Of a stretch of DNA of 64,000 nt, positions 1 to 64,000 are shown in pieces. The position numbers were made by a program, and so were the translations under genes. Positions within the stretch are counted from its first letter, which is position 1, and every line of letters begins with the position of its first letter. Where the stretch lies: the NCBI GenBank assembly GCA_000002445.1, contig AL929603.2:416001-480000 (forward strand). Reading direction: 5' to 3'. This DNA is from Trypanosoma brucei. Lineage: Eukaryota. The notes beneath the pieces were generated by a model. That model saw nothing but the letters and a program-made list of their open reading frames with translations. It made no database searches and was not told where the DNA came from.

Positions 1-2
1 AA

Positions 3-167
3 CTTGCGCCAAAAAATAGACAACAGGCAACGCTTGAAGAGGACATGGCCTCGGCGGAACCAAGCGATTATGACAACTTTTTAAGCACGGTAGAAAATAT
101 TAGCAGGTCCGCCCTCCTGGCATCTGACATCCATGTCGATAGTGAGTACGATGAGCCGCTGTTTTGA
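3..167 (+). CDS. 3' end of a gene that begins upstream of the window (partial); acidic C-terminus ...SDIHVDSEYDEPLF*
   Basis: An open + frame runs from the window edge to the TGA at 165-167. It has the same orientation as every other gene here. There is no start codon inside the window, so it is absent from the ORF track. I translated it by hand. Confidence 0.3.
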   Translation, partial: LAPKNRQQATLEEDMASAEPSDYDNFLSTVENISRSALLASDIHVDSEYDEPLF

Positions 168-751
168 CCAGAAACGGGGGGAAAAGAGAAGATAAACGTG
201 AGGGATGATGAGACACGTATCGGCGGACCCCTTTTGTGGAACAGGGTGAAGTGCCCCATCAACAACGGAAAGGGGTGAAACAGAACGTTAGCAAACTCCG
301 ATGGTGTCACCATCCGGGAATGGACCGTTGAGGTCGGCGGTGCGTTACGAGCTGCGCATTTCATCTTTTATATGTTCCGTTTATGTTTTTTGTCTGCGAA
401 AGAGGGATGGGATGGACGGATGGTGAGTGGGCGTTGTGAACCTGGACACAGCGGCTGCGTTGGGGTCAATGCAAATGATCGAGACTCCATGCGAGTGGTA
501 CTTTTTCTTTTGTTTTTATCAACTTGCAGAGTTACTTTCACCTCCATCAAACACTTCAAAATCACCTCTTTTCTTCTTCGGTGTATTTTGTGTGCCTCTT
601 CGGGACCTGCATTTCAGGTCGCCAAGCGTTGTCCCCGCTTGTCAAAGTAATTGATTACGCTGTGTTTGCTGAGTGGGGCTCAGGAATTGGGAAATAAAAT
701 TTTGTAGAAACACGGTTCTTTACATACCACTTCTTCATTGCATGTAAGCCC

Positions 752-1804
752 ATGAAGTTTCTTGTTGTCGATGGTGATTGGCCCGTAACTCCGTACACAC
801 TCACCCGTTCTGAATTAGTGTCACATTCAGTGGAGGAAGCAGACGGGGGTAGTGAAGGCGGTCAACTTATTATTCATGGCCATACGCTTGTTGCCCTCTG
901 CCAGCAGCAGTTGCACACCTCGGTTGTAAGAGTGCGAGCAGCTCCTGATCTTTCCACATTGGGACTCACAATATTACACGAATCTTTAAGTGATAGCACT
1001 GGAAATATTCGCCTTGTCACTCCTAAGAGTCTCACGAGGCAGGTATTTGCAGTAGATGATCTGTTAGTGCACGGAAGGCTAATTGTTTTTACCTCCCGTT
1101 GGGAATCACTCGCTTCCGCCGCCATTGTTGGCGTGAAATCTGACCGAAGGGAAGAACACGAGCTAACTCGCAGAACCAAATCCAGGCCTGAGGAAACCAA
1201 GAATAGCGGTAGGGGTAACCATGACACTTCTGTGTCGCGGCCGAGCGTGTTTTCTGGGAGAAACCGAACGGCATTGCACAAGTTTACATGTGCTGAGACG
1301 TACTTTCAATCAATCCCCCCGGCTACGGTTCATGACTTGGATCTGTTGAATAATCTGATTCAAGCAGGAACCATTCGTCTCGACCCCCGCGTGGAAGTGT
1401 ACCTCTGTACCGTGTGCGGATTCCTACCGCGTCAAACGTTTACAACATCATGCTGCGGTGCTATCATGTGCGGCGCATGCACACCACTTATATCTACTTC
1501 CTCAGTGATGCCATCTGTCATGAGCGAAAGATATGTTTGCATAGCCTGCAAAGAGCTTCCATTTACAAGTCACACTGCCCATGTGAGCAGGGATGCAGAA
1601 GTGATGAAGCTAGTGCGTGAGCTCCGCGTGCTACATCATCCACAGCTGGCTTCGGCAGCCTCAGCCACTAGTTCCCACGGAATGGCTGAGAAGAGTCACG
1701 CATCATTGCCCTTCCTTTTGCACTCCATGGGAATCATGCCAGCAAAACGTGATGTGGGAGGCGCCGCGGCACCCGTTCTTGGGTCGGTATTTCCAAATCC
1801 GTGA
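752..1804 (+). CDS. hypothetical protein with a C-terminal Cys-rich, RING/U-box-like zinc-finger cluster (CTVCGF...TSCCGAIMCGACT...YVCIACKE)
   Basis: A 350-aa ATG-initiated ORF in the + strand gene array. The Cys spacing C-x2-C...CC-x4-C-x2-C...C-x2-C suggests a cross-brace zinc-binding domain. No stronger family signature is visible. Confidence 0.5.
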   Translation: MKFLVVDGDWPVTPYTLTRSELVSHSVEEADGGSEGGQLIIHGHTLVALCQQQLHTSVVRVRAAPDLSTLGLTILHESLSDSTGNIRLVTPKSLTRQVFAVDDLLVHGRLIVFTSRWESLASAAIVGVKSDRREEHELTRRTKSRPEETKNSGRGNHDTSVSRPSVFSGRNRTALHKFTCAETYFQSIPPATVHDLDLLNNLIQAGTIRLDPRVEVYLCTVCGFLPRQTFTTSCCGAIMCGACTPLISTSSVMPSVMSERYVCIACKELPFTSHTAHVSRDAEVMKLVRELRVLHHPQLASAASATSSHGMAEKSHASLPFLLHSMGIMPAKRDVGGAAAPVLGSVFPNP

Positions 1805-1954
1805 AAATCTACAATCAGAACCATATTCTGCCGGTTAGTTGTATACCCACATTAGTGAATATGAGGTTGGTTCTCACATAACCATGGGGAGCCGCACACA
1901 TCATCAATACCCGATAATAAACCTGTACAGCTTAATGTATACTTAAACTTCTAT

Positions 1955-1990
1955 GCTCTTTCCCCCCCTTTTTTTACCATTCTCACTACT
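1955..1990 (+). promoter_or_regulatory. polypyrimidine tract followed by AG at 1997-1998 (candidate trans-splice acceptor signal)
   Basis: ctctttccccccctttttttaccattctcactact, then ..acAG, 3 nt before the ATG at 2001. Confidence 0.35.
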
Positions 1991-2000
1991 GTGAACAGTA

Positions 2001-2510
2001 ATGTGGCGGGTGAAACCCTTAGTTTGGTTGGCTGCTCGCGATGTCAACACCCTCCGTACTGTCTCTTCACTTCACTCCCGAACCCGGCAAGAGGATGTCA
2101 CCATCAGTGGAAATGACAAAGTGACAAGAAATAGGGAGCGTAACTACGCAGCGGCACCATCTGGATGCTTTCGCTTTGATTTACCAACTGCATCGCTGCA
2201 TTCGGAACTTTCAAGAGGCCGTCGTTATGACGTACCGAAGGGAAAATCATGTAGCGGCCAATGGGCCTCAAAAGGTAAAATATGCACAACTACCAATAAT
2301 GGGAGAGCTGCAGTGGGAACAGGTAAGGAACCTTCAATGGGACCGCTTCCATCTTCCCGGAGTTCCGGCACCCGATTCCCAGTTGATTATCGACGGATGA
2401 AAGAGTCTCACAAGGTGGAGGCTGGTAATGCTGTGAATTCAACAATATCGAGTAGTGACAGCAGGGCACCGTCGAAACGAATTAATGTTCGAGTCATCGC
2501 TTTGGAGTGA
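2001..2510 (+). CDS. possible small basic Ser/Arg-rich hypothetical protein (169 aa)
   Basis: An ATG ORF begins 3 nt after an AG that follows a polypyrimidine tract (1955-1990). It sits in the 1-kb gap between two + strand genes. It has no recognisable domain, and the composition may be chance. Confidence 0.2.
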   Translation: MWRVKPLVWLAARDVNTLRTVSSLHSRTRQEDVTISGNDKVTRNRERNYAAAPSGCFRFDLPTASLHSELSRGRRYDVPKGKSCSGQWASKGKICTTTNNGRAAVGTGKEPSMGPLPSSRSSGTRFPVDYRRMKESHKVEAGNAVNSTISSSDSRAPSKRINVRVIALE

Positions 2511-2828
2511 CCGGAACAAACATCGTCACCCCCTCCCTTTTATTCATCACACACATAGTTTCTTCACAGTTATTTTGTTTTCTCGTACCATTGCTCGCTC
2601 GATTGTACTCTTTTCTCTGCCTAATTTGTTTCTTTTATTTTGCAGATTGTGGCGAGGTTGTTACCTGCCATTGGCTCACTATGTCCCTCGTGTCCTGTTG
2701 CCGATTTACTAAAATGTTATGTTGTTGTCTGTATCACCCTAAACCAATTCTTTTTTTTTTTGATTCTTGGGCCCTCTCCAAAGGGACGTGGGCTTACCTG
2801 TTTAAGATCATGCTAATATTACGAACAC

Positions 2829-3716
2829 ATGCACAATAGTGTTCCAGCATCCAACACATGTTCTCCGTTTAGGGAGGAAACCGTGTCGAAAAGAGGAAAG
2901 CGGTCACGTGGAACTGGAGGGGATGACAAAATAACTCGCGGCACGTGCTCTCAGCCGTTTAGTGTCATCACACTCCCCCCGGGAAAACTTCTCGAATGGC
3001 TGGTGTGTTCTCCCTGCCGAGTATATGATGTCAACCTTCCTCGTTCCCGTAATAATGATAATAACATATCCTCATTGCAGTGTGCCGTTTTACCGAACTT
3101 CTTTGTGGAATATGGTGGGCGCTCATACTCTTGTGTCGCAAAGGTGTGCAAACCGCAGCTACGCAAGGTATTGCTGCGGGCTCTTGCGGCAGTGCGTCAA
3201 GAGATGGGCTCTGTTGACGATATCCCCCACGACTCACTTCTTGTTGTTGCTGTTTCTCCCATTAATGCCTTTTCCTCGGAGTGCATTCATGATGCATCGC
3301 GTACTGCAATGCCAAGAGCACGTGAGGGTTGTAAGATTGTGGGATTGTGCGTGGCGCGGGAACTGAGTGCGCCGCATCGAATGCACTGTGAGTCTAATTG
3401 GTCACACGAGAAGAGTGAAGCCTCGGGTGTGGGGGCAGCCGTACAGGAGGGTCTCGGGGACTGTTGGGAGGAGGATGCCACGCGTGTTGGAGGCACTAAT
3501 AATGTGAGAAAAGCATTTTGTGGTGTGCAGCTTGTGTGGGTGGCGGATTGCTATCGGCGCCATGGCGTAGCCAAAGTACTTGTCGATACAGCGCGCCGGC
3601 ACATTAGCTACGGGTTTGAGGTTCCAGTTGAACGGGTTGCTTTTTCTGAGCCGACTTCGCTTGGGAAGCTGTTCGCGAAAAGCTACAGTGGACGGCCTGA
3701 TTTTCTTATATTTTGA
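2829..3716 (+). CDS. ESCO/Eco1-family N-acetyltransferase (establishment of sister-chromatid cohesion)
   Basis: The C-terminal motifs GVQLVWVADCYRRHGVAKVLVD and VAFSEPTSLGKLFAKSYSGRPDFLIF closely parallel the Eco1/ESCO acetyl-CoA-binding core (GISRIWV...RRKGIA...L and IAFSDPTPDGKLFATQY...FLVY). An upstream CxxC segment is the expected zinc-finger position but looks degenerate. Confidence 0.65.
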   Translation: MHNSVPASNTCSPFREETVSKRGKRSRGTGGDDKITRGTCSQPFSVITLPPGKLLEWLVCSPCRVYDVNLPRSRNNDNNISSLQCAVLPNFFVEYGGRSYSCVAKVCKPQLRKVLLRALAAVRQEMGSVDDIPHDSLLVVAVSPINAFSSECIHDASRTAMPRAREGCKIVGLCVARELSAPHRMHCESNWSHEKSEASGVGAAVQEGLGDCWEEDATRVGGTNNVRKAFCGVQLVWVADCYRRHGVAKVLVDTARRHISYGFEVPVERVAFSEPTSLGKLFAKSYSGRPDFLIF

Positions 3717-4034
3717 TGTGCGATCGAGAGTTATTACTCAGTTTAGGCGACTTCCTGGAGGATAGAAGTTAATTATTCTGTAAGTGCATTGGAGAAGGAC
3801 TCTATCACATCATACCAACGTTGGTGACTCCTGTGCTGCCGTTCATTTCACATCGCCTTTCAAATTCTTTTCATCTCACCTTATTTGTTTTTCTTTGTGT
3901 GCTATAGAGTATCATTTACTTTCTACCAGTGGGTGGAGGTACATAGCCAGCTTCTGCACTGTGGACTTCGGGATACCTGTTGATCAAATAATAAAAAAAG
4001 AAAAAATAAACCCAATAAGTTGCCACTTCCCGAT

Positions 4035-7000
4035 ATGTTGACAGGTGACATCTTGTTGCAAGAAATTGAGAGTCTGGGAAGGGTCGAGAGGTACGAACGG
4101 GTGGTGGAGGTCGGCCGCGCCGCGCGTGCTGGTGGTGATGTGTGCAAGGAGCGCCTCGCATTGATTGAGCTTTCGCGTTCATGTGTGCCATACGAACGAC
4201 TGACTGCTGCGTTGGGGTTATGGCAGAGTGGGTGTAGTTCGGAAACACTAAGGCTTCTGAAAGACCCTTGTGGCCGTGTTTCGCGGTTGGCTATGCTCCC
4301 AGCGGCGGAGGCGTTGCCGGATGCGGATTTGTTGAAAGTGTTTGGTGAACTGCCGGTGCAACGCCTCGCGATGTTCTGCGGTTACCTCGAGCGGAAGGGG
4401 AGAGTAACAGGTTTGGTTGACAGGTACGTGGCAGCCGTGACCCCTGTGCTGCAAAAGGGTCCTGGACTAACGCTGCTTTGTTGGGCGTCTGTCAGCATGT
4501 TGGCTGCACAACCCACCAGCACCTTCTACCTTCTGAGGAAGAGTGAGTGGGGCACACTTGTGCGACGGAATCCAAACTTCGCTGCGACACTAGTGAAGGC
4601 GAATATAAACAGTGGCACCGAAGCAAATCCCTCTGCTATCACGCAAGCTCATACTGTACTGGCGCAGCTTCGCCGATTTCACCCGTCGGTTGGATCGCAG
4701 TTACTGGGTTGTGTGCTACCGCGAGTACGAGTGAGCAATGAATGTATAGAAGCATATGCTAAAATGTACCCTGTTGAGGTGACACAAATGCTTTTGAAGC
4801 ATAAGTTGGAGGAAACTTTGGACGTAAGCCACTTTTTTAAAAAGTTGGATCCAGATACACTTCTTACCCTTTTCAGTGCCGGTGTGTTCCGTGGGAAGGA
4901 TTTCAAAGAGTGTTTTGCTTATGCCCCACATAACTTGCGAATGATTTTGTATAAGCGGTATCGAAAGGAACTACTTGATCCTGATGGGTCGATGGATATT
5001 TCCATGATTGAGTTGATCCCTAACCGTGAGGAGCGTGAGCGCGAGGCTCTACGTGCGCTGAATGAATCTGAGAGTCTGCGATTGGATCCAAAGAGATGGG
5101 TATCGTTCCTCTCTCCGTTACCTCTCTCACAGGCGGTGGAGGTAGGGAAGCAGTATTTGAAGGAAAAGGATGTCCATGTACGGGCTGAACTTATTGCCGC
5201 AATTGCGTATGGTGGTCAGTACCACCGAGAATGCTTAGATGATATTCTCGACTTCTGCATTGCTCGTGGGAATGATAATGATGTTGTGCGGAGGAAGTTC
5301 CTGATGAGGCTATCGATGATTTCCCGCAGCAAGTGGGAGGAGCGGCACATACCCAAACTCGCTGAAATTGTTAAAGCGGCATTGGACGCAAGAGATTCCT
5401 CCTCCTCTTCTTTGGACACGTGCATGTCACTGGTGTTGGGCACGGCTCATCTTTCCACGAAGGTGATTGAAAGCTCTTTTCTCCCACTTGTGCGAAGGGT
5501 GGGACCTCCTTTTAACCTGGGGAAATACCATTTGCCGAAGTCTGCTCTGTTGTGCATTTGGTCATGCCTTGAGCCCGTGATGAAAAAGGAAGCACAATCG
5601 GATCAGCATATGAAGGAAAGAATCATGTGGATGTTCTCCTCCCGCTTGCGGGACATTGGTGACGTTGTTATTCCGTACCTTAAGGGGCTTTGTGAGAGTG
5701 AGGACGATCTAGTCTTCTGTGGAATCAGCACCCTGCTGAAACACTTCCCCACCATCGGGTCACAGATGTTGCCAAACCTTGTGGTTAAAAGGCCTGATGT
5801 GATAAGCGTACCAGAGGTATGCTTTAAAGTAAGCAACAGCATACAAGGTGAGCTTTTGGAGAGGTGTCTTATGCGGGAGGCACTTGAGGATATTGTGTGC
5901 AGAGGAAGGTTTCCACATTCGGCACTCAGTGGCCGCTACTGGACTGCCGCGAAGCAGCAGATGTATGCTAATTCCACAGTTGAAATTTTGCTGGAAAAGG
6001 AAGAGGAATGGTTTGAGGCTCAGTGCTTGCTGAAACCCCTCGAATCCTTGTACAGTGTTGATGTGGCGAAGATCGCCTCTGTTCTGTTGGGCGAGGACAG
6101 CAAACCACCGCTGCTACGGGACCGACTTATTGAACTCCTTGGAAGAGCGGAGAATCCGGAGTCCCTACAGTTCCTGCTCAGCGCTCTTAATGACAACAGG
6201 TCACGCGTGGCCATCCATGCCATCAGTAAACGCGCTGGCGCTCTTTCCACTGCTCAGGTTCTGCAAATAGTGGATAAGGCTATGCACTCCAAATTGGTAG
6301 CCGTTCAGAAGGTGGCAGTTCGTCTCGGTGCCTTGAATGGTGACGAGGCGAGTTATAACTTTCTCATGCAACTGCGGAAGGGTGGAAGAATGAATGCGGA
6401 TGTGGAGGCTGTGTGGGTGCAAGCGATGTTTAACTTTCTGGGTAAGGAGGATGTGTGGGTGTTTTTCCACAATGCCGCGCAGGATGAGCGTAGGGCAGTG
6501 GCTCTCGCCGTGGTGGATATTCCTAGCGGCACGCTTGAGGCGTGTTGGCAGTTGACTGCGCTGTGTAAGTTATTCGTTTTGCTGCTGAACCACGATGACG
6601 CCTATGTGACTGTTCAAGCGCTGAAGAAGCTATCGAAAAGTAAGCTACCGAGCTACGACGAGGAACTGATTAGTTGCCTTTTCCACCTCCTTGACACACG
6701 AAGACAATCGGATTATTTTCCCGACATTCTGCTTGCGCTCGCAAATTCATCTGCGGATGCTCGTGAGTTAGCCCAACGCCTAGTGGATGTTGACCTCGAC
6801 TCAGTACTAAGTGTCAATGCCCACACTCATTGTGGTTCTATGGCTTCCCATGGAGAGCGGTTCAGAAATATTGTTTCGTCAATGGTGGAGCTGTTGGTGG
6901 AAGAGGGCCGGCAGCCGGCAATCGTATGCCATCTCATCTGTTGGCTGCATCCGACTGTGGCTGGTGAGTATTTGATGAAACTTTGTGAGAAGGGTCATCT

Positions 7001-7280
7001 CCATCCGGGATGTGTGTACGCCATCGTGGAAGCCGCAGGGAATTTCGGTTCCGAAACTGATGGGGTGAGTGCCCTTGAGGAGCAGCTGCGTGGTCACAGT
7101 AATCCCATCATGCAACGCATTGGACTGGAGCTGCTTCGTCGTATGGCATCTTCGGCAGGATGGGACGGGACGCTCTGCGAAGCGTTAGAGGTGTACCGAT
7201 CTGCAAGTGATCCGTGGGTGAGAGATACGGCCAAAGTCATATCCGCTGAAGATTTGAACGAGTCGTGTTCATCCTACTGA
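4035..7280 (+). CDS. large alpha-helical repeat (HEAT/ARM-like) hypothetical protein, 1081 aa
   Basis: A long uninterrupted ORF. The ORF track starts it at a TTG (4020), and the first ATG is at 4035. It is Leu/Ala-rich with recurring helix-pair motifs (LL..L...A, PEVRA.AI..L) typical of solenoid scaffolds. No catalytic motif was seen. Confidence 0.6.
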   Translation: MLTGDILLQEIESLGRVERYERVVEVGRAARAGGDVCKERLALIELSRSCVPYERLTAALGLWQSGCSSETLRLLKDPCGRVSRLAMLPAAEALPDADLLKVFGELPVQRLAMFCGYLERKGRVTGLVDRYVAAVTPVLQKGPGLTLLCWASVSMLAAQPTSTFYLLRKSEWGTLVRRNPNFAATLVKANINSGTEANPSAITQAHTVLAQLRRFHPSVGSQLLGCVLPRVRVSNECIEAYAKMYPVEVTQMLLKHKLEETLDVSHFFKKLDPDTLLTLFSAGVFRGKDFKECFAYAPHNLRMILYKRYRKELLDPDGSMDISMIELIPNREEREREALRALNESESLRLDPKRWVSFLSPLPLSQAVEVGKQYLKEKDVHVRAELIAAIAYGGQYHRECLDDILDFCIARGNDNDVVRRKFLMRLSMISRSKWEERHIPKLAEIVKAALDARDSSSSSLDTCMSLVLGTAHLSTKVIESSFLPLVRRVGPPFNLGKYHLPKSALLCIWSCLEPVMKKEAQSDQHMKERIMWMFSSRLRDIGDVVIPYLKGLCESEDDLVFCGISTLLKHFPTIGSQMLPNLVVKRPDVISVPEVCFKVSNSIQGELLERCLMREALEDIVCRGRFPHSALSGRYWTAAKQQMYANSTVEILLEKEEEWFEAQCLLKPLESLYSVDVAKIASVLLGEDSKPPLLRDRLIELLGRAENPESLQFLLSALNDNRSRVAIHAISKRAGALSTAQVLQIVDKAMHSKLVAVQKVAVRLGALNGDEASYNFLMQLRKGGRMNADVEAVWVQAMFNFLGKEDVWVFFHNAAQDERRAVALAVVDIPSGTLEACWQLTALCKLFVLLLNHDDAYVTVQALKKLSKSKLPSYDEELISCLFHLLDTRRQSDYFPDILLALANSSADARELAQRLVDVDLDSVLSVNAHTHCGSMASHGERFRNIVSSMVELLVEEGRQPAIVCHLICWLHPTVAGEYLMKLCEKGHLHPGCVYAIVEAAGNFGSETDGVSALEEQLRGHSNPIMQRIGLELLRRMASSAGWDGTLCEALEVYRSASDPWVRDTAKVISAEDLNESCSSY

Positions 7281-8483
7281 TGAATTTAACGGCGGGATGA
7301 AAACAATGATATCGGGGCAGTGCTTACCAAGGTCGTGTAGTCGTCGTTTATACATACACATATATTTTTTAACGGGATGCAGCGACAAAGTGTGGGTTAT
7401 TAGTTTCCTTTAAATATCTACCTGAATTCTTGTTAGTATTCCTCTGTGGTTGGTTTTCGACTTGATATTTGTGTTTAAAGACTCTCTTTTATGATACTGA
7501 TCCATTGTTTGAAAATTTCCTCCGAATTATGGTCCGATGTTACGCTTGTCACCGCTGTGACACGAATATGCCACACCGTGGCTACCGGTCACTGAGACTG
7601 TGTGAGTGTGTGGCCAGAGGAGTACATACAAATGCGTGAGAGTATGTTTCCAAATAATTGCTACAAGACGTCGATTAACCTTGTCGTAATACTCTTGACT
7701 GCTCCTCACTTGTAGTTCAGGTCGCTGGTCTGCATATTGGTTGGTGATGGGGCAGAGTTAGGTTACGCAGTTTTCTTGTTGTTCTTTACCCCCCTTACAA
7801 ATTCACTTTCATTGCAGGTACGGACAATAATTTATGTCTCCCTGTATCATACTTTTTTGATTCATTTGCCACAAATTTGAAGCCGTGAAATAAATGAGAA
7901 ACGGTACAACTCTCCTTCATTAATATATGTATTTTTGTTTCATGTCTAAAGGTGGTTTCCCTTCAAGCTTTATCTACCCTTTCGTTCTGCTGCTTTCTGA
8001 CCTCTATTGTTTTGTACTGCATGAATGGAGATGGAGAGAGGCGGTTACAGGGAAATGGGAGGATTTATGGTTTGTCGGTTTACTTCATCCCACTTGGCAA
8101 CTGTCAATGTTGTGCAATAACTACATGATGATGTTGCAATCATGAACCCATTCTCTGACGAGCGCGCAACGAACGTTAATATTGGCTTACCCTAATGAAA
8201 CGAACAACCGTAGAACTGGTTCACCATCGTGTGGGACGTCGGTTAGGTCAGTGACCGTATTTTATATATGCGCATACGCTTCCTCTTAATCAAACGTACG
8301 GGGCGGCTGCCGGTAAAGATATTTGTGGTGGGGGTTAAGAGTAATATTGAAAACGGAAGTGAGAAAGAGACTTTTCCTGAGTTAATATATTGCGTTACTG
8401 TTGTTGATTCTGAATACAGAGCTGCTTGTTCTTCTGTGATTTTCAACCCTAACTTGTTATTAAAGCAAACAACGCCGACTCGC

Positions 8484-8570
8484 TTTTACTTTTTCCCTCC
8501 TTTATTAACATTATTATCATTGGTCTTAACTTTCTAGTACAAATAGGTGTCCTTTTTTTAAAAAAAAACT
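8484..8570 (+). promoter_or_regulatory. polypyrimidine tract upstream of the Elf1-like gene (candidate trans-splice/polyadenylation coupling signal)
   Basis: ttttactttttccctcctttattaacattattatcattggtcttaactttctagtac...tccttttttt, about 100 nt upstream of ATG 8666. Confidence 0.4.
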
Positions 8571-8665
8571 GCGTGTAAGTTTCGTTGTCACGACAGAAGA
8601 GGATCTTCATCCGCTATCCTGCTCCTTAACCGCAGTCCCCCCCGTCTGTTCCTACAACGTGGAGC

Positions 8666-9379
8666 ATGTCGTCAAGCAAAGGTGGTGAAACCAACAACGC
8701 CGCCGGCGCTGACGCATCATCTCCTCAACTGTCCCGTAATAGCCGAACGTTTCTTCGAACGAAGCTACAAAAACGTGCGAAAAAGAACAGCAATGAGGGA
8801 AAGGGGGACAGTAGCGGTGGTGCCAAATTTCAGAAACGTAGTCTGCAGTGCTTGAAGAAGTTCACCTGCCCAGTTTGTCGGATGAAGGGTGCCGTTCGCA
8901 TTGATGTAAACGCGAAGGAGCAGCAGGCGGTAGTATCATGTAGCTATTGCATGCAACTGAAGCCGCGGCCCGTTGATTTACCGTACCCTTTCACAACATC
9001 GTTTCTGCCAAAACTGCAGAACCGTGCCGATGTTTTCTTTGAGTTTAACGAGTTGTATCGCAGATTGCAACTACAAGCGAACTCCATTGAGTGTGCTGGG
9101 GAAGACGTTTCAGGTCTTAATACCAGTCACCTCCTGAGGGATGGTGTGTTAGGCCTCACTGGTTTGGCAACCGGTGGCGTAACGAACGAAAATAATGAAT
9201 GTGAGGAGGGAAACGATTACGAGGAGGGCGGTGATTACGAGGAAGATGCTAGTGATGATGATGAAACTGTTGCAATCGGATGTGGTAATGAAGCGACTGT
9301 AAACGTGGCAGAGGAGGAAACGGTTACCAGCGACGTCGCAGTGGACGACGTTAATGCATTCTTTGACGAAAGTGACTAG
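8666..9379 (+). CDS. Elf1-like transcription elongation factor zinc-ribbon protein with a long acidic C-terminal tail
   Basis: A basic N-terminal region is followed by FTCPVCRMKGAVRIDVNAKEQQAVVSCSYC...PVDLPY, which matches the Elf1 domain pattern (FxCPFC...S/Vx(V/I)xID...SCxxC...PVDVY). The C-terminus is Asp/Glu-rich (NDYEEGGDYEEDASDDDE...). Confidence 0.5.
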   Translation: MSSSKGGETNNAAGADASSPQLSRNSRTFLRTKLQKRAKKNSNEGKGDSSGGAKFQKRSLQCLKKFTCPVCRMKGAVRIDVNAKEQQAVVSCSYCMQLKPRPVDLPYPFTTSFLPKLQNRADVFFEFNELYRRLQLQANSIECAGEDVSGLNTSHLLRDGVLGLTGLATGGVTNENNECEEGNDYEEGGDYEEDASDDDETVAIGCGNEATVNVAEEETVTSDVAVDDVNAFFDESD

Positions 9380-9786
9380 GTTCATTGGAGCCATGCGTAT
9401 GCATTTATACAACCCGCTCACAAGGAATTGGATATAAGTTATGTGCCGCTCCTGGAAAGGATCTAATATCTTGAAAAAACTCCTGCACCATTTCATTTAA
9501 CGTTTACAGTTCCCGTGGATTAAGAGGCCTTTTCAGACAAAACGCCTGTGTTCGGGTACCAACGAATGCCTTCGCCTGTCCGCGGGGCCATCGGGTGCAC
9601 ATCCTTACCTCCTCACCTGCCTGTACGTCTGTGTTTTACGTGAATGAAAAGGAGTAAAAAAGCATTACCATGGTGTTGCTTAATTACGGTCCCCCCATAT
9701 TTCATATGTCTTTTCAATGCTTGAATTCTCCCTATCCTCTTCGACATCCGTTGGTCGTCTTTGCATTGCTAAGTGGCTAAAGGTAG

Positions 9787-12240
<2,454 letters not shown>

Positions 12241-12749
12241 TAATTATTTGGATGATGAGGTAATACACGGGAGGGTGTTATTTTTCACTGCAGTATCCGT
12301 CATTGTTCGGTTGCTAACGTAGTTTGTGATGAGTGAATTCTCACTTGTAGGTCCCGGTAAGTCTGCAGCTAACCACATTGCTCTCGGGTTAATGTCACTT
12401 CCACTTATGTGAGCGGAAGTCTGTTCTTTAATCAACCGCGTTAACACATTGAAGCACTAAAGGAGTGCAATGTCCTCCACTCATGTACACGTGCAAGGAT
12501 GGGGAATATGCATGACGGTGATGTCATTTCGTGAGTTTGAGGTTGGATGTGATGGTACACGAGACGTGTTTTTTTTTTTTGGTACCGTTTCTTTTCTTCG
12601 CAGAGGAAAGTTCGTGGTGGCACCCTTAGTTGTGAATATTTTATGTTACCCATTAGGGTGGGTACCTTTTAGTTTCTACCTTGTTACGTAGGATACACTA
12701 CGAAATGTAAAGATGTTTCATATGTCACTTATCTTTGCGCGTTTTAACG

Positions 12750-12790
12750 AATTTTTTCCCATTCGCTTTCATTTGTTTTTTTTTGGCCAC
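12750..12790 (+). promoter_or_regulatory. polypyrimidine tract upstream of the AATF-like gene
   Basis: attttttcccattcgctttcatttgtttttttttggcc, followed by AG dinucleotides about 70 nt before ATG 12876. Confidence 0.4.
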
Positions 12791-12875
12791 CTACGATACC
12801 AAGCAGACGTGCCGTACAGAAAATTTGCGTGCTTCAGCAACCATCAGCCTGACTTAGTAATAGGGGGTGTAAATC

Positions 12876-14357
12876 ATGTCTACACGTAGCGGTAAGCAGG
12901 CATCGATGTGTGGGAAGAAGCGGCTGAAGTCGGTGAGCGACATTATCAACGAACAGTTTAGTGGGAATGGTGCTGAGAGGAATGATATGGACGCGTGGGA
13001 TGAGCTGGGTGGCGACAAGCCGCAGATTGACGACTATTACGAGGGAAATGACAGCGGTAATGAGGGAGCGGATGACTTTGATGGAATGCCCCCACTATCA
13101 ACTACCAAGCGCCGTCGCACAGAACACAAACTTCCACAACGAAAAGAAGAAAAACGCCTTCGTCGGCGCGGTCCGTTAGATCCATCACTCTCTGCGGGAG
13201 ATTACGCCGCCACTCCGGTCGACGTGGAGGCAGCAATGGACGGGATATTTGGAGCACTCGAAATGGGCGAGGACGATGAGGAGGACATATCGGGTGAAGG
13301 CGATGCCAAAGGTTCAAAAAGGGGGGGAGGACGCAAGTACGAGACGGAGGAGCAATACGTCAAGTGGCTGGAGGCGCAGCAGGCGAAAAAATTATCGAAG
13401 CGTCCTGATTCTGGTCTTACAGAGGAAGATGATATTCTACAACAGTTGGAATCGTTGCGCAGTGCGCAGGTGGAGTTGCTACATAAGCAGGAATCAGGCG
13501 ATACCTCTAACCCGCAGGCAAGAGAGCGGGAGCAAGTACAAAAGGCCATTCACCACTATGTGATGGTGTACTCGCAGTTGCTTAGGATGCGTATAAAGCT
13601 TCAACCCGTGGTCGCGCGCGCAGTTACCTTCCCGCAATATTATGCACTGAAAGACTTTCTTCAAAATGGTGATGAAACAATAAAGAAAGAGACGAAGGTA
13701 GTTACAGGCTCCCTCAAGGAACTCCTCGGCACCTTTCTTTCCTTGGCAGCAGGGGGAAAGAAGGGGGAGGACAACGGCAAACCCACGACTCGAGGCACTG
13801 TGCCCAGTTTTAAGGAGGTTAACGTAATTCACAAACGTTTTATAGCTGGGGCCGATGCGTGCATTGAGCACTGGGGGGCCAAATTTGTGCAATCAAATAG
13901 TGCTAAACTTCACACCGTTTCACAGCCACTCATACAACAAATTCGCACTATACTATCCAGTAGGGCACCTCTGCGTGCGAGGGTACAGAAAAACAGGGCA
14001 CATGTGACAATACTGGGGCACCCGGAGCATTACCGTGCCACACAGTCCGGAGAACACAAGGCGGCCCGTGCCCTCCACATTGCCGATGGGGATATTGATG
14101 GCGAAATATATGATGATGGTGAGTTTCTCCGTGAAGTGGTTCGCCGTGGTGGTGCTGTAAAATTGCAGCAGCAACTTCAAGAAATACAGCGTGAGCTGCA
14201 GTCCAGTGAGGAACCAGCGAAGCGTGGCTTTCATAGGTTGACTAAAGGTAAGGCAGTTAATTACGAACCGCGGCCCAAGTTGGTTGGTTTCCTTCTACCT
14301 GTGCCGTTCGCAGTGAATGGGCAGCATGAGGTGTTGTTCAAGTCTTTATTCCAATAA
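12876..14357 (+). CDS. AATF/Che-1 / Bfr2-like nucleolar protein (acidic N-terminal region, AATF-Che1 and TRAUB-like segments)
   Basis: An acidic N-terminus is followed by YVMVYSQLLRMRIKLQPVV, which matches the AATF-Che1 core (LelRIklQ). It is then followed by IYDDGEFLREVV, which matches the TRAUB motif (fDDsDFYqqLL). Confidence 0.55.
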   Translation: MSTRSGKQASMCGKKRLKSVSDIINEQFSGNGAERNDMDAWDELGGDKPQIDDYYEGNDSGNEGADDFDGMPPLSTTKRRRTEHKLPQRKEEKRLRRRGPLDPSLSAGDYAATPVDVEAAMDGIFGALEMGEDDEEDISGEGDAKGSKRGGGRKYETEEQYVKWLEAQQAKKLSKRPDSGLTEEDDILQQLESLRSAQVELLHKQESGDTSNPQAREREQVQKAIHHYVMVYSQLLRMRIKLQPVVARAVTFPQYYALKDFLQNGDETIKKETKVVTGSLKELLGTFLSLAAGGKKGEDNGKPTTRGTVPSFKEVNVIHKRFIAGADACIEHWGAKFVQSNSAKLHTVSQPLIQQIRTILSSRAPLRARVQKNRAHVTILGHPEHYRATQSGEHKAARALHIADGDIDGEIYDDGEFLREVVRRGGAVKLQQQLQEIQRELQSSEEPAKRGFHRLTKGKAVNYEPRPKLVGFLLPVPFAVNGQHEVLFKSLFQ

Positions 14358-14683
14358 AGCAGTGACGGCACGACTGTTTAAGGTAGAGCCGAGCGAATAC
14401 GCGTCGCAACCGCACGGAACCGGGACGAGGTTACTAAGATTTAGCATGATACGGGATGATTACCAAAAGAAGAAAAGAAAAAAGGGTATCTAGTGAAGGA
14501 GGGAAGTGAGCCGTCATATGGAAATATCTTTGAAACTATAAAATTAATTCGGTTAAGGCACATCTAACAACATGCACCTTCTCTCTGATTGTGCGTTAGG
14601 CTGGGGGACGAATGACGGAAGGTGCGTGCTTGTTAATCGTTACTCAATGAGCTTGTGAAGGGAGAGGTAATGTGTATTCGCGT

Positions 14684-14703
14684 TGTGTGTGTGTGTGTGT
14701 GTT
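14684..14703. repeat. (GT)n microsatellite
   Basis: gtgtgtgtgtgtgtgtgtgt in an intergenic region. Confidence 0.9.
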
Positions 14704-14942
14704 TGACAAATTCCTGTTTCCTTGGTTTTGTAAAAAAAGAAAAAAACTTTTAAAGTACGATGTGAGGCGCTTCTGACGTTTATCTTCTTTTCGTGGAACA
14801 CAACAATAGACCCTAAAACAATTGAAGCGTCATACAGCAGCAGCCGTTTCAACAGGAAGAAAAAGAGCAGCCCAGCACTTAACGAAGAAAGTTGCGGACA
14901 TCGCTAATTTGTTAACTTATCTTTTTTTTTTTGAAGTCCTCT

Positions 14943-17900
14943 ATGGAGAAACAGCTCTTCGCCATCTTAAGCAGTGGTAGTAGAAAAGGTGGGAGTGCGG
15001 GGGAGAGACGGCAAGCCTTTTCTACGGCATTTGAAGCTTCATTATTTTCCACCACGTACAATGAACCTGCTAGCGCGAAAAAGGGGTCAAAGCGCCCCAA
15101 AGCCACAGACAAGGAAACCCGTGAAGATGAGTGTCTACGGCATGCTGTGAACTCATTTTTTACTATGCCGACACCGGGGCCACTAGAAACATTCTTTTTG
15201 CGAGCTGCAGCGATGCTTCACTCCTACACGCTGCTGCTTCCCGAAAAGGACGGAGAAGCAGGGGAGTTACCCGGTGTTGTAAAAGAGGCAGCTATCGCAT
15301 TTTCCAGCGCAATATTCGCGCCACGGTTGCGTGCTGCGTGCGAAAGCCTTAAAGTCGAGGAAAAATGTTCTGCTTGGGTGTCAACAAATAATTGTGGCGC
15401 GGGTGCAGAGGCATTGAATCATCCTCTTTGGCACTGTTTTTTGTGTATATTTCTACAACAACTTTCAGCACGGGGTGGTAGCATTGCTTCTTGGCGGAAA
15501 TTCATCTCCGATTGCGCAGATGGGTCACATGCATCGGCGCATCCACAAGAAGGTGATTGTGGCCGCGACGAAAGTGAGGAAGACAAGGGAAGTAGCACCA
15601 ACATCACCTGTGAAGATGAGTGCACACGCCTTGCTGTAGCTGCGTGGGGAGCTGTCTCCCTAAAACTACTTGACGCAACCGTAGGACGCACGCGTTACCG
15701 ACGTACGGCTGTACTTTGTCGCTCTGTTTGCCCGCACATCGTGGCACAGGCCCCCGGTACCACATATCAATTACTTGATATCTTGCATGGATTTATGAGC
15801 GCTTGGAGGGAGCGATACAGCAAGGCATCGTCAAATGGAAGAGAAGGAAAGAAGGAAGATGACGACAACACGGAGGATGAAACGGGGGCCACCATCGTGA
15901 CGCTCTACGCGGAGCGTCTTGGTCACATTGTTGGTGACGGTCAAACGCACGCCATGCTTCTTGTCACTGCCATTGGTGCTGTACTCAGTGCAACATATGT
16001 CCTTCCGAAGCGCCAAAGACACGGAACTGTGGGGAGTGGCGATCCCTCGAAGTGGTATCCGCCGCGCTGCGAAGACCCCTCGTTAGGGCTTACGGAAAGC
16101 GAATGGCGTGCAACACACTTTCCCCCTATTGGCCGGTTGTTGCAATGCTTACACATTCATTCACTACTGAGTGTTCACGTTTTTGCATTCTGTATGCAAC
16201 TACGGATCGGCCTATCCTCTTCGCAACACGCGGAAGTCCGACAAAGGTTGGCACTGTGCTTCTACCTGACAGAGGTCTGTCCGGTCCATGTCGCACTCGC
16301 TATTTATTACTATGCCACTTCTCCTCAGAATGCACTCGCGCAAGGCTCTGGAGAGTTGCCAGGGGATGGACTGATGGCGTACACAAAGGCCCTTGACCAC
16401 TTCGTGACTGCGGCTCATAGTGAGTTGCTATTCTCCGTAACAGATTTACCAACCGGGCGTCGACGGCAACGTCACAACACGCGTGCTGCATCCGGTACAA
16501 AGGACGGCGGCCCTGATGATGATGATGATGATGAACCCACAGCAGTAGATGGTGAGTTGAAGGGCCCACGCTTCACAAAGATGGAATTCCCCGTGAGCTG
16601 CCCGACGTGGTCTCAGTACTTGACAGAGGGCACTGCAGGGAAGGCAACAAGTGGGCCAGCAGGACCTGCAACGAAACCAGTTGCAGGCACACTGCAGGTG
16701 GCTCCTTGCCGCTTCGTCGTGGAGCTGTTAGAGATTGGGCTGCCAATGCTTTCTGGGGCCACGATACATCTGTTGCAAAACGAAATGGATATGGACGTGT
16801 GCGCGGTGTCAACCGCAGCCATGCCTGCGGAGTGTGGAAGAGGTGTGGCAGCAATCATAATGGATCATTTTCATTCTATTTTTAGCAGGACAAACCCTAG
16901 CACCGCGTGCGTGGGTCCACTCCCAACAGAACGGCATTGGAATACTTCCATGATTCGTGTGCTTGGGGAGTATCTTCCCCTTCTGGAGGCTGTGTACGGC
17001 TACGTCGCGTCACAGTCGTTTATATCCTTTGTGCTAGAGCAGATCACGAAGGGATGTAAGGATTTCTTGTCAGCAGTTTTGGACCGACATAGCTGTAGCA
17101 CAGACGAAAGTAAACAAAGTGTGCAAGCACTGGCGAGAAAAGCATTAGCCTTGGCAGAGCGTTATCTCATTACAGTTGTCATGCCCTGTATGCGGGTGAT
17201 GTCACCCTCACCAATCGTATACGACCGACTGCAAGCGCTGTTTAATCTCTTCAAAGAGGAAGCCCCGAAAGTAAGTTTTGGTACCAGTCCAGCGGAGTTC
17301 CTGCACACAAGCGTATTCTGCAGCGCATTGCTTGCCACTGGGGTTTCCAACGACACACTTTCTTACCGCGCCCCGCACGAGAGGTTACGGTCAAAAGAAC
17401 TCGATGCACTTTTTACACAGTCACTGAAACGACTCACTCTTGGAAACGTTAACCGCTACCGCTGTATGCTGCGGCCCTCCATATATGCCAACCCGTTGCT
17501 AGCTGCTGAAAAGATGTTTAAGCAAGCTGTGGGGTACAATAACAACTTTTTACTGATTCACACGCAACTGCTGCGCGGCGCTCCTCCAGCTGTAATGACT
17601 CTCATCGCACACATGGGCCTCCACCACATGCAACACTATGCAGAAAATGAAAGATTTGGTACTGCCGATAGCACTCGTGTTTCTTGCATTGCGACGTTCC
17701 TCGCTGTGCTATGGCGGGAAAATCCAAACTCCTTTGACGGTGGGCTGCTTTTGCGGGCGGCAGAACACTCACTAAGACGTGAGGGGCGTGCATCCGTTGT
17801 TTTCGGTCTTGAGTTGCTGCGTGCTATCTTACATGAATTACTAGATACAAAATTGGAGCATGAGGGGAAGTTTACCCCAGAGCAACTGCAGGCGCTCGTC

Positions 17901-20303
17901 GCCCCTCATCGCACGCAGTGGTTTGTAAAGGGTGCGGCAGAGTCGTTTCGATGCGGCCGGTGGGACTCAACGTTTACACCAGTGGTGTTATCTGCTTCGG
18001 AAGCGAATCTGCGGAGTGCGCTGCAGCAACGTTGTATTATTCCGGCGGAGAAGGAAAGCAGTGACGACGATGCCGCTGCGGCCAATTGTGGAGACGGAAC
18101 GACGTGTAACGATAACGAAGAAAAGAAGGAGGAAGAAGTCGCACACAACAACACAACTGAGGATCAACAGTGTGGAGGTAGTTGGTCGTCGGTGGTGGAG
18201 GTCACGTTAGGGCAAGCCATCTTGCTGCACTTGTGTCGGCTACACAGCCGCATATATGCCGTACAGTCGGATCTCTCTGCACCGATGCAGCTTCTATTGC
18301 TTACCTGTGCCCGTGATTATAATGTAATCAATGACCTCCTTCTTTGTATGGAGACTTTGCTGACACAAGGCCCACCGCCAAAAGAGATTTACATGGTTGC
18401 AATGCCACACATTGCGCTTCGCCTCACTGCCCGCTTTGCAGCGAATGGAATAGTACGGCAAAGGCCGGAACAAAAGCATAACGGGCACTTGGCAGCAACT
18501 GAACCTTCTCATTGTGAGGGTGACGCCAATAACCATCATCTATGCGCCACTGTGGAAAGCATTTTCACTGTGATGCCGGCTGAGATTGGTGATCATATGG
18601 GAGACATGGCGTCCCTATGTAATATGGGTGGAAATATCTCCTTTGCACTCCTACAGAAGCTATCGTGCTACACTGCTGCGCACTTTGTATTCGAAGAGTC
18701 TGTGTACGTTGCGGCAGGAAAGGAACTTAACCGTTTTTACGTGATCGGTAACAAAAAGCAGAAGAACAGAGACGACGTACCTAACACTGGTGTGAACGTG
18801 CAGAAGGAATGCTTCCTGTTGTGGATGCAGGAACAGACCCGACAACTAAGGTATGAGAGGGAGTCACACCGCACCTTATATCAGAGGAGTGCCGAATCTT
18901 TGGGACAGCTCCTTGACGAATTGCGAAGCGGTGGTGTACTTACTGAGCCTGTTGAATTTGCGAAAGCCTATCTTTTGCCGCGTGCACTGATTAGTCTGGA
19001 GGACACGTTATTTGTATTTCACTTCCTCAGCTGGATGCTGAACAGCACTGAGGGTGATGAGCGGAACCGGGTCATAGACATTGCGCTTTCGCTCGTAACG
19101 GCGGGTATGAGCTTCTTTGTGGGGCTTACCGATGGGGAGTGCATGCGCTTAGGTGTTCTGCTAAGTTTTCTTCTCACACTTGTAGAAGACTGTGCGATAG
19201 ACCTCTCAGGTAACACGGGAGCTTCTGATAGTGACGAGGGCACCGGTGGTGGTAGCGCTGCGGATGGTGCAGCTTCAACATATCAACCACCTGGTATTAC
19301 CGCTGAGGCACTGAGAGCTCATTTGGATCCCGAAGCGCGGACTTTTCTAAACGTTCTTTCAGCAAGGGTCCAGGAGGAAGACGAGAAGGGGGATGAGGAG
19401 GCCGACAATCAGGTGCAGGAGGGTCCAACAGCTCCTTCCTACAGCAAGGTAGCGGCATATCCTCTGCAGCTGGAAGCGTATCTCTGTCGTGCTTTGGTGC
19501 AGGTGCTTGTGCACCAGTGGGACGTTCAGTACCTTCACCGTAACGCCTTTATTGTTCTTGAACACCTTACAAAAGGTAAGCATCGGTTCCCGTCCACGCT
19601 GTGCGCAGCGGACTGGCTTATTACCGTCGTTTCGCTACATGCAGTGAAAAGCTCGTCGTCATACGCCTCAGCAACGGCAGTGCTCCAAGCGCTCAAGGAG
19701 AACCGCCAACGACGTTGTGAGTTGGTGGAGAGAAGGAAGAGCGCGGGAAACTCGGTGAAGAAGACGAACAGATGGCTGAAGCTACTGAAGGACAGAGAGG
19801 AATTCATGCAACTGTTGTTGGCTCCGGATATGGCAGCAGCTGAAAAGAAGATCTGCGAGAGGGAAGCTGTCATCGCTAGCAGTGTGGCACTGGCCGACGC
19901 TGAGGGTGACGAGGAAGGGGCGGTTGCGGTTGAGGAAGGCGCAGTGAATGATAATGTGGAAAAGAATGAAGAACCAAACGAATCGGAGGGAGCTGAGGAT
20001 TTAGATGATAACAGTGATGCCGCGGACGATGCGCACAGCTCCGTTACCGGAGACAGGAGGGGAAGCAGTGGAGGTGAGTCAAGTTTCGAGGAGGAGGAGG
20101 AGGGGGAGGATGAAGAAAGGAGTCCATCAGCATCTGCATCTCATGGAGACCCAAACCATGGCTCTATAACGGATGGCAAGGGCCGCAACTCAACTTCTCC
20201 TCCACCGGAAGAGCCTGAAGCAAATGAGGTAGCAAATGCGAAATCACGAAAGAGACCCCGAGAGGGCAGCGTGGAGCGCACCGGTGGCGAAGAGGAGACG
20301 TGA
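14943..20303 (+). CDS. large hypothetical protein (1786 aa) with an acidic Ser/Glu-rich C-terminal tail and a basic NLS-like patch (KSRKRPREG)
   Basis: A long ORF with no confident domain. The ORF track starts it at a TTG (14931), and the first ATG is at 14943. That ATG is only a few nt after the nearest AG downstream of the T-tract, so the true start may be a later ATG. Confidence 0.6.
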   Translation: MEKQLFAILSSGSRKGGSAGERRQAFSTAFEASLFSTTYNEPASAKKGSKRPKATDKETREDECLRHAVNSFFTMPTPGPLETFFLRAAAMLHSYTLLLPEKDGEAGELPGVVKEAAIAFSSAIFAPRLRAACESLKVEEKCSAWVSTNNCGAGAEALNHPLWHCFLCIFLQQLSARGGSIASWRKFISDCADGSHASAHPQEGDCGRDESEEDKGSSTNITCEDECTRLAVAAWGAVSLKLLDATVGRTRYRRTAVLCRSVCPHIVAQAPGTTYQLLDILHGFMSAWRERYSKASSNGREGKKEDDDNTEDETGATIVTLYAERLGHIVGDGQTHAMLLVTAIGAVLSATYVLPKRQRHGTVGSGDPSKWYPPRCEDPSLGLTESEWRATHFPPIGRLLQCLHIHSLLSVHVFAFCMQLRIGLSSSQHAEVRQRLALCFYLTEVCPVHVALAIYYYATSPQNALAQGSGELPGDGLMAYTKALDHFVTAAHSELLFSVTDLPTGRRRQRHNTRAASGTKDGGPDDDDDDEPTAVDGELKGPRFTKMEFPVSCPTWSQYLTEGTAGKATSGPAGPATKPVAGTLQVAPCRFVVELLEIGLPMLSGATIHLLQNEMDMDVCAVSTAAMPAECGRGVAAIIMDHFHSIFSRTNPSTACVGPLPTERHWNTSMIRVLGEYLPLLEAVYGYVASQSFISFVLEQITKGCKDFLSAVLDRHSCSTDESKQSVQALARKALALAERYLITVVMPCMRVMSPSPIVYDRLQALFNLFKEEAPKVSFGTSPAEFLHTSVFCSALLATGVSNDTLSYRAPHERLRSKELDALFTQSLKRLTLGNVNRYRCMLRPSIYANPLLAAEKMFKQAVGYNNNFLLIHTQLLRGAPPAVMTLIAHMGLHHMQHYAENERFGTADSTRVSCIATFLAVLWRENPNSFDGGLLLRAAEHSLRREGRASVVFGLELLRAILHELLDTKLEHEGKFTPEQLQALVAPHRTQWFVKGAAESFRCGRWDSTFTPVVLSASEANLRSALQQRCIIPAEKESSDDDAAAANCGDGTTCNDNEEKKEEEVAHNNTTEDQQCGGSWSSVVEVTLGQAILLHLCRLHSRIYAVQSDLSAPMQLLLLTCARDYNVINDLLLCMETLLTQGPPPKEIYMVAMPHIALRLTARFAANGIVRQRPEQKHNGHLAATEPSHCEGDANNHHLCATVESIFTVMPAEIGDHMGDMASLCNMGGNISFALLQKLSCYTAAHFVFEESVYVAAGKELNRFYVIGNKKQKNRDDVPNTGVNVQKECFLLWMQEQTRQLRYERESHRTLYQRSAESLGQLLDELRSGGVLTEPVEFAKAYLLPRALISLEDTLFVFHFLSWMLNSTEGDERNRVIDIALSLVTAGMSFFVGLTDGECMRLGVLLSFLLTLVEDCAIDLSGNTGASDSDEGTGGGSAADGAASTYQPPGITAEALRAHLDPEARTFLNVLSARVQEEDEKGDEEADNQVQEGPTAPSYSKVAAYPLQLEAYLCRALVQVLVHQWDVQYLHRNAFIVLEHLTKGKHRFPSTLCAADWLITVVSLHAVKSSSSYASATAVLQALKENRQRRCELVERRKSAGNSVKKTNRWLKLLKDREEFMQLLLAPDMAAAEKKICEREAVIASSVALADAEGDEEGAVAVEEGAVNDNVEKNEEPNESEGAEDLDDNSDAADDAHSSVTGDRRGSSGGESSFEEEEEGEDEERSPSASASHGDPNHGSITDGKGRNSTSPPPEEPEANEVANAKSRKRPREGSVERTGGEEET

Positions 20304-20939
20304 GGAGAGGTTTTTGTGGTGTTGGGATAAAGGGGGAAAGGCGATCCATGAGGAAGGCGACTGTAAGAGTTGTCAGGTCCTTTAACGTTGCAGTGTTTGC
20401 ATTGCTGCAGTTATTCCCGCTTTTGAGTCTCAGTAACAAGGAATGGAGCGGGAAAGGGTTCTGGTGAAACCAGCAACAGGGGTAATGCGAATTTTCTAAT
20501 ACGAGAACTAACGGCTCCACGTTGTGCCCATTTCGTGGTGAAATTTATGAGGAAAAATTATACATTTCCAGGGTACCTTTAACGCCGGCGCTAAAATGAG
20601 TCTCTTTTTTTTTTTGGTGTGTAATTGAACGGGAACTTGTGAATGAATATCCGCAGTTGAAGGGGGTGGTTGCGTCAAAGTGCTTAATGGGCTTGTCACC
20701 ACCATCACCCCTTATTTTCCCCCTCCCTCCCCCCCTTTTCCGCACCAACCGAAAAGCAGTTGAAACACAACTGAAGGCACGCATAGGGTGAGAAGAGGGA
20801 AAGTTAAATTGCTCAGCCGCACCGAAGAGCTGTTAGGAAAAGGGAGGTATTTAGCAAGCAGCGATATATTGATATGTGTGACCTATTTTCATCGTCTTCT
20901 GTTTTCTCCTTTTGCTCTTCGGCTTTTGAGAGGTTTAGT

Positions 20940-22166
20940 ATGCAAGCTACACTGGGGTTTGCCTTCCCCCATCCGCAACGAAAACAGCAGGTCTATGAAA
21001 TCTCCATAACCGTGTTTGTGCCAGCACCGGAGACACGACCCCGCACAGTGGCCAATTTCTATTATATGTGCACAGGGGAGCTTCCTCCCACGTATCCCAC
21101 GTATGGAGCGGTCGTTGGTAACAATAACACAGTTTGTGGTGCCCTTCCATCACTGGAGGCTATAAAATCAAATGCTAGTTTGAAACCGTTCGAGGGGAGT
21201 GCGGTGGTACGCATCGAAAAGGGTGTTGTTCTAGAAATTGGAAGCAGCACAACAAAAACAATATTCGGTGGTTTTACAGAAGATGAGTCGTCCCCTTTGG
21301 CGAAAGAGTCAGCGTCAGTGGGCGCAAGTAAAGCAGCGGCTGGGCGACAGTCAGTAAGCGCTTCAATGCAGGAGCTGCGAGCGGGGACGCTTCTCATCGG
21401 AAACATGGGGATACCCAATTCCAATGGTAGCCGCTATTATATCCTCTTACAGGATGCTTCAGTAAATGAAAGGAAGGCAGAGTTCAGTCCATACAAGCCA
21501 CTCGGTTTTGTCATTTCCGGTATGGAGGCACTACAGGCGGCGTGTGCGTCAGTTGCAGTACACCCACGGACACTGGTACCCACGCAAAAGGTGAAGATGT
21601 TGGTATCTGAGGTTCATTTTCGCCGCAGCGTCATGCAACCGGCGGAAGCTATGGCAAAGCAGAGACTTGCGAATATTGCTCCAACGGCCGGTCGTACACG
21701 ATGTCGCGACGAGTTCGAAGGGAGTGAAATTGCAAAGGAAGGACTTGATAGTAACACGAGTGTTTTCTTTGATCATACCCGCAAATTCCCATTGTGGGGC
21801 AACGAATCGCATGGCGGTGCGAATGGTGAGAGCGGCGGCAATCTCCCACAGGCTAAGCGACCACGCACCGAAAGGGTTGTTAGTAATGATGACGGCAGCG
21901 TGTCACTGCGTAAAACGGCGGTAGAGGGCCCAGCGGGCGAGCCATTTGACTACATGGCAGCGCAGGAGGCGGTGTTCCTCAATGATATAGATCTCATAGC
22001 AGAAACCCAAGCTGTTCGACACCGCCGTCGCGCAAAACGGCAGCAAAAGAAGCGAAAACACGCAGGAAGTGGACAGAGTAAGTCGGCGGGAGCGGACAAT
22101 AGCAAAAAGGGAAAGCATGCTGTGCCCCCTTCAGGTGGAGGAAAGGTTCTGCGAAGGCGATACTAA
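20940..22166 (+). CDS. divergent cyclophilin-like domain protein with a Lys/Arg-rich C-terminal tail
   Basis: Four conserved cyclophilin blocks are recognisable in order. PRTVANFYYMCTGE corresponds to PKTAENFRALCTGE. TIFGGFTEDE corresponds to SIYGEKFEDE. LLIGNMGIPNSNGSRYYIL corresponds to LSMANAGPNTNGSQFFI. LGFVISGMEALQ corresponds to VFGKVKEGMNIV. Several catalytic-site residues are substituted. The tail RHRRRAKRQQKKRKH...KVLRRRY is NLS-like. The ORF track starts at 20874, and I chose the Met at 20940 that sits directly before the conserved domain. Confidence 0.55.
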   Translation: MQATLGFAFPHPQRKQQVYEISITVFVPAPETRPRTVANFYYMCTGELPPTYPTYGAVVGNNNTVCGALPSLEAIKSNASLKPFEGSAVVRIEKGVVLEIGSSTTKTIFGGFTEDESSPLAKESASVGASKAAAGRQSVSASMQELRAGTLLIGNMGIPNSNGSRYYILLQDASVNERKAEFSPYKPLGFVISGMEALQAACASVAVHPRTLVPTQKVKMLVSEVHFRRSVMQPAEAMAKQRLANIAPTAGRTRCRDEFEGSEIAKEGLDSNTSVFFDHTRKFPLWGNESHGGANGESGGNLPQAKRPRTERVVSNDDGSVSLRKTAVEGPAGEPFDYMAAQEAVFLNDIDLIAETQAVRHRRRAKRQQKKRKHAGSGQSKSAGADNSKKGKHAVPPSGGGKVLRRRY

Positions 22167-22708
22167 ATGGTACCAGCCGCAGTTTTAGGGAGGCGATAAA
22201 GAAAATGCAAGCAAGAGAAAGAGGTTTATGGGGAAACGTTCCCCTCCTCCTATTTTTTCCCCCTCCATGTACCACGCCCAAGCATAAATGGGTTAAGCTG
22301 ATGCAGCTGCTGCAAATCCAAGATGTTCCATGCCTACTGGATATTTTAATCTCTGGTGGGCTCTGATCGTACCGATGGTTATTTCATATCCCCCTTTTCA
22401 CCCTTCACCACGGTAGGGGTGCCACTTCCTTAACCCACAGCGGTTGTTTAATCACACAAGTGTGTATACCTTTCTTCCTTTTTGTTCAGCACGCGCTTAC
22501 GTTTCTCTTCTGTTTCTGTAAGCCGTTTGGCGCACACTTTTTTTAAAAAAACAAATAGCGGTCACTTTTGGACAAACCGACAGGCCGCTCCTCAGCGTTG
22601 GGCGCTTTATTCCTACGAAAAGATAAGAAGTGAAGAAACGCCTGTACATACGTCCATAGATTAATAACACCGCGGGAAAGAAGGAATATAATAAGCAATT
22701 AAGTTGGT

Positions 22709-24790
22709 ATGTTGCGCTACACCAGCTGCGCAGCTAATATGCTCTATGCACGCGGTGCGCTACGCGTCTTGGCTGGCGAAGAGAGTCTAATGTCGCATAA
22801 ACTGCTCGTCATCACGGCTCCACTGCTCAGCGCGCGATGCGTTCGCATGGCGTCAACTGGAGCCCCCGGCGCTGCCGAAAGTTTGGATAACAGTAACGTC
22901 GGTAGCGGCAGTAACATGCAATGCCGTGAGGCCTCCATCCGCCGGCTAGCGGTCGTGCGTCCCGATTTGGTTGGCGAATGGGTACCCGAGTTGAACGATA
23001 GTGACGTCTCCTCGGTTCTCTGTACGAGTACGATCGATGCGTGGTGGCGCTGTAATGCGTGCGGCACAAACTATCGGGCCACAGTGAAAGACCGTGCAAC
23101 CATTGAAAAGGGGTGCCCCGAGTGTGCGAGCACCCGTACGCTTAGGCAAAACCATGTTTCCTCTGACAGTTGTACCGGCACGGCCGCAGTCAGTGAAAGA
23201 ACTAACGAAACAGCGAAGGGATCCCTCAAGGAAACACATCCCGCTATCGCCGATCGTTGGGATTACGAGAGGAACGGCCTACTGCTCCCAACAGATGTTG
23301 ACGCCGCAAGTGAACTGAATGTTTGGTGGAAGCCGGCACCGGGTAGACCCTCACGTGAGCGATCGTTTCGCCGTCCAGTGTTCGCCTTCGTTGAGACACC
23401 CTACAGCGAAGAGGAGCAGCTGGAGGCCCAAACCGCTTTGGAGTTAGATGTATTGCAGCAAGTTCGGCAGGCATCCAAGATTACCACCGCTCGCGAAAAT
23501 CACGCTCTACCTGCAGCCGCGCGAATGCTGGATGACATTGTTTTTCGGAATAACAGCAGCAGTTCTTCTGAGCACACTTCCGCGACAACAAACATTGCGG
23601 CGTCGAGTGAACCGATGATTACTGAAGGAGCACAAGGGAACCGCTGTAATCTCGATGGGGAGGATCTGTACAAAGCTGTCGAGTTGTGGGAACGGAAACA
23701 TAAGACTAAGGCTGGATTGGAAACCCGACCGATGTTCTACTCCACAGAGAATTGTGACGGTGCTGCAATAGCGCGCGGGCAAGTGCTCACCGCTTATCAC
23801 CGCTTCGTCTCCGACCGTAAGCCTAAAGTGTGTACTGCACATGACGGCAATGAAAATGACCAACTCCCTATCCCTTCCGCCATTGAAGACCCCGACTGGT
23901 TGCAACACTTCACGCTGCGTGTAGATGATGTTGCCATCGGTCACAGCGCCTCCTCTGCACGTCTTGTTCTTCCCGACAATGTGGCGTTTGTGTCTGCGGT
24001 GGATCACGAGAAGCATACGACAGTCGCTAGTAATGGTGCTTCGAGGAAGAGCCGAATGGCCACACTGCCACCACCACCAGAGGAGTACGGAAGTGAGGTG
24101 CGCACAACGTTTGCTGTTCAAAAACGGTCGTATCCCCGCAGACCGCCCCAACCACCCGCACGGGAGGATGACGTGACGGAGGCAGTGCCGAAGGCTACGG
24201 AAGCTGCAGGCGAAAGAGCAATTGGATCCTTTCCACGTCACACGGGATCAGGCGCTGCACGGAACAATGGTCTACCCGAGGCCTCGTTCGCAGTAGTAAG
24301 TCTTTCGGGGGCACAAAGTCTCGCGCGGGAATACAACAGTGGTACAACGGACAATATAGACGCGCTTTTCGATGCCAAGGGTGAAGAACTTCAGAGACAA
24401 ACACTTCTTGGTCCCACCGCAATTAGTTCCATGACTGAGGAGCAGGTGCGAGCGCTGCAATACAACCGTGGGTCCCCTCGCCCTCGTCGCACAGGTCGCT
24501 TCAGGCTTCGACCTCCAGTTGAGACTGATAGTGGTTCTACTGAAGTTGTTAGGAAGGGGGATGTCCTAACTTCCACGTTTGGTTCAGGGGTGCTATCAGC
24601 AGCAGATGCGCCCACGCAAGATGAAGATAAAGACCTCAAGATTATTCAGGCGCCTGGTGCGCCCCGGAAAGTGTCGCGGCCCAAGAGAAAAAAGGCAGAG
24701 GAAGCAGCTCCTGGGGATGATTATGGTAATAATGCAGTTCGCGCTGCTGCTGGTGATGCGTCTAAAGATAAAGTAGCAGCTCCAGCTTAA
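22709..24790 (+). CDS. hypothetical protein with treble-clef 'probable zinc-ribbon' (DUF4379-like) repeats near the N-terminus
   Basis: GEWVPELNDSDVSS...WWRCNACGTNYRATVKDRATIEKGCPECAS fits the P-ela-eW...N....P-dv---S...WWkC..GHeW-a-i--R.....GCP-C consensus. A second, Cys-less copy follows (HPAIADRWDYERNGLLLPTDVDAASELNVWWK). The N-terminus is presequence-like and Arg/Ala-rich. The rest is low-complexity and Ala/Ser/Pro-rich. Confidence 0.55.
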   Translation: MLRYTSCAANMLYARGALRVLAGEESLMSHKLLVITAPLLSARCVRMASTGAPGAAESLDNSNVGSGSNMQCREASIRRLAVVRPDLVGEWVPELNDSDVSSVLCTSTIDAWWRCNACGTNYRATVKDRATIEKGCPECASTRTLRQNHVSSDSCTGTAAVSERTNETAKGSLKETHPAIADRWDYERNGLLLPTDVDAASELNVWWKPAPGRPSRERSFRRPVFAFVETPYSEEEQLEAQTALELDVLQQVRQASKITTARENHALPAAARMLDDIVFRNNSSSSSEHTSATTNIAASSEPMITEGAQGNRCNLDGEDLYKAVELWERKHKTKAGLETRPMFYSTENCDGAAIARGQVLTAYHRFVSDRKPKVCTAHDGNENDQLPIPSAIEDPDWLQHFTLRVDDVAIGHSASSARLVLPDNVAFVSAVDHEKHTTVASNGASRKSRMATLPPPPEEYGSEVRTTFAVQKRSYPRRPPQPPAREDDVTEAVPKATEAAGERAIGSFPRHTGSGAARNNGLPEASFAVVSLSGAQSLAREYNSGTTDNIDALFDAKGEELQRQTLLGPTAISSMTEEQVRALQYNRGSPRPRRTGRFRLRPPVETDSGSTEVVRKGDVLTSTFGSGVLSAADAPTQDEDKDLKIIQAPGAPRKVSRPKRKKAEEAAPGDDYGNNAVRAAAGDASKDKVAAPA

Positions 24791-25035
24791 GAGCACTTTG
24801 AATATTTGTTTGTGTCTGCTCGTACGGAGACGTACTGTGAGTAAAGAAGAAGGAAATCAACGCGAGGATCTGAGGAGGGAAGGAAAGAGGGGCGAAGTGA
24901 AGTGAACCCACACCCGCATCTTCCGCTGTTTGTCTGGTGGCCACAACTTCCTTTCACCGTTTCTTGGTTGCCTGTGGAACGTGGCATCAATGAACTTCGT
25001 GTGCTTTTTAAGTAGAAACCCCTCTGCGACTACTG

Positions 25036-25097
25036 TCTGTTCTTCTCTTCCTCACACCCGTCTCTATTTCCCTTTTCCTCTTTCTTTTGCTTCCCCA
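25036..25097 (+). promoter_or_regulatory. long polypyrimidine tract upstream of the giant repeat gene
   Basis: tctgttcttctcttcctcacacccgtctctatttcccttttcctctttcttttgcttcccc, then AG at 25099-25100. Confidence 0.4.
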
Positions 25098-25388
25098 AAG
25101 CAACCAACCTGGAAGTCATTACGGGGGATCTTGTACTATTTTCATTATTTGTTTTTATTGCTTTTGCTACTGCCGTTGGTGGTTGCACAACGTTTGTACC
25201 AAATATACATATAAAGGGGAGGGAAAGAAAGTCGAAATAACGATAATAATAACAGACGCAACAAAGTTGGAAAAAAGACTTGGAGCATTGACGGGAGGGG
25301 GTAGTGGGTGTGAGTATTTTCAGCAAGGTAAAGATTTTGAAACGCCAAGAGTTGCATACACACAGACAAACAGAGGAAAGAGAAGACA

Positions 25389-28300
25389 ATGTCGTATTAT
25401 AATAATCAACAACAGTCGCTCCCGTTTCAACCACTTCTTTCATCCAGAAGCTTCAGAACGGTACGCAGCCATGTAACGCGAACAAGTAACCTTCACTGTA
25501 GCACTGCAAGGGACGATGTTGATGCCACCTGCAGCGATACCACCATGAGTTTACACCATAGTGATACGAAAAGTTGTACCGATTTAGATTGTGCCACGAT
25601 GACCTCAAGGAGGAGACAACGATTGCCTTGCTTTGTTTGGAGCAAGAAAACTATTCCTCAACACCCCCAAGACTGGTCCAAGTCGAGACCAGATAGCTTC
25701 CGACATGATGATACCAGCCTTCTTAAGCAAGAGGGAGACTCGTTGCCCAGTGCACGAAGGGATGTACAACTACACTGCCAGGGACACCCAACACGGCCGC
25801 TCGTTTCCGCGCGGTCTGGGGGGAAAACGCGAACAAGGACTGTTTATAATAACAGTACCGTTACATGTACAACGTGCGCCACAGGTAGGAAGTTATCATA
25901 CCCACTATCAGTGGAAGCACATAATGATCACGCATTGTGCACGTGCGTCCCATGGCTCAGGTCTCTTGAGGCACTTCATCACCACGACGTAACCCCTGAA
26001 AAGGGCTGGGAATGCATATCCATTGAACGGGACGCGTTCAACCGCTCAACAGTTAGCTCCATTTCACCACCGTTATCACCGTATCTACCAGCGAAAACAC
26101 AGGGGAAAAAGGGACAAATGACAAATTTACTCTCACCACGAAGGTTGTACGCCGCCGTCAATAGCGCTAAAACCAAAAGCGACAGAGACGTATTTGCAGT
26201 TAGTGCCCGACCACATAAAACCAGTATGGGAAGCAGTGTAAACACAGCACGGCAGTATACAAAATATGTTAAAACAGCAAGAGAAGCATCACGAAAACCA
26301 CTTACTGTGCGCCATATCAATGACACAAATCCAATATATACCTTCTCAAATGAAAACAAGCAGAGGAATAAAGAAAATGCACTTCAGGATACGAAGAAGC
26401 CTGAAACAAAACCAGAAATAGAAATCTCCACAGCAACAACGGACGGACCTACGTACAACGAAAAAATAACAAAATGCAGAATGGAATCGCCTGCACTACG
26501 AAAAACAAAAAAAGAAGCTACGACCGAAAACCAAACTCAATGCACAAAACAGAAGGCACCAGCGACAAAAAATACATCTTCCATTCAAAAAAAATACGAA
26601 CTCAGTACCACACAAAAACAACAACTGGAAATAAAAAAAAAAGAAAAAAAGAAAAAAAAGAGTAGTATCAACACTAAAAACCCAATCACACAACAACAAA
26701 ACACAAAGCAACGTACATCGCTTACGCAGAACCTACAAAACAATTCAACATCAGAAAAGGAATTTAACCACATTCGAATAAACTCAACCAAAACCATCAT
26801 GGACGAGGCACCATGCGCCCCGGAGGACTTCCTAGCGGAGGAATCCCAGCAACACACTGCGAGGAGTGAAGCTGACATTGATGAAGAGCAGCAGCCGCAG
26901 GAGCAGCAAACCGAAGCCATCATGGACGAGGCACCATGCGCCCCGGAGGACTTCATAGCGGAGGAATCCCAGCAACACACTGCGAGGAGTGAAGCTGACA
27001 TTGATGAAGAGCAGCAGCCGCAGGAGCAGCAAACCGAAACCATCATGGACGAGGCACCATGCGCCCCGGAGGACTTCCTAGCGGAGGAATCCCAGCAACA
27101 CACTGCGAGGAGTGAAGCTGACATTGATGAAGAGCAGCAGCCGCAGGAGCAGCAAACCGAAACCATCATGGACGAGGCACCATGCGCCCCGGAGGACTTC
27201 CTAGCGGAGGAATCCCAGCAACACACTGCGAGGAGTGAAGCTGACATTGATGAAGAGCAGCAGCCGCAGGAGCAGCAAACCGAAACCATCATGGACGAGG
27301 CACCATGCGCCCCGGAGGACTTCCTAGCGGAGGAATCCCAGCAACACACTGCGAGGAGTGAAGCTGACATTGATGAAGAGCAGCAGCCGCAGGAGCAGCA
27401 AACCGAAACCATCATGGACGAGGCACCATGCGCCCCGGAGGACTTCCTAGCGGAGGAATCCCAGCAACACACTGCGAGGAGTGAAGCTGACATTGATGAA
27501 GAGCAGCAGCCGCAGGAGCAGCAAACCGAAACCATCATGGACGAGGCACCATGCGCCCCGGAGGACTTCCTAGCGGAGGAATCCCAGCAACACACTGCGA
27601 GGAGTGAAGCTGACATTGATGAAGAGCAGCAGCCGCAGGAGCAGCAAACCGAAGCCATCATGGACGAGGCACCATGCGCCCCGGAGGACTTCCTAGCGGA
27701 GGAATCCCAGCAACACACTGCGAGGAGTGAAGCTGACATTGATGAAGAGCAGCAGCCGCAGGAGCAGCAAACCGAAGCCATCATGGACGAGGCATCATGC
27801 GCCCCGGAGGACTTCATAGCGGAGGAATCCCAGCAACACACTGCGAGGAGTGAAGCTGACATTGATGAAGAGCAGCAGCCGCAGGAGCAGCAAACCGAAG
27901 CCATCATGGACGAGGCACCATGCGCCCCGGAGGACTTCCTAGCGGAGGAATCCCAGCAACACACTGCGAGGAGTGAAGCTGACATTGATGAAGAGCAGCA
28001 GCCGCAGGAGCAGCAAACCGAAGCCATCATGGACGAGGCACCATGCGCCCCGGAGGACTTCCTAGCGGAGGAATCCCAGCAACACACTGCGAGGAGTGAA
28101 GCTGACATTGATGAAGAGCAGCAGCCGCAGGAGCAGCAAACCGAAACCATCATGGACGAGGCACCATGCGCCCCGGAGGACTTCCTAGCGGAGGAATCCC
28201 AGCAACACACTGCGAGGAGTGAAGCTGACATTGATGAAGAGCAGCAGCCGCAGGAGCAGCAAACCGAAACCATCATGGACGAGGCACCATGCGCCCCGGA

Positions 28301-31300
28301 GGACTTCCTAGCGGAGGAATCCCAGCAACACACTGCGAGGAGTGAAGCTGACATTGATGAAGAGCAGCAGCCGCAGGAGCAGCAAACCGAAACCATCATG
28401 GACGAGGCACCATGCGCCCCGGAGGACTTCCTAGCGGAGGAATCCCAGCAACACACTGCGAGGAGTGAAGCTGACATTGATGAAGAGCAGCAGCCGCAGG
28501 AGCAGCAAACCGAAACCATCATGGACGAGGCACCATGCGCTCCGGAGGACTTCCTAGCGGAGGAATCCCAGCAACACACTGCGAGGAGTGAAGCTGACAT
28601 TGATGAAGAGCAGCAGCCGCAGGAGCAGCAAACCGAAACCATCATGGACGAGGCACCATGCGCCCCGGAGGACTTCCTAGCGGAGGAATCCCAGCAACAC
28701 ACTGCGAGGAGTGAAGCTGACATTGATGAAGAGCAGCAGCCGCAGGAGCAGCAAACCGAAACCATCATGGACGAGGCACCATGCGCTCCGGAGGACTTCC
28801 TAGCGGAGGAATCCCAGCAACACACTGCGAGGAGTGAAGCTGACATTGATGAAGAGCAGCAGCCGCAGGAGCAGCAAACCGAAACCATCATGGACGAGGC
28901 ACCATGCGCTCCGGAGGACTTCCTAGCGGAGGAATCCCAGCAACACACTGCGAGGAGTGAAGCTGACATTGATGAAGAGCAGCAGCCGCAGGAGCAGCAA
29001 ACCGAAACCATCATGGACGAGGCACCATGCGCTCCGGAGGACTTCATAGCGGAGGAATCCCAGCAACACACTGCGAGGAGTGAAGCTGACATTGATGAAG
29101 AGCAGCAGCCGCAGGAGCAGCAAACCGAAACCATCATGGACGAGGCACCATGCGCTCCGGAGGACTTCCTAGCGGAGGAATCCCAGCAACACACTGCGAG
29201 GAGTGAAGCTGACATTGATGAAGAGCAGCAGCCGCAGGAGCAGCAAACCGAAACCATCATGGACGAGGCACCATGCGCTCCGGAGGACTTCCTAGCGGAG
29301 GAATCCCAGCAACACACTGCGAGGAGTGAAGCTGACATTGACGAAGAGCAGCAGCCGCAGGAGCAGCAAACCGAAACCATCATGGACGAGGCACCATGCG
29401 CCCCGGAGGACTTCCTAGCGGAGGAATCCCAGCAACACACTGCGAGGAGTGAAGCTGACATTGATGAAGAGCAGCAGCCGCAGGAGCAGCAAACCGAAAC
29501 CATCATGGACGAGGCACCATGCGCCCCGGAGGACTTCCTAGCGGAGGAATCCCAGCAACACACTGCGAGGAGTGAAGCTGACATTGATGAAGAGCAGCAG
29601 CCGCAGGAGCAGCAAACCGAAACCATCATGGACGAGGCACCATGCGCCCCGGAGGACTTCCTAGCGGAGGAATCCCAGCAACACACTGCGAGGAGTGAAG
29701 CTGACATTGATGAAGAGCAGCAGCCGCAGGAGCAGCAAACCGAAACCATCATGGACGAGGCACCATGCGCTCCGGAGGACTTCCTAGCGGAGGAATCCCA
29801 GCAACACACTGCGAGGAGTGAAGCTGACATTGATGAAGAGCAGCAGCCGCAGGAGCAGCAAACCGAAACCATCATGGACGAGGCACCATGCGCTCCGGAG
29901 GACTTCCTAGCGGAGGAATCCCAGCAACACACTGCGAGGAGTGAAGCTGACATTGATGAAGAGCAGCAGCCGCAGGAGCAGCAAACCGAAACCATCATGG
30001 ACGAGGCACCATGCGCCCCGGAGGACTTCCTAGCGGAGGAATCCCAGCAACACACTGCGAGGAGTGAAGCTGACATTGATGAAGAGCAGCAGCCGCAGGA
30101 GCAGCAAACCGAAACCATCATGGACGAGGCACCATGCGCCCCGGAGGACTTCCTAGCGGAGGAATCCCAGCAACACACTGCGAGGAGTGAAGCTGACATT
30201 GATGAAGAGCAGCAGCCGCAGGAGCAGCAAACCGAAACCATCATGGACGAGGCACCATGCGCCCCGGAGGACTTCCTAGCGGAGGAATCCCAGCAACACA
30301 CTGCGAGGAGTGAAGCTGACATTGATGAAGAGCAGCAGCCGCAGGAGCAGCAAACCGAAACCATCATGGACGAGGCACCATGCGCCCCGGAGGACTTCCT
30401 AGCGGAGGAATCCCAGCAACACACTGCGAGGAGTGAAGCTGACATTGATGAAGAGCAGCAGCCGCAGGAGCAGCAAACCGAAGCCATCATGGACGAGGCA
30501 CCATGCGCCCCGGAGGACTTCATAGCGGAGGAATCCCAGCAACACACTGCGAGGAGTGAAGCTGACATTGATGAAGAGCAGCAGCCGCAGGAGCAGCAAA
30601 CCGAAACCATCATGGACGAGGCACCATGCGCCCCGGAGGACTTCCTAGCGGAGGAATCCCAGCAACACACTGCGAGGAGTGAAGCTGACATTGATGAAGA
30701 GCAGCAGCCGCAGGAGCAGCAAACCGAAACCATCATGGACGAGGCACCATGCGCCCCGGAGGACTTCCTAGCGGAGGAATCCCAGCAACACACTGCGAGA
30801 AGTGAAGCTGACATTGATGAAGAGCAGCAGCCGCAGGAGCAGCAAACCGAAACCATCATGGACGAGGCACCATGCGCCCCGGAGGACTTCCTAGCGGAGG
30901 AATCCCAGCAACACACTGCGAGAAGTGAAGCTGACATTGATGAAGAGCAGCAGCCGCAGGAGCAGCAAACCGAAACCATCATGGACGAGGCACCATGCGC
31001 CCCGGAGGACTTCCTAGCGGAGGAATCCCAGCAACACACTGCGAGGAGTGAAGCTGACATTGATGAAGAGCAGCAGCCGCAGGAGCAGCAAACCGAAACC
31101 ATCATGGACGAGGCACCATGCGCCCCGGAGGACTTCCTAGCGGAGGAATCCCAGCAACACACTGCGAGGAGTGAAGCTGACATTGATGAAGAGCAGCAGC
31201 CGCAGGAGCAGCAAACCGAAACCATCATGGACGAGGCACCATGCGCCCCGGAGGACTTCCTAGCGGAGGAATCCCAGCAACACACTGCGAGAAGTGAAGC

Positions 31301-34300
31301 TGACATTGATGAAGAGCAGCAGCCGCAGGAGCAGCAAACCGAAACCATCATGGACGAGGCACCATGCGCCCCGGAGGACTTCCTAGCGGAGGAATCCCAG
31401 CAACACACTGCGAGGAGTGAAGCTGACATTGATGAAGAGCAGCAGCCGCAGGAGCAGCAAACCGAAACCATCATGGACGAGGCACCATGCGCCCCGGAGG
31501 ACTTCCTAGCGGAGGAATCCCAGCAACACACTGCGAGGAGTGAAGCTGACATTGATGAAGAGCAGCAGCCGCAGGAGCAGCAAACCGAAACCATCATGGA
31601 CGAGGCACCATGCGCCCCGGAGGACTTCCTAGCGGAGGAATCCCAGCAACACACTGCGAGGAGTGAAGCTGACATTGATGAAGAGCAGCAGCCGCAGGAG
31701 CAGCAAACCGAAACCATCATGGACGAGGCACCATGCGCCCCGGAGGACTTCCTAGCGGAGGAATCCCAGCAACACACTGCGAGGAGTGAAGCTGACATTG
31801 ATGAAGAGCAGCAGCCGCAGGAGCAGCAAACCGAAGCCATCATGGACGAGGCACCATGCGCCCCGGAGGACTTCCTAGCGGAGGAATCCCAGCAACACAC
31901 TGCGAGGAGTGAAGCTGACATTGATGAAGAGCAGCAGCCGCAGGAGCAGCAAACCGAAGCCATCATGGACGAGGCACCATGCGCCCCGGAGGACTTCCTA
32001 GCGGAGGAATCCCAGCAACACACTGCGAGGAGTGAAGCTGACATTGATGAAGAGCAGCAGCCGCAGGAGCAGCAAACCGAAACCATCATGGACGAGGCAC
32101 CATGCGCCCCGGAGGACTTCCTAGCGGAGGAATCCCAGCAACACACTGCGAGGAGTGAAGCTGACATTGATGAAGAGCAGCAGCCGCAGGAGCAGCAAAC
32201 CGAAACCATCATGGACGAGGCACCATGCGCCCCGGAGGACTTCCTAGCGGAGGAATCCCAGCAACACACTGCGAGGAGTGAAGCTGACATTGATGAAGAG
32301 CAGCAGCCGCAGGAGCAGCAAACCGAAGCCATCATGGACGAGGCACCATGCGCCCCGGAGGACTTCCTAGCGGAGGAATCCCAGCAACACACTGCGAGGA
32401 GTGAAGCTGACATTGATGAAGAGCAGCAGCCGCAGGAGCAGCAAACCGAAACCATCATGGACGAGGCACCATGCGCCCCGGAGGACTTCCTAGCGGAGGA
32501 ATCCCAGCAACACACTGCGAGGAGTGAAGCTGACATTGATGAAGAGCAGCAGCCGCAGGAGCAGCAAACCGAAACCATCATGGACGAGGCACCATGCGCC
32601 CCGGAGGACTTCCTAGCGGAGGAATCCCAGCAACACACTGCGAGAAGTGAAGCTGACATTGATGAAGAGCAGCAGCCGCAGGAGCAGCAAACCGAAACCA
32701 TCATGGACGAGGCACCATGCGCCCCGGAGGACTTCCTAGCGGAGGAATCCCAGCAACACACTGCGAGAAGTGAAGCTGACATTGATGTAGAGCAGCAGCC
32801 GCAGGAGCAGCAAACCGAAACCATCATGGACGAGGCACCATGCGCCCCGGAGGACTTCCTAGCGGAGGAATCCCAGCAACACACTGCGAGAAGTGAAGCT
32901 GACATTGATGAAGAGCAGCAGCCGCAGGAGCAGCAAACCGAAACCATCATGGACGAGGCACCATGCGCCCCGGAGGACTTCCTAGCGGAGGAATCCCAGC
33001 AACACACTGCGAGGAGTGAAGCTGACATTGATGAAGAGCAGCAGCCGCAGGAGCAGCAAACCGAAACCATCATGGACGAGGCACCATGCGCCCCGGAGGA
33101 CTTCCTAGCGGAGGAATCCCAGCAACACACTGCGAGGAGTGAAGCTGACATTGATGAAGAGCAGCAGCCGCAGGAGCAGCAAACCGAAACCATCATGGAC
33201 GAGGCACCATGCGCCCCGGAGGACTTCCTAGCGGAGGAATCCCAGCAACACACTGCGAGGAGTGAAGCTGACATTGATGAAGAGCAGCAGCCGCAGGAGC
33301 AGCAAACCGAAACCATCATGGACGAGGCACCATGCGCTCCGGAGGACTTCCTAGCGGAGGAATCCCAGCAACACACTGCGAGGAGTGAAGCTGACATTGA
33401 TGAAGAGCAGCAGCCGCAGGAGCAGCAAACCGAAACCATCATGGACGAGGCACCATGCGCTCCGGAGGACTTCCTAGCGGAGGAATCCCAGCAACACACT
33501 GCGAGGAGTGAAGCTGACATTGATGAAGAGCAGCAGCCGCAGGAGCAGCAAACCGAAACCATCATGGACGAGGCACCATGCGCCCCGGAGGACTTCCTAG
33601 CGGAGGAATCCCAGCAACACACTGCGAGGAGTGAAGCTGACATTGATGAAGAGCAGCAGCCGCAGGAGCAGCAAACCGAAACCATCATGGACGAGGCACC
33701 ATGCGCCCCGGAGGACTTCCTAGCGGAGGAATCCCAGCAACACACTGCGAGGAGTGAAGCTGACATTGATGAAGAGCAGCAGCCGCAGGAGCAGCAAACC
33801 GAAGCCATCATGGACGAGGCACCATGCGCTCCGGAGGACTTCCTAGCGGAGGAATCCCAGCAACACACTGCGAGGAGTGAAGCTGGCATTGATGAAGAGC
33901 AGCAGCCGCAGGAGCAGCAAACCGAAACCATCATGGACGAGGCACCATGCGCCCCGGAGGACTTCCTAGCGGAGGAATCCCAGCAACACACTGCGAGGAG
34001 TGAAGCTGACATTGATGAAGAGCAGCAGCCGCAGGAGCAGCAAACCGAAACCATCATGGACGAGGCACCATGCGCTCCGGAGGACTTCCTAGCGGAGGAA
34101 TCCCAGCAACACACTGCGAGGAGTGAAGCTGACATTGATGAAGAGCAGCAGCCGCAGGAGCAGCAAACCGAAACCATCATGGACGAGGCACCATGCGCCC
34201 CGGAGGACTTCCTAGCGGAGGAATCCCAGCAACACACTGCGAGGAGTGAAGCTGACATTGATGAAGAGCAGCAGCCGCAGGAGCAGCAAACCGAAGCCAT

Positions 34301-37300
34301 CATGGACGAGGCACCATGCGCCCCGGAGGACTTCCTAGCGGAGGAATCCCAGCAACACACTGCGAGGAGTGAAGCTGACATTGATGAAGAGCAGCAGCCG
34401 CAGGAGCAGCAAACCGAAGCCATCATGGACGAGGCACCATGCGCCCCGGAGGACTTCCTAGCGGAGGAATCCCAGCAACACACTGCGAGGAGTGAAGCTG
34501 ACATTGATGAAGAGCAGCAGCCGCAGGAGCAGCAAACCGAAGCCATCATGGACGAGGCACCATGCGCCCCGGAGGACTTCCTAGCGGAGGAATCCCAGCA
34601 ACACACTGCGAGGAGTGAAGCTGACATTGATGAAGAGCAGCAGCCGCAGGAGCAGCAAACCGAAACCATCATGGACGAGGCACCATGCGCCCCGGAGGAC
34701 TTCCTAGCGGAGGAATCCCAGCAACACACTGCGAGGAGTGAAGCTGACATTGATGAAGAGCAGCAGCCGCAGGAGCAGCAAACCGAAACCATCATGGACG
34801 AGGCACCATGCGCCCCGGAGGACTTCCTAGCGGAGGAATCCCAGCAACACACTGCGAGGAGTGAAGCTGACATTGATGAAGAGCAGCAGCCGCAGGAGCA
34901 GCAAACCGAAACCATCATGGACGAGGCACCATGCGCCCCGGAGGACTTCCTAGCGGAGGAATCCCAGCAACACACTGCGAGGAGTGAAGCTGACATTGAT
35001 GAAGAGCAGCAGCCGCAGGAGCAGCAAACCGAAACCATCATGGACGAGGCACCATGCGCCCCGGAGGACTTCATAGCGGAGGAATCCCAGCAACACACTG
35101 CGAGGAGTGAAGCTGACATTGATGAAGAGCAGCAGCCGCAGGAGCAGCAAACCGAAGCCATCATGGACGAGGCACCATGCGCCCCGGAGGACTTCATAGC
35201 GGAGGAATCCCAGCAACACACTGCGAGGAGTGAAGCTGACATTGATGAAGAGCAGCAGCCGCAGGAGCAGCAAACCGAAACCATCATGGACGAGGCACCA
35301 TGCGCCCCGGAGGACTTCATAGCGGAGGAATCCCAGCAACACACTGCGAGGAGTGAAGCTGACATTGATGAAGAGCAGCAGCCGCAGGAGCAGCAAACCG
35401 AAACCATCATGGACGAGGCACCATGCGCCCCGGAGGACTTCCTAGCGGAGGAATCCCAGCAACACACTGCGAGGAGTGAAGCTGACATTGATGAAGAGCA
35501 GCAGCCGCAGGAGCAGCAAACCGAAACCATCATGGACGAGGCACCATGCGCCCCGGAGGACTTCCTAGCGGAGGAATCCCAGCAACACACTGCGAGGAGT
35601 GAAGCTGACATTGATGAAGAGCAGCAGCCGCAGGAGCAGCAAACCGAAACCATCATGGACGAGGCACCATGCGCCCCGGAGGACTTCCTAGCGGAGGAAT
35701 CCCAGCAACACACTGCGAGGAGTGAAGCTGACATTGATGAAGAGCAGCAGCCGCAGGAGCAGCAAACCGAAACCATCATGGACGAGGCACCATGCGCCCC
35801 GGAGGACTTCCTAGCGGAGGAATCCCAGCAACACACTGCGAGAAGTGAAGCTGACATTGATGAAGAGCAGCAGCCGCAGGAGCAGCAAACCGAAACCATC
35901 ATGGACGAGGCACCATGCGCCCCGGAGGACTTCCTAGCGGAGGAATCCCAGCAACACACTGCGAGAAGTGAAGCTGACATTGATGTAGAGCAGCAGCCGC
36001 AGGAGCAGCAAACCGAAACCATCATGGACGAGGCACCATGCGCCCCGGAGGACTTCCTAGCGGAGGAATCCCAGCAACACACTGCGAGAAGTGAAGCTGA
36101 CATTGATGAAGAGCAGCAGCCGCAGGAGCAGCAAACCGAAACCATCATGGACGAGGCACCATGCGCCCCGGAGGACTTCCTAGCGGAGGAATCCCAGCAA
36201 CACACTGCGAGAAGTGAAGCTGACATTGATGAAGAGCAGCAGCCGCAGGAGCAGCAAACCGAAACCATCATGGACGAGGCACCATGCGCCCCGGAGGACT
36301 TCCTAGCGGAGGAATCCCAGCAACACACTGCGAGGAGTGAAGCTGACATTGATGAAGAGCAGCAGCCGCAGGAGCAGCAAACCGAAACCATCATGGACGA
36401 GGCACCATGCGCCCCGGAGGACTTCCTAGCGGAGGAATCCCAGCAACACACTGCGAGGAGTGAAGCTGACATTGATGAAGAGCAGCAGCCGCAGGAGCAG
36501 CAAACCGAAACCATCATGGACGAGGCACCATGCGCCCCGGAGGACTTCCTAGCGGAGGAATCCCAGCAACACACTGCGAGGAGTGAAGCTGACATTGATG
36601 AAGAGCAGCAGCCGCAGGAGCAGCAAACCGAAACCATCATGGACGAGGCACCATGCGCCCCGGAGGACTTCATAGCGGAGGAATCCCAGCAACACACTGC
36701 GAGGAGTGAAGCTGACATTGATGAAGAGCAGCAGCCGCAGGAGCAGCAAACCGAAACCATCATGGACGAGGCACCATGCGCCCCGGAGGACTTCATAGCG
36801 GAGGAATCCCAGCAACACACTGCGAGGAGTGAAGCTGACATTGATGAAGAGCAGCAGCCGCAGGAGCAGCAAACCGAAACCATCATGGACGAGGCACCAT
36901 GCGCCCCGGAGGACTTCCTAGCGGAGGAATCCCAGCAACACACTGCGAGGAGTGAAGCTGACATTGATGAAGAGCAGCAGCCGCAGGAGCAGCAAACCGA
37001 AACCATCATGGACGAGGCACCATGCGCCCCGGAGGACTTCCTAGCGGAGGAATCCCAGCAACACACTGCGAGGAGTGAAGCTGACATTGATGAAGAGCAG
37101 CAGCCGCAGGAGCAGCAAACCGAAACCATCATGGACGAGGCACCATGCGCTCCGGAGGACTTCCTAGCGGAGGAATCCCAGCAACACACTGCGAGGAGTG
37201 AAGCTGACATTGATGAAGAGCAGCAGCCGCAGGAGCAGCAAACCGAAACCATCATGGACGAGGCACCATGCGCCCCGGAGGACTTCCTAGCGGAGGAATC

Positions 37301-40300
37301 CCAGCAACACACTGCGAGGAGTGAAGCTGACATTGATGAAGAGCAGCAGCCGCAGGAGCAGCAAACCGAAACCATCATGGACGAGGCACCATGCGCCCCG
37401 GAGGACTTCCTAGCGGAGGAATCCCAGCAACACACTGCGAGGAGTGAAGCTGACATTGATGAAGAGCAGCAGCCGCAGGAGCAGCAAACCGAAACCATCA
37501 TGGACGAGGCACCATGCGCCCCGGAGGACTTCCTAGCGGAGGAATCCCAGCAACACACTGCGAGGAGTGAAGCTGACATTGATGAAGAGCAGCAGCCGCA
37601 GGAGCAGCAAACCGAAGCCATCATGGACGAGGCACCATGCGCCCCGGAGGACTTCCTAGCGGAGGAATCCCAGCAACACACTGCGAGGAGTGAAGCTGAC
37701 ATTGATGAAGAGCAGCAGCCGCAGGAGCAGCAAACCGAAGCCATCATGGACGAGGCACCATGCGCCCCGGAGGACTTCCTAGCGGAGGAATCCCAGCAAC
37801 ACACTGCGAGGAGTGAAGCTGACATTGATGAAGAGCAGCAGCCGCAGGAGCAGCAAACCGAAGCCATCATGGACGAGGCACCATGCGCCCCGGAGGACTT
37901 CCTAGCGGAGGAATCCCAGCAACACACTGCGAGAAGTGAAGCTGACATTGATGAAGAGCAGCAGCCGCAGGAGCAGCAAACCGAAACCATCATGGACGAG
38001 GCACCATGCGCCCCGGAGGACTTCCTAGCGGAGGAATCCCAGCAACACACTGCGAGAAGTGAAGCTGACATTGATGAAGAGCAGCAGCCGCAGGAGCAGC
38101 AAACCGAAACCATCATGGACGAGGCACCATGCGCCCCGGAGGACTTCCTAGCGGAGGAATCCCAGCAACACACTGCGAGGAGTGAAGCTGACATTGATGA
38201 AGAGCAGCAGCCGCAGGAGCAGCAAACCGAAACCATCATGGACGAGGCACCATGCGCCCCGGAGGACTTCCTAGCGGAGGAATCCCAGCAACACACTGCG
38301 AGAAGTGAAGCTGACATTGATGAAGAGCAGCAGCCGCAGGAGCAGCAAACCGAAACCATCATGGACGAGGCACCATGCGCCCCGGAGGACTTCCTAGCGG
38401 AGGAATCCCAGCAACACACTGCGAGAAGTGAAGCTGACATTGATGAAGAGCAGCAGCCGCAGGAGCAGCAAACCGAAACCATCATGGACGAGGCACCATG
38501 CGCCCCGGAGGACTTCCTAGCGGAGGAATCCCAGCAACACACTGCGAGGAGTGAAGCTGACATTGATGAAGAGCAGCAGCCGCAGGAGCAGCAAACCGAA
38601 ACCATCATGGACGAGGCACCATGCGCCCCGGAGGACTTCCTAGCGGAGGAATCCCAGCAACACACTGCGAGGAGTGAAGCTGACATTGATGAAGAGCAGC
38701 AGCCGCAGGAGCAGCAAACCGAAACCATCATGGACGAGGCACCATGCGCCCCGGAGGACTTCCTAGCGGAGGAATCCCAGCAACACACTGCGAGAAGTGA
38801 AGCTGACATTGATGAAGAGCAGCAGCCGCAGGAGCAGCAAACCGAAACCATCATGGACGAGGCACCATGCGCCCCGGAGGACTTCCTAGCGGAGGAATCC
38901 CAGCAACACACTGCGAGGAGTGAAGCTGACATTGATGAAGAGCAGCAGCCGCAGGAGCAGCAAACCGAAACCATCATGGACGAGGCACCATGCGCCCCGG
39001 AGGACTTCCTAGCGGAGGAATCCCAGCAACACACTGCGAGGAGTGAAGCTGACATTGATGAAGAGCAGCAGCCGCAGGAGCAGCAAACCGAACCCATCAT
39101 GGACGAGGCACCATGCGCCCCGGAGGACTTCCTAGCGGAGGAATCCCAGCAACACACTGCGAGGAGTGAAGCTGACATTGATGAAGAGCAGCAGCCGCAG
39201 GAGCAGCAAACCGAAGCCATCATGGACGAGGCACCATGCGCCCCGGAGGACTTCCTAGCGGAGGAATCCCAGCAACACACTGCGAGGAGTGAAGCTGACA
39301 TTGATGAAGAGCAGCAGCCGCAGGAGCAGCAAACCGAAGCCATCATGGACGAGGCACCATGCGCCCCGGAGGACTTCCTAGCGGAGGAATCCCAGCAACA
39401 CACTGCGAGGAGTGAAGCTGACATTGATGAAGAGCAGCAGCCGCAGGAGCAGCAAACCGAAGCCATCATGGACGAGGCACCATGCGCCCCGGAGGACTTC
39501 CTAGCGGAGGAATCCCAGCAACACACTGCGAGGAGTGAAGCTGACATTGATGAAGAGCAGCAGCCGCAGGAGCAGCAAACCGAAACCATCATGGACGAGG
39601 CACCATGCGCCCCGGAGGACTTCCTAGCGGAGGAATCCCAGCAACACACTGCGAGGAGTGAAGCTGACATTGATGAAGAGCAGCAGCCGCAGGAGCAGCA
39701 AACCGAAACCATCATGGACGAGGCACCATGCGCCCCGGAGGACTTCCTAGCGGAGGAATCCCAGCAACACACTGCGAGGAGTGAAGCTGACATTGATGAA
39801 GAGCAGCAGCCGCAGGAGCAGCAAACCGAAACCATCATGGACGAGGCACCATGCGCCCCGGAGGACTTCCTAGCGGAGGAATCCCAGCAACACACTGCGA
39901 GGAGTGAAGCTGACATTGATGAAGAGCAGCAGCCGCAGGAGCAGCAAACCGAAGCCATCATGGACGAGGCACCATGCGCCCCGGAGGACTTCATAGCGGA
40001 GGAATCCCAGCAACACACTGCGAGGAGTGAAGCTGACATTGATGAAGAGCAGCAGCCGCAGGAGCAGCAAACCGAAACCATCATGGACGAGGCACCATGC
40101 GCCCCGGAGGACTTCCTAGCGGAGGAATCCCAGCAACACACTGCGAGGAGTGAAGCTGACATTGATGAAGAGCAGCAGCCGCAGGAGCAGCAAACCGAAA
40201 CCATCATGGACGAGGCACCATGCGCCCCGGAGGACTTCCTAGCGGAGGAATCCCAGCAACACACTGCGAGAAGTGAAGCTGACATTGATGTAGAGCAGCA

Positions 40301-43300
40301 GCCGCAGGAGCAGCAAACCGAAACCATCATGGACGAGGCACCATGCGCCCCGGAGGACTTCCTAGCGGAGGAATCCCAGCAACACACTGCGAGAAGTGAA
40401 GCTGACATTGATGAAGAGCAGCAGCCGCAGGAGCAGCAAACCGAAACCATCATGGACGAGGCACCATGCGCCCCGGAGGACTTCCTAGCGGAGGAATCCC
40501 AGCAACACACTGCGAGGAGTGAAGCTGACATTGATGAAGAGCAGCAGCCGCAGGAGCAGCAAACCGAAACCATCATGGACGAGGCACCATGCGCCCCGGA
40601 GGACTTCCTAGCGGAGGAATCCCAGCAACACACTGCGAGAAGTGAAGCTGACATTGATGAAGAGCAGCAGCCGCAGGAGCAGCAAACCGAAACCATCATG
40701 GACGAGGCACCATGCGCCCCGGAGGACTTCCTAGCGGAGGAATCCCAGCAACACACTGCGAGGAGTGAAGCTGACATTGATGAAGAGCAGCAGCCGCAGG
40801 AGCAGCAAACCGAAACCATCATGGACGAGGCACCATGCGCCCCGGAGGACTTCCTAGCGGAGGAATCCCAGCAACACACTGCGAGGAGTGAAGCTGACAT
40901 TGATGAAGAGCAGCAGCCGCAGGAGCAGCAAACCGAAACCATCATGGACGAGGCACCATGCGCCCCGGAGGACTTCCTAGCGGAGGAATCCCAGCAACAC
41001 ACTGCGAGGAGTGAAGCTGACATTGATGAAGAGCAGCAGCCGCAGGAGCAGCAAACCGAAACCATCATGGACGAGGCACCATGCGCCCCGGAGGACTTCC
41101 TAGCGGAGGAATCCCAGCAACACACTGCGAGGAGTGAAGCTGACATTGATGAAGAGCAGCAGCCGCAGGAGCAGCAAACCGAAACCATCATGGACGAGGC
41201 ACCATGCGCCCCGGAGGACTTCCTAGCGGAGGAATCCCAGCAACACACTGCGAGGAGTGAAGCTGACATTGATGAAGAGCAGCAGCCGCAGGAGCAGCAA
41301 ACCGAAGCCATCATGGACGAGGCACCATGCGCCCCGGAGGACTTCCTAGCGGAGGAATCCCAGCAACACACTGCGAGGAGTGAAGCTGACATTGATGAAG
41401 AGCAGCAGCCGCAGGAGCAGCAAACCGAAGCCATCATGGACGAGGCACCATGCGCCCCGGAGGACTTCCTAGCGGAGGAATCCCAGCAACACACTGCGAG
41501 GAGTGAAGCTGACATTGATGAAGAGCAGCAGCCGCAGGAGCAGCAAACCGAAGCCATCATGGACGAGGCACCATGCGCCCCGGAGGACTTCATAGCGGAG
41601 GAATCCCAGCAACACACTGCGAGGAGTGAAGCTGACATTGATGAAGAGCAGCAGCCGCAGGAGCAGCAAACCGAAACCATCATGGACGAGGCACCATGCG
41701 CCCCGGAGGACTTCATAGCGGAGGAATCCCAGCAACACACTGCGAGGAGTGAAGCTGACATTGATGAAGAGCAGCAGCCGCAGGAGCAGCAAACCGAAAC
41801 CATCATGGACGAGGCACCATGCGCCCCGGAGGACTTCCTAGCGGAGGAATCCCAGCAACACACTGCGAGAAGTGAAGCTGACATTGATGAAGAGCAGCAG
41901 CCGCAGGAGCAGCAAACCGAAACCATCATGGACGAGGCACCATGCGCCCCGGAGGACTTCCTAGCGGAGGAATCCCAGCAACACACTGCGAGGAGTGAAG
42001 CTGACATTGATGAAGAGCAGCAGCCGCAGGAGCAGCAAACCGAAACCATCATGGACGAGGCACCATGCGCCCCGGAGGACTTCCTAGCGGAGGAATCCCA
42101 GCAACACACTGCGAGAAGTGAAGCTGACATTGATGAAGAGCAGCAGCCGCAGGAGCAGCAAACCGAAACCATCATGGACGAGGCACCATGCGCCCCGGAG
42201 GACTTCCTAGCGGAGGAATCCCAGCAACACACTGCGAGGAGTGAAGCTGACATTGATGAAGAGCAGCAGCCGCAGGAGCAGCAAACCGAAACCATCATGG
42301 ACGAGGCACCATGCGCTCCGGAGGACTTCCTAGCGGAGGAATCCCAGCAACACACTGCGAGGAGTGAAGCTGACATTGATGAAGAGCAGCAGCCGCAGGA
42401 GCAGCAAACCGAAACCATCATGGACGAGGCACCATGCGCCCCGGAGGACTTCCTAGCGGAGGAATCCCAGCAACACACTGCGAGGAGTGAAGCTGACATT
42501 GATGAAGAGCAGCAGCCGCAGGAGCAGCAAACCGAAACCATCATGGACGAGGCACCATGCGCCCCGGAGGACTTCCTAGCGGAGGAATCCCAGCAACACA
42601 CTGCGAGGAGTGAAGCTGACATTGATGAAGAGCAGCAGCCGCAGGAGCAGCAAACCGAAACCATCATGGACGAGGCACCATGCGCTCCGGAGGACTTCCT
42701 AGCGGAGGAATCCCAGCAACACACTGCGAGGAGTGAAGCTGACATTGATGAAGAGCAGCAGCCGCAGGAGCAGCAAACCGAAACCATCATGGACGAGGCA
42801 CCATGCGCTCCGGAGGACTTCCTAGCGGAGGAATCCCAGCAACACACTGCGAGGAGTGAAGCTGACATTGATGAAGAGCAGCAGCCGCAGGAGCAGCAAA
42901 CCGAAACCATCATGGACGAGGCACCATGCGCTCCGGAGGACTTCCTAGCGGAGGAATCCCAGCAACACACTGCGAGGAGTGAAGCTGACATTGATGAAGA
43001 GCAGCAGCCGCAGGAGCAGCAAACCGAAACCATCATGGACGAGGCACCATGCGCCCCGGAGGACTTCCTAGCGGAGGAATCCCAGCAACACACTGCGAGG
43101 AGTGAAGCTGACATTGATGAAGAGCAGCAGCCGCAGGAGCAGCAAACCGAAACCATCATGGACGAGGCACCATGCGCCCCGGAGGACTTCATAGCGGAGG
43201 AATCCCAGCAACACACTGCGAGGAGTGAAGCTGACATTGATGAAGAGCAGCAGCCGCAGGAGCAGCAAACCGAAACCATCATGGACGAGGCACCATGCGC

Positions 43301-46300
43301 CCCGGAGGACTTCATAGCGGAGGAATCCCAGCAACACACTGCGAGGAGTGAAGCTGACATTGATGAAGAGCAGCAGCCGCAGGAGCAGCAAACCGAAACC
43401 ATCATGGACGAGGCACCATGCGCCCCGGAGGACTTCATAGCGGAGGAATCCCAGCAACACACTGCGAGGAGTGAAGCTGACATTGATGAAGAGCAGCAGC
43501 CGCAGGAGCAGCAAACCGAAACCATCATGGACGAGGCACCATGCGCCCCGGAGGACTTCATAGCGGAGGAATCCCAGCAACACACTGCGAGGAGTGAAGC
43601 TGACATTGATGAAGAGCAGCAGCCGCAGGAGCAGCAAACCGAAACCATCATGGACGAGGCACCATGCGCCCCGGAGGACTTCATAGCGGAGGAATCCCAG
43701 CAACACACTGCGAGGAGTGAAGCTGACATTGATGAAGAGCAGCAGCCGCAGGAGCAGCAAACCGAAGCCATCATGGACGAGGCACCATGCGCTCCGGAGG
43801 ACTTCATAGCGGAGGAATCCCAGCAACACACTGCGAGGAGTGAAGCTGACATTGATGAAGAGCAGCAGCCGCAGGAGCAGCAAACCGAAGCCATCATGGA
43901 CGAGGCACCATGCGCCCCGGAGGACTTCCTAGCGGAGGAATCCCAGCAACACACTGCGAGGAGTGAAGCTGACATTGATGAAGAGCAGCAGCCGCAGGAG
44001 CAGCAAACCGAAACCATCATGGACGAGGCACCATGCGCCCCGGAGGACTTCCTAGCGGAGGAATCCCAGCAACACACTGCGAGGAGTGAAGCTGACATTG
44101 ATGAAGAGCAGCAGCCGCAGGAGCAGCAAACCGAAACCATCATGGACGAGGCACCATGCGCCCCGGAGGACTTCATAGCGGAGGAATCCCAGCAACACAC
44201 TGCGAGGAGTGAAGCTGACATTGATGAAGAGCAGCAGCCGCAGGAGCAGCAAACCGAAACCATCATGGACGAGGCACCATGCGCCCCGGAGGACTTCCTA
44301 GCGGAGGAATCCCAGCAACACACTGCGAGGAGTGAAGCTGACATTGATGAAGAGCAGCAGCCGCAGGAGCAGCAAACCGAAACCATCATGGACGAGGCAC
44401 CATGCGCCCCGGAGGACTTCCTAGCGGAGGAATCCCAGCAACACACTGCGAGGAGTGAAGCTGACATTGATGAAGAGCAGCAGCCGCAGGAGCAGCAAAC
44501 CGAAACCATCATGGACGAGGCACCATGCGCTCCGGAGGACTTCCTAGCGGAGGAATCCCAGCAACACACTGCGAGGAGTGAAGCTGACATTGATGAAGAG
44601 CAGCAGCCGCAGGAGCAGCAAACCGAAACCATCATGGACGAGGCACCATGCGCCCCGGAGGACTTCCTAGCGGAGGAATCCCAGCAACACACTGCGAGGA
44701 GTGAAGCTGACATTGATGAAGAGCAGCAGCCGCAGGAGCAGCAAACCGAAGCCATCATGGACGAGGCACCATGCGCCCCGGAGGACTTCCTAGCGGAGGA
44801 ATCCCAGCAACACACTGCGAGGAGTGAAGCTGACATTGATGAAGAGCAGCAGCCGCAGGAGCAGCAAACCGAAGCCATCATGGACGAGGCACCATGCGCC
44901 CCGGAGGACTTCCTAGCGGAGGAATCCCAGCAACACACTGCGAGGAGTGAAGCTGACATTGATGAAGAGCAGCAGCCGCAGGAGCAGCAAACCGAAACCA
45001 TCATGGACGAGGCACCATGCGCTCCGGAGGACTTCCTAGCGGAGGAATCCCAGCAACACACTGCGAGGAGTGAAGCTGACATTGATGAAGAGCAGCAGCC
45101 GCAGGAGCAGCAAACCGAAGCCATCATGGACGAGGCACCATGCGCCCCGGAGGACTTCCTAGCGGAGGAATCCCAGCAACACACTGCGAGGAGTGAAGCT
45201 GACATTGATGAAGAGCAGCAGCCGCAGGAGCAGCAAACCGAAACCATCATGGACGAGGCACCATGCGCCCCGGAGGACTTCCTAGCGGAGGAATCCCAGC
45301 AACACACTGCGAGGAGTGAAGCTGACATTGATGAAGAGCAGCAGCCGCAGGAGCAGCAAACCGAAACCATCATGGACGAGGCACCATGCGCCCCGGAGGA
45401 CTTCATAGCGGAGGAATCCCAGCAACACACTGCGAGGAGTGAAGCTGACATTGATGAAGAGCAGCAGCCGCAGGAGCAGCAAACCGAAACCATCATGGAC
45501 GAGGCACCATGCGCCCCGGAGGACTTCATAGCGGAGGAATCCCAGCAACACACTGCGAGGAGTGAAGCTGACATTGATGAAGAGCAGCAGCCGCAGGAGC
45601 AGCAAACCGAAACCATCATGGACGAGGCACCATGCGCCCCGGAGGACTTCCTAGCGGAGGAATCCCAGCAACACACTGCGAGGAGTGAAGCTGACATTGA
45701 TGAAGAGCAGCAGCCGCAGGAGCAGCAAACCGAAACCATCATGGACGAGGCACCATGCGCCCCGGAGGACTTCCTAGCGGAGGAATCCCAGCAACACACT
45801 GCGAGGAGTGAAGCTGACATTGATGAAGAGCAGCAGCCGCAGGAGCAGCAAACCGAAACCATCATGGACGAGGCACCATGCGCTCCGGAGGACTTCCTAG
45901 CGGAGGAATCCCAGCAACACACTGCGAGGAGTGAAGCTGACATTGATGAAGAGCAGCAGCCGCAGGAGCAGCAAACCGAAACCATCATGGACGAGGCACC
46001 ATGCGCTCCGGAGGACTTCCTAGCGGAGGAATCCCAGCAACACACTGCGAGGAGTGAAGCTGACATTGATGAAGAGCAGCAGCCGCAGGAGCAGCAAACC
46101 GAAACCATCATGGACGAGGCACCATGCGCTCCGGAGGACTTCCTAGCGGAGGAATCCCAGCAACACACTGCGAGGAGTGAAGCTGACATTGATGATGAGC
46201 TAGGTAAGATTGTGAATCTGTTTATAGTGGAAGAGAAGTGTAGAAGGAGTATTATTGAAGATACTGAGTTTTGTATGCGTAATATTTTCTCCGACGTTTT

Positions 46301-46853
46301 TAATTTCTTAGTTGAAACTTTTTATTTAGAAAGTGATATGGTGGTTTCATCTCTGGGTTCTAAGAGTGAGTCTCCATGCCTCCATGTTGCTAGTGATTTG
46401 TTTGTTTTTTCTAATGGAGTGAAATCTTTTTTGCCCTCTGACTTTCCTGATTTTGACAATGGTGGTTTTTGCTTTTATTCTGAGTCTTTTGATGTTTCTT
46501 CTTGTAATGTATGTTTTGGCAATCCTTTGGATGATGCTGACTATTCTCGTGGGGGTTCAATGGGGATGCGCGGTGATGCTGTTGATGGTGAAGTGTGCGT
46601 TGATGAGGTATCTATGGATACCATGGTTTATTGTGATTCTGTATGCACCGTTAATGTTGAAGAGGAAGGAGGGGTTGGAGAGGATGCGGTCCCTTTTTGT
46701 CGGCAACCCGTTCCTGTAATGTTGCAAAAGTCGAAAAAGAGGGTCCATGGTGGTCAGTTGGGTAGGGATTCTGATGATGAAGATGCCGCTGAATCTTATC
46801 ATGGATGGTGGACCTTTCTTTCTGTTCCATTCTTCAAAACACACCGTAGGTAA
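25389..46853 (+). CDS. giant tandem-repeat protein of 7154 aa: unique N-terminal approx. 470 aa, about 158 copies of a 41-aa acidic repeat (IMDEAPCAPEDFLAEESQQHTARSEADIDEEQQPQEQQTET), unique C-terminal approx. 220 aa
   Basis: A single uninterrupted ORF in the same orientation as all neighbours. Unique flanks run in frame through the array. The repeat unit is exactly 123 bp (41 codons). The Lys-rich, A-rich N-terminal unique region makes the exact start uncertain. Confidence 0.8.
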   Translation: MSYYNNQQQSLPFQPLLSSRSFRTVRSHVTRTSNLHCSTARDDVDATCSDTTMSLHHSDTKSCTDLDCATMTSRRRQRLPCFVWSKKTIPQHPQDWSKSRPDSFRHDDTSLLKQEGDSLPSARRDVQLHCQGHPTRPLVSARSGGKTRTRTVYNNSTVTCTTCATGRKLSYPLSVEAHNDHALCTCVPWLRSLEALHHHDVTPEKGWECISIERDAFNRSTVSSISPPLSPYLPAKTQGKKGQMTNLLSPRRLYAAVNSAKTKSDRDVFAVSARPHKTSMGSSVNTARQYTKYVKTAREASRKPLTVRHINDTNPIYTFSNENKQRNKENALQDTKKPETKPEIEISTATTDGPTYNEKITKCRMESPALRKTKKEATTENQTQCTKQKAPATKNTSSIQKKYELSTTQKQQLEIKKKEKKKKKSSINTKNPITQQQNTKQRTSLTQNLQNNSTSEKEFNHIRINSTKTIMDEAPCAPEDFLAEESQQHTARSEADIDEEQQPQEQQTEAIMDEAPCAPEDFIAEESQQHTARSEADIDEEQQPQEQQTETIMDEAPCAPEDFLAEESQQHTARSEADIDEEQQPQEQQTETIMDEAPCAPEDFLAEESQQHTARSEADIDEEQQPQEQQTETIMDEAPCAPEDFLAEESQQHTARSEADIDEEQQPQEQQTETIMDEAPCAPEDFLAEESQQHTARSEADIDEEQQPQEQQTETIMDEAPCAPEDFLAEESQQHTARSEADIDEEQQPQEQQTEAIMDEAPCAPEDFLAEESQQHTARSEADIDEEQQPQEQQTEAIMDEASCAPEDFIAEESQQHTARSEADIDEEQQPQEQQTEAIMDEAPCAPEDFLAEESQQHTARSEADIDEEQQPQEQQTEAIMDEAPCAPEDFLAEESQQHTARSEADIDEEQQPQEQQTETIMDEAPCAPEDFLAEESQQHTARSEADIDEEQQPQEQQTETIMDEAPCAPEDFLAEESQQHTARSEADIDEEQQPQEQQTETIMDEAPCAPEDFLAEESQQHTARSEADIDEEQQPQEQQTETIMDEAPCAPEDFLAEESQQHTARSEADIDEEQQPQEQQTETIMDEAPCAPEDFLAEESQQHTARSEADIDEEQQPQEQQTETIMDEAPCAPEDFLAEESQQHTARSEADIDEEQQPQEQQTETIMDEAPCAPEDFLAEESQQHTARSEADIDEEQQPQEQQTETIMDEAPCAPEDFIAEESQQHTARSEADIDEEQQPQEQQTETIMDEAPCAPEDFLAEESQQHTARSEADIDEEQQPQEQQTETIMDEAPCAPEDFLAEESQQHTARSEADIDEEQQPQEQQTETIMDEAPCAPEDFLAEESQQHTARSEADIDEEQQPQEQQTETIMDEAPCAPEDFLAEESQQHTARSEADIDEEQQPQEQQTETIMDEAPCAPEDFLAEESQQHTARSEADIDEEQQPQEQQTETIMDEAPCAPEDFLAEESQQHTARSEADIDEEQQPQEQQTETIMDEAPCAPEDFLAEESQQHTARSEADIDEEQQPQEQQTETIMDEAPCAPEDFLAEESQQHTARSEADIDEEQQPQEQQTETIMDEAPCAPEDFLAEESQQHTARSEADIDEEQQPQEQQTETIMDEAPCAPEDFLAEESQQHTARSEADIDEEQQPQEQQTETIMDEAPCAPEDFLAEESQQHTARSEADIDEEQQPQEQQTEAIMDEAPCAPEDFIAEESQQHTARSEADIDEEQQPQEQQTETIMDEAPCAPEDFLAEESQQHTARSEADIDEEQQPQEQQTETIMDEAPCAPEDFLAEESQQHTARSEADIDEEQQPQEQQTETIMDEAPCAPEDFLAEESQQHTARSEADIDEEQQPQEQQTETIMDEAPCAPEDFLAEESQQHTARSEADIDEEQQPQEQQTETIMDEAPCAPEDFLAEESQQHTARSEADIDEEQQPQEQQTETIMDEAPCAPEDFLAEESQQHTARSEADIDEEQQPQEQQTETIMDEAPCAPEDFLAEESQQHTARSEADIDEEQQPQEQQTETIMDEAPCAPEDFLAEESQQHTARSEADIDEEQQPQEQQTETIMDEAPCAPEDFLAEESQQHTARSEADIDEEQQPQEQQTETIMDEAPCAPEDFLAEESQQHTARSEADIDEEQQPQEQQTEAIMDEAPCAPEDFLAEESQQHTARSEADIDEEQQPQEQQTEAIMDEAPCAPEDFLAEESQQHTARSEADIDEEQQPQEQQTETIMDEAPCAPEDFLAEESQQHTARSEADIDEEQQPQEQQTETIMDEAPCAPEDFLAEESQQHTARSEADIDEEQQPQEQQTEAIMDEAPCAPEDFLAEESQQHTARSEADIDEEQQPQEQQTETIMDEAPCAPEDFLAEESQQHTARSEADIDEEQQPQEQQTETIMDEAPCAPEDFLAEESQQHTARSEADIDEEQQPQEQQTETIMDEAPCAPEDFLAEESQQHTARSEADIDVEQQPQEQQTETIMDEAPCAPEDFLAEESQQHTARSEADIDEEQQPQEQQTETIMDEAPCAPEDFLAEESQQHTARSEADIDEEQQPQEQQTETIMDEAPCAPEDFLAEESQQHTARSEADIDEEQQPQEQQTETIMDEAPCAPEDFLAEESQQHTARSEADIDEEQQPQEQQTETIMDEAPCAPEDFLAEESQQHTARSEADIDEEQQPQEQQTETIMDEAPCAPEDFLAEESQQHTARSEADIDEEQQPQEQQTETIMDEAPCAPEDFLAEESQQHTARSEADIDEEQQPQEQQTETIMDEAPCAPEDFLAEESQQHTARSEADIDEEQQPQEQQTEAIMDEAPCAPEDFLAEESQQHTARSEAGIDEEQQPQEQQTETIMDEAPCAPEDFLAEESQQHTARSEADIDEEQQPQEQQTETIMDEAPCAPEDFLAEESQQHTARSEADIDEEQQPQEQQTETIMDEAPCAPEDFLAEESQQHTARSEADIDEEQQPQEQQTEAIMDEAPCAPEDFLAEESQQHTARSEADIDEEQQPQEQQTEAIMDEAPCAPEDFLAEESQQHTARSEADIDEEQQPQEQQTEAIMDEAPCAPEDFLAEESQQHTARSEADIDEEQQPQEQQTETIMDEAPCAPEDFLAEESQQHTARSEADIDEEQQPQEQQTETIMDEAPCAPEDFLAEESQQHTARSEADIDEEQQPQEQQTETIMDEAPCAPEDFLAEESQQHTARSEADIDEEQQPQEQQTETIMDEAPCAPEDFIAEESQQHTARSEADIDEEQQPQEQQTEAIMDEAPCAPEDFIAEESQQHTARSEADIDEEQQPQEQQTETIMDEAPCAPEDFIAEESQQHTARSEADIDEEQQPQEQQTETIMDEAPCAPEDFLAEESQQHTARSEADIDEEQQPQEQQTETIMDEAPCAPEDFLAEESQQHTARSEADIDEEQQPQEQQTETIMDEAPCAPEDFLAEESQQHTARSEADIDEEQQPQEQQTETIMDEAPCAPEDFLAEESQQHTARSEADIDEEQQPQEQQTETIMDEAPCAPEDFLAEESQQHTARSEADIDVEQQPQEQQTETIMDEAPCAPEDFLAEESQQHTARSEADIDEEQQPQEQQTETIMDEAPCAPEDFLAEESQQHTARSEADIDEEQQPQEQQTETIMDEAPCAPEDFLAEESQQHTARSEADIDEEQQPQEQQTETIMDEAPCAPEDFLAEESQQHTARSEADIDEEQQPQEQQTETIMDEAPCAPEDFLAEESQQHTARSEADIDEEQQPQEQQTETIMDEAPCAPEDFIAEESQQHTARSEADIDEEQQPQEQQTETIMDEAPCAPEDFIAEESQQHTARSEADIDEEQQPQEQQTETIMDEAPCAPEDFLAEESQQHTARSEADIDEEQQPQEQQTETIMDEAPCAPEDFLAEESQQHTARSEADIDEEQQPQEQQTETIMDEAPCAPEDFLAEESQQHTARSEADIDEEQQPQEQQTETIMDEAPCAPEDFLAEESQQHTARSEADIDEEQQPQEQQTETIMDEAPCAPEDFLAEESQQHTARSEADIDEEQQPQEQQTETIMDEAPCAPEDFLAEESQQHTARSEADIDEEQQPQEQQTEAIMDEAPCAPEDFLAEESQQHTARSEADIDEEQQPQEQQTEAIMDEAPCAPEDFLAEESQQHTARSEADIDEEQQPQEQQTEAIMDEAPCAPEDFLAEESQQHTARSEADIDEEQQPQEQQTETIMDEAPCAPEDFLAEESQQHTARSEADIDEEQQPQEQQTETIMDEAPCAPEDFLAEESQQHTARSEADIDEEQQPQEQQTETIMDEAPCAPEDFLAEESQQHTARSEADIDEEQQPQEQQTETIMDEAPCAPEDFLAEESQQHTARSEADIDEEQQPQEQQTETIMDEAPCAPEDFLAEESQQHTARSEADIDEEQQPQEQQTETIMDEAPCAPEDFLAEESQQHTARSEADIDEEQQPQEQQTETIMDEAPCAPEDFLAEESQQHTARSEADIDEEQQPQEQQTETIMDEAPCAPEDFLAEESQQHTARSEADIDEEQQPQEQQTETIMDEAPCAPEDFLAEESQQHTARSEADIDEEQQPQEQQTEPIMDEAPCAPEDFLAEESQQHTARSEADIDEEQQPQEQQTEAIMDEAPCAPEDFLAEESQQHTARSEADIDEEQQPQEQQTEAIMDEAPCAPEDFLAEESQQHTARSEADIDEEQQPQEQQTEAIMDEAPCAPEDFLAEESQQHTARSEADIDEEQQPQEQQTETIMDEAPCAPEDFLAEESQQHTARSEADIDEEQQPQEQQTETIMDEAPCAPEDFLAEESQQHTARSEADIDEEQQPQEQQTETIMDEAPCAPEDFLAEESQQHTARSEADIDEEQQPQEQQTEAIMDEAPCAPEDFIAEESQQHTARSEADIDEEQQPQEQQTETIMDEAPCAPEDFLAEESQQHTARSEADIDEEQQPQEQQTETIMDEAPCAPEDFLAEESQQHTARSEADIDVEQQPQEQQTETIMDEAPCAPEDFLAEESQQHTARSEADIDEEQQPQEQQTETIMDEAPCAPEDFLAEESQQHTARSEADIDEEQQPQEQQTETIMDEAPCAPEDFLAEESQQHTARSEADIDEEQQPQEQQTETIMDEAPCAPEDFLAEESQQHTARSEADIDEEQQPQEQQTETIMDEAPCAPEDFLAEESQQHTARSEADIDEEQQPQEQQTETIMDEAPCAPEDFLAEESQQHTARSEADIDEEQQPQEQQTETIMDEAPCAPEDFLAEESQQHTARSEADIDEEQQPQEQQTETIMDEAPCAPEDFLAEESQQHTARSEADIDEEQQPQEQQTEAIMDEAPCAPEDFLAEESQQHTARSEADIDEEQQPQEQQTEAIMDEAPCAPEDFLAEESQQHTARSEADIDEEQQPQEQQTEAIMDEAPCAPEDFIAEESQQHTARSEADIDEEQQPQEQQTETIMDEAPCAPEDFIAEESQQHTARSEADIDEEQQPQEQQTETIMDEAPCAPEDFLAEESQQHTARSEADIDEEQQPQEQQTETIMDEAPCAPEDFLAEESQQHTARSEADIDEEQQPQEQQTETIMDEAPCAPEDFLAEESQQHTARSEADIDEEQQPQEQQTETIMDEAPCAPEDFLAEESQQHTARSEADIDEEQQPQEQQTETIMDEAPCAPEDFLAEESQQHTARSEADIDEEQQPQEQQTETIMDEAPCAPEDFLAEESQQHTARSEADIDEEQQPQEQQTETIMDEAPCAPEDFLAEESQQHTARSEADIDEEQQPQEQQTETIMDEAPCAPEDFLAEESQQHTARSEADIDEEQQPQEQQTETIMDEAPCAPEDFLAEESQQHTARSEADIDEEQQPQEQQTETIMDEAPCAPEDFLAEESQQHTARSEADIDEEQQPQEQQTETIMDEAPCAPEDFLAEESQQHTARSEADIDEEQQPQEQQTETIMDEAPCAPEDFIAEESQQHTARSEADIDEEQQPQEQQTETIMDEAPCAPEDFIAEESQQHTARSEADIDEEQQPQEQQTETIMDEAPCAPEDFIAEESQQHTARSEADIDEEQQPQEQQTETIMDEAPCAPEDFIAEESQQHTARSEADIDEEQQPQEQQTETIMDEAPCAPEDFIAEESQQHTARSEADIDEEQQPQEQQTEAIMDEAPCAPEDFIAEESQQHTARSEADIDEEQQPQEQQTEAIMDEAPCAPEDFLAEESQQHTARSEADIDEEQQPQEQQTETIMDEAPCAPEDFLAEESQQHTARSEADIDEEQQPQEQQTETIMDEAPCAPEDFIAEESQQHTARSEADIDEEQQPQEQQTETIMDEAPCAPEDFLAEESQQHTARSEADIDEEQQPQEQQTETIMDEAPCAPEDFLAEESQQHTARSEADIDEEQQPQEQQTETIMDEAPCAPEDFLAEESQQHTARSEADIDEEQQPQEQQTETIMDEAPCAPEDFLAEESQQHTARSEADIDEEQQPQEQQTEAIMDEAPCAPEDFLAEESQQHTARSEADIDEEQQPQEQQTEAIMDEAPCAPEDFLAEESQQHTARSEADIDEEQQPQEQQTETIMDEAPCAPEDFLAEESQQHTARSEADIDEEQQPQEQQTEAIMDEAPCAPEDFLAEESQQHTARSEADIDEEQQPQEQQTETIMDEAPCAPEDFLAEESQQHTARSEADIDEEQQPQEQQTETIMDEAPCAPEDFIAEESQQHTARSEADIDEEQQPQEQQTETIMDEAPCAPEDFIAEESQQHTARSEADIDEEQQPQEQQTETIMDEAPCAPEDFLAEESQQHTARSEADIDEEQQPQEQQTETIMDEAPCAPEDFLAEESQQHTARSEADIDEEQQPQEQQTETIMDEAPCAPEDFLAEESQQHTARSEADIDEEQQPQEQQTETIMDEAPCAPEDFLAEESQQHTARSEADIDEEQQPQEQQTETIMDEAPCAPEDFLAEESQQHTARSEADIDDELGKIVNLFIVEEKCRRSIIEDTEFCMRNIFSDVFNFLVETFYLESDMVVSSLGSKSESPCLHVASDLFVFSNGVKSFLPSDFPDFDNGGFCFYSESFDVSSCNVCFGNPLDDADYSRGGSMGMRGDAVDGEVCVDEVSMDTMVYCDSVCTVNVEEEGGVGEDAVPFCRQPVPVMLQKSKKRVHGGQLGRDSDDEDAAESYHGWWTFLSVPFFKTHRR
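26795..46195 (+). repeat. head-to-tail tandem array of about 158 units of 123 bp, over 98% identical to each other
   Basis: The atcatggacgaggcaccatgcgc unit starts recur every 123 bp from about 26795 to about 46195. Only a handful of point variants exist: cta/ata, acc/gcc, agg/aga, ccc/ctc, gaa/gta x3, gac/ggc x1, acc/ccc x1. Confidence 0.95.
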
Positions 46854-46985
46854 TTTGTAGTGCATACATGGGGAAATTCCCGGTGCAACGTTCTGTGTTT
46901 GAAGTCTTTTTGTTTCTTTTGATTTTGCAACAGAACGGCGGCGTTCTTTAGGAATTTTACTAACTTCTATGTTCATTATTTTTCG

Positions 46986-46988
<3 letters not shown>

Positions 46989-47026
<38 letters not shown>
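46989..47026. repeat. (TA)19 microsatellite immediately 3' of the giant repeat gene
   Basis: atatat... run. Confidence 0.9.
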
Positions 47027-47028
<2 letters not shown>

Positions 47029-47360
47029 TTTTTCCTTAAAAATTTGCTTTACTTTTGATTGTACGTGTATGTGTATCTGTACCTCTCGTTCTACTTTTGT
47101 TTTTGTGTGATGACGTTCGGTTCGATGTTACTACATGGAATACACCAATAACGACGTCAATTACTGTCGACCTTTTTTGTTTTGTGTTTTCCCATTTACC
47201 TGCGAGGTGTATCCACGTACAGCTGTGTACACATGCACCTTGTATTCTTCAATTGCCTTTATAGTTGGTCATCATTCTCTTTTTTGTATTAGCTATCAAA
47301 TTTTCTGTGTCTTGGATGAGGCGATATCATTAGGCGGCACCGACGCTGCGTAAAGACTTT

Positions 47361-47427
47361 GCGCCTCCTCACTGTTTATTTGTTTCATTTTCTTTTCCTT
47401 TTTTTTTTTGGTTATGTCCCCTCTAAC
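47361..47427 (+). promoter_or_regulatory. polypyrimidine tract plus AG (47428-47429) upstream of the 470-aa gene
   Basis: gcgcctcctcactgtttatttgtttcattttcttttcctttttttttttggttatgtcccctctaacAG. Confidence 0.45.
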
Positions 47428-47473
47428 AGGACTAACTTGTTAGCCTTCGTTTGAACGCAGAAGTAGAGGTTGA

Positions 47474-48886
47474 ATGGAGCTCAATCTTACACAACTTCCA
47501 CTTGTTCATATCACATTTTGCGGCCGCCCAGCGGTTTCCATTGGGGTCGTCAATTTGGTTGGTCTATTTGGCAGCACGGACTATGTGCTCCTTCAGCGGA
47601 TCGGTAGTCAGGGTCAAACCGCGCTTCGCAAAGGGGATGGAGGAGGCAGGCATTCAAAAGATTCAAGGGATAGTAGCTTGGACTCATTGGAAATTGAGAA
47701 TCGTGTGCGGAGTTCAAATATGAAGCTTTGCCGAAATACAGGCCTTCCAGTAGGATGCTACAACGTCGTAGAGGGCGGAATTTATGACGTGGTACGCTAT
47801 AGCGACCTTCGTAAGGGGAAGGTTAAGGGTATGGATTTCGCCACGCTCAATAGACATAGTGATGGCCGACCCAAAACGCGCCGGGGGTGCAGAAGTCGAA
47901 GGAAACGACGCAGGGATGGCACTGTTGAAAACGCTGCACAGAGTACACCAAGCGATACAGTCTCTTCATCATTTAAACAACCTAGCACTCCCGTACCTAC
48001 GGACCCCAGCGGTACCTCCGGGGGAACAAACGGAGTTTCTCAGCGTGCGAAGGTGGTGCGTGCCGCGCAGCCGTCGGAGAGGAAAGCACACCAGAAGGCA
48101 ACAAAGGTGTCACAAACGTCTAAACAAACTGGGGGTAAAGAAGCGCCAGCTGTCGATGAAAAGAACTCCAACGGCACCAAGGTGGAAAGAACACGGACCA
48201 CTAAACCAAGGGCGCCGGGAATACCCAAAGAGAGACCGCCACGTGTCGGTAAAGAAAAGGTTCAGCAACTGAAGCCTGTAGCGGAAGCCGCCCCGCAGCA
48301 CGCACCGAGCAGATCACCGTCTCCTAGGCAGGCGAATAGTAACTTTGCCGCGGTGGTTTTAACGGCGTCGGATCTGCGGTCGTGTGACCTTGGCAGCAGT
48401 TTGTCAAATGTTTCGGTGTGCACGGACAAGGCAGAAACGCAGATGACACCAACGACGGGTCCGGTAACAACTTCAATGCAACTAAATAAGTCCAAACACG
48501 TCCCCAGCAGCACGGGTCGTACAGCTGCCCAGGACAACGGAGCAAAGAAAACACCCCAAGTGGCAACTCCTGTGGGCGAAAGTGCCAATGCGAAGAAGCA
48601 ACAGGATGTGGTGGATGTGGACAATGCGCTGTTGGTTGGACATGGTTCCTCAAGTAACGGTAAGAAAGAAGGTGGGAGTACAGGTTTAGCAAACGTTAGA
48701 ACGGATCATTCCCGAGATGTGGTGGACCGTCGGGCGGCTGCAGCGCCTTCGAATTCCATCGTTGAGTGCCCTTGTGCTCCCGATGCCGCAAGTCCGGAGC
48801 TGGGTTTCGTTACGGTCGAGAGTGCCTTATCCCGTGACTTTAGTTTAGGATCATCTCTTGCCTCATCTGCAGACTCGGTGTATTAA
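47474..48886 (+). CDS. hypothetical basic Ser/Thr/Lys-rich protein (470 aa), probably intrinsically disordered
   Basis: An ATG ORF downstream of the polypyrimidine tract 47361-47427 and AG 47428. It has low-complexity, basic composition (RRGCRSRRKRRRDG, many S/T/P/K). No domain was recognised, and the true start could be an internal Met. Confidence 0.5.
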   Translation: MELNLTQLPLVHITFCGRPAVSIGVVNLVGLFGSTDYVLLQRIGSQGQTALRKGDGGGRHSKDSRDSSLDSLEIENRVRSSNMKLCRNTGLPVGCYNVVEGGIYDVVRYSDLRKGKVKGMDFATLNRHSDGRPKTRRGCRSRRKRRRDGTVENAAQSTPSDTVSSSFKQPSTPVPTDPSGTSGGTNGVSQRAKVVRAAQPSERKAHQKATKVSQTSKQTGGKEAPAVDEKNSNGTKVERTRTTKPRAPGIPKERPPRVGKEKVQQLKPVAEAAPQHAPSRSPSPRQANSNFAAVVLTASDLRSCDLGSSLSNVSVCTDKAETQMTPTTGPVTTSMQLNKSKHVPSSTGRTAAQDNGAKKTPQVATPVGESANAKKQQDVVDVDNALLVGHGSSSNGKKEGGSTGLANVRTDHSRDVVDRRAAAAPSNSIVECPCAPDAASPELGFVTVESALSRDFSLGSSLASSADSVY

Positions 48887-50322
48887 AAAAAAGAAAAATA
48901 TACATATATAGAAAAATCTCTTGGTACTTGTCTGAATGTGGGAGTGGTTAAATTGTGAAAAATAAAGCGAATAAAAAGGAAGGAGCGTTCGATGGAACGA
49001 GCATGAGGCTTGAGAAACAAAAATTTCTTTGAGCACACGATTATTATATATTATTGTTCAGAATAATTTTATTTAGTGAGGGAAAGAATGAAATAGGGAG
49101 GAGAAACGACTCCAGTAGCCGTGTGAGAATTTGCTTCACTATTGCAAAGGTGAAAGCATTGACCGAAACAAATGTTTGGAATTGGAAGAAGAGAGCGTGA
49201 GATGCGATAACAAAGATCTAAAAACTGTTGACGCTGATGTTGGTGGTGGTGGTGGTGATGATGATAAGGTACCGAGGGAGCAAACAGGCAAACACACTCA
49301 GTAAAATGAAGGGAAGGAATTTAAAAAAAAAAAAAGCGAGCCGTTGACACAAAAATTTAAATGGTGTGGTTACACTGGACAACTGAACAAATCATGGAGA
49401 GGAAAGGGCATGCGAGAGTGAAGTTTGTGTGCTTCCCTAACTTCATTCTTCTTATATTGTTCCCTTTTTTGCTTCTCGTTTTCACATTGTTGGGAGACCT
49501 TTTTTTTTTGTTTTATTGCTATGTACAGTCTCTCACTCCTTCTCCCCTTATATTCAACTTTTTTTCTCGTTTTTTTTTCTTTTTGCTGTTTGATAAGCTG
49601 TTTCATTCTCCTCAACGGGATATTTTTTTGTACCCGCTTACTGTTTTTTTTTCTCTTTTCTTTTCCTTTGTTGAAGTTGCTGTTTGTTTGCCCCACATAT
49701 GTTTTTTTTTTTTTACCCTGGTGGACTGCGAAGAGCAGATGCGGCAATTTATCTTTTATTTACCCCACTTCAGCAGCATCACTTTTCTTTCCCTGAAGTA
49801 ATGGTTACAATCTGTTTTGTTTTTTTTTTAACAATATCATTATTGTTATCGGTGGTGTTTTCTCTATTACTCATAAATCTCAAAGCATTTGCCTGCGTGT
49901 TGTCCGCGGCTCCCGCTTTTCTTCGTCAGCCCCCTCATCATTGATATATTTTCGGTTTGTTGTGGTTGTTTTCTCTTTCTTTCTTTTTTTTTTTTGATGT
50001 TGATGTTGATGTTGATGGCGGAGTTGGTTTTCTTTGGGAGCCGCTTTTCAATTCATATTTGTCCTTATGGTTACTTTGCCGCTTCACTGGGACCGGCAAA
50101 GAGGTGACAAACGAATGTAATGACAGATCCTTCATTTCATTTCGTTTTGTTTATTTTATTTTCGGTAGAGGTGGAAATCATTTCTCTTTTCGTGTCTGCT
50201 TATGTGCGCCGTTGTTGGTGTTAGTGTTTTTGTTCATTTTTTCCCCCTTTGGCGGTGTGTTGAGTGCAAACATACAAATGCAATGGGCCATGCATTCACT
50301 TCAATCTTCATGCTTCAGTAGC

Positions 50323-50323
<1 letters not shown>

Positions 50324-50362
<39 letters not shown>

Positions 50363-50378
50363 ATATATATATATATGT
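50324..50378. repeat. (TA)n / (TATG) interrupted microsatellite
   Basis: tatataatatatatatatatatatatatatatgtatgtatatatatatatatat. Confidence 0.85.
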
Positions 50379-50840
50379 TTTTTTTTTGTATGTGTGTCTG
50401 TGCTCTAGCCCCTTCACTCTCAAACTTATGTAGGCATTCAATTGCCGCACTGTGGTGGAAACAAAATTTACCATTCGCGTTTTCTTTCTTCTTCTGTTGT
50501 TAGTATTTGTTGCCTTTTTTTTTCTCTTTTACTAAGGTAGAATTTTTTTTTCATAAAATAATAAAAGGAACTACTAATAACGGGGTTCCAATCCTTTTCG
50601 GCCAGCTTTAACGACACTTCTGCATAAGGGGAGGAGGGGGGAAGTTATTTTTTAAAAAAAAAGTAAAGAAGTTGTGGAATTCAAGTGCGCTGGTATCAAA
50701 TACATAAGTCACGTGATTGCGTCCAAAGAAAACCAGTGAAGCTGGATTTATTAACGTCAGACACTTCCAAACAAAAAAAACAAATAAGATTTAGTATAAG
50801 GTTACACATATTTTGTTGTTGATTTACATATATAGTTGAC

Positions 50841-50895
50841 TTGTTTGCTTTATTTTGTTCTATTTTATTCTATTTTTTTTTTTTCGTACGTTGTT
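50841..50895 (+). promoter_or_regulatory. T-rich polypyrimidine tract plus AG immediately upstream of the glutaredoxin ATG
   Basis: ttgtttgctttattttgttctattttattctattttttttttttcgtacgttgttgtgAG, then the ATG at 50913. Confidence 0.45.
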
Positions 50896-50912
50896 GTGAG
50901 GGACCTACCAGG

Positions 50913-51236
50913 ATGAATAACGCATTGGATCCGGCAAAGGCACCACAATTTCTTGATATGATGTTGCGCCGCAATAAAATGGTAATGGTGTCCGCCACGT
51001 ATTGTCAGTTCTGCACAAAACTGAAGATGTTACTGATTGAACTCAAACACCGTTTCGTTTCACTTGAAATTGATATTATTCCCAACGGTCGTGAAGTGTT
51101 TGCAGAAGTGGTGGGACGCACGGGTGTACATACGGTGCCTCAAGTTTTTCTTAATGGGAAGTATTTTGGCGGTTATGATGAACTTGTTGCAATGTACCGG
51201 GCAGGGCACCTTTCAGCCGAAATTGAAAGGGGCTGA
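50913..51236 (+). CDS. 2-C-Grx2: dithiol glutaredoxin with a CQFC active site (2-C-Grx2 type), 107 aa
   Basis: The CQFC active site (YCQFCTK) is followed by TVPQVFLNGKYFGGYDEL, the glutaredoxin GSH-binding and cis-Pro region. The ORF track begins at a TTG (50841). The first ATG (MNNALDP) is at 50913, directly after T-tract 50841-50895 and the AG. Confidence 0.8.
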   Translation: MNNALDPAKAPQFLDMMLRRNKMVMVSATYCQFCTKLKMLLIELKHRFVSLEIDIIPNGREVFAEVVGRTGVHTVPQVFLNGKYFGGYDELVAMYRAGHLSAEIERG

Positions 51237-51711
51237 AGAGGTAATTATTGTTTATGTATTGTGAGCATAGGCGTAACGAAATATATATTTATGTGTATGT
51301 TCACTTCGATGGAGCGTACAGCTGTAATGTTTAATTGTCTCATTTTGAGACGGGCAGTGGTCATTTGGCTTTTTGCTGTTGTTGTTATTGTTGTTGTTTT
51401 TTTTTCTTATGTTTTTTTTTGTTTCTTCTGTCACCACTTTCTTTCTTTCTTTCTTTCTTTCATCGTTCCATAGAAATTTGAACGATGATGTGGAAAGGGA
51501 GGATTGTGTGGAGAAAATGAGGCACACGAACATGGAAGTTTGTTAATAGGTATTCATACTCACACATGTATTTGTATGGCGTGCACATCTCGCTGATTCT
51601 CTGTTTTGGTTTTATTTGTTGTTGTATGCTGCTCGGCAGGGGAAGGGAGAAAAAAGAAAAACAAAGAGCAGAAACATTTTGGTTGTCCTGTTGGTCGCAT
51701 TATTCGATGCA

Positions 51712-51735
51712 TGTGTGTGTGTGTGTGTGTGTGTG
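51712..51735. repeat. (GT)12 microsatellite
   Basis: tgtgtgtgtgtgtgtgtgtgtgtg, downstream of the glutaredoxin CDS. Confidence 0.9.
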
Positions 51736-51768
51736 GTCTTCCGTCTCCCCTCACTTCCTCACGCATGC

Positions 51769-51770
<2 letters not shown>

Positions 51771-51858
<88 letters not shown>
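51771..51858. repeat. (TTA)29 perfect trinucleotide microsatellite
   Basis: 88 bp of uninterrupted ttattatta. It generates spurious poly-Tyr/Ile/Leu ORFs in the track. Confidence 0.95.
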
Positions 51859-52195
51859 GGTGCACCTGTGTGTTATTTGTCATGTGCATTTATTATCTTC
51901 GATCCGTCCACTATTATTTCCTTTCTCGTTTTGCGTTATTTGTACACTAAAAGTTGCTATTGCTCTAGCAATTGTGTATTAATTAATTTATTTATTTATT
52001 CGGCTACTGATATCATCATTGCATTCTTACTTCATCCCCCTAATTCTGCTTGTCAGGTGTGCATCCAAACGTTTACTTAGAGACAAGCGAGTCAAATACT
52101 GGCATTTATATTTATATATTTATATATTTATATATATTCTGATTTGACTGACAGAGCCCTTGAAATTACACGGACTACCTCCTACGGCCAACTCG

Positions 52196-52879
52196 ATGGG
52201 AATTTATTCCGACACTGATGATGACTCTCCCATCGGGATTGAGGTGGTAGGCGAGGCGAGTTCTGATTCGGAAGAACCAAACCCCCATTCAACCACAAAG
52301 CGAAAAGTTTCCGGGGCTGTAGACCATAATAATGGTTATAATCAAAAAAAAAACAAGCGGAGGCGGTTAAAAAATAAATGGGAGGAAAACCCTCAGCTGC
52401 ACGAAACGCCGGATGAGGAGCAAATTAGCAACGTTAAAAAGCGTGTTTATGTGTTGGACACATGTTCTATTGTTGAGCACATTGAGTGGTCAATTTTGGA
52501 GGAAGTTGCCAAGTATTACTTGATTATCATACCAAAGAAAGTGATGGACGAATTAGGAAAAATGGAAGGGGGAAGGGGAAGTACATGCAACAGGGTGTTG
52601 AACAAACTGGAGAATGAGCACACGAGTAACAAAATGAATGTTGGCTTCCGTTTGCAGCGCAAAAATGATAAGGACAAAAATGTTTTGTCTGCAGCTCGTG
52701 TGAATGACGATCACATTCTTTCGTGTGCATGTTCCTTCCGTAACGAACATGATGTCGTATTAGTTACGAGTGATAATATATTGAAACTGAAGGCATATGC
52801 AGAGGGCATACCGACAGTATCGACGCTCAAAGACGTCACCCGACTGACTAATGGTTTAAGAGGTGGGAAATTTGAATGA
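52196..52879 (+). CDS. PIN-domain (SMG6/Swt1-type ribonuclease fold) protein, paralogue 1
   Basis: Shows KRVYVLDTCSIVEH...IIIPKKVMDEL...ND.HILSCA...HDVVLVTSDNILKLKA. The acidic residues sit at the canonical PIN positions (D in VLDT, E in DEL, D in TSD). The ORF track starts at a TTG (52160), and the first ATG is at 52196. Confidence 0.65.
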   Translation: MGIYSDTDDDSPIGIEVVGEASSDSEEPNPHSTTKRKVSGAVDHNNGYNQKKNKRRRLKNKWEENPQLHETPDEEQISNVKKRVYVLDTCSIVEHIEWSILEEVAKYYLIIIPKKVMDELGKMEGGRGSTCNRVLNKLENEHTSNKMNVGFRLQRKNDKDKNVLSAARVNDDHILSCACSFRNEHDVVLVTSDNILKLKAYAEGIPTVSTLKDVTRLTNGLRGGKFE

Positions 52880-53691
52880 GAATGTTCCCAGTTATCCCTT
52901 TATTCGTTTGCATTAAACCCTTTCGCGCTTGTTTGACTGTTTGGCTACGGTTTTTTTAGGAGGGAAGAGGGGCTCGCCTAAAGGAAAAAAGATATGAAAA
53001 GAAAAAAAAAGGAAAGAAAGAGAGAAGAAAGAGTAGGGGCGGAAGCGAGGAGGAGTTTACCCGCAACCTCCACGAGTGCGCATGCACATGAGGGAAAAGA
53101 GAAATGTGCGTGTGAAGCTCACGTCACCGCTTGTTTTTTTTTCTTTTCTCAGTCACAACTTCCTCCGTTGTATGCTTGTACACGCATACATTTATTTGCT
53201 CATTTATTGAATTACTTCATGCTTTCGACACTTCAACCTCCCACCTCCTCCCACTTATCACGGAATGCAAAAAAAAAAAAAGAAAGAAACGCCTTTGTTG
53301 TGATGGTGAGTGGCGTACCTCAACATCTTCCCTTCCCTTCTCTTCTCTTCTCGTGCTGTGTCGTGTCGTGTCTCGCTGTTTCTCTTCTTATTGTTGTGAT
53401 TGGCATTTATATGTATGTATATTTATAAATATATATATATATATGTTTGTGTGTGTCTCTGTGATATCATCATCTCTTCACCGCAGTCGCCGTTATTTCT
53501 TCGTTTTGCTTTCTGCTATCACCGCGCAAATTCAGATGCGTGGTAATTACAGTTTTTAGTGACATAACCTCGTTGGCTTTAAAAAGAACAGATAAACCAA
53601 GTGAAAAACGAAAGGCAACGTCACTAAAAAGGAAAGCTTAATTACATCCCGGGTGCTAATTAGGTTTTTTCCTATGCATTTACATGGGTAT

Positions 53692-53727
53692 GTGAGTGAG
53701 TGAGTGAGTGAGTGAGTGAGTGAGTGA
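53692..53727. repeat. (GTGA)9 tetranucleotide microsatellite
   Basis: tgtgagtgagtgagtgagtgagtgagtgagtgagtg. Confidence 0.9.
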
Positions 53728-54271
53728 CAGGGAATAAAAGATTGTTGAACTCAACTGAAAAACACACATCGAAATATTCTCCAACTCTCTTTACAGTTCT
53801 CTTACTGCTCCCCGCTCGTGTGGAAATATATAATGTCTCACATAAAGGCAGAGAAATTTTTAACAAACAAATTAATTTGTTTAGTTTTCTGCTTTTATGA
53901 TTTGAAAACGAAAAAAAGATCTTTATGGAAACTACACGGCCAAGTAGTCGGTTGTTCTTCTCTTTGCCTTTTGTGTATTTGCTCACACGGTTTTTGCATC
54001 TGAACATTCTGATCTCACATCACCGAATAATTGTTACACAATTTTTTTCTCTCCCCTTCCGCCTCTCTTTCTTGCGACTGGTTCCTCGCTTCTTTTTTTT
54101 TGTTTGTTTGTTCGCTTAGTTAGCGCCCACAAGTGAAGGAGGGCGAGTTGTGGGCCTGTAAGTGGTACTTTAGATTGCACGTCGGTAGTTGCTTCTGATC
54201 TGCGTATTGCAACTTTCGTGTTGTAAAATAGATTGCGGTAGTACTAGCAGTGGGTTTTTGCCCTGTGCGCG

Positions 54272-55417
54272 ATGGATAATAGCACGGAACTTGGGCCTTT
54301 AAATTCACCTGGCAACATCTTTACTTCTCATGGTGAGGGTAACAGTATTGGCACTTCGTCTCCGCCACATCCGCATTCTACAGAGAGTACGGGTGATAAT
54401 AATGAGTTTATGAACCCACACAATATAGTTTCCAGTCATATGCCTTCACGTGAGGGGTCTGTTTTTGTGAATCGACATCCCCCTGAGAGGCCGGTGGAGA
54501 CTCTCGAAAAAGACGATCAAAACCGATCCTACCTGTACTCGCCGGCTCCAACTACCGACTGCAATGAATCTGTGAACTTTGTTTGCATGCAAGAGGCAGC
54601 AGCAGCAGGATTGCAAACTCCAATTGTACCGGCTGCGTCATCATCAATAAGTCAACACACCGCAGCAGAATCTAAAAGTGTCCACTCCACTGAAAATAAC
54701 AATGACTTCGTGAAAGTGTTCACGACTAGCAAAGGCAGTCATAAAGGGGGAAGATTGGAGGCGTTGCGGCGGATTTCCAATAAGCACAAAACATTCATTG
54801 GACTTACGACGATCACGCCACAGCAACGAAACACCAATGACTGCATTAACCGAAGTATTAATGCCAGTGCACCCAACGAACTTTCGCGTGCGGGCGATAA
54901 CGGTGCTGTTACCAATCCTGGGGGCACAAAACTGGTGCACAGTGTTCCTGTAAAACAGTTGCAACCCCAAGTATCTCATATTGTGCTCGATACATGCAGT
55001 TTGCTGCGGGTTGGGCCACTCCAGTTGGCATGTCTCATGAGGAGGGCCGTTGTGTGCCTGCCACATGGAGTTTTACATGAAATGGACTCGTGGAACCATG
55101 TAGCCAAAAAATATGAAGATGAAATCAGCAGGAAGCGGGCGTTTGTTGCTCGTCGCATACGTACTTGGGTGCACTACGCTACCAAATATAAGGCAAGCAT
55201 ACGTCTTCAGGCGATGAATGAGGTGAACACTGCGTTTGACAAACATGTGCAGAGGAATGATATGGCAATTCTTGGTTTTGCGGTGTTCCTGGAACGTAAT
55301 GAAAAGACTTTGGTGGAATTTGTGACAGATGATACATACCTTTCCCTGACAGCGGCCCAAGAGTTAAAAGGTGTAGTCCGAACAACAAAAGGTTTATTGG
55401 ATTATTACGGGTGCTAA
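54272..55417 (+). CDS. PIN-domain protein, paralogue 2 (381 aa), with an N-terminal Ser/Thr/Pro-rich extension
   Basis: The C-terminal half VSHIVLDTCSLLRVGPL...CLPHGVLHEMD...NDMAILGFA...LVEFVTDDTYLSL aligns motif-for-motif with the upstream paralogue. Confidence 0.65.
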   Translation: MDNSTELGPLNSPGNIFTSHGEGNSIGTSSPPHPHSTESTGDNNEFMNPHNIVSSHMPSREGSVFVNRHPPERPVETLEKDDQNRSYLYSPAPTTDCNESVNFVCMQEAAAAGLQTPIVPAASSSISQHTAAESKSVHSTENNNDFVKVFTTSKGSHKGGRLEALRRISNKHKTFIGLTTITPQQRNTNDCINRSINASAPNELSRAGDNGAVTNPGGTKLVHSVPVKQLQPQVSHIVLDTCSLLRVGPLQLACLMRRAVVCLPHGVLHEMDSWNHVAKKYEDEISRKRAFVARRIRTWVHYATKYKASIRLQAMNEVNTAFDKHVQRNDMAILGFAVFLERNEKTLVEFVTDDTYLSLTAAQELKGVVRTTKGLLDYYGC

Positions 55418-56759
55418 ATGAACTCTGAGCAGTGCGTGGAAACCACGGAGGGGAGGGGGAAAAAAAAAATGAGAAGAAACAATTGTTTGGATAAAGTCTG
55501 AAGGTAATGGCGGCGCAGAGATTTTTAAATGGAAGTTGAAGTACCCTATTCAGATTCTTTTTTTTCCCCCTGTTCATTTGGATGTATCAGATGCTGCGAA
55601 CGGTGGTATCAATAGGTTTAGATGATACCGAAAAGGAATGAAATTGTAAAGAAGGAGTGTTTATTGAGTGAACGATTTATTTGGAACCGTATTCGTCCAT
55701 TCACAGATAATAGTTGGTTCCGTAAAGATAAAAAGAAAAAAAAAGAAAGTACAAGAAAAACGGCTCGAAACTTTCAGTCTTCGTTTTCAGCACAAAAACG
55801 AAAAAAAGAGAAGAGAGGTGGCACGGAGAGACTCATGAAATAGCACTGGCGCACAAATTAATGTGAATAATTTTTTTTTAATTTCTTCGCCTCTGCCCTC
55901 AACGTGCCAAATCATTTGTGACGTGTTCCTTCGAGACTTGATATATCGAGTTTGTGCATTTCTTCACTTCGCAAAAAATAATTAAAGTTAGTGTGAGGTG
56001 GAAAGAAGAGGAAAAGGGAGGGAAACAGAGAACTGGTGAGAAATCTTTATTGCATTGTTTCCGCTTTTGTCGCTAGTCTCGGTTCCGATGCGGAACTAAT
56101 TTTTGCTTTAAAGGTTGCACCAAGAGTTTTGGTTATGTGCTCGTATTTTTGTGTGAGCGACGAGTTTTTTTTTTTTTCTTACCTTTTATCTTTTTGTTCG
56201 TTTCAGCCTTACGCCTTTTTTTTTTAAAAAAATCTCTCTCTTTTACTAATGTTAGCAACGTCGGTCAGGGTGATGTCGCCGTTGTTCTTTTTTTTTTTTA
56301 CTTTCTTTTTCTTACCTACTCTATGGCGCCAAGATTCGTGTCGAATTTATACTTTTTGAAAGAAAGAAAAAAACAAAAAGAATGTTTGTGAGGTGGTGTT
56401 ATTCGAATACGAGCAGAATTATGGAGTCGTTAAGTTGATTTTGATTATGGTAATTATATAAAAGACGGTAGAAACATTTTATTATTATTATTACTATTGC
56501 TTCGTTTTGTACGCCGATATTTCCACTTCAGTTATTATGTTTGCCACTTCAAACAAGTTGGTTGATAAATGTTCGCAGTAGAGAAAAATCCACCAGTGTT
56601 GAGAGGGGGTGAAGATTCTTTCTTTATGTTTTGTGGAAAGGAGACGAAGAACTACACAAAGTGAAGCTTACTGTGATGGATGAATCCTGTAGGATGATAA
56701 CAATGATGCATAGTGATAGTAACTGCTTGTGATTGATCGTTCAGGTATCATATTTATTG

Positions 56760-56764
<5 letters not shown>

Positions 56765-56810
<46 letters not shown>

Positions 56811-56925
56811 GTATCTGTGTCTATCTGTCTATATATTATTATAATATAATATTATACAATATAATATTAATATAGTATAGTATATTATATTATATTGTAT
56901 TATATTATATTAAATTGCATTCGGC
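56765..56925. repeat. (TA)22 followed by AT-only low-complexity sequence (tattataatataatattatacaatataat...)
   Basis: A direct read of the sequence shows about 160 bp with essentially no G or C. Confidence 0.85.
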
Positions 56926-58174
56926 TCTTCTCTAATTTGTGTGATTCGAATGTTGCGGGCAGGTGTGCCACATGTTCTTTCTGCCCGTAGCCTCCTTGAT
57001 CTTTCTTGCACTGCTTCCCCTCTATTATTATTATTGTTATTATTGCCGCTGTTACTCACCTTGTTCATATATTTCTTTTCGTTTCGTTCTCTTCACTTCT
57101 CTTCCTCTTCTGTCTGTCTCTTCTACTTTTCTTTAATTTCTCCTTCCTTTTTCACGTATTCATTACAAATTCTTCGAAGTGTCTTTTTCTCTTGTATCAT
57201 CTTGTATTTTGTTCGTTTTGTTATTAATTAGTTTCCCTAATTGAGTGCGGTCGCTACCTATTTTCCCCACCACTACGGACGTGGGAATAAATACAACCAC
57301 AGACCACGCACATTTATATATTTGTTTGCGTGTTTATATATATTTTTTGTAGATACTCAAAAATTCAAAAAGGAAAGCAATATTAATATTAATACACACA
57401 AAAAATACAAAGAAAGGGAAAAGAGGGAAAGCTCAAAAGCAAAAGGAATAGAAGCTTTGCTTCAAATTCTTTATTGGTCGAAACCTCCTGTCGTAATTTA
57501 CAAGGACAGGGAAGTACGTTTCTCCCAAGAGCAGAAATTTCCTTACAGAAAAATAAATAAGAAACGGCTACAGAAGTTCTTGAGCATCTCATATATTTAT
57601 TAACTTATTTTCATCTATCTTTATATTTGTATCTATAGTGTCGGAAACCAAAATAAATAAATAAATCAAGGCGAAGAACAAACAGAGGCAAAAGAAGGAA
57701 GTAAGAGGATAAGCAGCAGACAAAGTTAGTCAAGTGGTTCATTATAGCGAAAAATAAAACAGTGTCTACCATAGTTCAAGCGCAATATTATATTTGCATA
57801 TACACGCATTGGTAAGTTGTACTTTTTTCCCCCTCGTTTTTATTATTATTATTATTTTTTTACTTCCAGGCCACTCTTCCTTTCATACCTTACTCCGGCC
57901 ATTCATAACCTCTGTTTTGGTTGGCGTCCGCTGCCGTCGGTTGGAGGCGTATCTCTGAGTGCTTTGGCGTCTGTTGGTGCGATAAAATATCGGCGTTGGG
58001 TACGTGGATTCCGGAGCAGAAAAAAAAAACAAAACCAACATAAAAAGAAAGCATAAAGGGAACTGGATTGAGAAGGCGTTACATAACTATTATTTAGCAG
58101 CCACACACTCCCAACATTCCCGTCATTTTTTGTGTATTGTTCAGACAATCCATACGAGTTGATTAAGTGGAATC

Positions 58175-59821
58175 ATGCGGCCCGCTCCCACGGATGCTAA
58201 CATGTATAACAACGTGAAGAAGAATGATGCGGATAACGGGCTGAGTTCATCAAACCACTATAACAGTGTTAATTCCGTGAAAACTAGAGAAGGTACGCAT
58301 AAGGTTTTAAGACTTGGGGTCGGCACGTACAGCAACGACTTAAGTAAGCGGACTGGTGCGGTTACGGCGACAAATGCGCTCAACTCGCAAGGAAATTCCG
58401 TTAGGACCGATCCCGCAGGGACAAGAGGTCATCTCACAAACTCAGCAAGGCAACACAAAAATGCGGAGAGTCCAGTAACGGGAACATGCAGCACGGGGCA
58501 GTTGAAAACCAACTGCTCAGTGGGAACTGAGGGGAAGGCGGGTGGTACAACACAACCCCTAAAGTTGTTGCGACCGCCAATGACAACTGTAGAGCCAATG
58601 GAAAACCTCACGGGGTTAATTTCGCCTTTAGAGGGTTCGGCAACTGCCAGTGACTCGAGCGGCAACTGCCGGCGGAAGACGGTACGAAACCTCCCACTGA
58701 TTGATGTCACACCACAACCACCAGCGCCGCTTCCCAAAGGTCAGGACACCGGTGGAAGCAAAAGAAGTGGATATATCACATGTCAGCGTGTAAAACCTTC
58801 CATATCACTGAAATCCCTCTCGCCAAACGTGTCACCGCCCTCCACCAGAGTGCTTCCAGATGTTCACAGCCCGCAATCGGTAGCGTTGCGCCTGCCACTA
58901 CGCCATCAGCACGCAAAACCAACCGCCGTTACCAATTCCACGCAATTGGAGCCCATGTGGAAGGAGCGAGGAAAAAATGATGAGCATCACAATAAAGCCA
59001 ATGAGGAACTGAAAAACATTGCGGACAAGAAGGTGGCGGAGACTCACAACGAAGGGAAGTTTACGAATATTATAGGTTGGGTTTCGGTTAGTGAAAGAGT
59101 GGAAGCAGCAGCAAATAAGACACATGACACAGGCAATGAGTCAAGTGGAGTGATACAAACTGGTCAACGTGAGGATCCCTCGCTAGTTCTTGCCGAAAGC
59201 TGTGCGCATATGTGGGAAAGTTTAATGAGGGGTGCTGCAGCGGGCGGTTCTTCTCTCTCCAGTTTAGCCGAAAACGCCAATTGTCAACACAAAGGGGATA
59301 GCTCTGCAAAAGATGTGGAAAAGAAGTCACTTGAAGCGAGTTCGACAGAAGTAAAGAAGGATGATATCGTGCGGCGAGTGGTTGATTTAACCACGTGGGC
59401 GGCCACACCACTTTTATCGGTAAATGACGACCTTCACACATTGTTGAGACATTCTGCAGCAACACATCATCAGTGGTGCGGAGAGCGGGATGCCGCCACG
59501 AAAGATAATCCAATTACGTTAGAGCGAGGAGGAGAATTGAAGACGTTGAATCACCGCGTCCACAACGTTATCGCCCAAATTCTTCACCCGAAGCGTCCAC
59601 TACAGCCAAGTTACCCGAGCAGAATGCCTTTAGTAATGGAAAAAGTTCACGGCAAACGTCGTGCGGTTTCGCCGCTTCGTTTCTATGGACCGAAGGGAAA
59701 AGTGATTGGTCCACGATGGTTTGAGTCCGCATTGGATGATGCGAAGCGTGTGGCAAGTCCCAATATTGGGCTCCTTGAGGCTGGAGAAGCGGAAAAGGCA
59801 ATGAGTTGCAAACGCTCTTAG
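58175..59821 (+). CDS. hypothetical Ser/Thr/Asn-rich protein (548 aa)
   Basis: A long ATG-initiated ORF in the same direction as neighbouring genes. No domain was recognised. Confidence 0.5.
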   Translation: MRPAPTDANMYNNVKKNDADNGLSSSNHYNSVNSVKTREGTHKVLRLGVGTYSNDLSKRTGAVTATNALNSQGNSVRTDPAGTRGHLTNSARQHKNAESPVTGTCSTGQLKTNCSVGTEGKAGGTTQPLKLLRPPMTTVEPMENLTGLISPLEGSATASDSSGNCRRKTVRNLPLIDVTPQPPAPLPKGQDTGGSKRSGYITCQRVKPSISLKSLSPNVSPPSTRVLPDVHSPQSVALRLPLRHQHAKPTAVTNSTQLEPMWKERGKNDEHHNKANEELKNIADKKVAETHNEGKFTNIIGWVSVSERVEAAANKTHDTGNESSGVIQTGQREDPSLVLAESCAHMWESLMRGAAAGGSSLSSLAENANCQHKGDSSAKDVEKKSLEASSTEVKKDDIVRRVVDLTTWAATPLLSVNDDLHTLLRHSAATHHQWCGERDAATKDNPITLERGGELKTLNHRVHNVIAQILHPKRPLQPSYPSRMPLVMEKVHGKRRAVSPLRFYGPKGKVIGPRWFESALDDAKRVASPNIGLLEAGEAEKAMSCKRS

Positions 59822-61106
59822 AAACGACAGGTGAAGGAACAGTATTAAAATAGAACGAACGAAAAAAAAAAACAAAAAAGGAACAGAGGGAAGATGTGTC
59901 TGGGGGGGAGAGGGGGAAAAAAAAAAAGAAAAAAAAACTGTGATGTCAACCGCTGGTATTCCCAGTTTTGCTCACAGGATGGTATCAAAAAAAATCACAC
60001 ACGTATGTGTGGCAGCAGAACCTCCATGACTTTCCTTTCCTTCCTATTCCATATCGTATATATATATATATATATTCTTCTTTCTTTTTGTCAGCCTTCC
60101 CGCCGGCATACAACTGGAGCAAGTTTACTTCCAGACCACTTATTATATAATCGACAGTAACATCCCTGTATCCGTTGGGCACGTGCGTGCCTGTTTTTCA
60201 TGGCGGGAACAGAGGGGGGAAACAAAGAAAATAGTGGTAATAATAATAATAACAATTATTATTATTACTATTACTTTTCTTTTTCATTAAGGAGAACCAG
60301 TGGGAGATGTGTACAATATTGGGGAAAGTTTGTGGTTTGTTGTGAGCGCTGTGGATGGCGGGAAAGTTTTGAAGTCCAACAAGCGGGAGGAAAGTAATGG
60401 GTTGTTGAATGTGACTTGCAGAGGAAAGAGGAAACTAAATAAAATAAAAGATATAAAATGAATTAAAGTGAAGTGATGCCATGTGATGTGATGTAAAAAT
60501 GAAGAAGAGTAGAAGTTAAACAGGAGAAAGGTAAAGAAAGTTTCTTTTTTTTTTCCATTGGTTTGGTTTGTTCGTTTTGGAGGGTTAAGTGCCAGCAAAA
60601 GGAAAAGTAAAAGAAAACAAAAGAGGGAGAACGGTGACTTTTAGGATAGGGGTGATGGGGAATTACATTCAGCAAAAAATTAAAAAAAACAGAAATAAAA
60701 AAAAAAGTAAAAGTAAAGGTGAATGTCTGACATTACTCCGACAGCAGGTTCCGCTTTCTGTTCCCACACTACACCGTCTTATAAAAAAGAAAAAATATTT
60801 TTATACTCAACACAATGCAGTCATCGGATTTTCCGTTATTCTTATTCTCGTTTTTTTGACTTTTTTTTTCTTTACCCTTTTTTATTTATCTATTTGACTT
60901 CTCTTCGTTCTCATGTGGCTTGTGTATTTAAATTTCGGCCTGACCAGGTCTAAAAAAAAGAAGAAAAAAGAAAGAGTAAAGGATTAATTTCTCATGTCTG
61001 TAAGTGTGTGTTTGTGTGCCTGAGCCGATGTCTTTTTAATTTTTATTTTTCGATTTGGCATTCGTCTTGAAACTATTGGCTACTGCACGTGACCAACGCG
61101 CAAAAC

Positions 61107-61141
61107 TCTCTCTCTCTCACACGCACACACACACACACACA
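61107..61141. repeat. (CT)6 then (CA)11 compound microsatellite
   Basis: ctctctctctcacacgcacacacacacacacacac. Confidence 0.9.
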
Positions 61142-63224
61142 AAAGAAAAAAAAGGTTCAATGGTAAAAAAAAAAAGAAAAAGAGAGAAAAAAATAGGAGA
61201 TGAGAAAAAATAACAATGAACAATAATAAACGTGCATTGCATCATTATTTTGTACGTCTCGCTTTTTTTTTTTGTTTTTGTGCGTTCGGTCATCCTCCTG
61301 TTGTTGTTATTCGAGAGGTCAAATGATAGGAGTTGGTGATGGTAACAACAATAATATAAATAGTAATAATAATAATAATAAAAATAATAGTAACGATAAT
61401 AATAAAATTGATGATGTTGAGAATTTGATTGCGCTGGTACTTGTAGCTTATTTATTGTTATAACCGGTTCTGATCTTCAACCAACCACCCGCTCGTGGGA
61501 GGAATCTCACACGTCAAATATTTAAATGTTAGTACAAGTATATTTAAAAATACAAAATATATTGAATGTATAATATATTCTTTCTCTCTTTTTTTTCTTT
61601 TTGTTATTTTGTTTTGTGGGAAAGGGTGTGATATTCTGCACAGGGATGAGGATCGTCTCCTCCTCTAGTGCTTTGTTTGTTTGTTTGTTCGTTATCTTCT
61701 GTTTTTAAACTTCCTTTTTCTTCAAAAAAAAAAAAAAGAAAACCCCTTCACGGTCCACTATTTCTTTCATATGTTGTTTTCTAAGACTCTTTCCTTACCT
61801 CTTGCTTCTTCACTGTCGTTCTTGCCGTTGTCATTACTCCGGTTTGTATTTTTTTTTATGTTTTTTTTTAAAAGAAAAAAGAGGAAAAAAAAAAAGAGAC
61901 GGCGAGACAAGTACGTGTGGAGATGTCGCGAGGTTAACTGACAGTGTTGCATTATTATCTCTCTTTTTGTTTTTGTTGTTGCTGTTGTTCATTTGTGTGT
62001 CTTTATGTGTGCCTTCGGTTTGCAAAGGGGAGGGGGGAATGATCGCTTTATTTTATTTTATTTCGAATAGATGAACATATATATATATATTTTTTTAAAA
62101 AAAGAGAGTAGGTTTTGTGTTGTCTGGGTGGTGGTTCTCCGTGTCGTTCTCTATCTTTCTTTCTCCCTCTCTTACCTTTCTGTATTCTGTCGACCTCTTG
62201 TTTGTTTTTGTTTTTATTTCTTTCCTACGGGTGAACGATTGTTTATTTTATTATTCAAATTTAACGGACTTTGAGTATGTCTTATGTGTTAATCTTTTTA
62301 GTTTCGTTTGTTGTTGCTGTTGTTGTTGTTTTGTCTTTTGCTTTACTTTATGTTGTTGTTATTGGTTGCTGCTATTTATTAACCTACGCAAACGCACAGG
62401 TGGTCTCGTTTTCTCTTCACAAGGGTTGGGCCAACTTATTTGATTTTTCTTTTCTGCATCATCGTCATTATTAGCACTGCAAATGCAAAAAAAAAAATCG
62501 AAAAGTAGGAAACGGAACAATATATTGATTATTTTATTTAATATTATGATAAAAAATAGGAGAAACCGTCAGACGCATTGGGTGGTAGCGGTGTGCGCAG
62601 CACTTTTTTTTTATTTTCAATTACCCTCCTCCCTTCCTCTCCCCTCCCTTCCCCTTCAATCTTTTTAATCTTTATTTTTAATAATAATAATTATTATTAT
62701 TATTTTACCCCTTTCGCCACATTGGCCCCTGCACACACACACACACACACATCCACCCTTTTAGTTCCCTCATACAAAAATAAATGTGTCTGACTTGTGT
62801 TTTTTTTTGTTGTATTCCACACTTTTTTGAAGAGGATGAAAGGAAGAAGAAGGAGGAGGGGTAATGCAAACCAGTGTGTTAACACAATTCACAGAATCGG
62901 AGACGAGTGTTTGTGCGTTGTAAAATATTCCAGTAAATAAATGAATAATGCTTAAATATGTATATATACCTGTTTATTTTATTTATATGTGGATCGTTGT
63001 GTGTCATGATCCGTGAAGCAGAGCGTAAAAAATTCGGTCGTGTGTGATTCCAGTTAAAGGGTGACCCTTGCAATGATCAAAAATAACAATAACACTAAAA
63101 AGGGTAATAATTAACAACGACAAGAGCAACAAGTGTGCATGCGGGTGGGGAGAAAGAGAAGAAGCAAAAGAAGGAAAAGAAAAGAAAAGAATGCGTTGAC
63201 ATGCATACACACACGCATATATTC

Positions 63225-63257
<33 letters not shown>

Positions 63258-63260
63258 TAA
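63225..63260. repeat. (TA)n microsatellite
   Basis: atatatatatatatatatatatatacatatata. Confidence 0.85.
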
Positions 63261-64000
63261 CTTCAATGATGAGGTATTTGCGTGTGTATATGCGTGTGAA
63301 GAGGGGAAAATATAGTTATGATTATTATGCATTGTACTTATTTGCGGCCTAATTTCCCTTTCTCGAAACACAGTTCGCTGAATTTGGCAGCTAAAATGCC
63401 CCCTACCTACACACAGACACACTTCGCTTATATGTGCATTTATTTGTATTTATATGAACGTAGCTAAAATATTTTAGCTTCCACTCACACTTTTTTCTCT
63501 TTCTCCTTATTTTTCAATTGTTTTACAAGAGGTATATATCATTTTTACCTCAAGAAAGAACATCACTATTTCCCCCAACAGGTTAATAGGCACAGACATA
63601 TTTTTGTTCATACCTACACCAAAAGTTGGGGGAGAAAAGATAACACGGAATATAAGAGGGAAGAGGAGAAATAAAAGAGCAGTGAAGCACACACACACAC
63701 AGGGAAGAGGGATCGATTACATTTCCTTCCAACCGGCGGAAAAAGGAAAAGAGGGGGGAGGAAAAAACAAACAGTTCTCAACGTTAGCTATATATGAATC
63801 GTGCTCGAAAGCCAGAACCGCCGTCGACTCCATGCGCTCGGCGCGATTTTCGAGGCACCACTACCGGACGCCGCCCGGGGCTCCCATCGCACAACCGAAA
63901 CGGAAATGATGCTAATGCAACTTATCCCATTCCTAATAATCGTGTTGGCAGGCATTTGAGCCCCGCTTGTGGAAAATATGGAAACCGTCCGCTCACCGCA

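What the first reader, a model, noticed from the sequence alone, without database searches (positions are those of the whole stretch)
26795..46195. Higher-order (block) periodicity inside the 123-bp array
The rare variants are not scattered at random. The GAA-to-GTA (Glu to Val) change appears three times, at 32787, 35985 and 40290. The spacings are exactly 26x123 and 35x123 bp. Each time it lies inside a short run of units carrying the synonymous AGG-to-AGA variant. The CTA-to-ATA (Leu to Ile) variant occurs in runs: 3 consecutive units at about 35050-35290, 6 at about 43190-43810, and three separate pairs (about 36660/36790, 41580/41710 and 45400/45530). The ACC-to-GCC (Thr to Ala) variant also clusters in runs of 2-3 units. 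This is the signature of segmental duplication of multi-unit blocks, not unit-by-unit slippage.
Basis: seen in the sequence. Interest (0 to 1): 0.6.

Follow-up and report, generated by a model that had tools for sequence, protein, structure and literature searches.

The report
Clustered variants in trypanosome repeat gene
The 19-kb array is the known 41-amino-acid repeat region of the Trypanosoma brucei gene Tb927.1.1740; its rare variant units do sit in short runs, but there is no higher-order period, and the pattern is the ordinary footprint of local recombination that keeps a tandem repeat uniform.

Summary
The array has 157 indel-free in-frame 123-bp units plus a partial one. The Glu-to-Val change lies in units 49, 75 and 110, always on the AGA background. 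Leu-to-Ile, Thr-to-Ala, AGG-to-AGA and an unnoticed GCC-to-GCT variant each form short runs (permutation p <= 3e-4).

The "exact" 26x and 35x spacings are automatic in an array without indels. Similarity between units is strong at lag 1, weaker at lag 2 and gone by lag 4. No lag of 7 or more exceeds chance (family-wise p = 0.95). Repeated multi-unit patterns do not exceed a null that keeps the runs. The best candidate block, about 20 units, depends on the scoring scheme.

Toy simulations reject pure single-unit slippage and also blocks averaging 20 units. They favour mostly single-unit steps plus occasional short out-of-register transfers.

The locus is Tb927.1.1740 of T. b. brucei TREU927 chromosome 1, a published giant repeat protein. 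T. b. gambiense and T. equiperdum IVM-t1 carry a unit type with five differences (4.1%, against about 1% in the flanks). This is concerted evolution of a coding minisatellite. Long-range unit order in this Sanger-era reference cannot be verified. The finding is ordinary and of low interest.

The parts
25389..46853 (+). ORF of 7154 aa, Tb927.1.1740 of T. b. brucei TREU927 ('T. brucei spp.-specific protein', annotated as putative FUTSCH). It has a 469-aa unique N-terminus, the repeat region, and a unique C-terminal tail after the partial last unit.
   Evidence: The length of 7154 aa and the 132 copies of LAEESQQHTARSEADIDE match PMC2254594 Table 3. Flanking proteins match TREU927 accessions exactly. 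No Pfam domain was found.
26796..46106 (+). 157 complete in-frame 123-bp (41-aa) units. Consensus: IMDEAPCAPEDFLAEESQQHTARSEADIDEEQQPQEQQTET. TRF gives array limits 26786..46200.
   Evidence: There are no indels and 99 variant nucleotides in 19,311 bp.
46107..46195 (+). Partial, diverged terminal unit 158. It carries 24T with 30G, 37C and 39A.
32577..32945 (+). Units 48-50, pattern A-V-A. This is a 69A run holding the first Glu>Val unit (unit 49, 32700..32822).
35775..36266 (+). Units 74-77, pattern A-V-A-A. This is a 69A run holding the second Glu>Val unit (unit 75, 35898..36020).
40203..40448 (+). Units 110-111, pattern V-A. The third Glu>Val unit (unit 110) lies at the edge of a two-unit 69A run.
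35037..35405 (+). Units 68-70, a run of three Leu>Ile (37A) units.
43155..43892 (+). Units 134-139, a run of six Leu>Ile (37A) units. The last two also carry 121G, and the last also 24T.
30609..33068 (+). Units 32-51, first arm of the only candidate diverged multi-unit block ('.AA..A...GG-..G..AVA.').
   Evidence: Significance depends on the scoring scheme (p = 0.012 to 0.63).
38112..40571 (+). Units 93-112, second arm of the candidate block ('.AA..A.gGGG...GI.-VA.'), 61 units downstream of the first.

Best explanation
The array is a coding minisatellite inside the T. brucei gene Tb927.1.1740, kept nearly uniform by concerted evolution. Out-of-register homologous recombination between repeat units does this: replication slippage or unequal sister-chromatid exchange, plus short-tract gene conversion.

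Most events shift by about one unit, so a variant spreads to its neighbours and forms runs of 2-6 units, with a correlation length of about two units. A minority of events copy short patches, from less than one unit to a few units, into misaligned and sometimes distant positions. These events interleave the runs of the four old variants along the array and placed the rare 69A+89T unit at three sites.

There is no fixed higher-order period.

Shown here: the variant map, the short-range clustering, the absence of any long-lag signal, the fixed differences between lineages, and the gene identity. Inferred: the recombination mechanism and the size distribution of events, which rest on toy simulations.
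For: Clustering and lack of period:
- Each common variant clusters (p <= 3e-4).
- Autocorrelation is confined to lags 1-3 and nothing stands out at lags of 7 or more.
- Multi-unit patterns do not clearly exceed run-preserving nulls (lowest p 0.03 at 3 units, uncorrected).

Simulations:
- Single-unit steps alone give one block per variant and are rejected.
- Mixtures of single-unit steps with about 15-20% short patches (mean 2-5 units) reproduce runs per carrier, lag-1 and lag-2 correlation in 43-54% of accepted runs. They remain compatible with the short longest repeat (P 0.13-0.21).
- Patch-conversion or unequal-exchange models with blocks averaging 20 units give P 0.01-0.02.

Recombination inside units:
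- Sites 24, 37 and 121 are in linkage equilibrium within units and all four allele combinations occur, so breakpoints fall inside units.
- 69A never shares a unit with the other three variants (0 against about 9 expected, p = 1e-5). It is confined to units 33-125 (p = 0.014), as expected for a younger variant still spreading.

Concerted evolution:
- DAL972 (8 assembled units) and T. equiperdum IVM-t1 (56.8 units) carry units with 24T, 30C, 37A, 39G and 93A. That is 4.1% from the window consensus, against 0.9-1.3% substitution divergence in the flanks.
- The window's minor variants 24T and 37A are the other lineages' fixed states. ATA is the mutational intermediate between CTA and ATG, and the window's edge unit keeps 24T.
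Against: - Even the best-fitting simulations predict somewhat more repeated multi-unit patterns than observed (6-unit pattern pairs: 13 observed against a median of about 48; P 0.05-0.09). The toy model therefore misses something, probably sub-unit conversion tracts or exchange between alleles.
- Unequal exchange and gene conversion cannot be told apart from one static sequence.
- The long-range order of units in a Sanger-era assembly of a 19-kb, 99%-identical array is unverified. The longest variant-free stretch is 699 bp, about one read. The absence of long-range structure could therefore partly be an assembly effect.
- No second reliable unit-by-unit map was available. DAL972 is collapsed, OVI contigs break at the array, and IVM-t1 was built from low-coverage PacBio reads polished with short reads.
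Confidence: 0.7

Rival explanations
1. The array grew by segmental duplication of large multi-unit blocks and so has a higher-order repeat structure, with blocks of about 26, 35 or 61 units marked by the Glu>Val unit.
For: - The 69A+89T unit occurs three times in similar A-V-A contexts.
- The best gapped self-alignment pairs units 32-51 with units 93-112, and lag 61 has the highest autocorrelation z of 1.9.
- Log-odds scoring gives p = 0.012 against a run shuffle.
Against: - The lag-61 signal has family-wise p = 0.95, and lags 26 and 35 show nothing.
- The self-alignment p rises to 0.09 when A-V-A runs are kept intact, and to 0.45-0.63 with simple scoring.
- Units 48-73 and 74-99 share little beyond AVA and a GGG run.
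- Simulated arrays shaped by blocks averaging 20 units hold repeated patterns of 19-20 units against 9 observed (P 0.01-0.02).
Confidence: 0.1
2. The order of units beyond about one read length is an artefact of assembling a near-identical 19-kb array from Sanger reads, possibly from two haplotypes. On this reading only the short-range runs are real, and the three Glu>Val sites or the array length may be wrong.
For: - Every other available assembly fails here. DAL972 collapses to 8 units followed by low-quality sequence, OVI contigs stop exactly at both array edges, and IVM-t1 gives 56.8 uniform units with 1-bp deletions.
- The longest variant-free stretch is 699 bp, and consensus runs never exceed 4 units (P = 0.07 under a geometric fit).
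- Structure is seen only within 3 units or fewer, which is less than one read.
Against: - The array is perfectly in frame over 157 units with no indel.
- Misassembly usually collapses repeats rather than dispersing them.
- The published annotated mRNA length of 22,197 nt, used for dual-end single-molecule FISH, is consistent with a very long transcript (PMC6326799). That length comes from the same annotation, so it is not independent evidence.
- Reads are not available to test this.
Confidence: 0.15
3. The variants recur by independent mutation at hotspot sites, or are held in place by selection on the protein, so neighbouring units resemble each other without any copying.
For: Only four sites carry nearly all the variation.
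Against: - Recurrent mutation gives no reason for carriers to be adjacent, yet clustering has p <= 3e-4.
- Two of the four common variants are synonymous.
- 24T and 37A are shared with other lineages as fixed states, so they are old polymorphisms rather than new hits.
- An identical A>T transversion arising three times, always on the 69A background, is very unlikely when 114 of the 123 unit positions never vary in any of the 157 units and four more vary in a single unit each.
Confidence: 0.03

Closest known systems
Minisatellites with interspersed variant repeats, as mapped by MVR-PCR in human minisatellites and in the T. brucei MS42, CRAM and 292 loci (from my own knowledge; no paper was read here)
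   Same: - Head-to-tail units of tens to about a hundred bp.
- A few variant unit types interspersed along the array and clustered in short runs.
- Allele length polymorphism.
- Turnover by unequal exchange and patchy gene conversion.
   Different: - This array is entirely coding (41 aa per unit) and unusually long (157 units, 19.4 kb).
- No end-polarity of variation is seen (bin tests p 0.24-0.99).
- No mutation events have been observed directly.
Giant tandem-repeat protein genes of trypanosomatids, catalogued in PMC2254594. Tb927.1.1740 itself is listed there as the most repetitive pathogen protein in that table.
   Same: This is the same gene: 7154 aa and 132 perfect copies of LAEESQQHTARSEADIDE.
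   Different: That survey counts perfect repeats only. It does not describe the arrangement of variant units, and I found no description of it elsewhere in the searchable literature.
Higher-order repeat arrays such as primate alpha satellite (from my own knowledge)
   Same: A long tandem array homogenised by unequal exchange.
   Different: Higher-order arrays have a constant multi-monomer period, and copies of the higher-order unit are far more alike than neighbouring monomers are. Here all units are about 99% identical and no lag of 7 or more shows excess similarity.

Membership tests
Coding minisatellite under concerted evolution | Head-to-tail units whose length is a multiple of three, kept in frame within an ORF. 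| tested here: met
   There are 157 units of exactly 123 bp with no indels, inside the 7154-aa ORF.
Coding minisatellite under concerted evolution | Units within an array are more alike than units of related lineages, with fixed array-wide differences exceeding flank divergence. | tested here: met
   DAL972 and IVM-t1 units differ from the window consensus at 5 of 123 positions (4.1%), array-wide apart from position 93 (one DAL972 unit keeps 93G; three IVM-t1 units have a 1-bp deletion there). Flank substitution divergence is 0.9-1.3%. Those two arrays are poorly assembled, so only their majority unit type is trusted.
Coding minisatellite under concerted evolution | Copy number differs between strains. 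| tested here: inconclusive
   Assembled copy numbers are 157.8 (TREU927), 56.8 (IVM-t1) and 8 (DAL972). The last two assemblies are unreliable at this locus.
Coding minisatellite under concerted evolution | Variant units cluster at short range through local spread. | tested here: met
   Adjacent-pair excess has p <= 3e-4 for each of the four variants. Lag-1 z is 9.3, decaying to about 0 by lag 4.
Higher-order repeat (HOR) array | A constant multi-unit period, seen as excess similarity at one lag and its multiples. | tested here: not met
   No lag of 7 or more exceeds the run-preserving null. The maximum z is 1.9 (family-wise p = 0.95).
Higher-order repeat (HOR) array | Heterogeneous multi-unit patterns repeated more often than chance. 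| tested here: not met
   Pattern-pair counts for 3-8 units and the longest repeat (7 units) do not clearly exceed the run-shuffle null (lowest p 0.03 at 3 units, uncorrected) and lie within the Markov null.
Segmental (multi-unit) duplication within the array | At least one pair of diverged multi-unit blocks, or a rare unit type copied to non-adjacent sites. | tested here: inconclusive
   The rare 69A+89T unit lies at units 49, 75 and 110. The candidate 20-unit block has p = 0.012 to 0.63 depending on null and scoring. Models with blocks averaging 20 units are disfavoured (P 0.01-0.02).
FUTSCH / MAP1B-like microtubule-associated protein (the database annotation) | Sequence similarity to MAP1B/Futsch domains. 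| tested here: not met
   No Pfam family matches the N-terminus or the C-terminus. The weak whole-protein hits to the repeat region have no qualifying stretch. The only homologue found is the T. b. gambiense orthologue, named 'T. brucei spp.-specific protein'.

The most novel reading that the evidence does not exclude
The faint 61-unit self-similarity (units 32-51 against 93-112) and the three A-V-A sites could be the eroded trace of real large-block duplications. Together with the old polymorphisms shared across lineages (24T, 37A, and 69A seen also in T. equiperdum OVI), the unit-variant map of this gene could then serve as a high-resolution recorder of mitotic and meiotic recombination history among T. 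brucei strains.
Probability: 0.12. Interest if true: 0.3.

Novelty: new member of a known kind. Interest (0 to 1): 0.15.

Why it matters
It matters little beyond the locus. The array and gene are already in the reference annotation and the literature, and short-range clustering of variant repeats is the expected footprint of concerted evolution.

Three modest points of value:
- It shows that the reference copy of this 22-kb reporter gene is not a perfect repeat. About 55% of units carry a marker, which could support unit-level typing or probe design.
- The unit type differs between TREU927 and the gambiense and IVM-t1 lineages, with fast array-wide fixation. This is a possible strain marker.
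- It warns that the long-range order of this Sanger-era array is unverified.

Tried and rejected
- Exact pattern-repeat tests and lag autocorrelation against run-preserving nulls found no higher-order signal.
- Gapped self-alignment of the haplotype string gave one candidate block, not robust to the scoring scheme.
- The first run-shuffle null, which used rejection sampling, timed out and was rewritten.
- Pure patch-conversion simulations give no runs at all (lag-1 correlation about 0), and pure single-unit slippage gives one block per variant. Both were rejected as sole mechanisms.
- A protein search with the N-terminus, three repeats and the C-terminus found only the DAL972 orthologue.
- Pfam gave no domain.
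- Comparing strains for block boundaries was uninformative. DAL972 is collapsed, the OVI contigs end at the array, and IVM-t1 is uniform but built from about 7,500 PacBio reads with Pilon polishing.
- The TREU927 chromosome I paper could not be retrieved.
- Tests for polarity or regional heterogeneity of variants were negative, except for the restricted span of 69A.
- An association between 121G in one unit and 37A in the next was weak (7 against 3.9 expected, p = 0.07).
Full report
**What is there**

Tandem Repeats Finder reports one array at 26786..46200 with period 123, 157.8 copies, 99% matches and no indels. It lies in frame within a 7154-aa ORF at 25389..46853 on the + strand. Cutting from 26796 gives 157 units of exactly 123 bp, encoding IMDEAPCAPEDFLAEESQQHTARSEADIDEEQQPQEQQTET, plus a diverged partial unit at 46107.

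Only nine sites vary:
- 24T: 22 units, synonymous.
- 37A: 21 units, Leu>Ile.
- 69A: 20 units, synonymous.
- 121G: 29 units, Thr>Ala.
- 89T: 3 units, Glu>Val.
- Four sites carried by one unit each (16T, 80G, 87C, 121C).

Writing each unit as a letter (. consensus, G 121G, I 37A, T 24T, A 69A, V 69A+89T, lower case for rare combinations), the array reads:

GI....GGcG....T.TTdTe...TT...GI.AA..A...GG..G..AVA...TT.Gf.TGGG....bII...AVAA...II..T..GGGAA.AA..A.gGGG...GI.VA.A....GGGIIA.A.T..TTT.IIIIbh..I..TGG.j..II..TT

**Check of the observation**

Glu>Val lies in units 49, 75 and 110, with codon starts at 32787, 35985 and 40290, always on the 69A background. The Leu>Ile runs are at units 68-70 and 134-139, with pairs at 81-82, 121-122 and 152-153.

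Each common variant clusters far beyond chance. Adjacent carrier pairs are 9, 10, 9 and 14 against 2.9, 2.7, 2.4 and 5.2 expected (p <= 3e-4).

The "exact" spacings of 26x123 and 35x123 are not evidence of anything. Without indels, every pair of like sites is a multiple of 123 apart.

**Is there a higher-order period or repeated blocks?**

No.

- Against a full shuffle, site-sharing autocorrelation has z = 9.3, 3.6 and 1.6 at lags 1-3, and about 0 from lag 4.
- Against a null that shuffles runs and gaps but keeps them intact, no lag of 7 or more is notable. The best is lag 61 at z = 1.9 (family-wise p = 0.95). Lags 26 and 35 give z = 0.4 and -0.1.
- Counts of repeated heterogeneous patterns of 3-8 units do not clearly exceed the run-shuffle null (lowest p 0.03 at 3 units, uncorrected for the 12 statistics; p 0.11-1.0 for 5-8 units) and lie within the first-order Markov null. 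The longest repeated pattern is 7 units, against null means of 6.8-7.5.
- A gapped self-alignment finds one candidate, units 32-51 against units 93-112 ('.AA..A...GG-..G..AVA.' against '.AA..A.gGGG...GI.-VA.').
- Its significance is fragile. With log-odds scoring, p = 0.012 against a run shuffle and 0.09 when A-V-A runs are kept intact. With a simple match/mismatch scheme, p = 0.45 and 0.63.

**What the pattern does require**

Runs of the same variant in neighbouring units are the mark of unit-scale copying, not of block duplication. But single-unit steps alone are also excluded, because they keep all descendants of a unit contiguous. Here each variant sits in 11-15 separate runs interleaved with the others.

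In forward simulations of a 157-unit array:
- Single-unit duplication and deletion gave 0.04 runs per carrier and lag-1 correlation 0.95, against 0.55 and 0.36 observed.
- Pure patch conversion gave no runs, with lag-1 correlation about 0.
- Mixtures of single-unit steps with about 15-20% short out-of-register patches (mean 2-5 units) matched runs per carrier, lag-1 and lag-2 correlation in 43-54% of accepted runs. They were compatible with the short longest repeat (P 0.13-0.21).
- Models with blocks averaging 20 units predicted repeated patterns of 19-20 units against 9 observed on common-variant strings (P 0.01-0.02).
- Even the best models predict more repeated patterns than seen (P 0.05-0.09 for 6-unit pattern pairs).

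That last shortfall suggests tracts shorter than one unit. Sites 24, 37 and 121 are in linkage equilibrium within units, with all four allele combinations present, which fits this. 69A never shares a unit with the other three (0 against about 9 expected, p = 1e-5). It is confined to units 33-125 (p = 0.014), as a younger variant would be.

The simulations are crude. I use them only to rank classes of mechanism.

**Identity**

The window has intron-less eukaryotic genes, all on one strand. The three flanking proteins are exact matches to T. b. brucei TREU927 entries on a 1,064,672-bp contig.

The ORF has 7154 aa and 132 copies of LAEESQQHTARSEADIDE. These are exactly the figures given for Tb927.1.1740 in a survey of perfect amino-acid repeats, where it heads the table of most repetitive pathogen proteins (PMC2254594).

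Its 22,197-nt mRNA, annotated as putative FUTSCH, is used as a single-molecule FISH reporter (PMC6326799). No Pfam domain supports the FUTSCH name. The only homologue found is the T. b. gambiense orthologue, named "T. brucei spp.-specific protein".

**Other strains**

- T. b. gambiense DAL972 chromosome 1 has the array collapsed to 8 units followed by low-quality sequence.
- T. equiperdum OVI contigs stop exactly at both edges of the array.
- T. equiperdum IVM-t1 has 56.8 units, all identical except for three with a 1-bp deletion at position 93. That assembly used about 7,500 PacBio reads plus Pilon polishing with short reads (PMC6395869). Only its majority unit type can be trusted.

In both DAL972 and IVM-t1 the unit carries 24T, 30C, 37A, 39G and 93A. 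That is 4.1% from the window consensus, while the flanks differ by 0.9-1.3%. This is concerted evolution.

The window's minor variants 24T and 37A are the fixed states elsewhere. ATA (Ile) is the intermediate between CTA (Leu) and ATG (Met). The window's terminal partial unit keeps 24T. So these are old polymorphisms being sorted, not recent mutations.

**Caveat**

The unit order comes from a Sanger-era assembly. The longest variant-free stretch is 699 bp, and consensus runs never exceed four units (P = 0.07). Long uniform stretches may therefore have been collapsed, and order beyond one read is unverified. This weakens any statement about long-range structure, whether for or against it. It does not touch the short-range runs.

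**Verdict**

This is a known gene showing the ordinary signature of minisatellite homogenisation.

Noticed in passing
window 26585..46189 (-): There is a 6534-aa antisense ORF across the array. One reverse frame of the 123-bp unit has no stop codon, so the ORF simply repeats. It is almost certainly not a gene.
   Followed up: partly
window 26796..46106: The coding strand of the array is strongly skewed: A 31%, T 11%, purines 61%, AT skew about 0.49. G+C is 58%, against 35-50% in the surrounding sequence.
   Followed up: partly
L002:11408..12500 (T. b. gambiense DAL972 chr 1, FN554964.1): The annotated 831-aa orthologue is an assembly artefact. There are 8 repeat units, then a frameshifted low-quality stretch with an N. 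The real C-terminal coding sequence lies out of frame downstream.
   Followed up: yes
L003:14949, 15932, 20851 (T. equiperdum IVM-t1, CM010672.1): Three units have the same 1-bp deletion at unit position 93, which splits the gene call into 678-aa and 1629-aa pieces. The site is the 93A/93G polymorphism seen in DAL972, so these are probably polishing errors at truly variant units.
   Followed up: partly
L005:1..40 (T. equiperdum OVI, CZPT02000853.1): The contig begins inside the last partial repeat unit and has AGA (69A) where the window's terminal unit has AGG. So 69A is not private to TREU927.
   Followed up: no
window 26796..46106: The longest stretch with no variant nucleotide is 699 bp, and consensus-unit runs never exceed 4. 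This is about one Sanger read, which hints that longer uniform stretches may have been collapsed in the reference.
   Followed up: partly
window 46989..63259: The intergenic regions downstream hold many microsatellites: (AT)19 at 46989, (TA)27 at 50323, (TTA)29 at 51771, (GTGA)9 at 53692, and a long imperfect (TA)n at 56760-56916.
   Followed up: no
window 54272..55417; L002:18463..19146 and 20532..21677: The DAL972 locus carries two PIN-domain genes downstream of a glutaredoxin gene. The window ORF at 54272 corresponds to the second one (381 aa).
   Followed up: no
window 25389..26795: The last 130 or so residues of the unique N-terminus before the repeats are low-complexity and rich in K, T, Q and N. 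They include a lysine run (KKKEKKKKK) that coincides with an N-gap in the OVI contig.
   Followed up: no

What the first reader, a model, noticed from the sequence alone, without database searches (positions are those of the whole stretch)
52196..55417. Two adjacent, divergent PIN-domain paralogues in tandem
Both ORFs carry a C-terminal PIN domain with the same motif order ((V/Y)VLDTCS(I/L)...(I/L)P..V..E(L/M)D...ND..IL.(C/F)A...V(L/E)(V/F)VT(S/D)D). They differ completely in their N-terminal extensions (acidic and short versus Ser/Thr/Pro-rich and long) and are only about 30-35% identical in the domain. That is an old duplication followed by subfunctionalisation. PIN nucleases of this SMG6/Swt1-like type act in mRNA surveillance and quality control. 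Kinetoplastids lack canonical SMG6, so a lineage-specific PIN pair is a reasonable candidate for uncharacterised RNA decay or processing factors.
Basis: partly seen in the sequence, partly recalled or inferred. Interest (0 to 1): 0.6.

Follow-up and report, generated by a model that had tools for sequence, protein, structure and literature searches.

The report
Two neighbouring trypanosome PIN RNA nucleases
The two adjacent genes are real SMG6-type PIN nuclease genes of Trypanosoma brucei: the downstream one is ESB2, already published as the RNA endonuclease that trims expression-site transcripts, and the upstream one is its conserved, apparently active and still unstudied neighbour.

Summary
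Window 52196-52879 (+, 227 aa) and 54272-55417 (+, 381 aa) each carry a C-terminal Pfam PIN_4 domain (E=1.8e-20 and 1.5e-10). They align at 28% identity (BLASTP E=8e-8). All four catalytic acidic residues are present in both.

The window is Trypanosoma brucei-group chromosome 1. The downstream gene is Tb927.1.1820. Published tagging primers for that gene match the window exactly at both ends of the ORF. It is ESB2, shown in 2025/2026 to be a Mg-dependent RNA endonuclease of the expression-site body that lowers ESAG transcripts. So that half of the finding is already known.

The upstream gene is Tb927.1.1790 by gene order. No paper in the library mentions it in its main text. It has a disordered acidic N-terminus and a confidently modelled PIN domain. 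The closest solved structure is the human SMG6 PIN domain.

The order Grx2, short PIN, long PIN is conserved in six further Trypanosoma species. Angomonas has an ESB2 orthologue preceded by a degenerate PIN-like gene. The pair is therefore ancient. A strict sister relationship between the two genes is not resolved.

Neither gene is an SMG6 or Swt1 orthologue, because only the PIN domain is shared. Interest is modest: a known kind, with one uncharacterised member.

The parts
52196..52879 (+). ORF1: short PIN protein of 227 aa, inferred to be Tb927.1.1790. It is annotated 'PIN domain containing protein, putative' and is uncharacterised.
   Evidence: ORF list. It is 100% identical to a T. equiperdum / T. 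brucei protein. A gene is called with the same limits in L001. It is the only gene between Grx2 (Tb927.1.1770) and ESB2 (Tb927.1.1820), and published gene tables list only Tb927.1.1790 there.
52196..52435 (+). ORF1 N-terminal region, aa 1-80: acidic Ser/Asp/Glu-rich, with a basic KKKNKRRRLKNK run at aa 51-62. Predicted disordered.
   Evidence: The AlphaFold2 model has pLDDT 52-57 over aa 1-80 and no secondary structure there. The region aligns poorly among Trypanosoma orthologues.
52448..52822 (+). ORF1 PIN_4 domain (Pfam aa 85-209; the modelled fold spans aa 81-222). Catalytic codons: D88 at 52457-52459, E119 at 52550-52552, D171 at 52706-52708, D193 at 52772-52774.
   Evidence: Pfam E=1.8e-20. 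Model pLDDT is 84-98 over most of the domain, with one dip to about 70 at aa 141-150. The top Foldseek hit is the human SMG6 PIN domain 2hww, E=1.5e-7. D88, T89, E119, D171, T191 and D193 are invariant over 28-32 aligned sequences.
52880..54271 (.). Intergenic region of 1.39 kb between the two PIN genes. It has UTRs, polypyrimidine tracts and a (GTGA)n run near 53693-53727.
   Evidence: Sequence read. No remnant of the longer ESB2 N-terminus seen in other trypanosomes was found here by HMM or tblastn.
54272..55417 (+). ORF2 = ESB2 (Tb927.1.1820), 381 aa: the expression-site-body-specific RNA endonuclease.
   Evidence: TrypTag primers for Tb927.1.1820 match 54193-54271 and 55335-55414 with no mismatches. 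Residues D240, T241, S243, E270, D330, T352, D353 and D354 match the numbering in PMC13056571.
54272..54979 (+). ESB2 N-terminal low-complexity region, aa 1-236, rich in Ser/Thr/Pro/Asn.
   Evidence: No Pfam hit. It does not align with the 400-460 aa N-terminal regions of the T. vivax, T. grayi, T. conorhini and T. theileri orthologues.
54980..55360 (+). ESB2 PIN_4 domain (Pfam aa 237-363). Catalytic codons: D240 at 54989-54991, E270 at 55079-55081, D330 at 55259-55261, D353 at 55328-55330.
   Evidence: Pfam E=1.5e-10. It is 39-43% identical to the PIN domains of other trypanosome orthologues. In vitro endonuclease activity and D240A/D330A/D353A mutants are reported in PMC13056571.
50913..51236 (+). 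Glutaredoxin 2 gene (Tb927.1.1770). It anchors the conserved order Grx2, short PIN, long PIN and is not functionally part of the pair.
   Evidence: Pfam Glutaredoxin E=1.3e-11. A 107-aa Grx gene lies directly upstream of the pair in T. equiperdum, T. vivax, T. conorhini, T. theileri and T. grayi. Tb927.1.1770 occurs in the text of a paper on T. brucei glutaredoxin 2 (Grx2), PMC5975080.

Best explanation
These are two co-oriented genes in a T. brucei polycistronic unit. Each encodes a metal-dependent endoribonuclease of the SMG6-type PIN fold (Pfam PIN_4).

The downstream gene is ESB2 (Tb927.1.1820). According to published experiments it cleaves RNA in a Mg-dependent way. It is concentrated at the expression-site body of bloodstream forms through a VEX2, ESAP1, ESB3 hierarchy. 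[quoted passage not shown]

The upstream gene (Tb927.1.1790 by inference) is a minimal version: a disordered acidic N-terminus followed by a PIN domain. That domain keeps every catalytic and near-catalytic residue in seven Trypanosoma species. I infer that it is also an active single-strand RNA endonuclease, and that its specificity comes from a partner or from its location rather than from its own sequence.

The pair is an ancient arrangement, conserved throughout the genus Trypanosoma and probably older. It most likely arose by tandem duplication. ESB2 is the faster-evolving, N-terminally elaborated copy, and in African trypanosomes it was recruited to the expression site.

Shown: the domain identity, the residues, the synteny, and the ESB2 identity and function (the last from the literature). 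Inferred: ORF1 activity, the duplication itself, and which copy is the derived one.
For: - **Domains.** Both ORFs match PIN_4.
- **ESB2 identity.** Tagging primers match exactly, and the residue numbering is identical to the paper.
- **ESB2 function.** Taken from PMC13056571. It was annotated 'PIN nuclease domain protein' and is translationally up-regulated in bloodstream forms (PMC4210626).
- **ORF1 fold.** The AlphaFold2 PIN domain has pLDDT 84-98 over most of the domain. The best solved match is the SMG6 PIN domain, E=1.5e-7, TM 0.73. A profile of kinetoplastid PIN domains hits the SMG6 PIN domain at E=3.8e-12 over the whole domain.
- **ORF1 conservation.** D88, T89, E119, D171, T191 and D193 are invariant. 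There are 31 invariant columns among the seven Trypanosoma orthologues, including NDDHIL.CA..F and LKA.AEG.
- **Homology of the two genes.** hhalign probability 99%, E=3e-18. They share the G.RLQ and NDD.IL motifs, which the bacterial PIN_4 hits lack.
- **Synteny.** Short PIN followed by long PIN is found in T. equiperdum, T. vivax, T. conorhini, T. theileri, T. grayi and T. congolense.
- **Outside Trypanosoma.** The Angomonas deanei ESB2-type gene scores 110.9 bits on the ESB2 profile against 73.2 on the ORF1 profile. It is preceded by a 238-aa gene that hits the kinetoplastid PIN profile at E=4.5e-6.
- **Which copy is derived.** The ESB2 profile scores SMG6 at only 19.3 bits, against 39.7 bits for the ORF1 profile.
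- **Expression.** Tb927.1.1790 mRNA is expressed at levels similar to ESB2. It is unchanged by ESB2 knock-down (logFC -0.06) or overexpression.
Against: - No experiment on ORF1 was found, and no paper in the library mentions Tb927.1.1790 in its main text.
- The ID Tb927.1.1790 rests on gene order, not on a sequence match.
- Direct ORF1 to ESB2 similarity is weak: 7-9 bits by phmmer. ORF1 scores bacterial PIN_4 domains higher, at 35-45 bits.
- In the NJ tree the ORF1 clade (55% support) and the ESB2 clade are not exclusive sisters. PIN proteins fused to TPR repeats, from unidentified organisms, fall closer to ESB2.
- Outside Trypanosoma the genomic context differs (DRC11/AAA, PIN, DRMBL, RanBP1, SPRY).
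- The Angomonas upstream gene is only weakly PIN-like: hhalign probability 53% and no Pfam hit.
- Intact catalytic residues do not prove activity.
Confidence: 0.8

Rival explanations
1. ORF1 is not a working nuclease. It would be a PIN-fold adaptor, like SMG5 or yeast Nmd4, that binds a helicase such as UPF1 or another decay factor and recruits it.
For: Yeast Nmd4 (bound to Upf1) and SMG5 PIN domains appear among the structural matches, at E=7e-5 and E=2e-3. ORF1 is a small stand-alone PIN protein, like Nmd4. T. brucei keeps UPF1 and UPF2 but has no recognised SMG5-7 protein (PMC6173133).
Against: All four acidic residues and the flanking Thr residues are invariant across every orthologue. SMG5 lacks catalytic residues (PIN classification paper). 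The best structural match is the catalytically active SMG6.
Confidence: 0.12
2. The two genes are not products of a tandem duplication. They would be two independently retained PIN_4 lineages that merely lie next to each other.
For: Direct similarity is very low: 7-9 bits by phmmer and 28% identity. ORF1 is as close to SMG6 and to bacterial PIN_4 domains as it is to ESB2. The NJ tree gives no supported ORF1+ESB2 clade. In Angomonas and in two unassigned contigs the ESB2-type gene sits in a different gene neighbourhood.
Against: Adjacency in the same order and orientation is kept in seven Trypanosoma genomes. A PIN-like gene also precedes the ESB2 orthologue in Angomonas. Another contig (L009) has two tandem PIN_4 genes. 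The ESB2 profile scores ORF1 proteins (27-49 bits) above SMG6 (19.3 bits). The two share the G.RLQ motif.
Confidence: 0.2
3. ORF1 works together with ESB2, for example as a PIN-PIN heterodimer or a regulator, at the expression-site body.
For: Adjacency is conserved, both are expressed in bloodstream forms, and PIN domains commonly dimerise (general knowledge). The ESB2 authors suggest that an unknown partner may direct or activate ESB2.
Against: Tb927.1.1790 occurs only in RNA-seq tables of the ESB2 paper's stored supplements, not among the proximity-labelling hits. Those files were truncated when stored, so this is weak evidence. Gene adjacency carries no co-regulation signal in trypanosome polycistrons. 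ORF1 is also conserved in trypanosomes that have no ESAGs or ESB3.
Confidence: 0.08

Closest known systems
ESB2 (Tb927.1.1820), expression-site-body-specific RNA endonuclease of T. brucei (Lansink et al., Nat Microbiol 2026, PMC13056571; bioRxiv 2025)
   Same: The downstream ORF is this gene. The published tagging primers match it exactly, it is 381 aa long, and it has the same catalytic residue numbers.
   Different: Nothing differs for ORF2. The paper never uses the stems 'paralog' or 'duplicat' and does not discuss the adjacent PIN gene.
Human SMG6 (EST1A) PIN domain, PDB 2hww/2dok: the NMD endonuclease
   Same: Same Pfam family (PIN_4) and the same four acidic residues (D1251, E1282, D1353, D1392). 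It is the best sequence-profile match (E=3.8e-12) and the best structural match (E=1.5e-7). It shares the NNDD(L/H)ILSC motif with ORF1.
   Different: SMG6 is about 1400 aa, with EJC-binding motifs and a 14-3-3-like/TPR domain that binds phospho-UPF1 (general knowledge). ORF1 and ESB2 have only disordered N-termini. ESB2 acts in the nucleus on expression-site transcripts, not in NMD.
Yeast/human Swt1, the nuclear-pore-associated PIN_4 endoribonuclease
   Same: It is a member of PIN_4 and is linked to nuclear mRNP quality control (PIN classification paper).
   Different: Swt1 carries a further C-terminal (HEPN-type) domain (general knowledge; PMC3710099 is listed). Both trypanosome proteins end just after the PIN domain. 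No Swt1 sequence was compared here.
Yeast Nmd4 and SMG5 PIN domains (non-catalytic or accessory PIN proteins in NMD)
   Same: Nmd4 has a small stand-alone PIN architecture. Both are structural matches, at E=7e-5 and E=2e-3.
   Different: SMG5 lacks catalytic residues. ORF1 keeps all of them.

Membership tests
Pfam PIN_4 (PF13638; PIN_4.COG1875 group of the PIN-like superfamily) | HMM score above the curated gathering threshold (21.9 bits) | tested here: met
   ORF1 scores 74 bits and ORF2 41.9 bits. The orthologues also match: T. vivax 62.2 bits and T. theileri 51.4 bits.
Pfam PIN_4 (PF13638; PIN_4.COG1875 group of the PIN-like superfamily) | Four conserved acidic active-site residues (SMG6 D1251, E1282, D1353, D1392) | tested here: met
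   ORF1 has D88, E119, D171 and D193. ESB2 has D240, E270, D330 and D353. These columns are invariant across 28-32 aligned sequences.
Pfam PIN_4 (PF13638; PIN_4.COG1875 group of the PIN-like superfamily) | PIN alpha/beta/alpha fold | tested here: met
   The ORF1 AlphaFold2 model has alternating strand and helix elements over aa 83-222, with pLDDT 84-98 over most of the domain. Foldseek probability is 1.00 to the SMG6, Dis3 and archaeal PIN domains. This is a prediction only. The ESB2 fold was modelled by the authors of PMC13056571.
Pfam PIN_4 (PF13638; PIN_4.COG1875 group of the PIN-like superfamily) | Metal-dependent endoribonuclease activity | not testable with these tools
   For ESB2, activity was shown in vitro (dependent on Mg, inhibited by EDTA) in PMC13056571. 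No data exist for ORF1.
ESB2 (Tb927.1.1820) | Sequence identity with the published gene | tested here: met
   Both 79-80 nt TrypTag primers for Tb927.1.1820 match with no mismatches, flanking the start codon and ending at the last codon. Eight residue numbers agree with the paper.
SMG6 orthologue (NMD endonuclease) | N-terminal 14-3-3-like/TPR phospho-UPF1-binding domain combined with a C-terminal PIN domain | tested here: not met
   No domain other than PIN_4 was detected in either protein. The ORF1 N-terminus is predicted disordered. The ESB2 authors state that the two proteins are not homologues beyond the PIN domain.
SMG6 orthologue (NMD endonuclease) | Function in UPF1-dependent nonsense-mediated decay | not testable with these tools
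   The literature reports that T. brucei has only UPF1 and UPF2 and no clear NMD (PMC6173133). ESB2 acts on ESAG transcripts.
Swt1 orthologue | PIN domain followed by a C-terminal HEPN-type domain | tested here: not met
   Both proteins end 5-20 residues after the PIN domain, and there is no second Pfam domain. The Swt1 architecture is from general knowledge.
Tandem paralogue pair (one duplication) | The two genes are each other's closest relatives, and their adjacency is conserved | tested here: inconclusive
   Adjacency is conserved in seven Trypanosoma genomes. Homology is certain (hhalign 99%). An exclusive sister relationship is not supported in the NJ tree, where that node is under 50%.

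The most novel reading that the evidence does not exclude
Tb927.1.1790, the short upstream PIN protein, would be the conservative, generalist copy of an ancient kinetoplastid PIN pair. It would be an active SMG6-like endonuclease that starts decay of ordinary trypanosome mRNAs or nuclear precursor RNAs. That would make it a candidate for the so far unassigned endonucleolytic step in kinetoplastid mRNA turnover. ESB2 would then be its specialised offshoot, captured by the VSG expression site.
Probability: 0.12. Interest if true: 0.6.

Novelty: new member of a known kind. Interest (0 to 1): 0.3.

Why it matters
Trypanosomes control gene expression almost entirely after transcription, and they lack recognisable SMG5/6/7 proteins. 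The few SMG6-type PIN nucleases they do have are therefore of real interest. One of this pair, ESB2, has just been shown to fine-tune virulence-gene (ESAG) expression at the VSG expression site.

The ESB2 paper does not mention that ESB2 has a conserved, catalytically intact homologue immediately upstream, present throughout the genus. This gives a natural comparison partner. It can be used to ask how ESB2 acquired its expression-site specificity, and whether the neighbour carries out a more general RNA-decay function. The gain is incremental, because the protein family, the fold and the chemistry are all known.

Tried and rejected
- **Word-indexed homologue searches.** Searches with either protein, and with a 12-sequence alignment, returned almost only self-hits. 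Orthologues had to come from the exhaustive HMMER search.
- **Single-sequence AlphaFold2 of ORF1.** It was useless, with pLDDT 36.6. It was redone with a 28-sequence alignment.
- **AFDB50 fold search.** The library was unavailable, so Leishmania, Bodo and other eukaryotic structural neighbours could not be listed.
- **Remnant of a longer ESB2 N-terminus.** I looked in the 1.39-kb intergenic region and in the T. brucei N-terminus by HMM and tblastn. Nothing scored better than E=0.3.
- **Shared gene neighbours between Angomonas and T. brucei.** None were found.
- **A possible third, split PIN-like gene on contig L009** (the 189-aa and 78-aa genes), suspected by eye. No profile supported it, so I dropped it.
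- **Literature and localisation for Tb927.1.1790.** No paper in the library mentions it in its main text. The TrypTag supplement is stored truncated and does not include it.
- **Phage, plasmid and bacterial tools, and a toxin-antitoxin (VapC) reading.** These are not relevant for a eukaryotic chromosome.
Full report
**1. The observation**

The region holds two co-oriented ORFs: 52196-52879 (227 aa from the first ATG) and 54272-55417 (381 aa). Both match Pfam PIN_4 (PF13638) in their C-terminal halves, far above the gathering score. ORF1 scores 74 bits (E=1.8e-20) over aa 85-209. ORF2 scores 41.9 bits (E=1.5e-10) over aa 237-363.

BLASTP between them gives 28% identity over 166 columns, E=8e-8. 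The N-termini are unrelated. The only numerical correction is 28% identity rather than 30-35%.

**2. Where the window comes from, and what the genes are**

ORF1 is 100% identical to a protein of T. equiperdum / T. brucei carried on a 1,064,672-bp contig. ORF2 is 100% identical to a T. brucei gambiense protein clustered with the TREU927 and T. equiperdum entries.

A 2026 Nature Microbiology paper (PMC13056571; preprint 2025) describes ESB2 = Tb927.1.1820. It is a PIN-domain protein with key residues D240, T241, S243, E270, D330, T352, D353 and D354. ORF2 has exactly these residues at these positions.

The TrypTag primer sequences published for Tb927.1.1820 match the window with no mismatches at 54193-54271, directly upstream of the ATG, and at 55335-55414, the last 80 nt of the coding sequence. 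ORF2 is therefore ESB2.

The glutaredoxin ORF at 50913-51236 corresponds to Grx2, Tb927.1.1770. Gene tables in the ESB2 paper list only Tb927.1.1790 between 1770 and 1820. ORF1 is the only credible gene there, so ORF1 = Tb927.1.1790. This is an inference from gene order.

No paper in the library mentions Tb927.1.1790 in its main text. The ESB2 paper never uses the stems 'paralog' or 'duplicat'.

**3. What is known about ESB2 (from the literature, not tested here)**

ESB2 was found by VEX2 proximity labelling and localises specifically to the expression-site body of bloodstream forms. Its recombinant nuclease domain (aa 95 to the C-terminus) cleaves RNA in a way that depends on time, concentration and Mg. 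D240A could not be made homozygous. A D240A/D330A/D353A mutant loses ESB localisation. Depletion raises ESAG transcripts.

**4. ORF1 anatomy**

An exhaustive HMMER search of 1.84 billion representative proteins found only 31 hits at E<=1e-3. The best are orthologues in T. vivax (47% identity), T. congolense, T. grayi, T. conorhini, T. melophagium and T. theileri.

Among these seven proteins 31 columns are invariant. They include D88, T89, E119, D171, D172, T191 and D193, and the blocks G.R.Q, DDHIL.CA..F and L.LKA.AEG. The N-terminal 40-130 residues are acidic, Ser-rich and barely alignable.

With a 28-sequence alignment, AlphaFold2 gives a PIN domain over aa 81-222 with pLDDT 84-98 over most of it, and a disordered N-terminus with pLDDT about 55. 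The best solved structural match is the human SMG6 PIN domain (2hww, E=1.5e-7, target TM 0.73). It is followed by Dis3 PIN, archaeal PIN domains, Nmd4 and SMG5.

A profile of twelve kinetoplastid-type PIN domains hits the SMG6 PIN domain at E=3.8e-12 over the whole domain. The four acidic residues align with SMG6 D1251, E1282, D1353 and D1392.

**5. Is it a tandem duplication?**

*Synteny.* The order Grx(107 aa), short PIN, long PIN on one strand is found in the species below. In T. congolense only the PIN pair was seen on the contig.

| Species | Locus | Short PIN (aa) | Long PIN (aa) |
|---|---|---|---|
| T. equiperdum | L001 | 227 | 381 |
| T. vivax | L002/L003 | 203 | 610 |
| T. conorhini | L006 | 192 | 589 |
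| T. theileri | L007 | 302 | 631 |
| T. grayi | L008 | 202 | 573 |
| T. congolense | L013 | 199 | 506 |

The long genes are ESB2 orthologues. They are 39-43% identical to T. brucei ESB2, but only across the PIN domain.

*Outside the genus.* Angomonas deanei has a 333-aa protein that scores 110.9 bits on the ESB2 profile against 73.2 on the ORF1 profile. It joins the ESB2 clade with 80% bootstrap support. It sits in a different neighbourhood: DRC11/AAA, a 238-aa gene, PIN, a DRMBL-like gene, RanBP1, SPRY.

The 238-aa gene immediately upstream has no Pfam hit. It does match the generic kinetoplastid PIN profile at E=4.5e-6 and the ORF1 alignment by hhalign (probability 53%, E=1.4e-4). It keeps three of the four acidic residues but lacks the Glu. 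This suggests a degenerate ORF1-like copy.

An unassigned metagenome contig with the same DRMBL/RanBP1/SPRY context carries two tandem PIN_4 genes. Another has a single one.

*Homology.* Profiles of the two orthologue sets align with hhalign probability 99%, E=3e-18.

*Closeness.* Here the evidence is less clear.

| Comparison | Score (bits) |
|---|---|
| ORF1 vs ESB2, direct phmmer | 7-9 |
| ORF1 vs bacterial PIN_4 | 35-45 |
| ORF1 profile vs SMG6 | 39.7 |
| ORF1 profile vs ESB2 proteins | 32-54 |
| ESB2 profile vs SMG6 | 19.3 |
| ESB2 profile vs ORF1 proteins | 27-49 |

In a 138-column neighbour-joining tree the ESB2 clade has 98% support and the ORF1 clade 55%. No node with at least 50% support unites them exclusively. 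TPR-PIN proteins from unidentified organisms fall nearer ESB2.

My reading is that this is an old tandem duplication, at least as old as the genus and probably as old as trypanosomatids. ESB2 is the fast-evolving copy and ORF1 the conservative one. The sister relationship itself remains unproven.

**6. A T. brucei peculiarity**

ESB2 is 381 aa in T. brucei but 506-631 aa in the other trypanosomes examined. The N-terminal regions do not align, and no remnant of a longer N-terminus is detectable in the 1.39-kb intergenic region. Whether this shortening relates to recruitment to the expression site is unknown.

**7. Mechanism**

For ESB2, the published mechanism is metal-dependent endonucleolytic cleavage of nascent or processed ESAG RNA. 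Specificity comes from confinement at the expression-site body.

For ORF1, I infer the same chemistry, with acidic residues coordinating Mg or Mn, acting on single-stranded RNA. As with other eukaryotic PIN proteins, specificity would come from partners or location. The conserved acidic, Ser-rich disordered N-terminus is the likely interaction or regulatory module.

ORF1 mRNA is expressed in bloodstream forms at levels comparable to ESB2. It is unaffected by ESB2 knock-down or overexpression.

The alternatives are a non-catalytic adaptor like Nmd4 or SMG5, a cofactor of ESB2, or unrelated neighbours. Each is listed with its evidence under the rival explanations.

**8. Comparison with known families**

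Both proteins are members of Pfam PIN_4. This is the group that contains SMG6, SMG5, Swt1 and bacterial PhoH2/VapC-type PIN domains. They work like SMG6 at the level of the catalytic domain.

They are not SMG6 or Swt1 orthologues, because no accessory domain is present. T. brucei is reported to have only UPF1 and UPF2 and no clear NMD.

**9. Verdict**

Half of it (ESB2) is already published and functionally explained. The other half is an uncharacterised but ordinary-looking member of the same family.

The new elements are modest. The ESB2 paper does not mention that ESB2 has a conserved, catalytically intact neighbour and homologue across Trypanosoma. The pair probably predates the genus. T. 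brucei ESB2 has a shortened N-terminus.

Interest is about 0.3. Novelty: new member of a known kind.

Noticed in passing
window 25389-46853 (+); repeat array 26786-46200: A giant 7154-aa ORF. Most of it is about 158 tandem copies of a 123-bp (41-aa) unit that are 99% identical (TETIMDEAPCAPEDFLAEESQQHTARSEADIDEEQQPQEQQ). It gives the region GC 0.58 and AT skew +0.49. By gene order it is probably Tb927.1.1740, which has very low RNA-seq counts. The 6534-aa antisense ORF at 26585-46189 is a by-product of the repeat having no stop codons in a reverse frame.
   Followed up: partly
window 54272-54979, compared with L002, L006, L007, L008 and L013: The T. brucei ESB2 N-terminal region is about 235 aa. 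In T. congolense, T. vivax, T. grayi, T. conorhini and T. theileri it is about 360-470 aa (total protein length 506-631 aa). The sequences do not align, and no remnant is found upstream in the window.
   Followed up: yes
L004 9036-9752 (Angomonas deanei), directly upstream of the ESB2-type gene at 10001-11002: A 238-aa gene with no Pfam hit looks like a degenerate PIN domain (LIFDHFS, LRFQ, YDMRLLVSCAVYY, VLVLGSD). It hits the kinetoplastid PIN profile at E=4.5e-6 and has lost the catalytic Glu. It may be a pseudo-nuclease counterpart of ORF1.
   Followed up: partly
L009 1302-3030 (ENA metagenome contig ERZ21831265) and L010 5628-6284 (Logan SRR34068980): These are unassigned contigs with a kinetoplastid-like layout: all listed genes on one strand and short spacers. 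They share the Angomonas context (DRC11/AAA, PIN, DRMBL-like, RanBP1, SPRY). One carries two tandem ESB2-like PIN_4 genes (284 and 240 aa). The other carries a single PIN (218 aa) that scores about equally on the ORF1 and ESB2 profiles. The source organisms are unknown.
   Followed up: partly
P0008 and P0015 (JGI metagenome proteins of 403 and 322 aa): In both proteins a PIN_4 domain of the same subtype sits at the C-terminus. P0008 has TPR repeats (STI1-like) before it. P0015 has a Pro-rich N-terminus instead. They cluster near the ESB2 group in the NJ tree. The TPR+PIN layout of P0008 loosely recalls SMG6. The source organisms are unknown.
   Followed up: no
window 51713-51735, 51773-51858 and 53693-53727: Microsatellites in the intergenic regions: (TG)n, a run of about 29 ATT units, and (GTGA)n. 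They generate several spurious low-complexity ORFs in the ORF list (for example 51560-51889 on the minus strand).
   Followed up: no
window 9787-12240 (+): An 817-aa ORF with a weak RNase III domain hit (E=6.4e-5, below the gathering score). By chromosomal position it could be an RNA-editing endonuclease-type gene. Not examined further.
   Followed up: no
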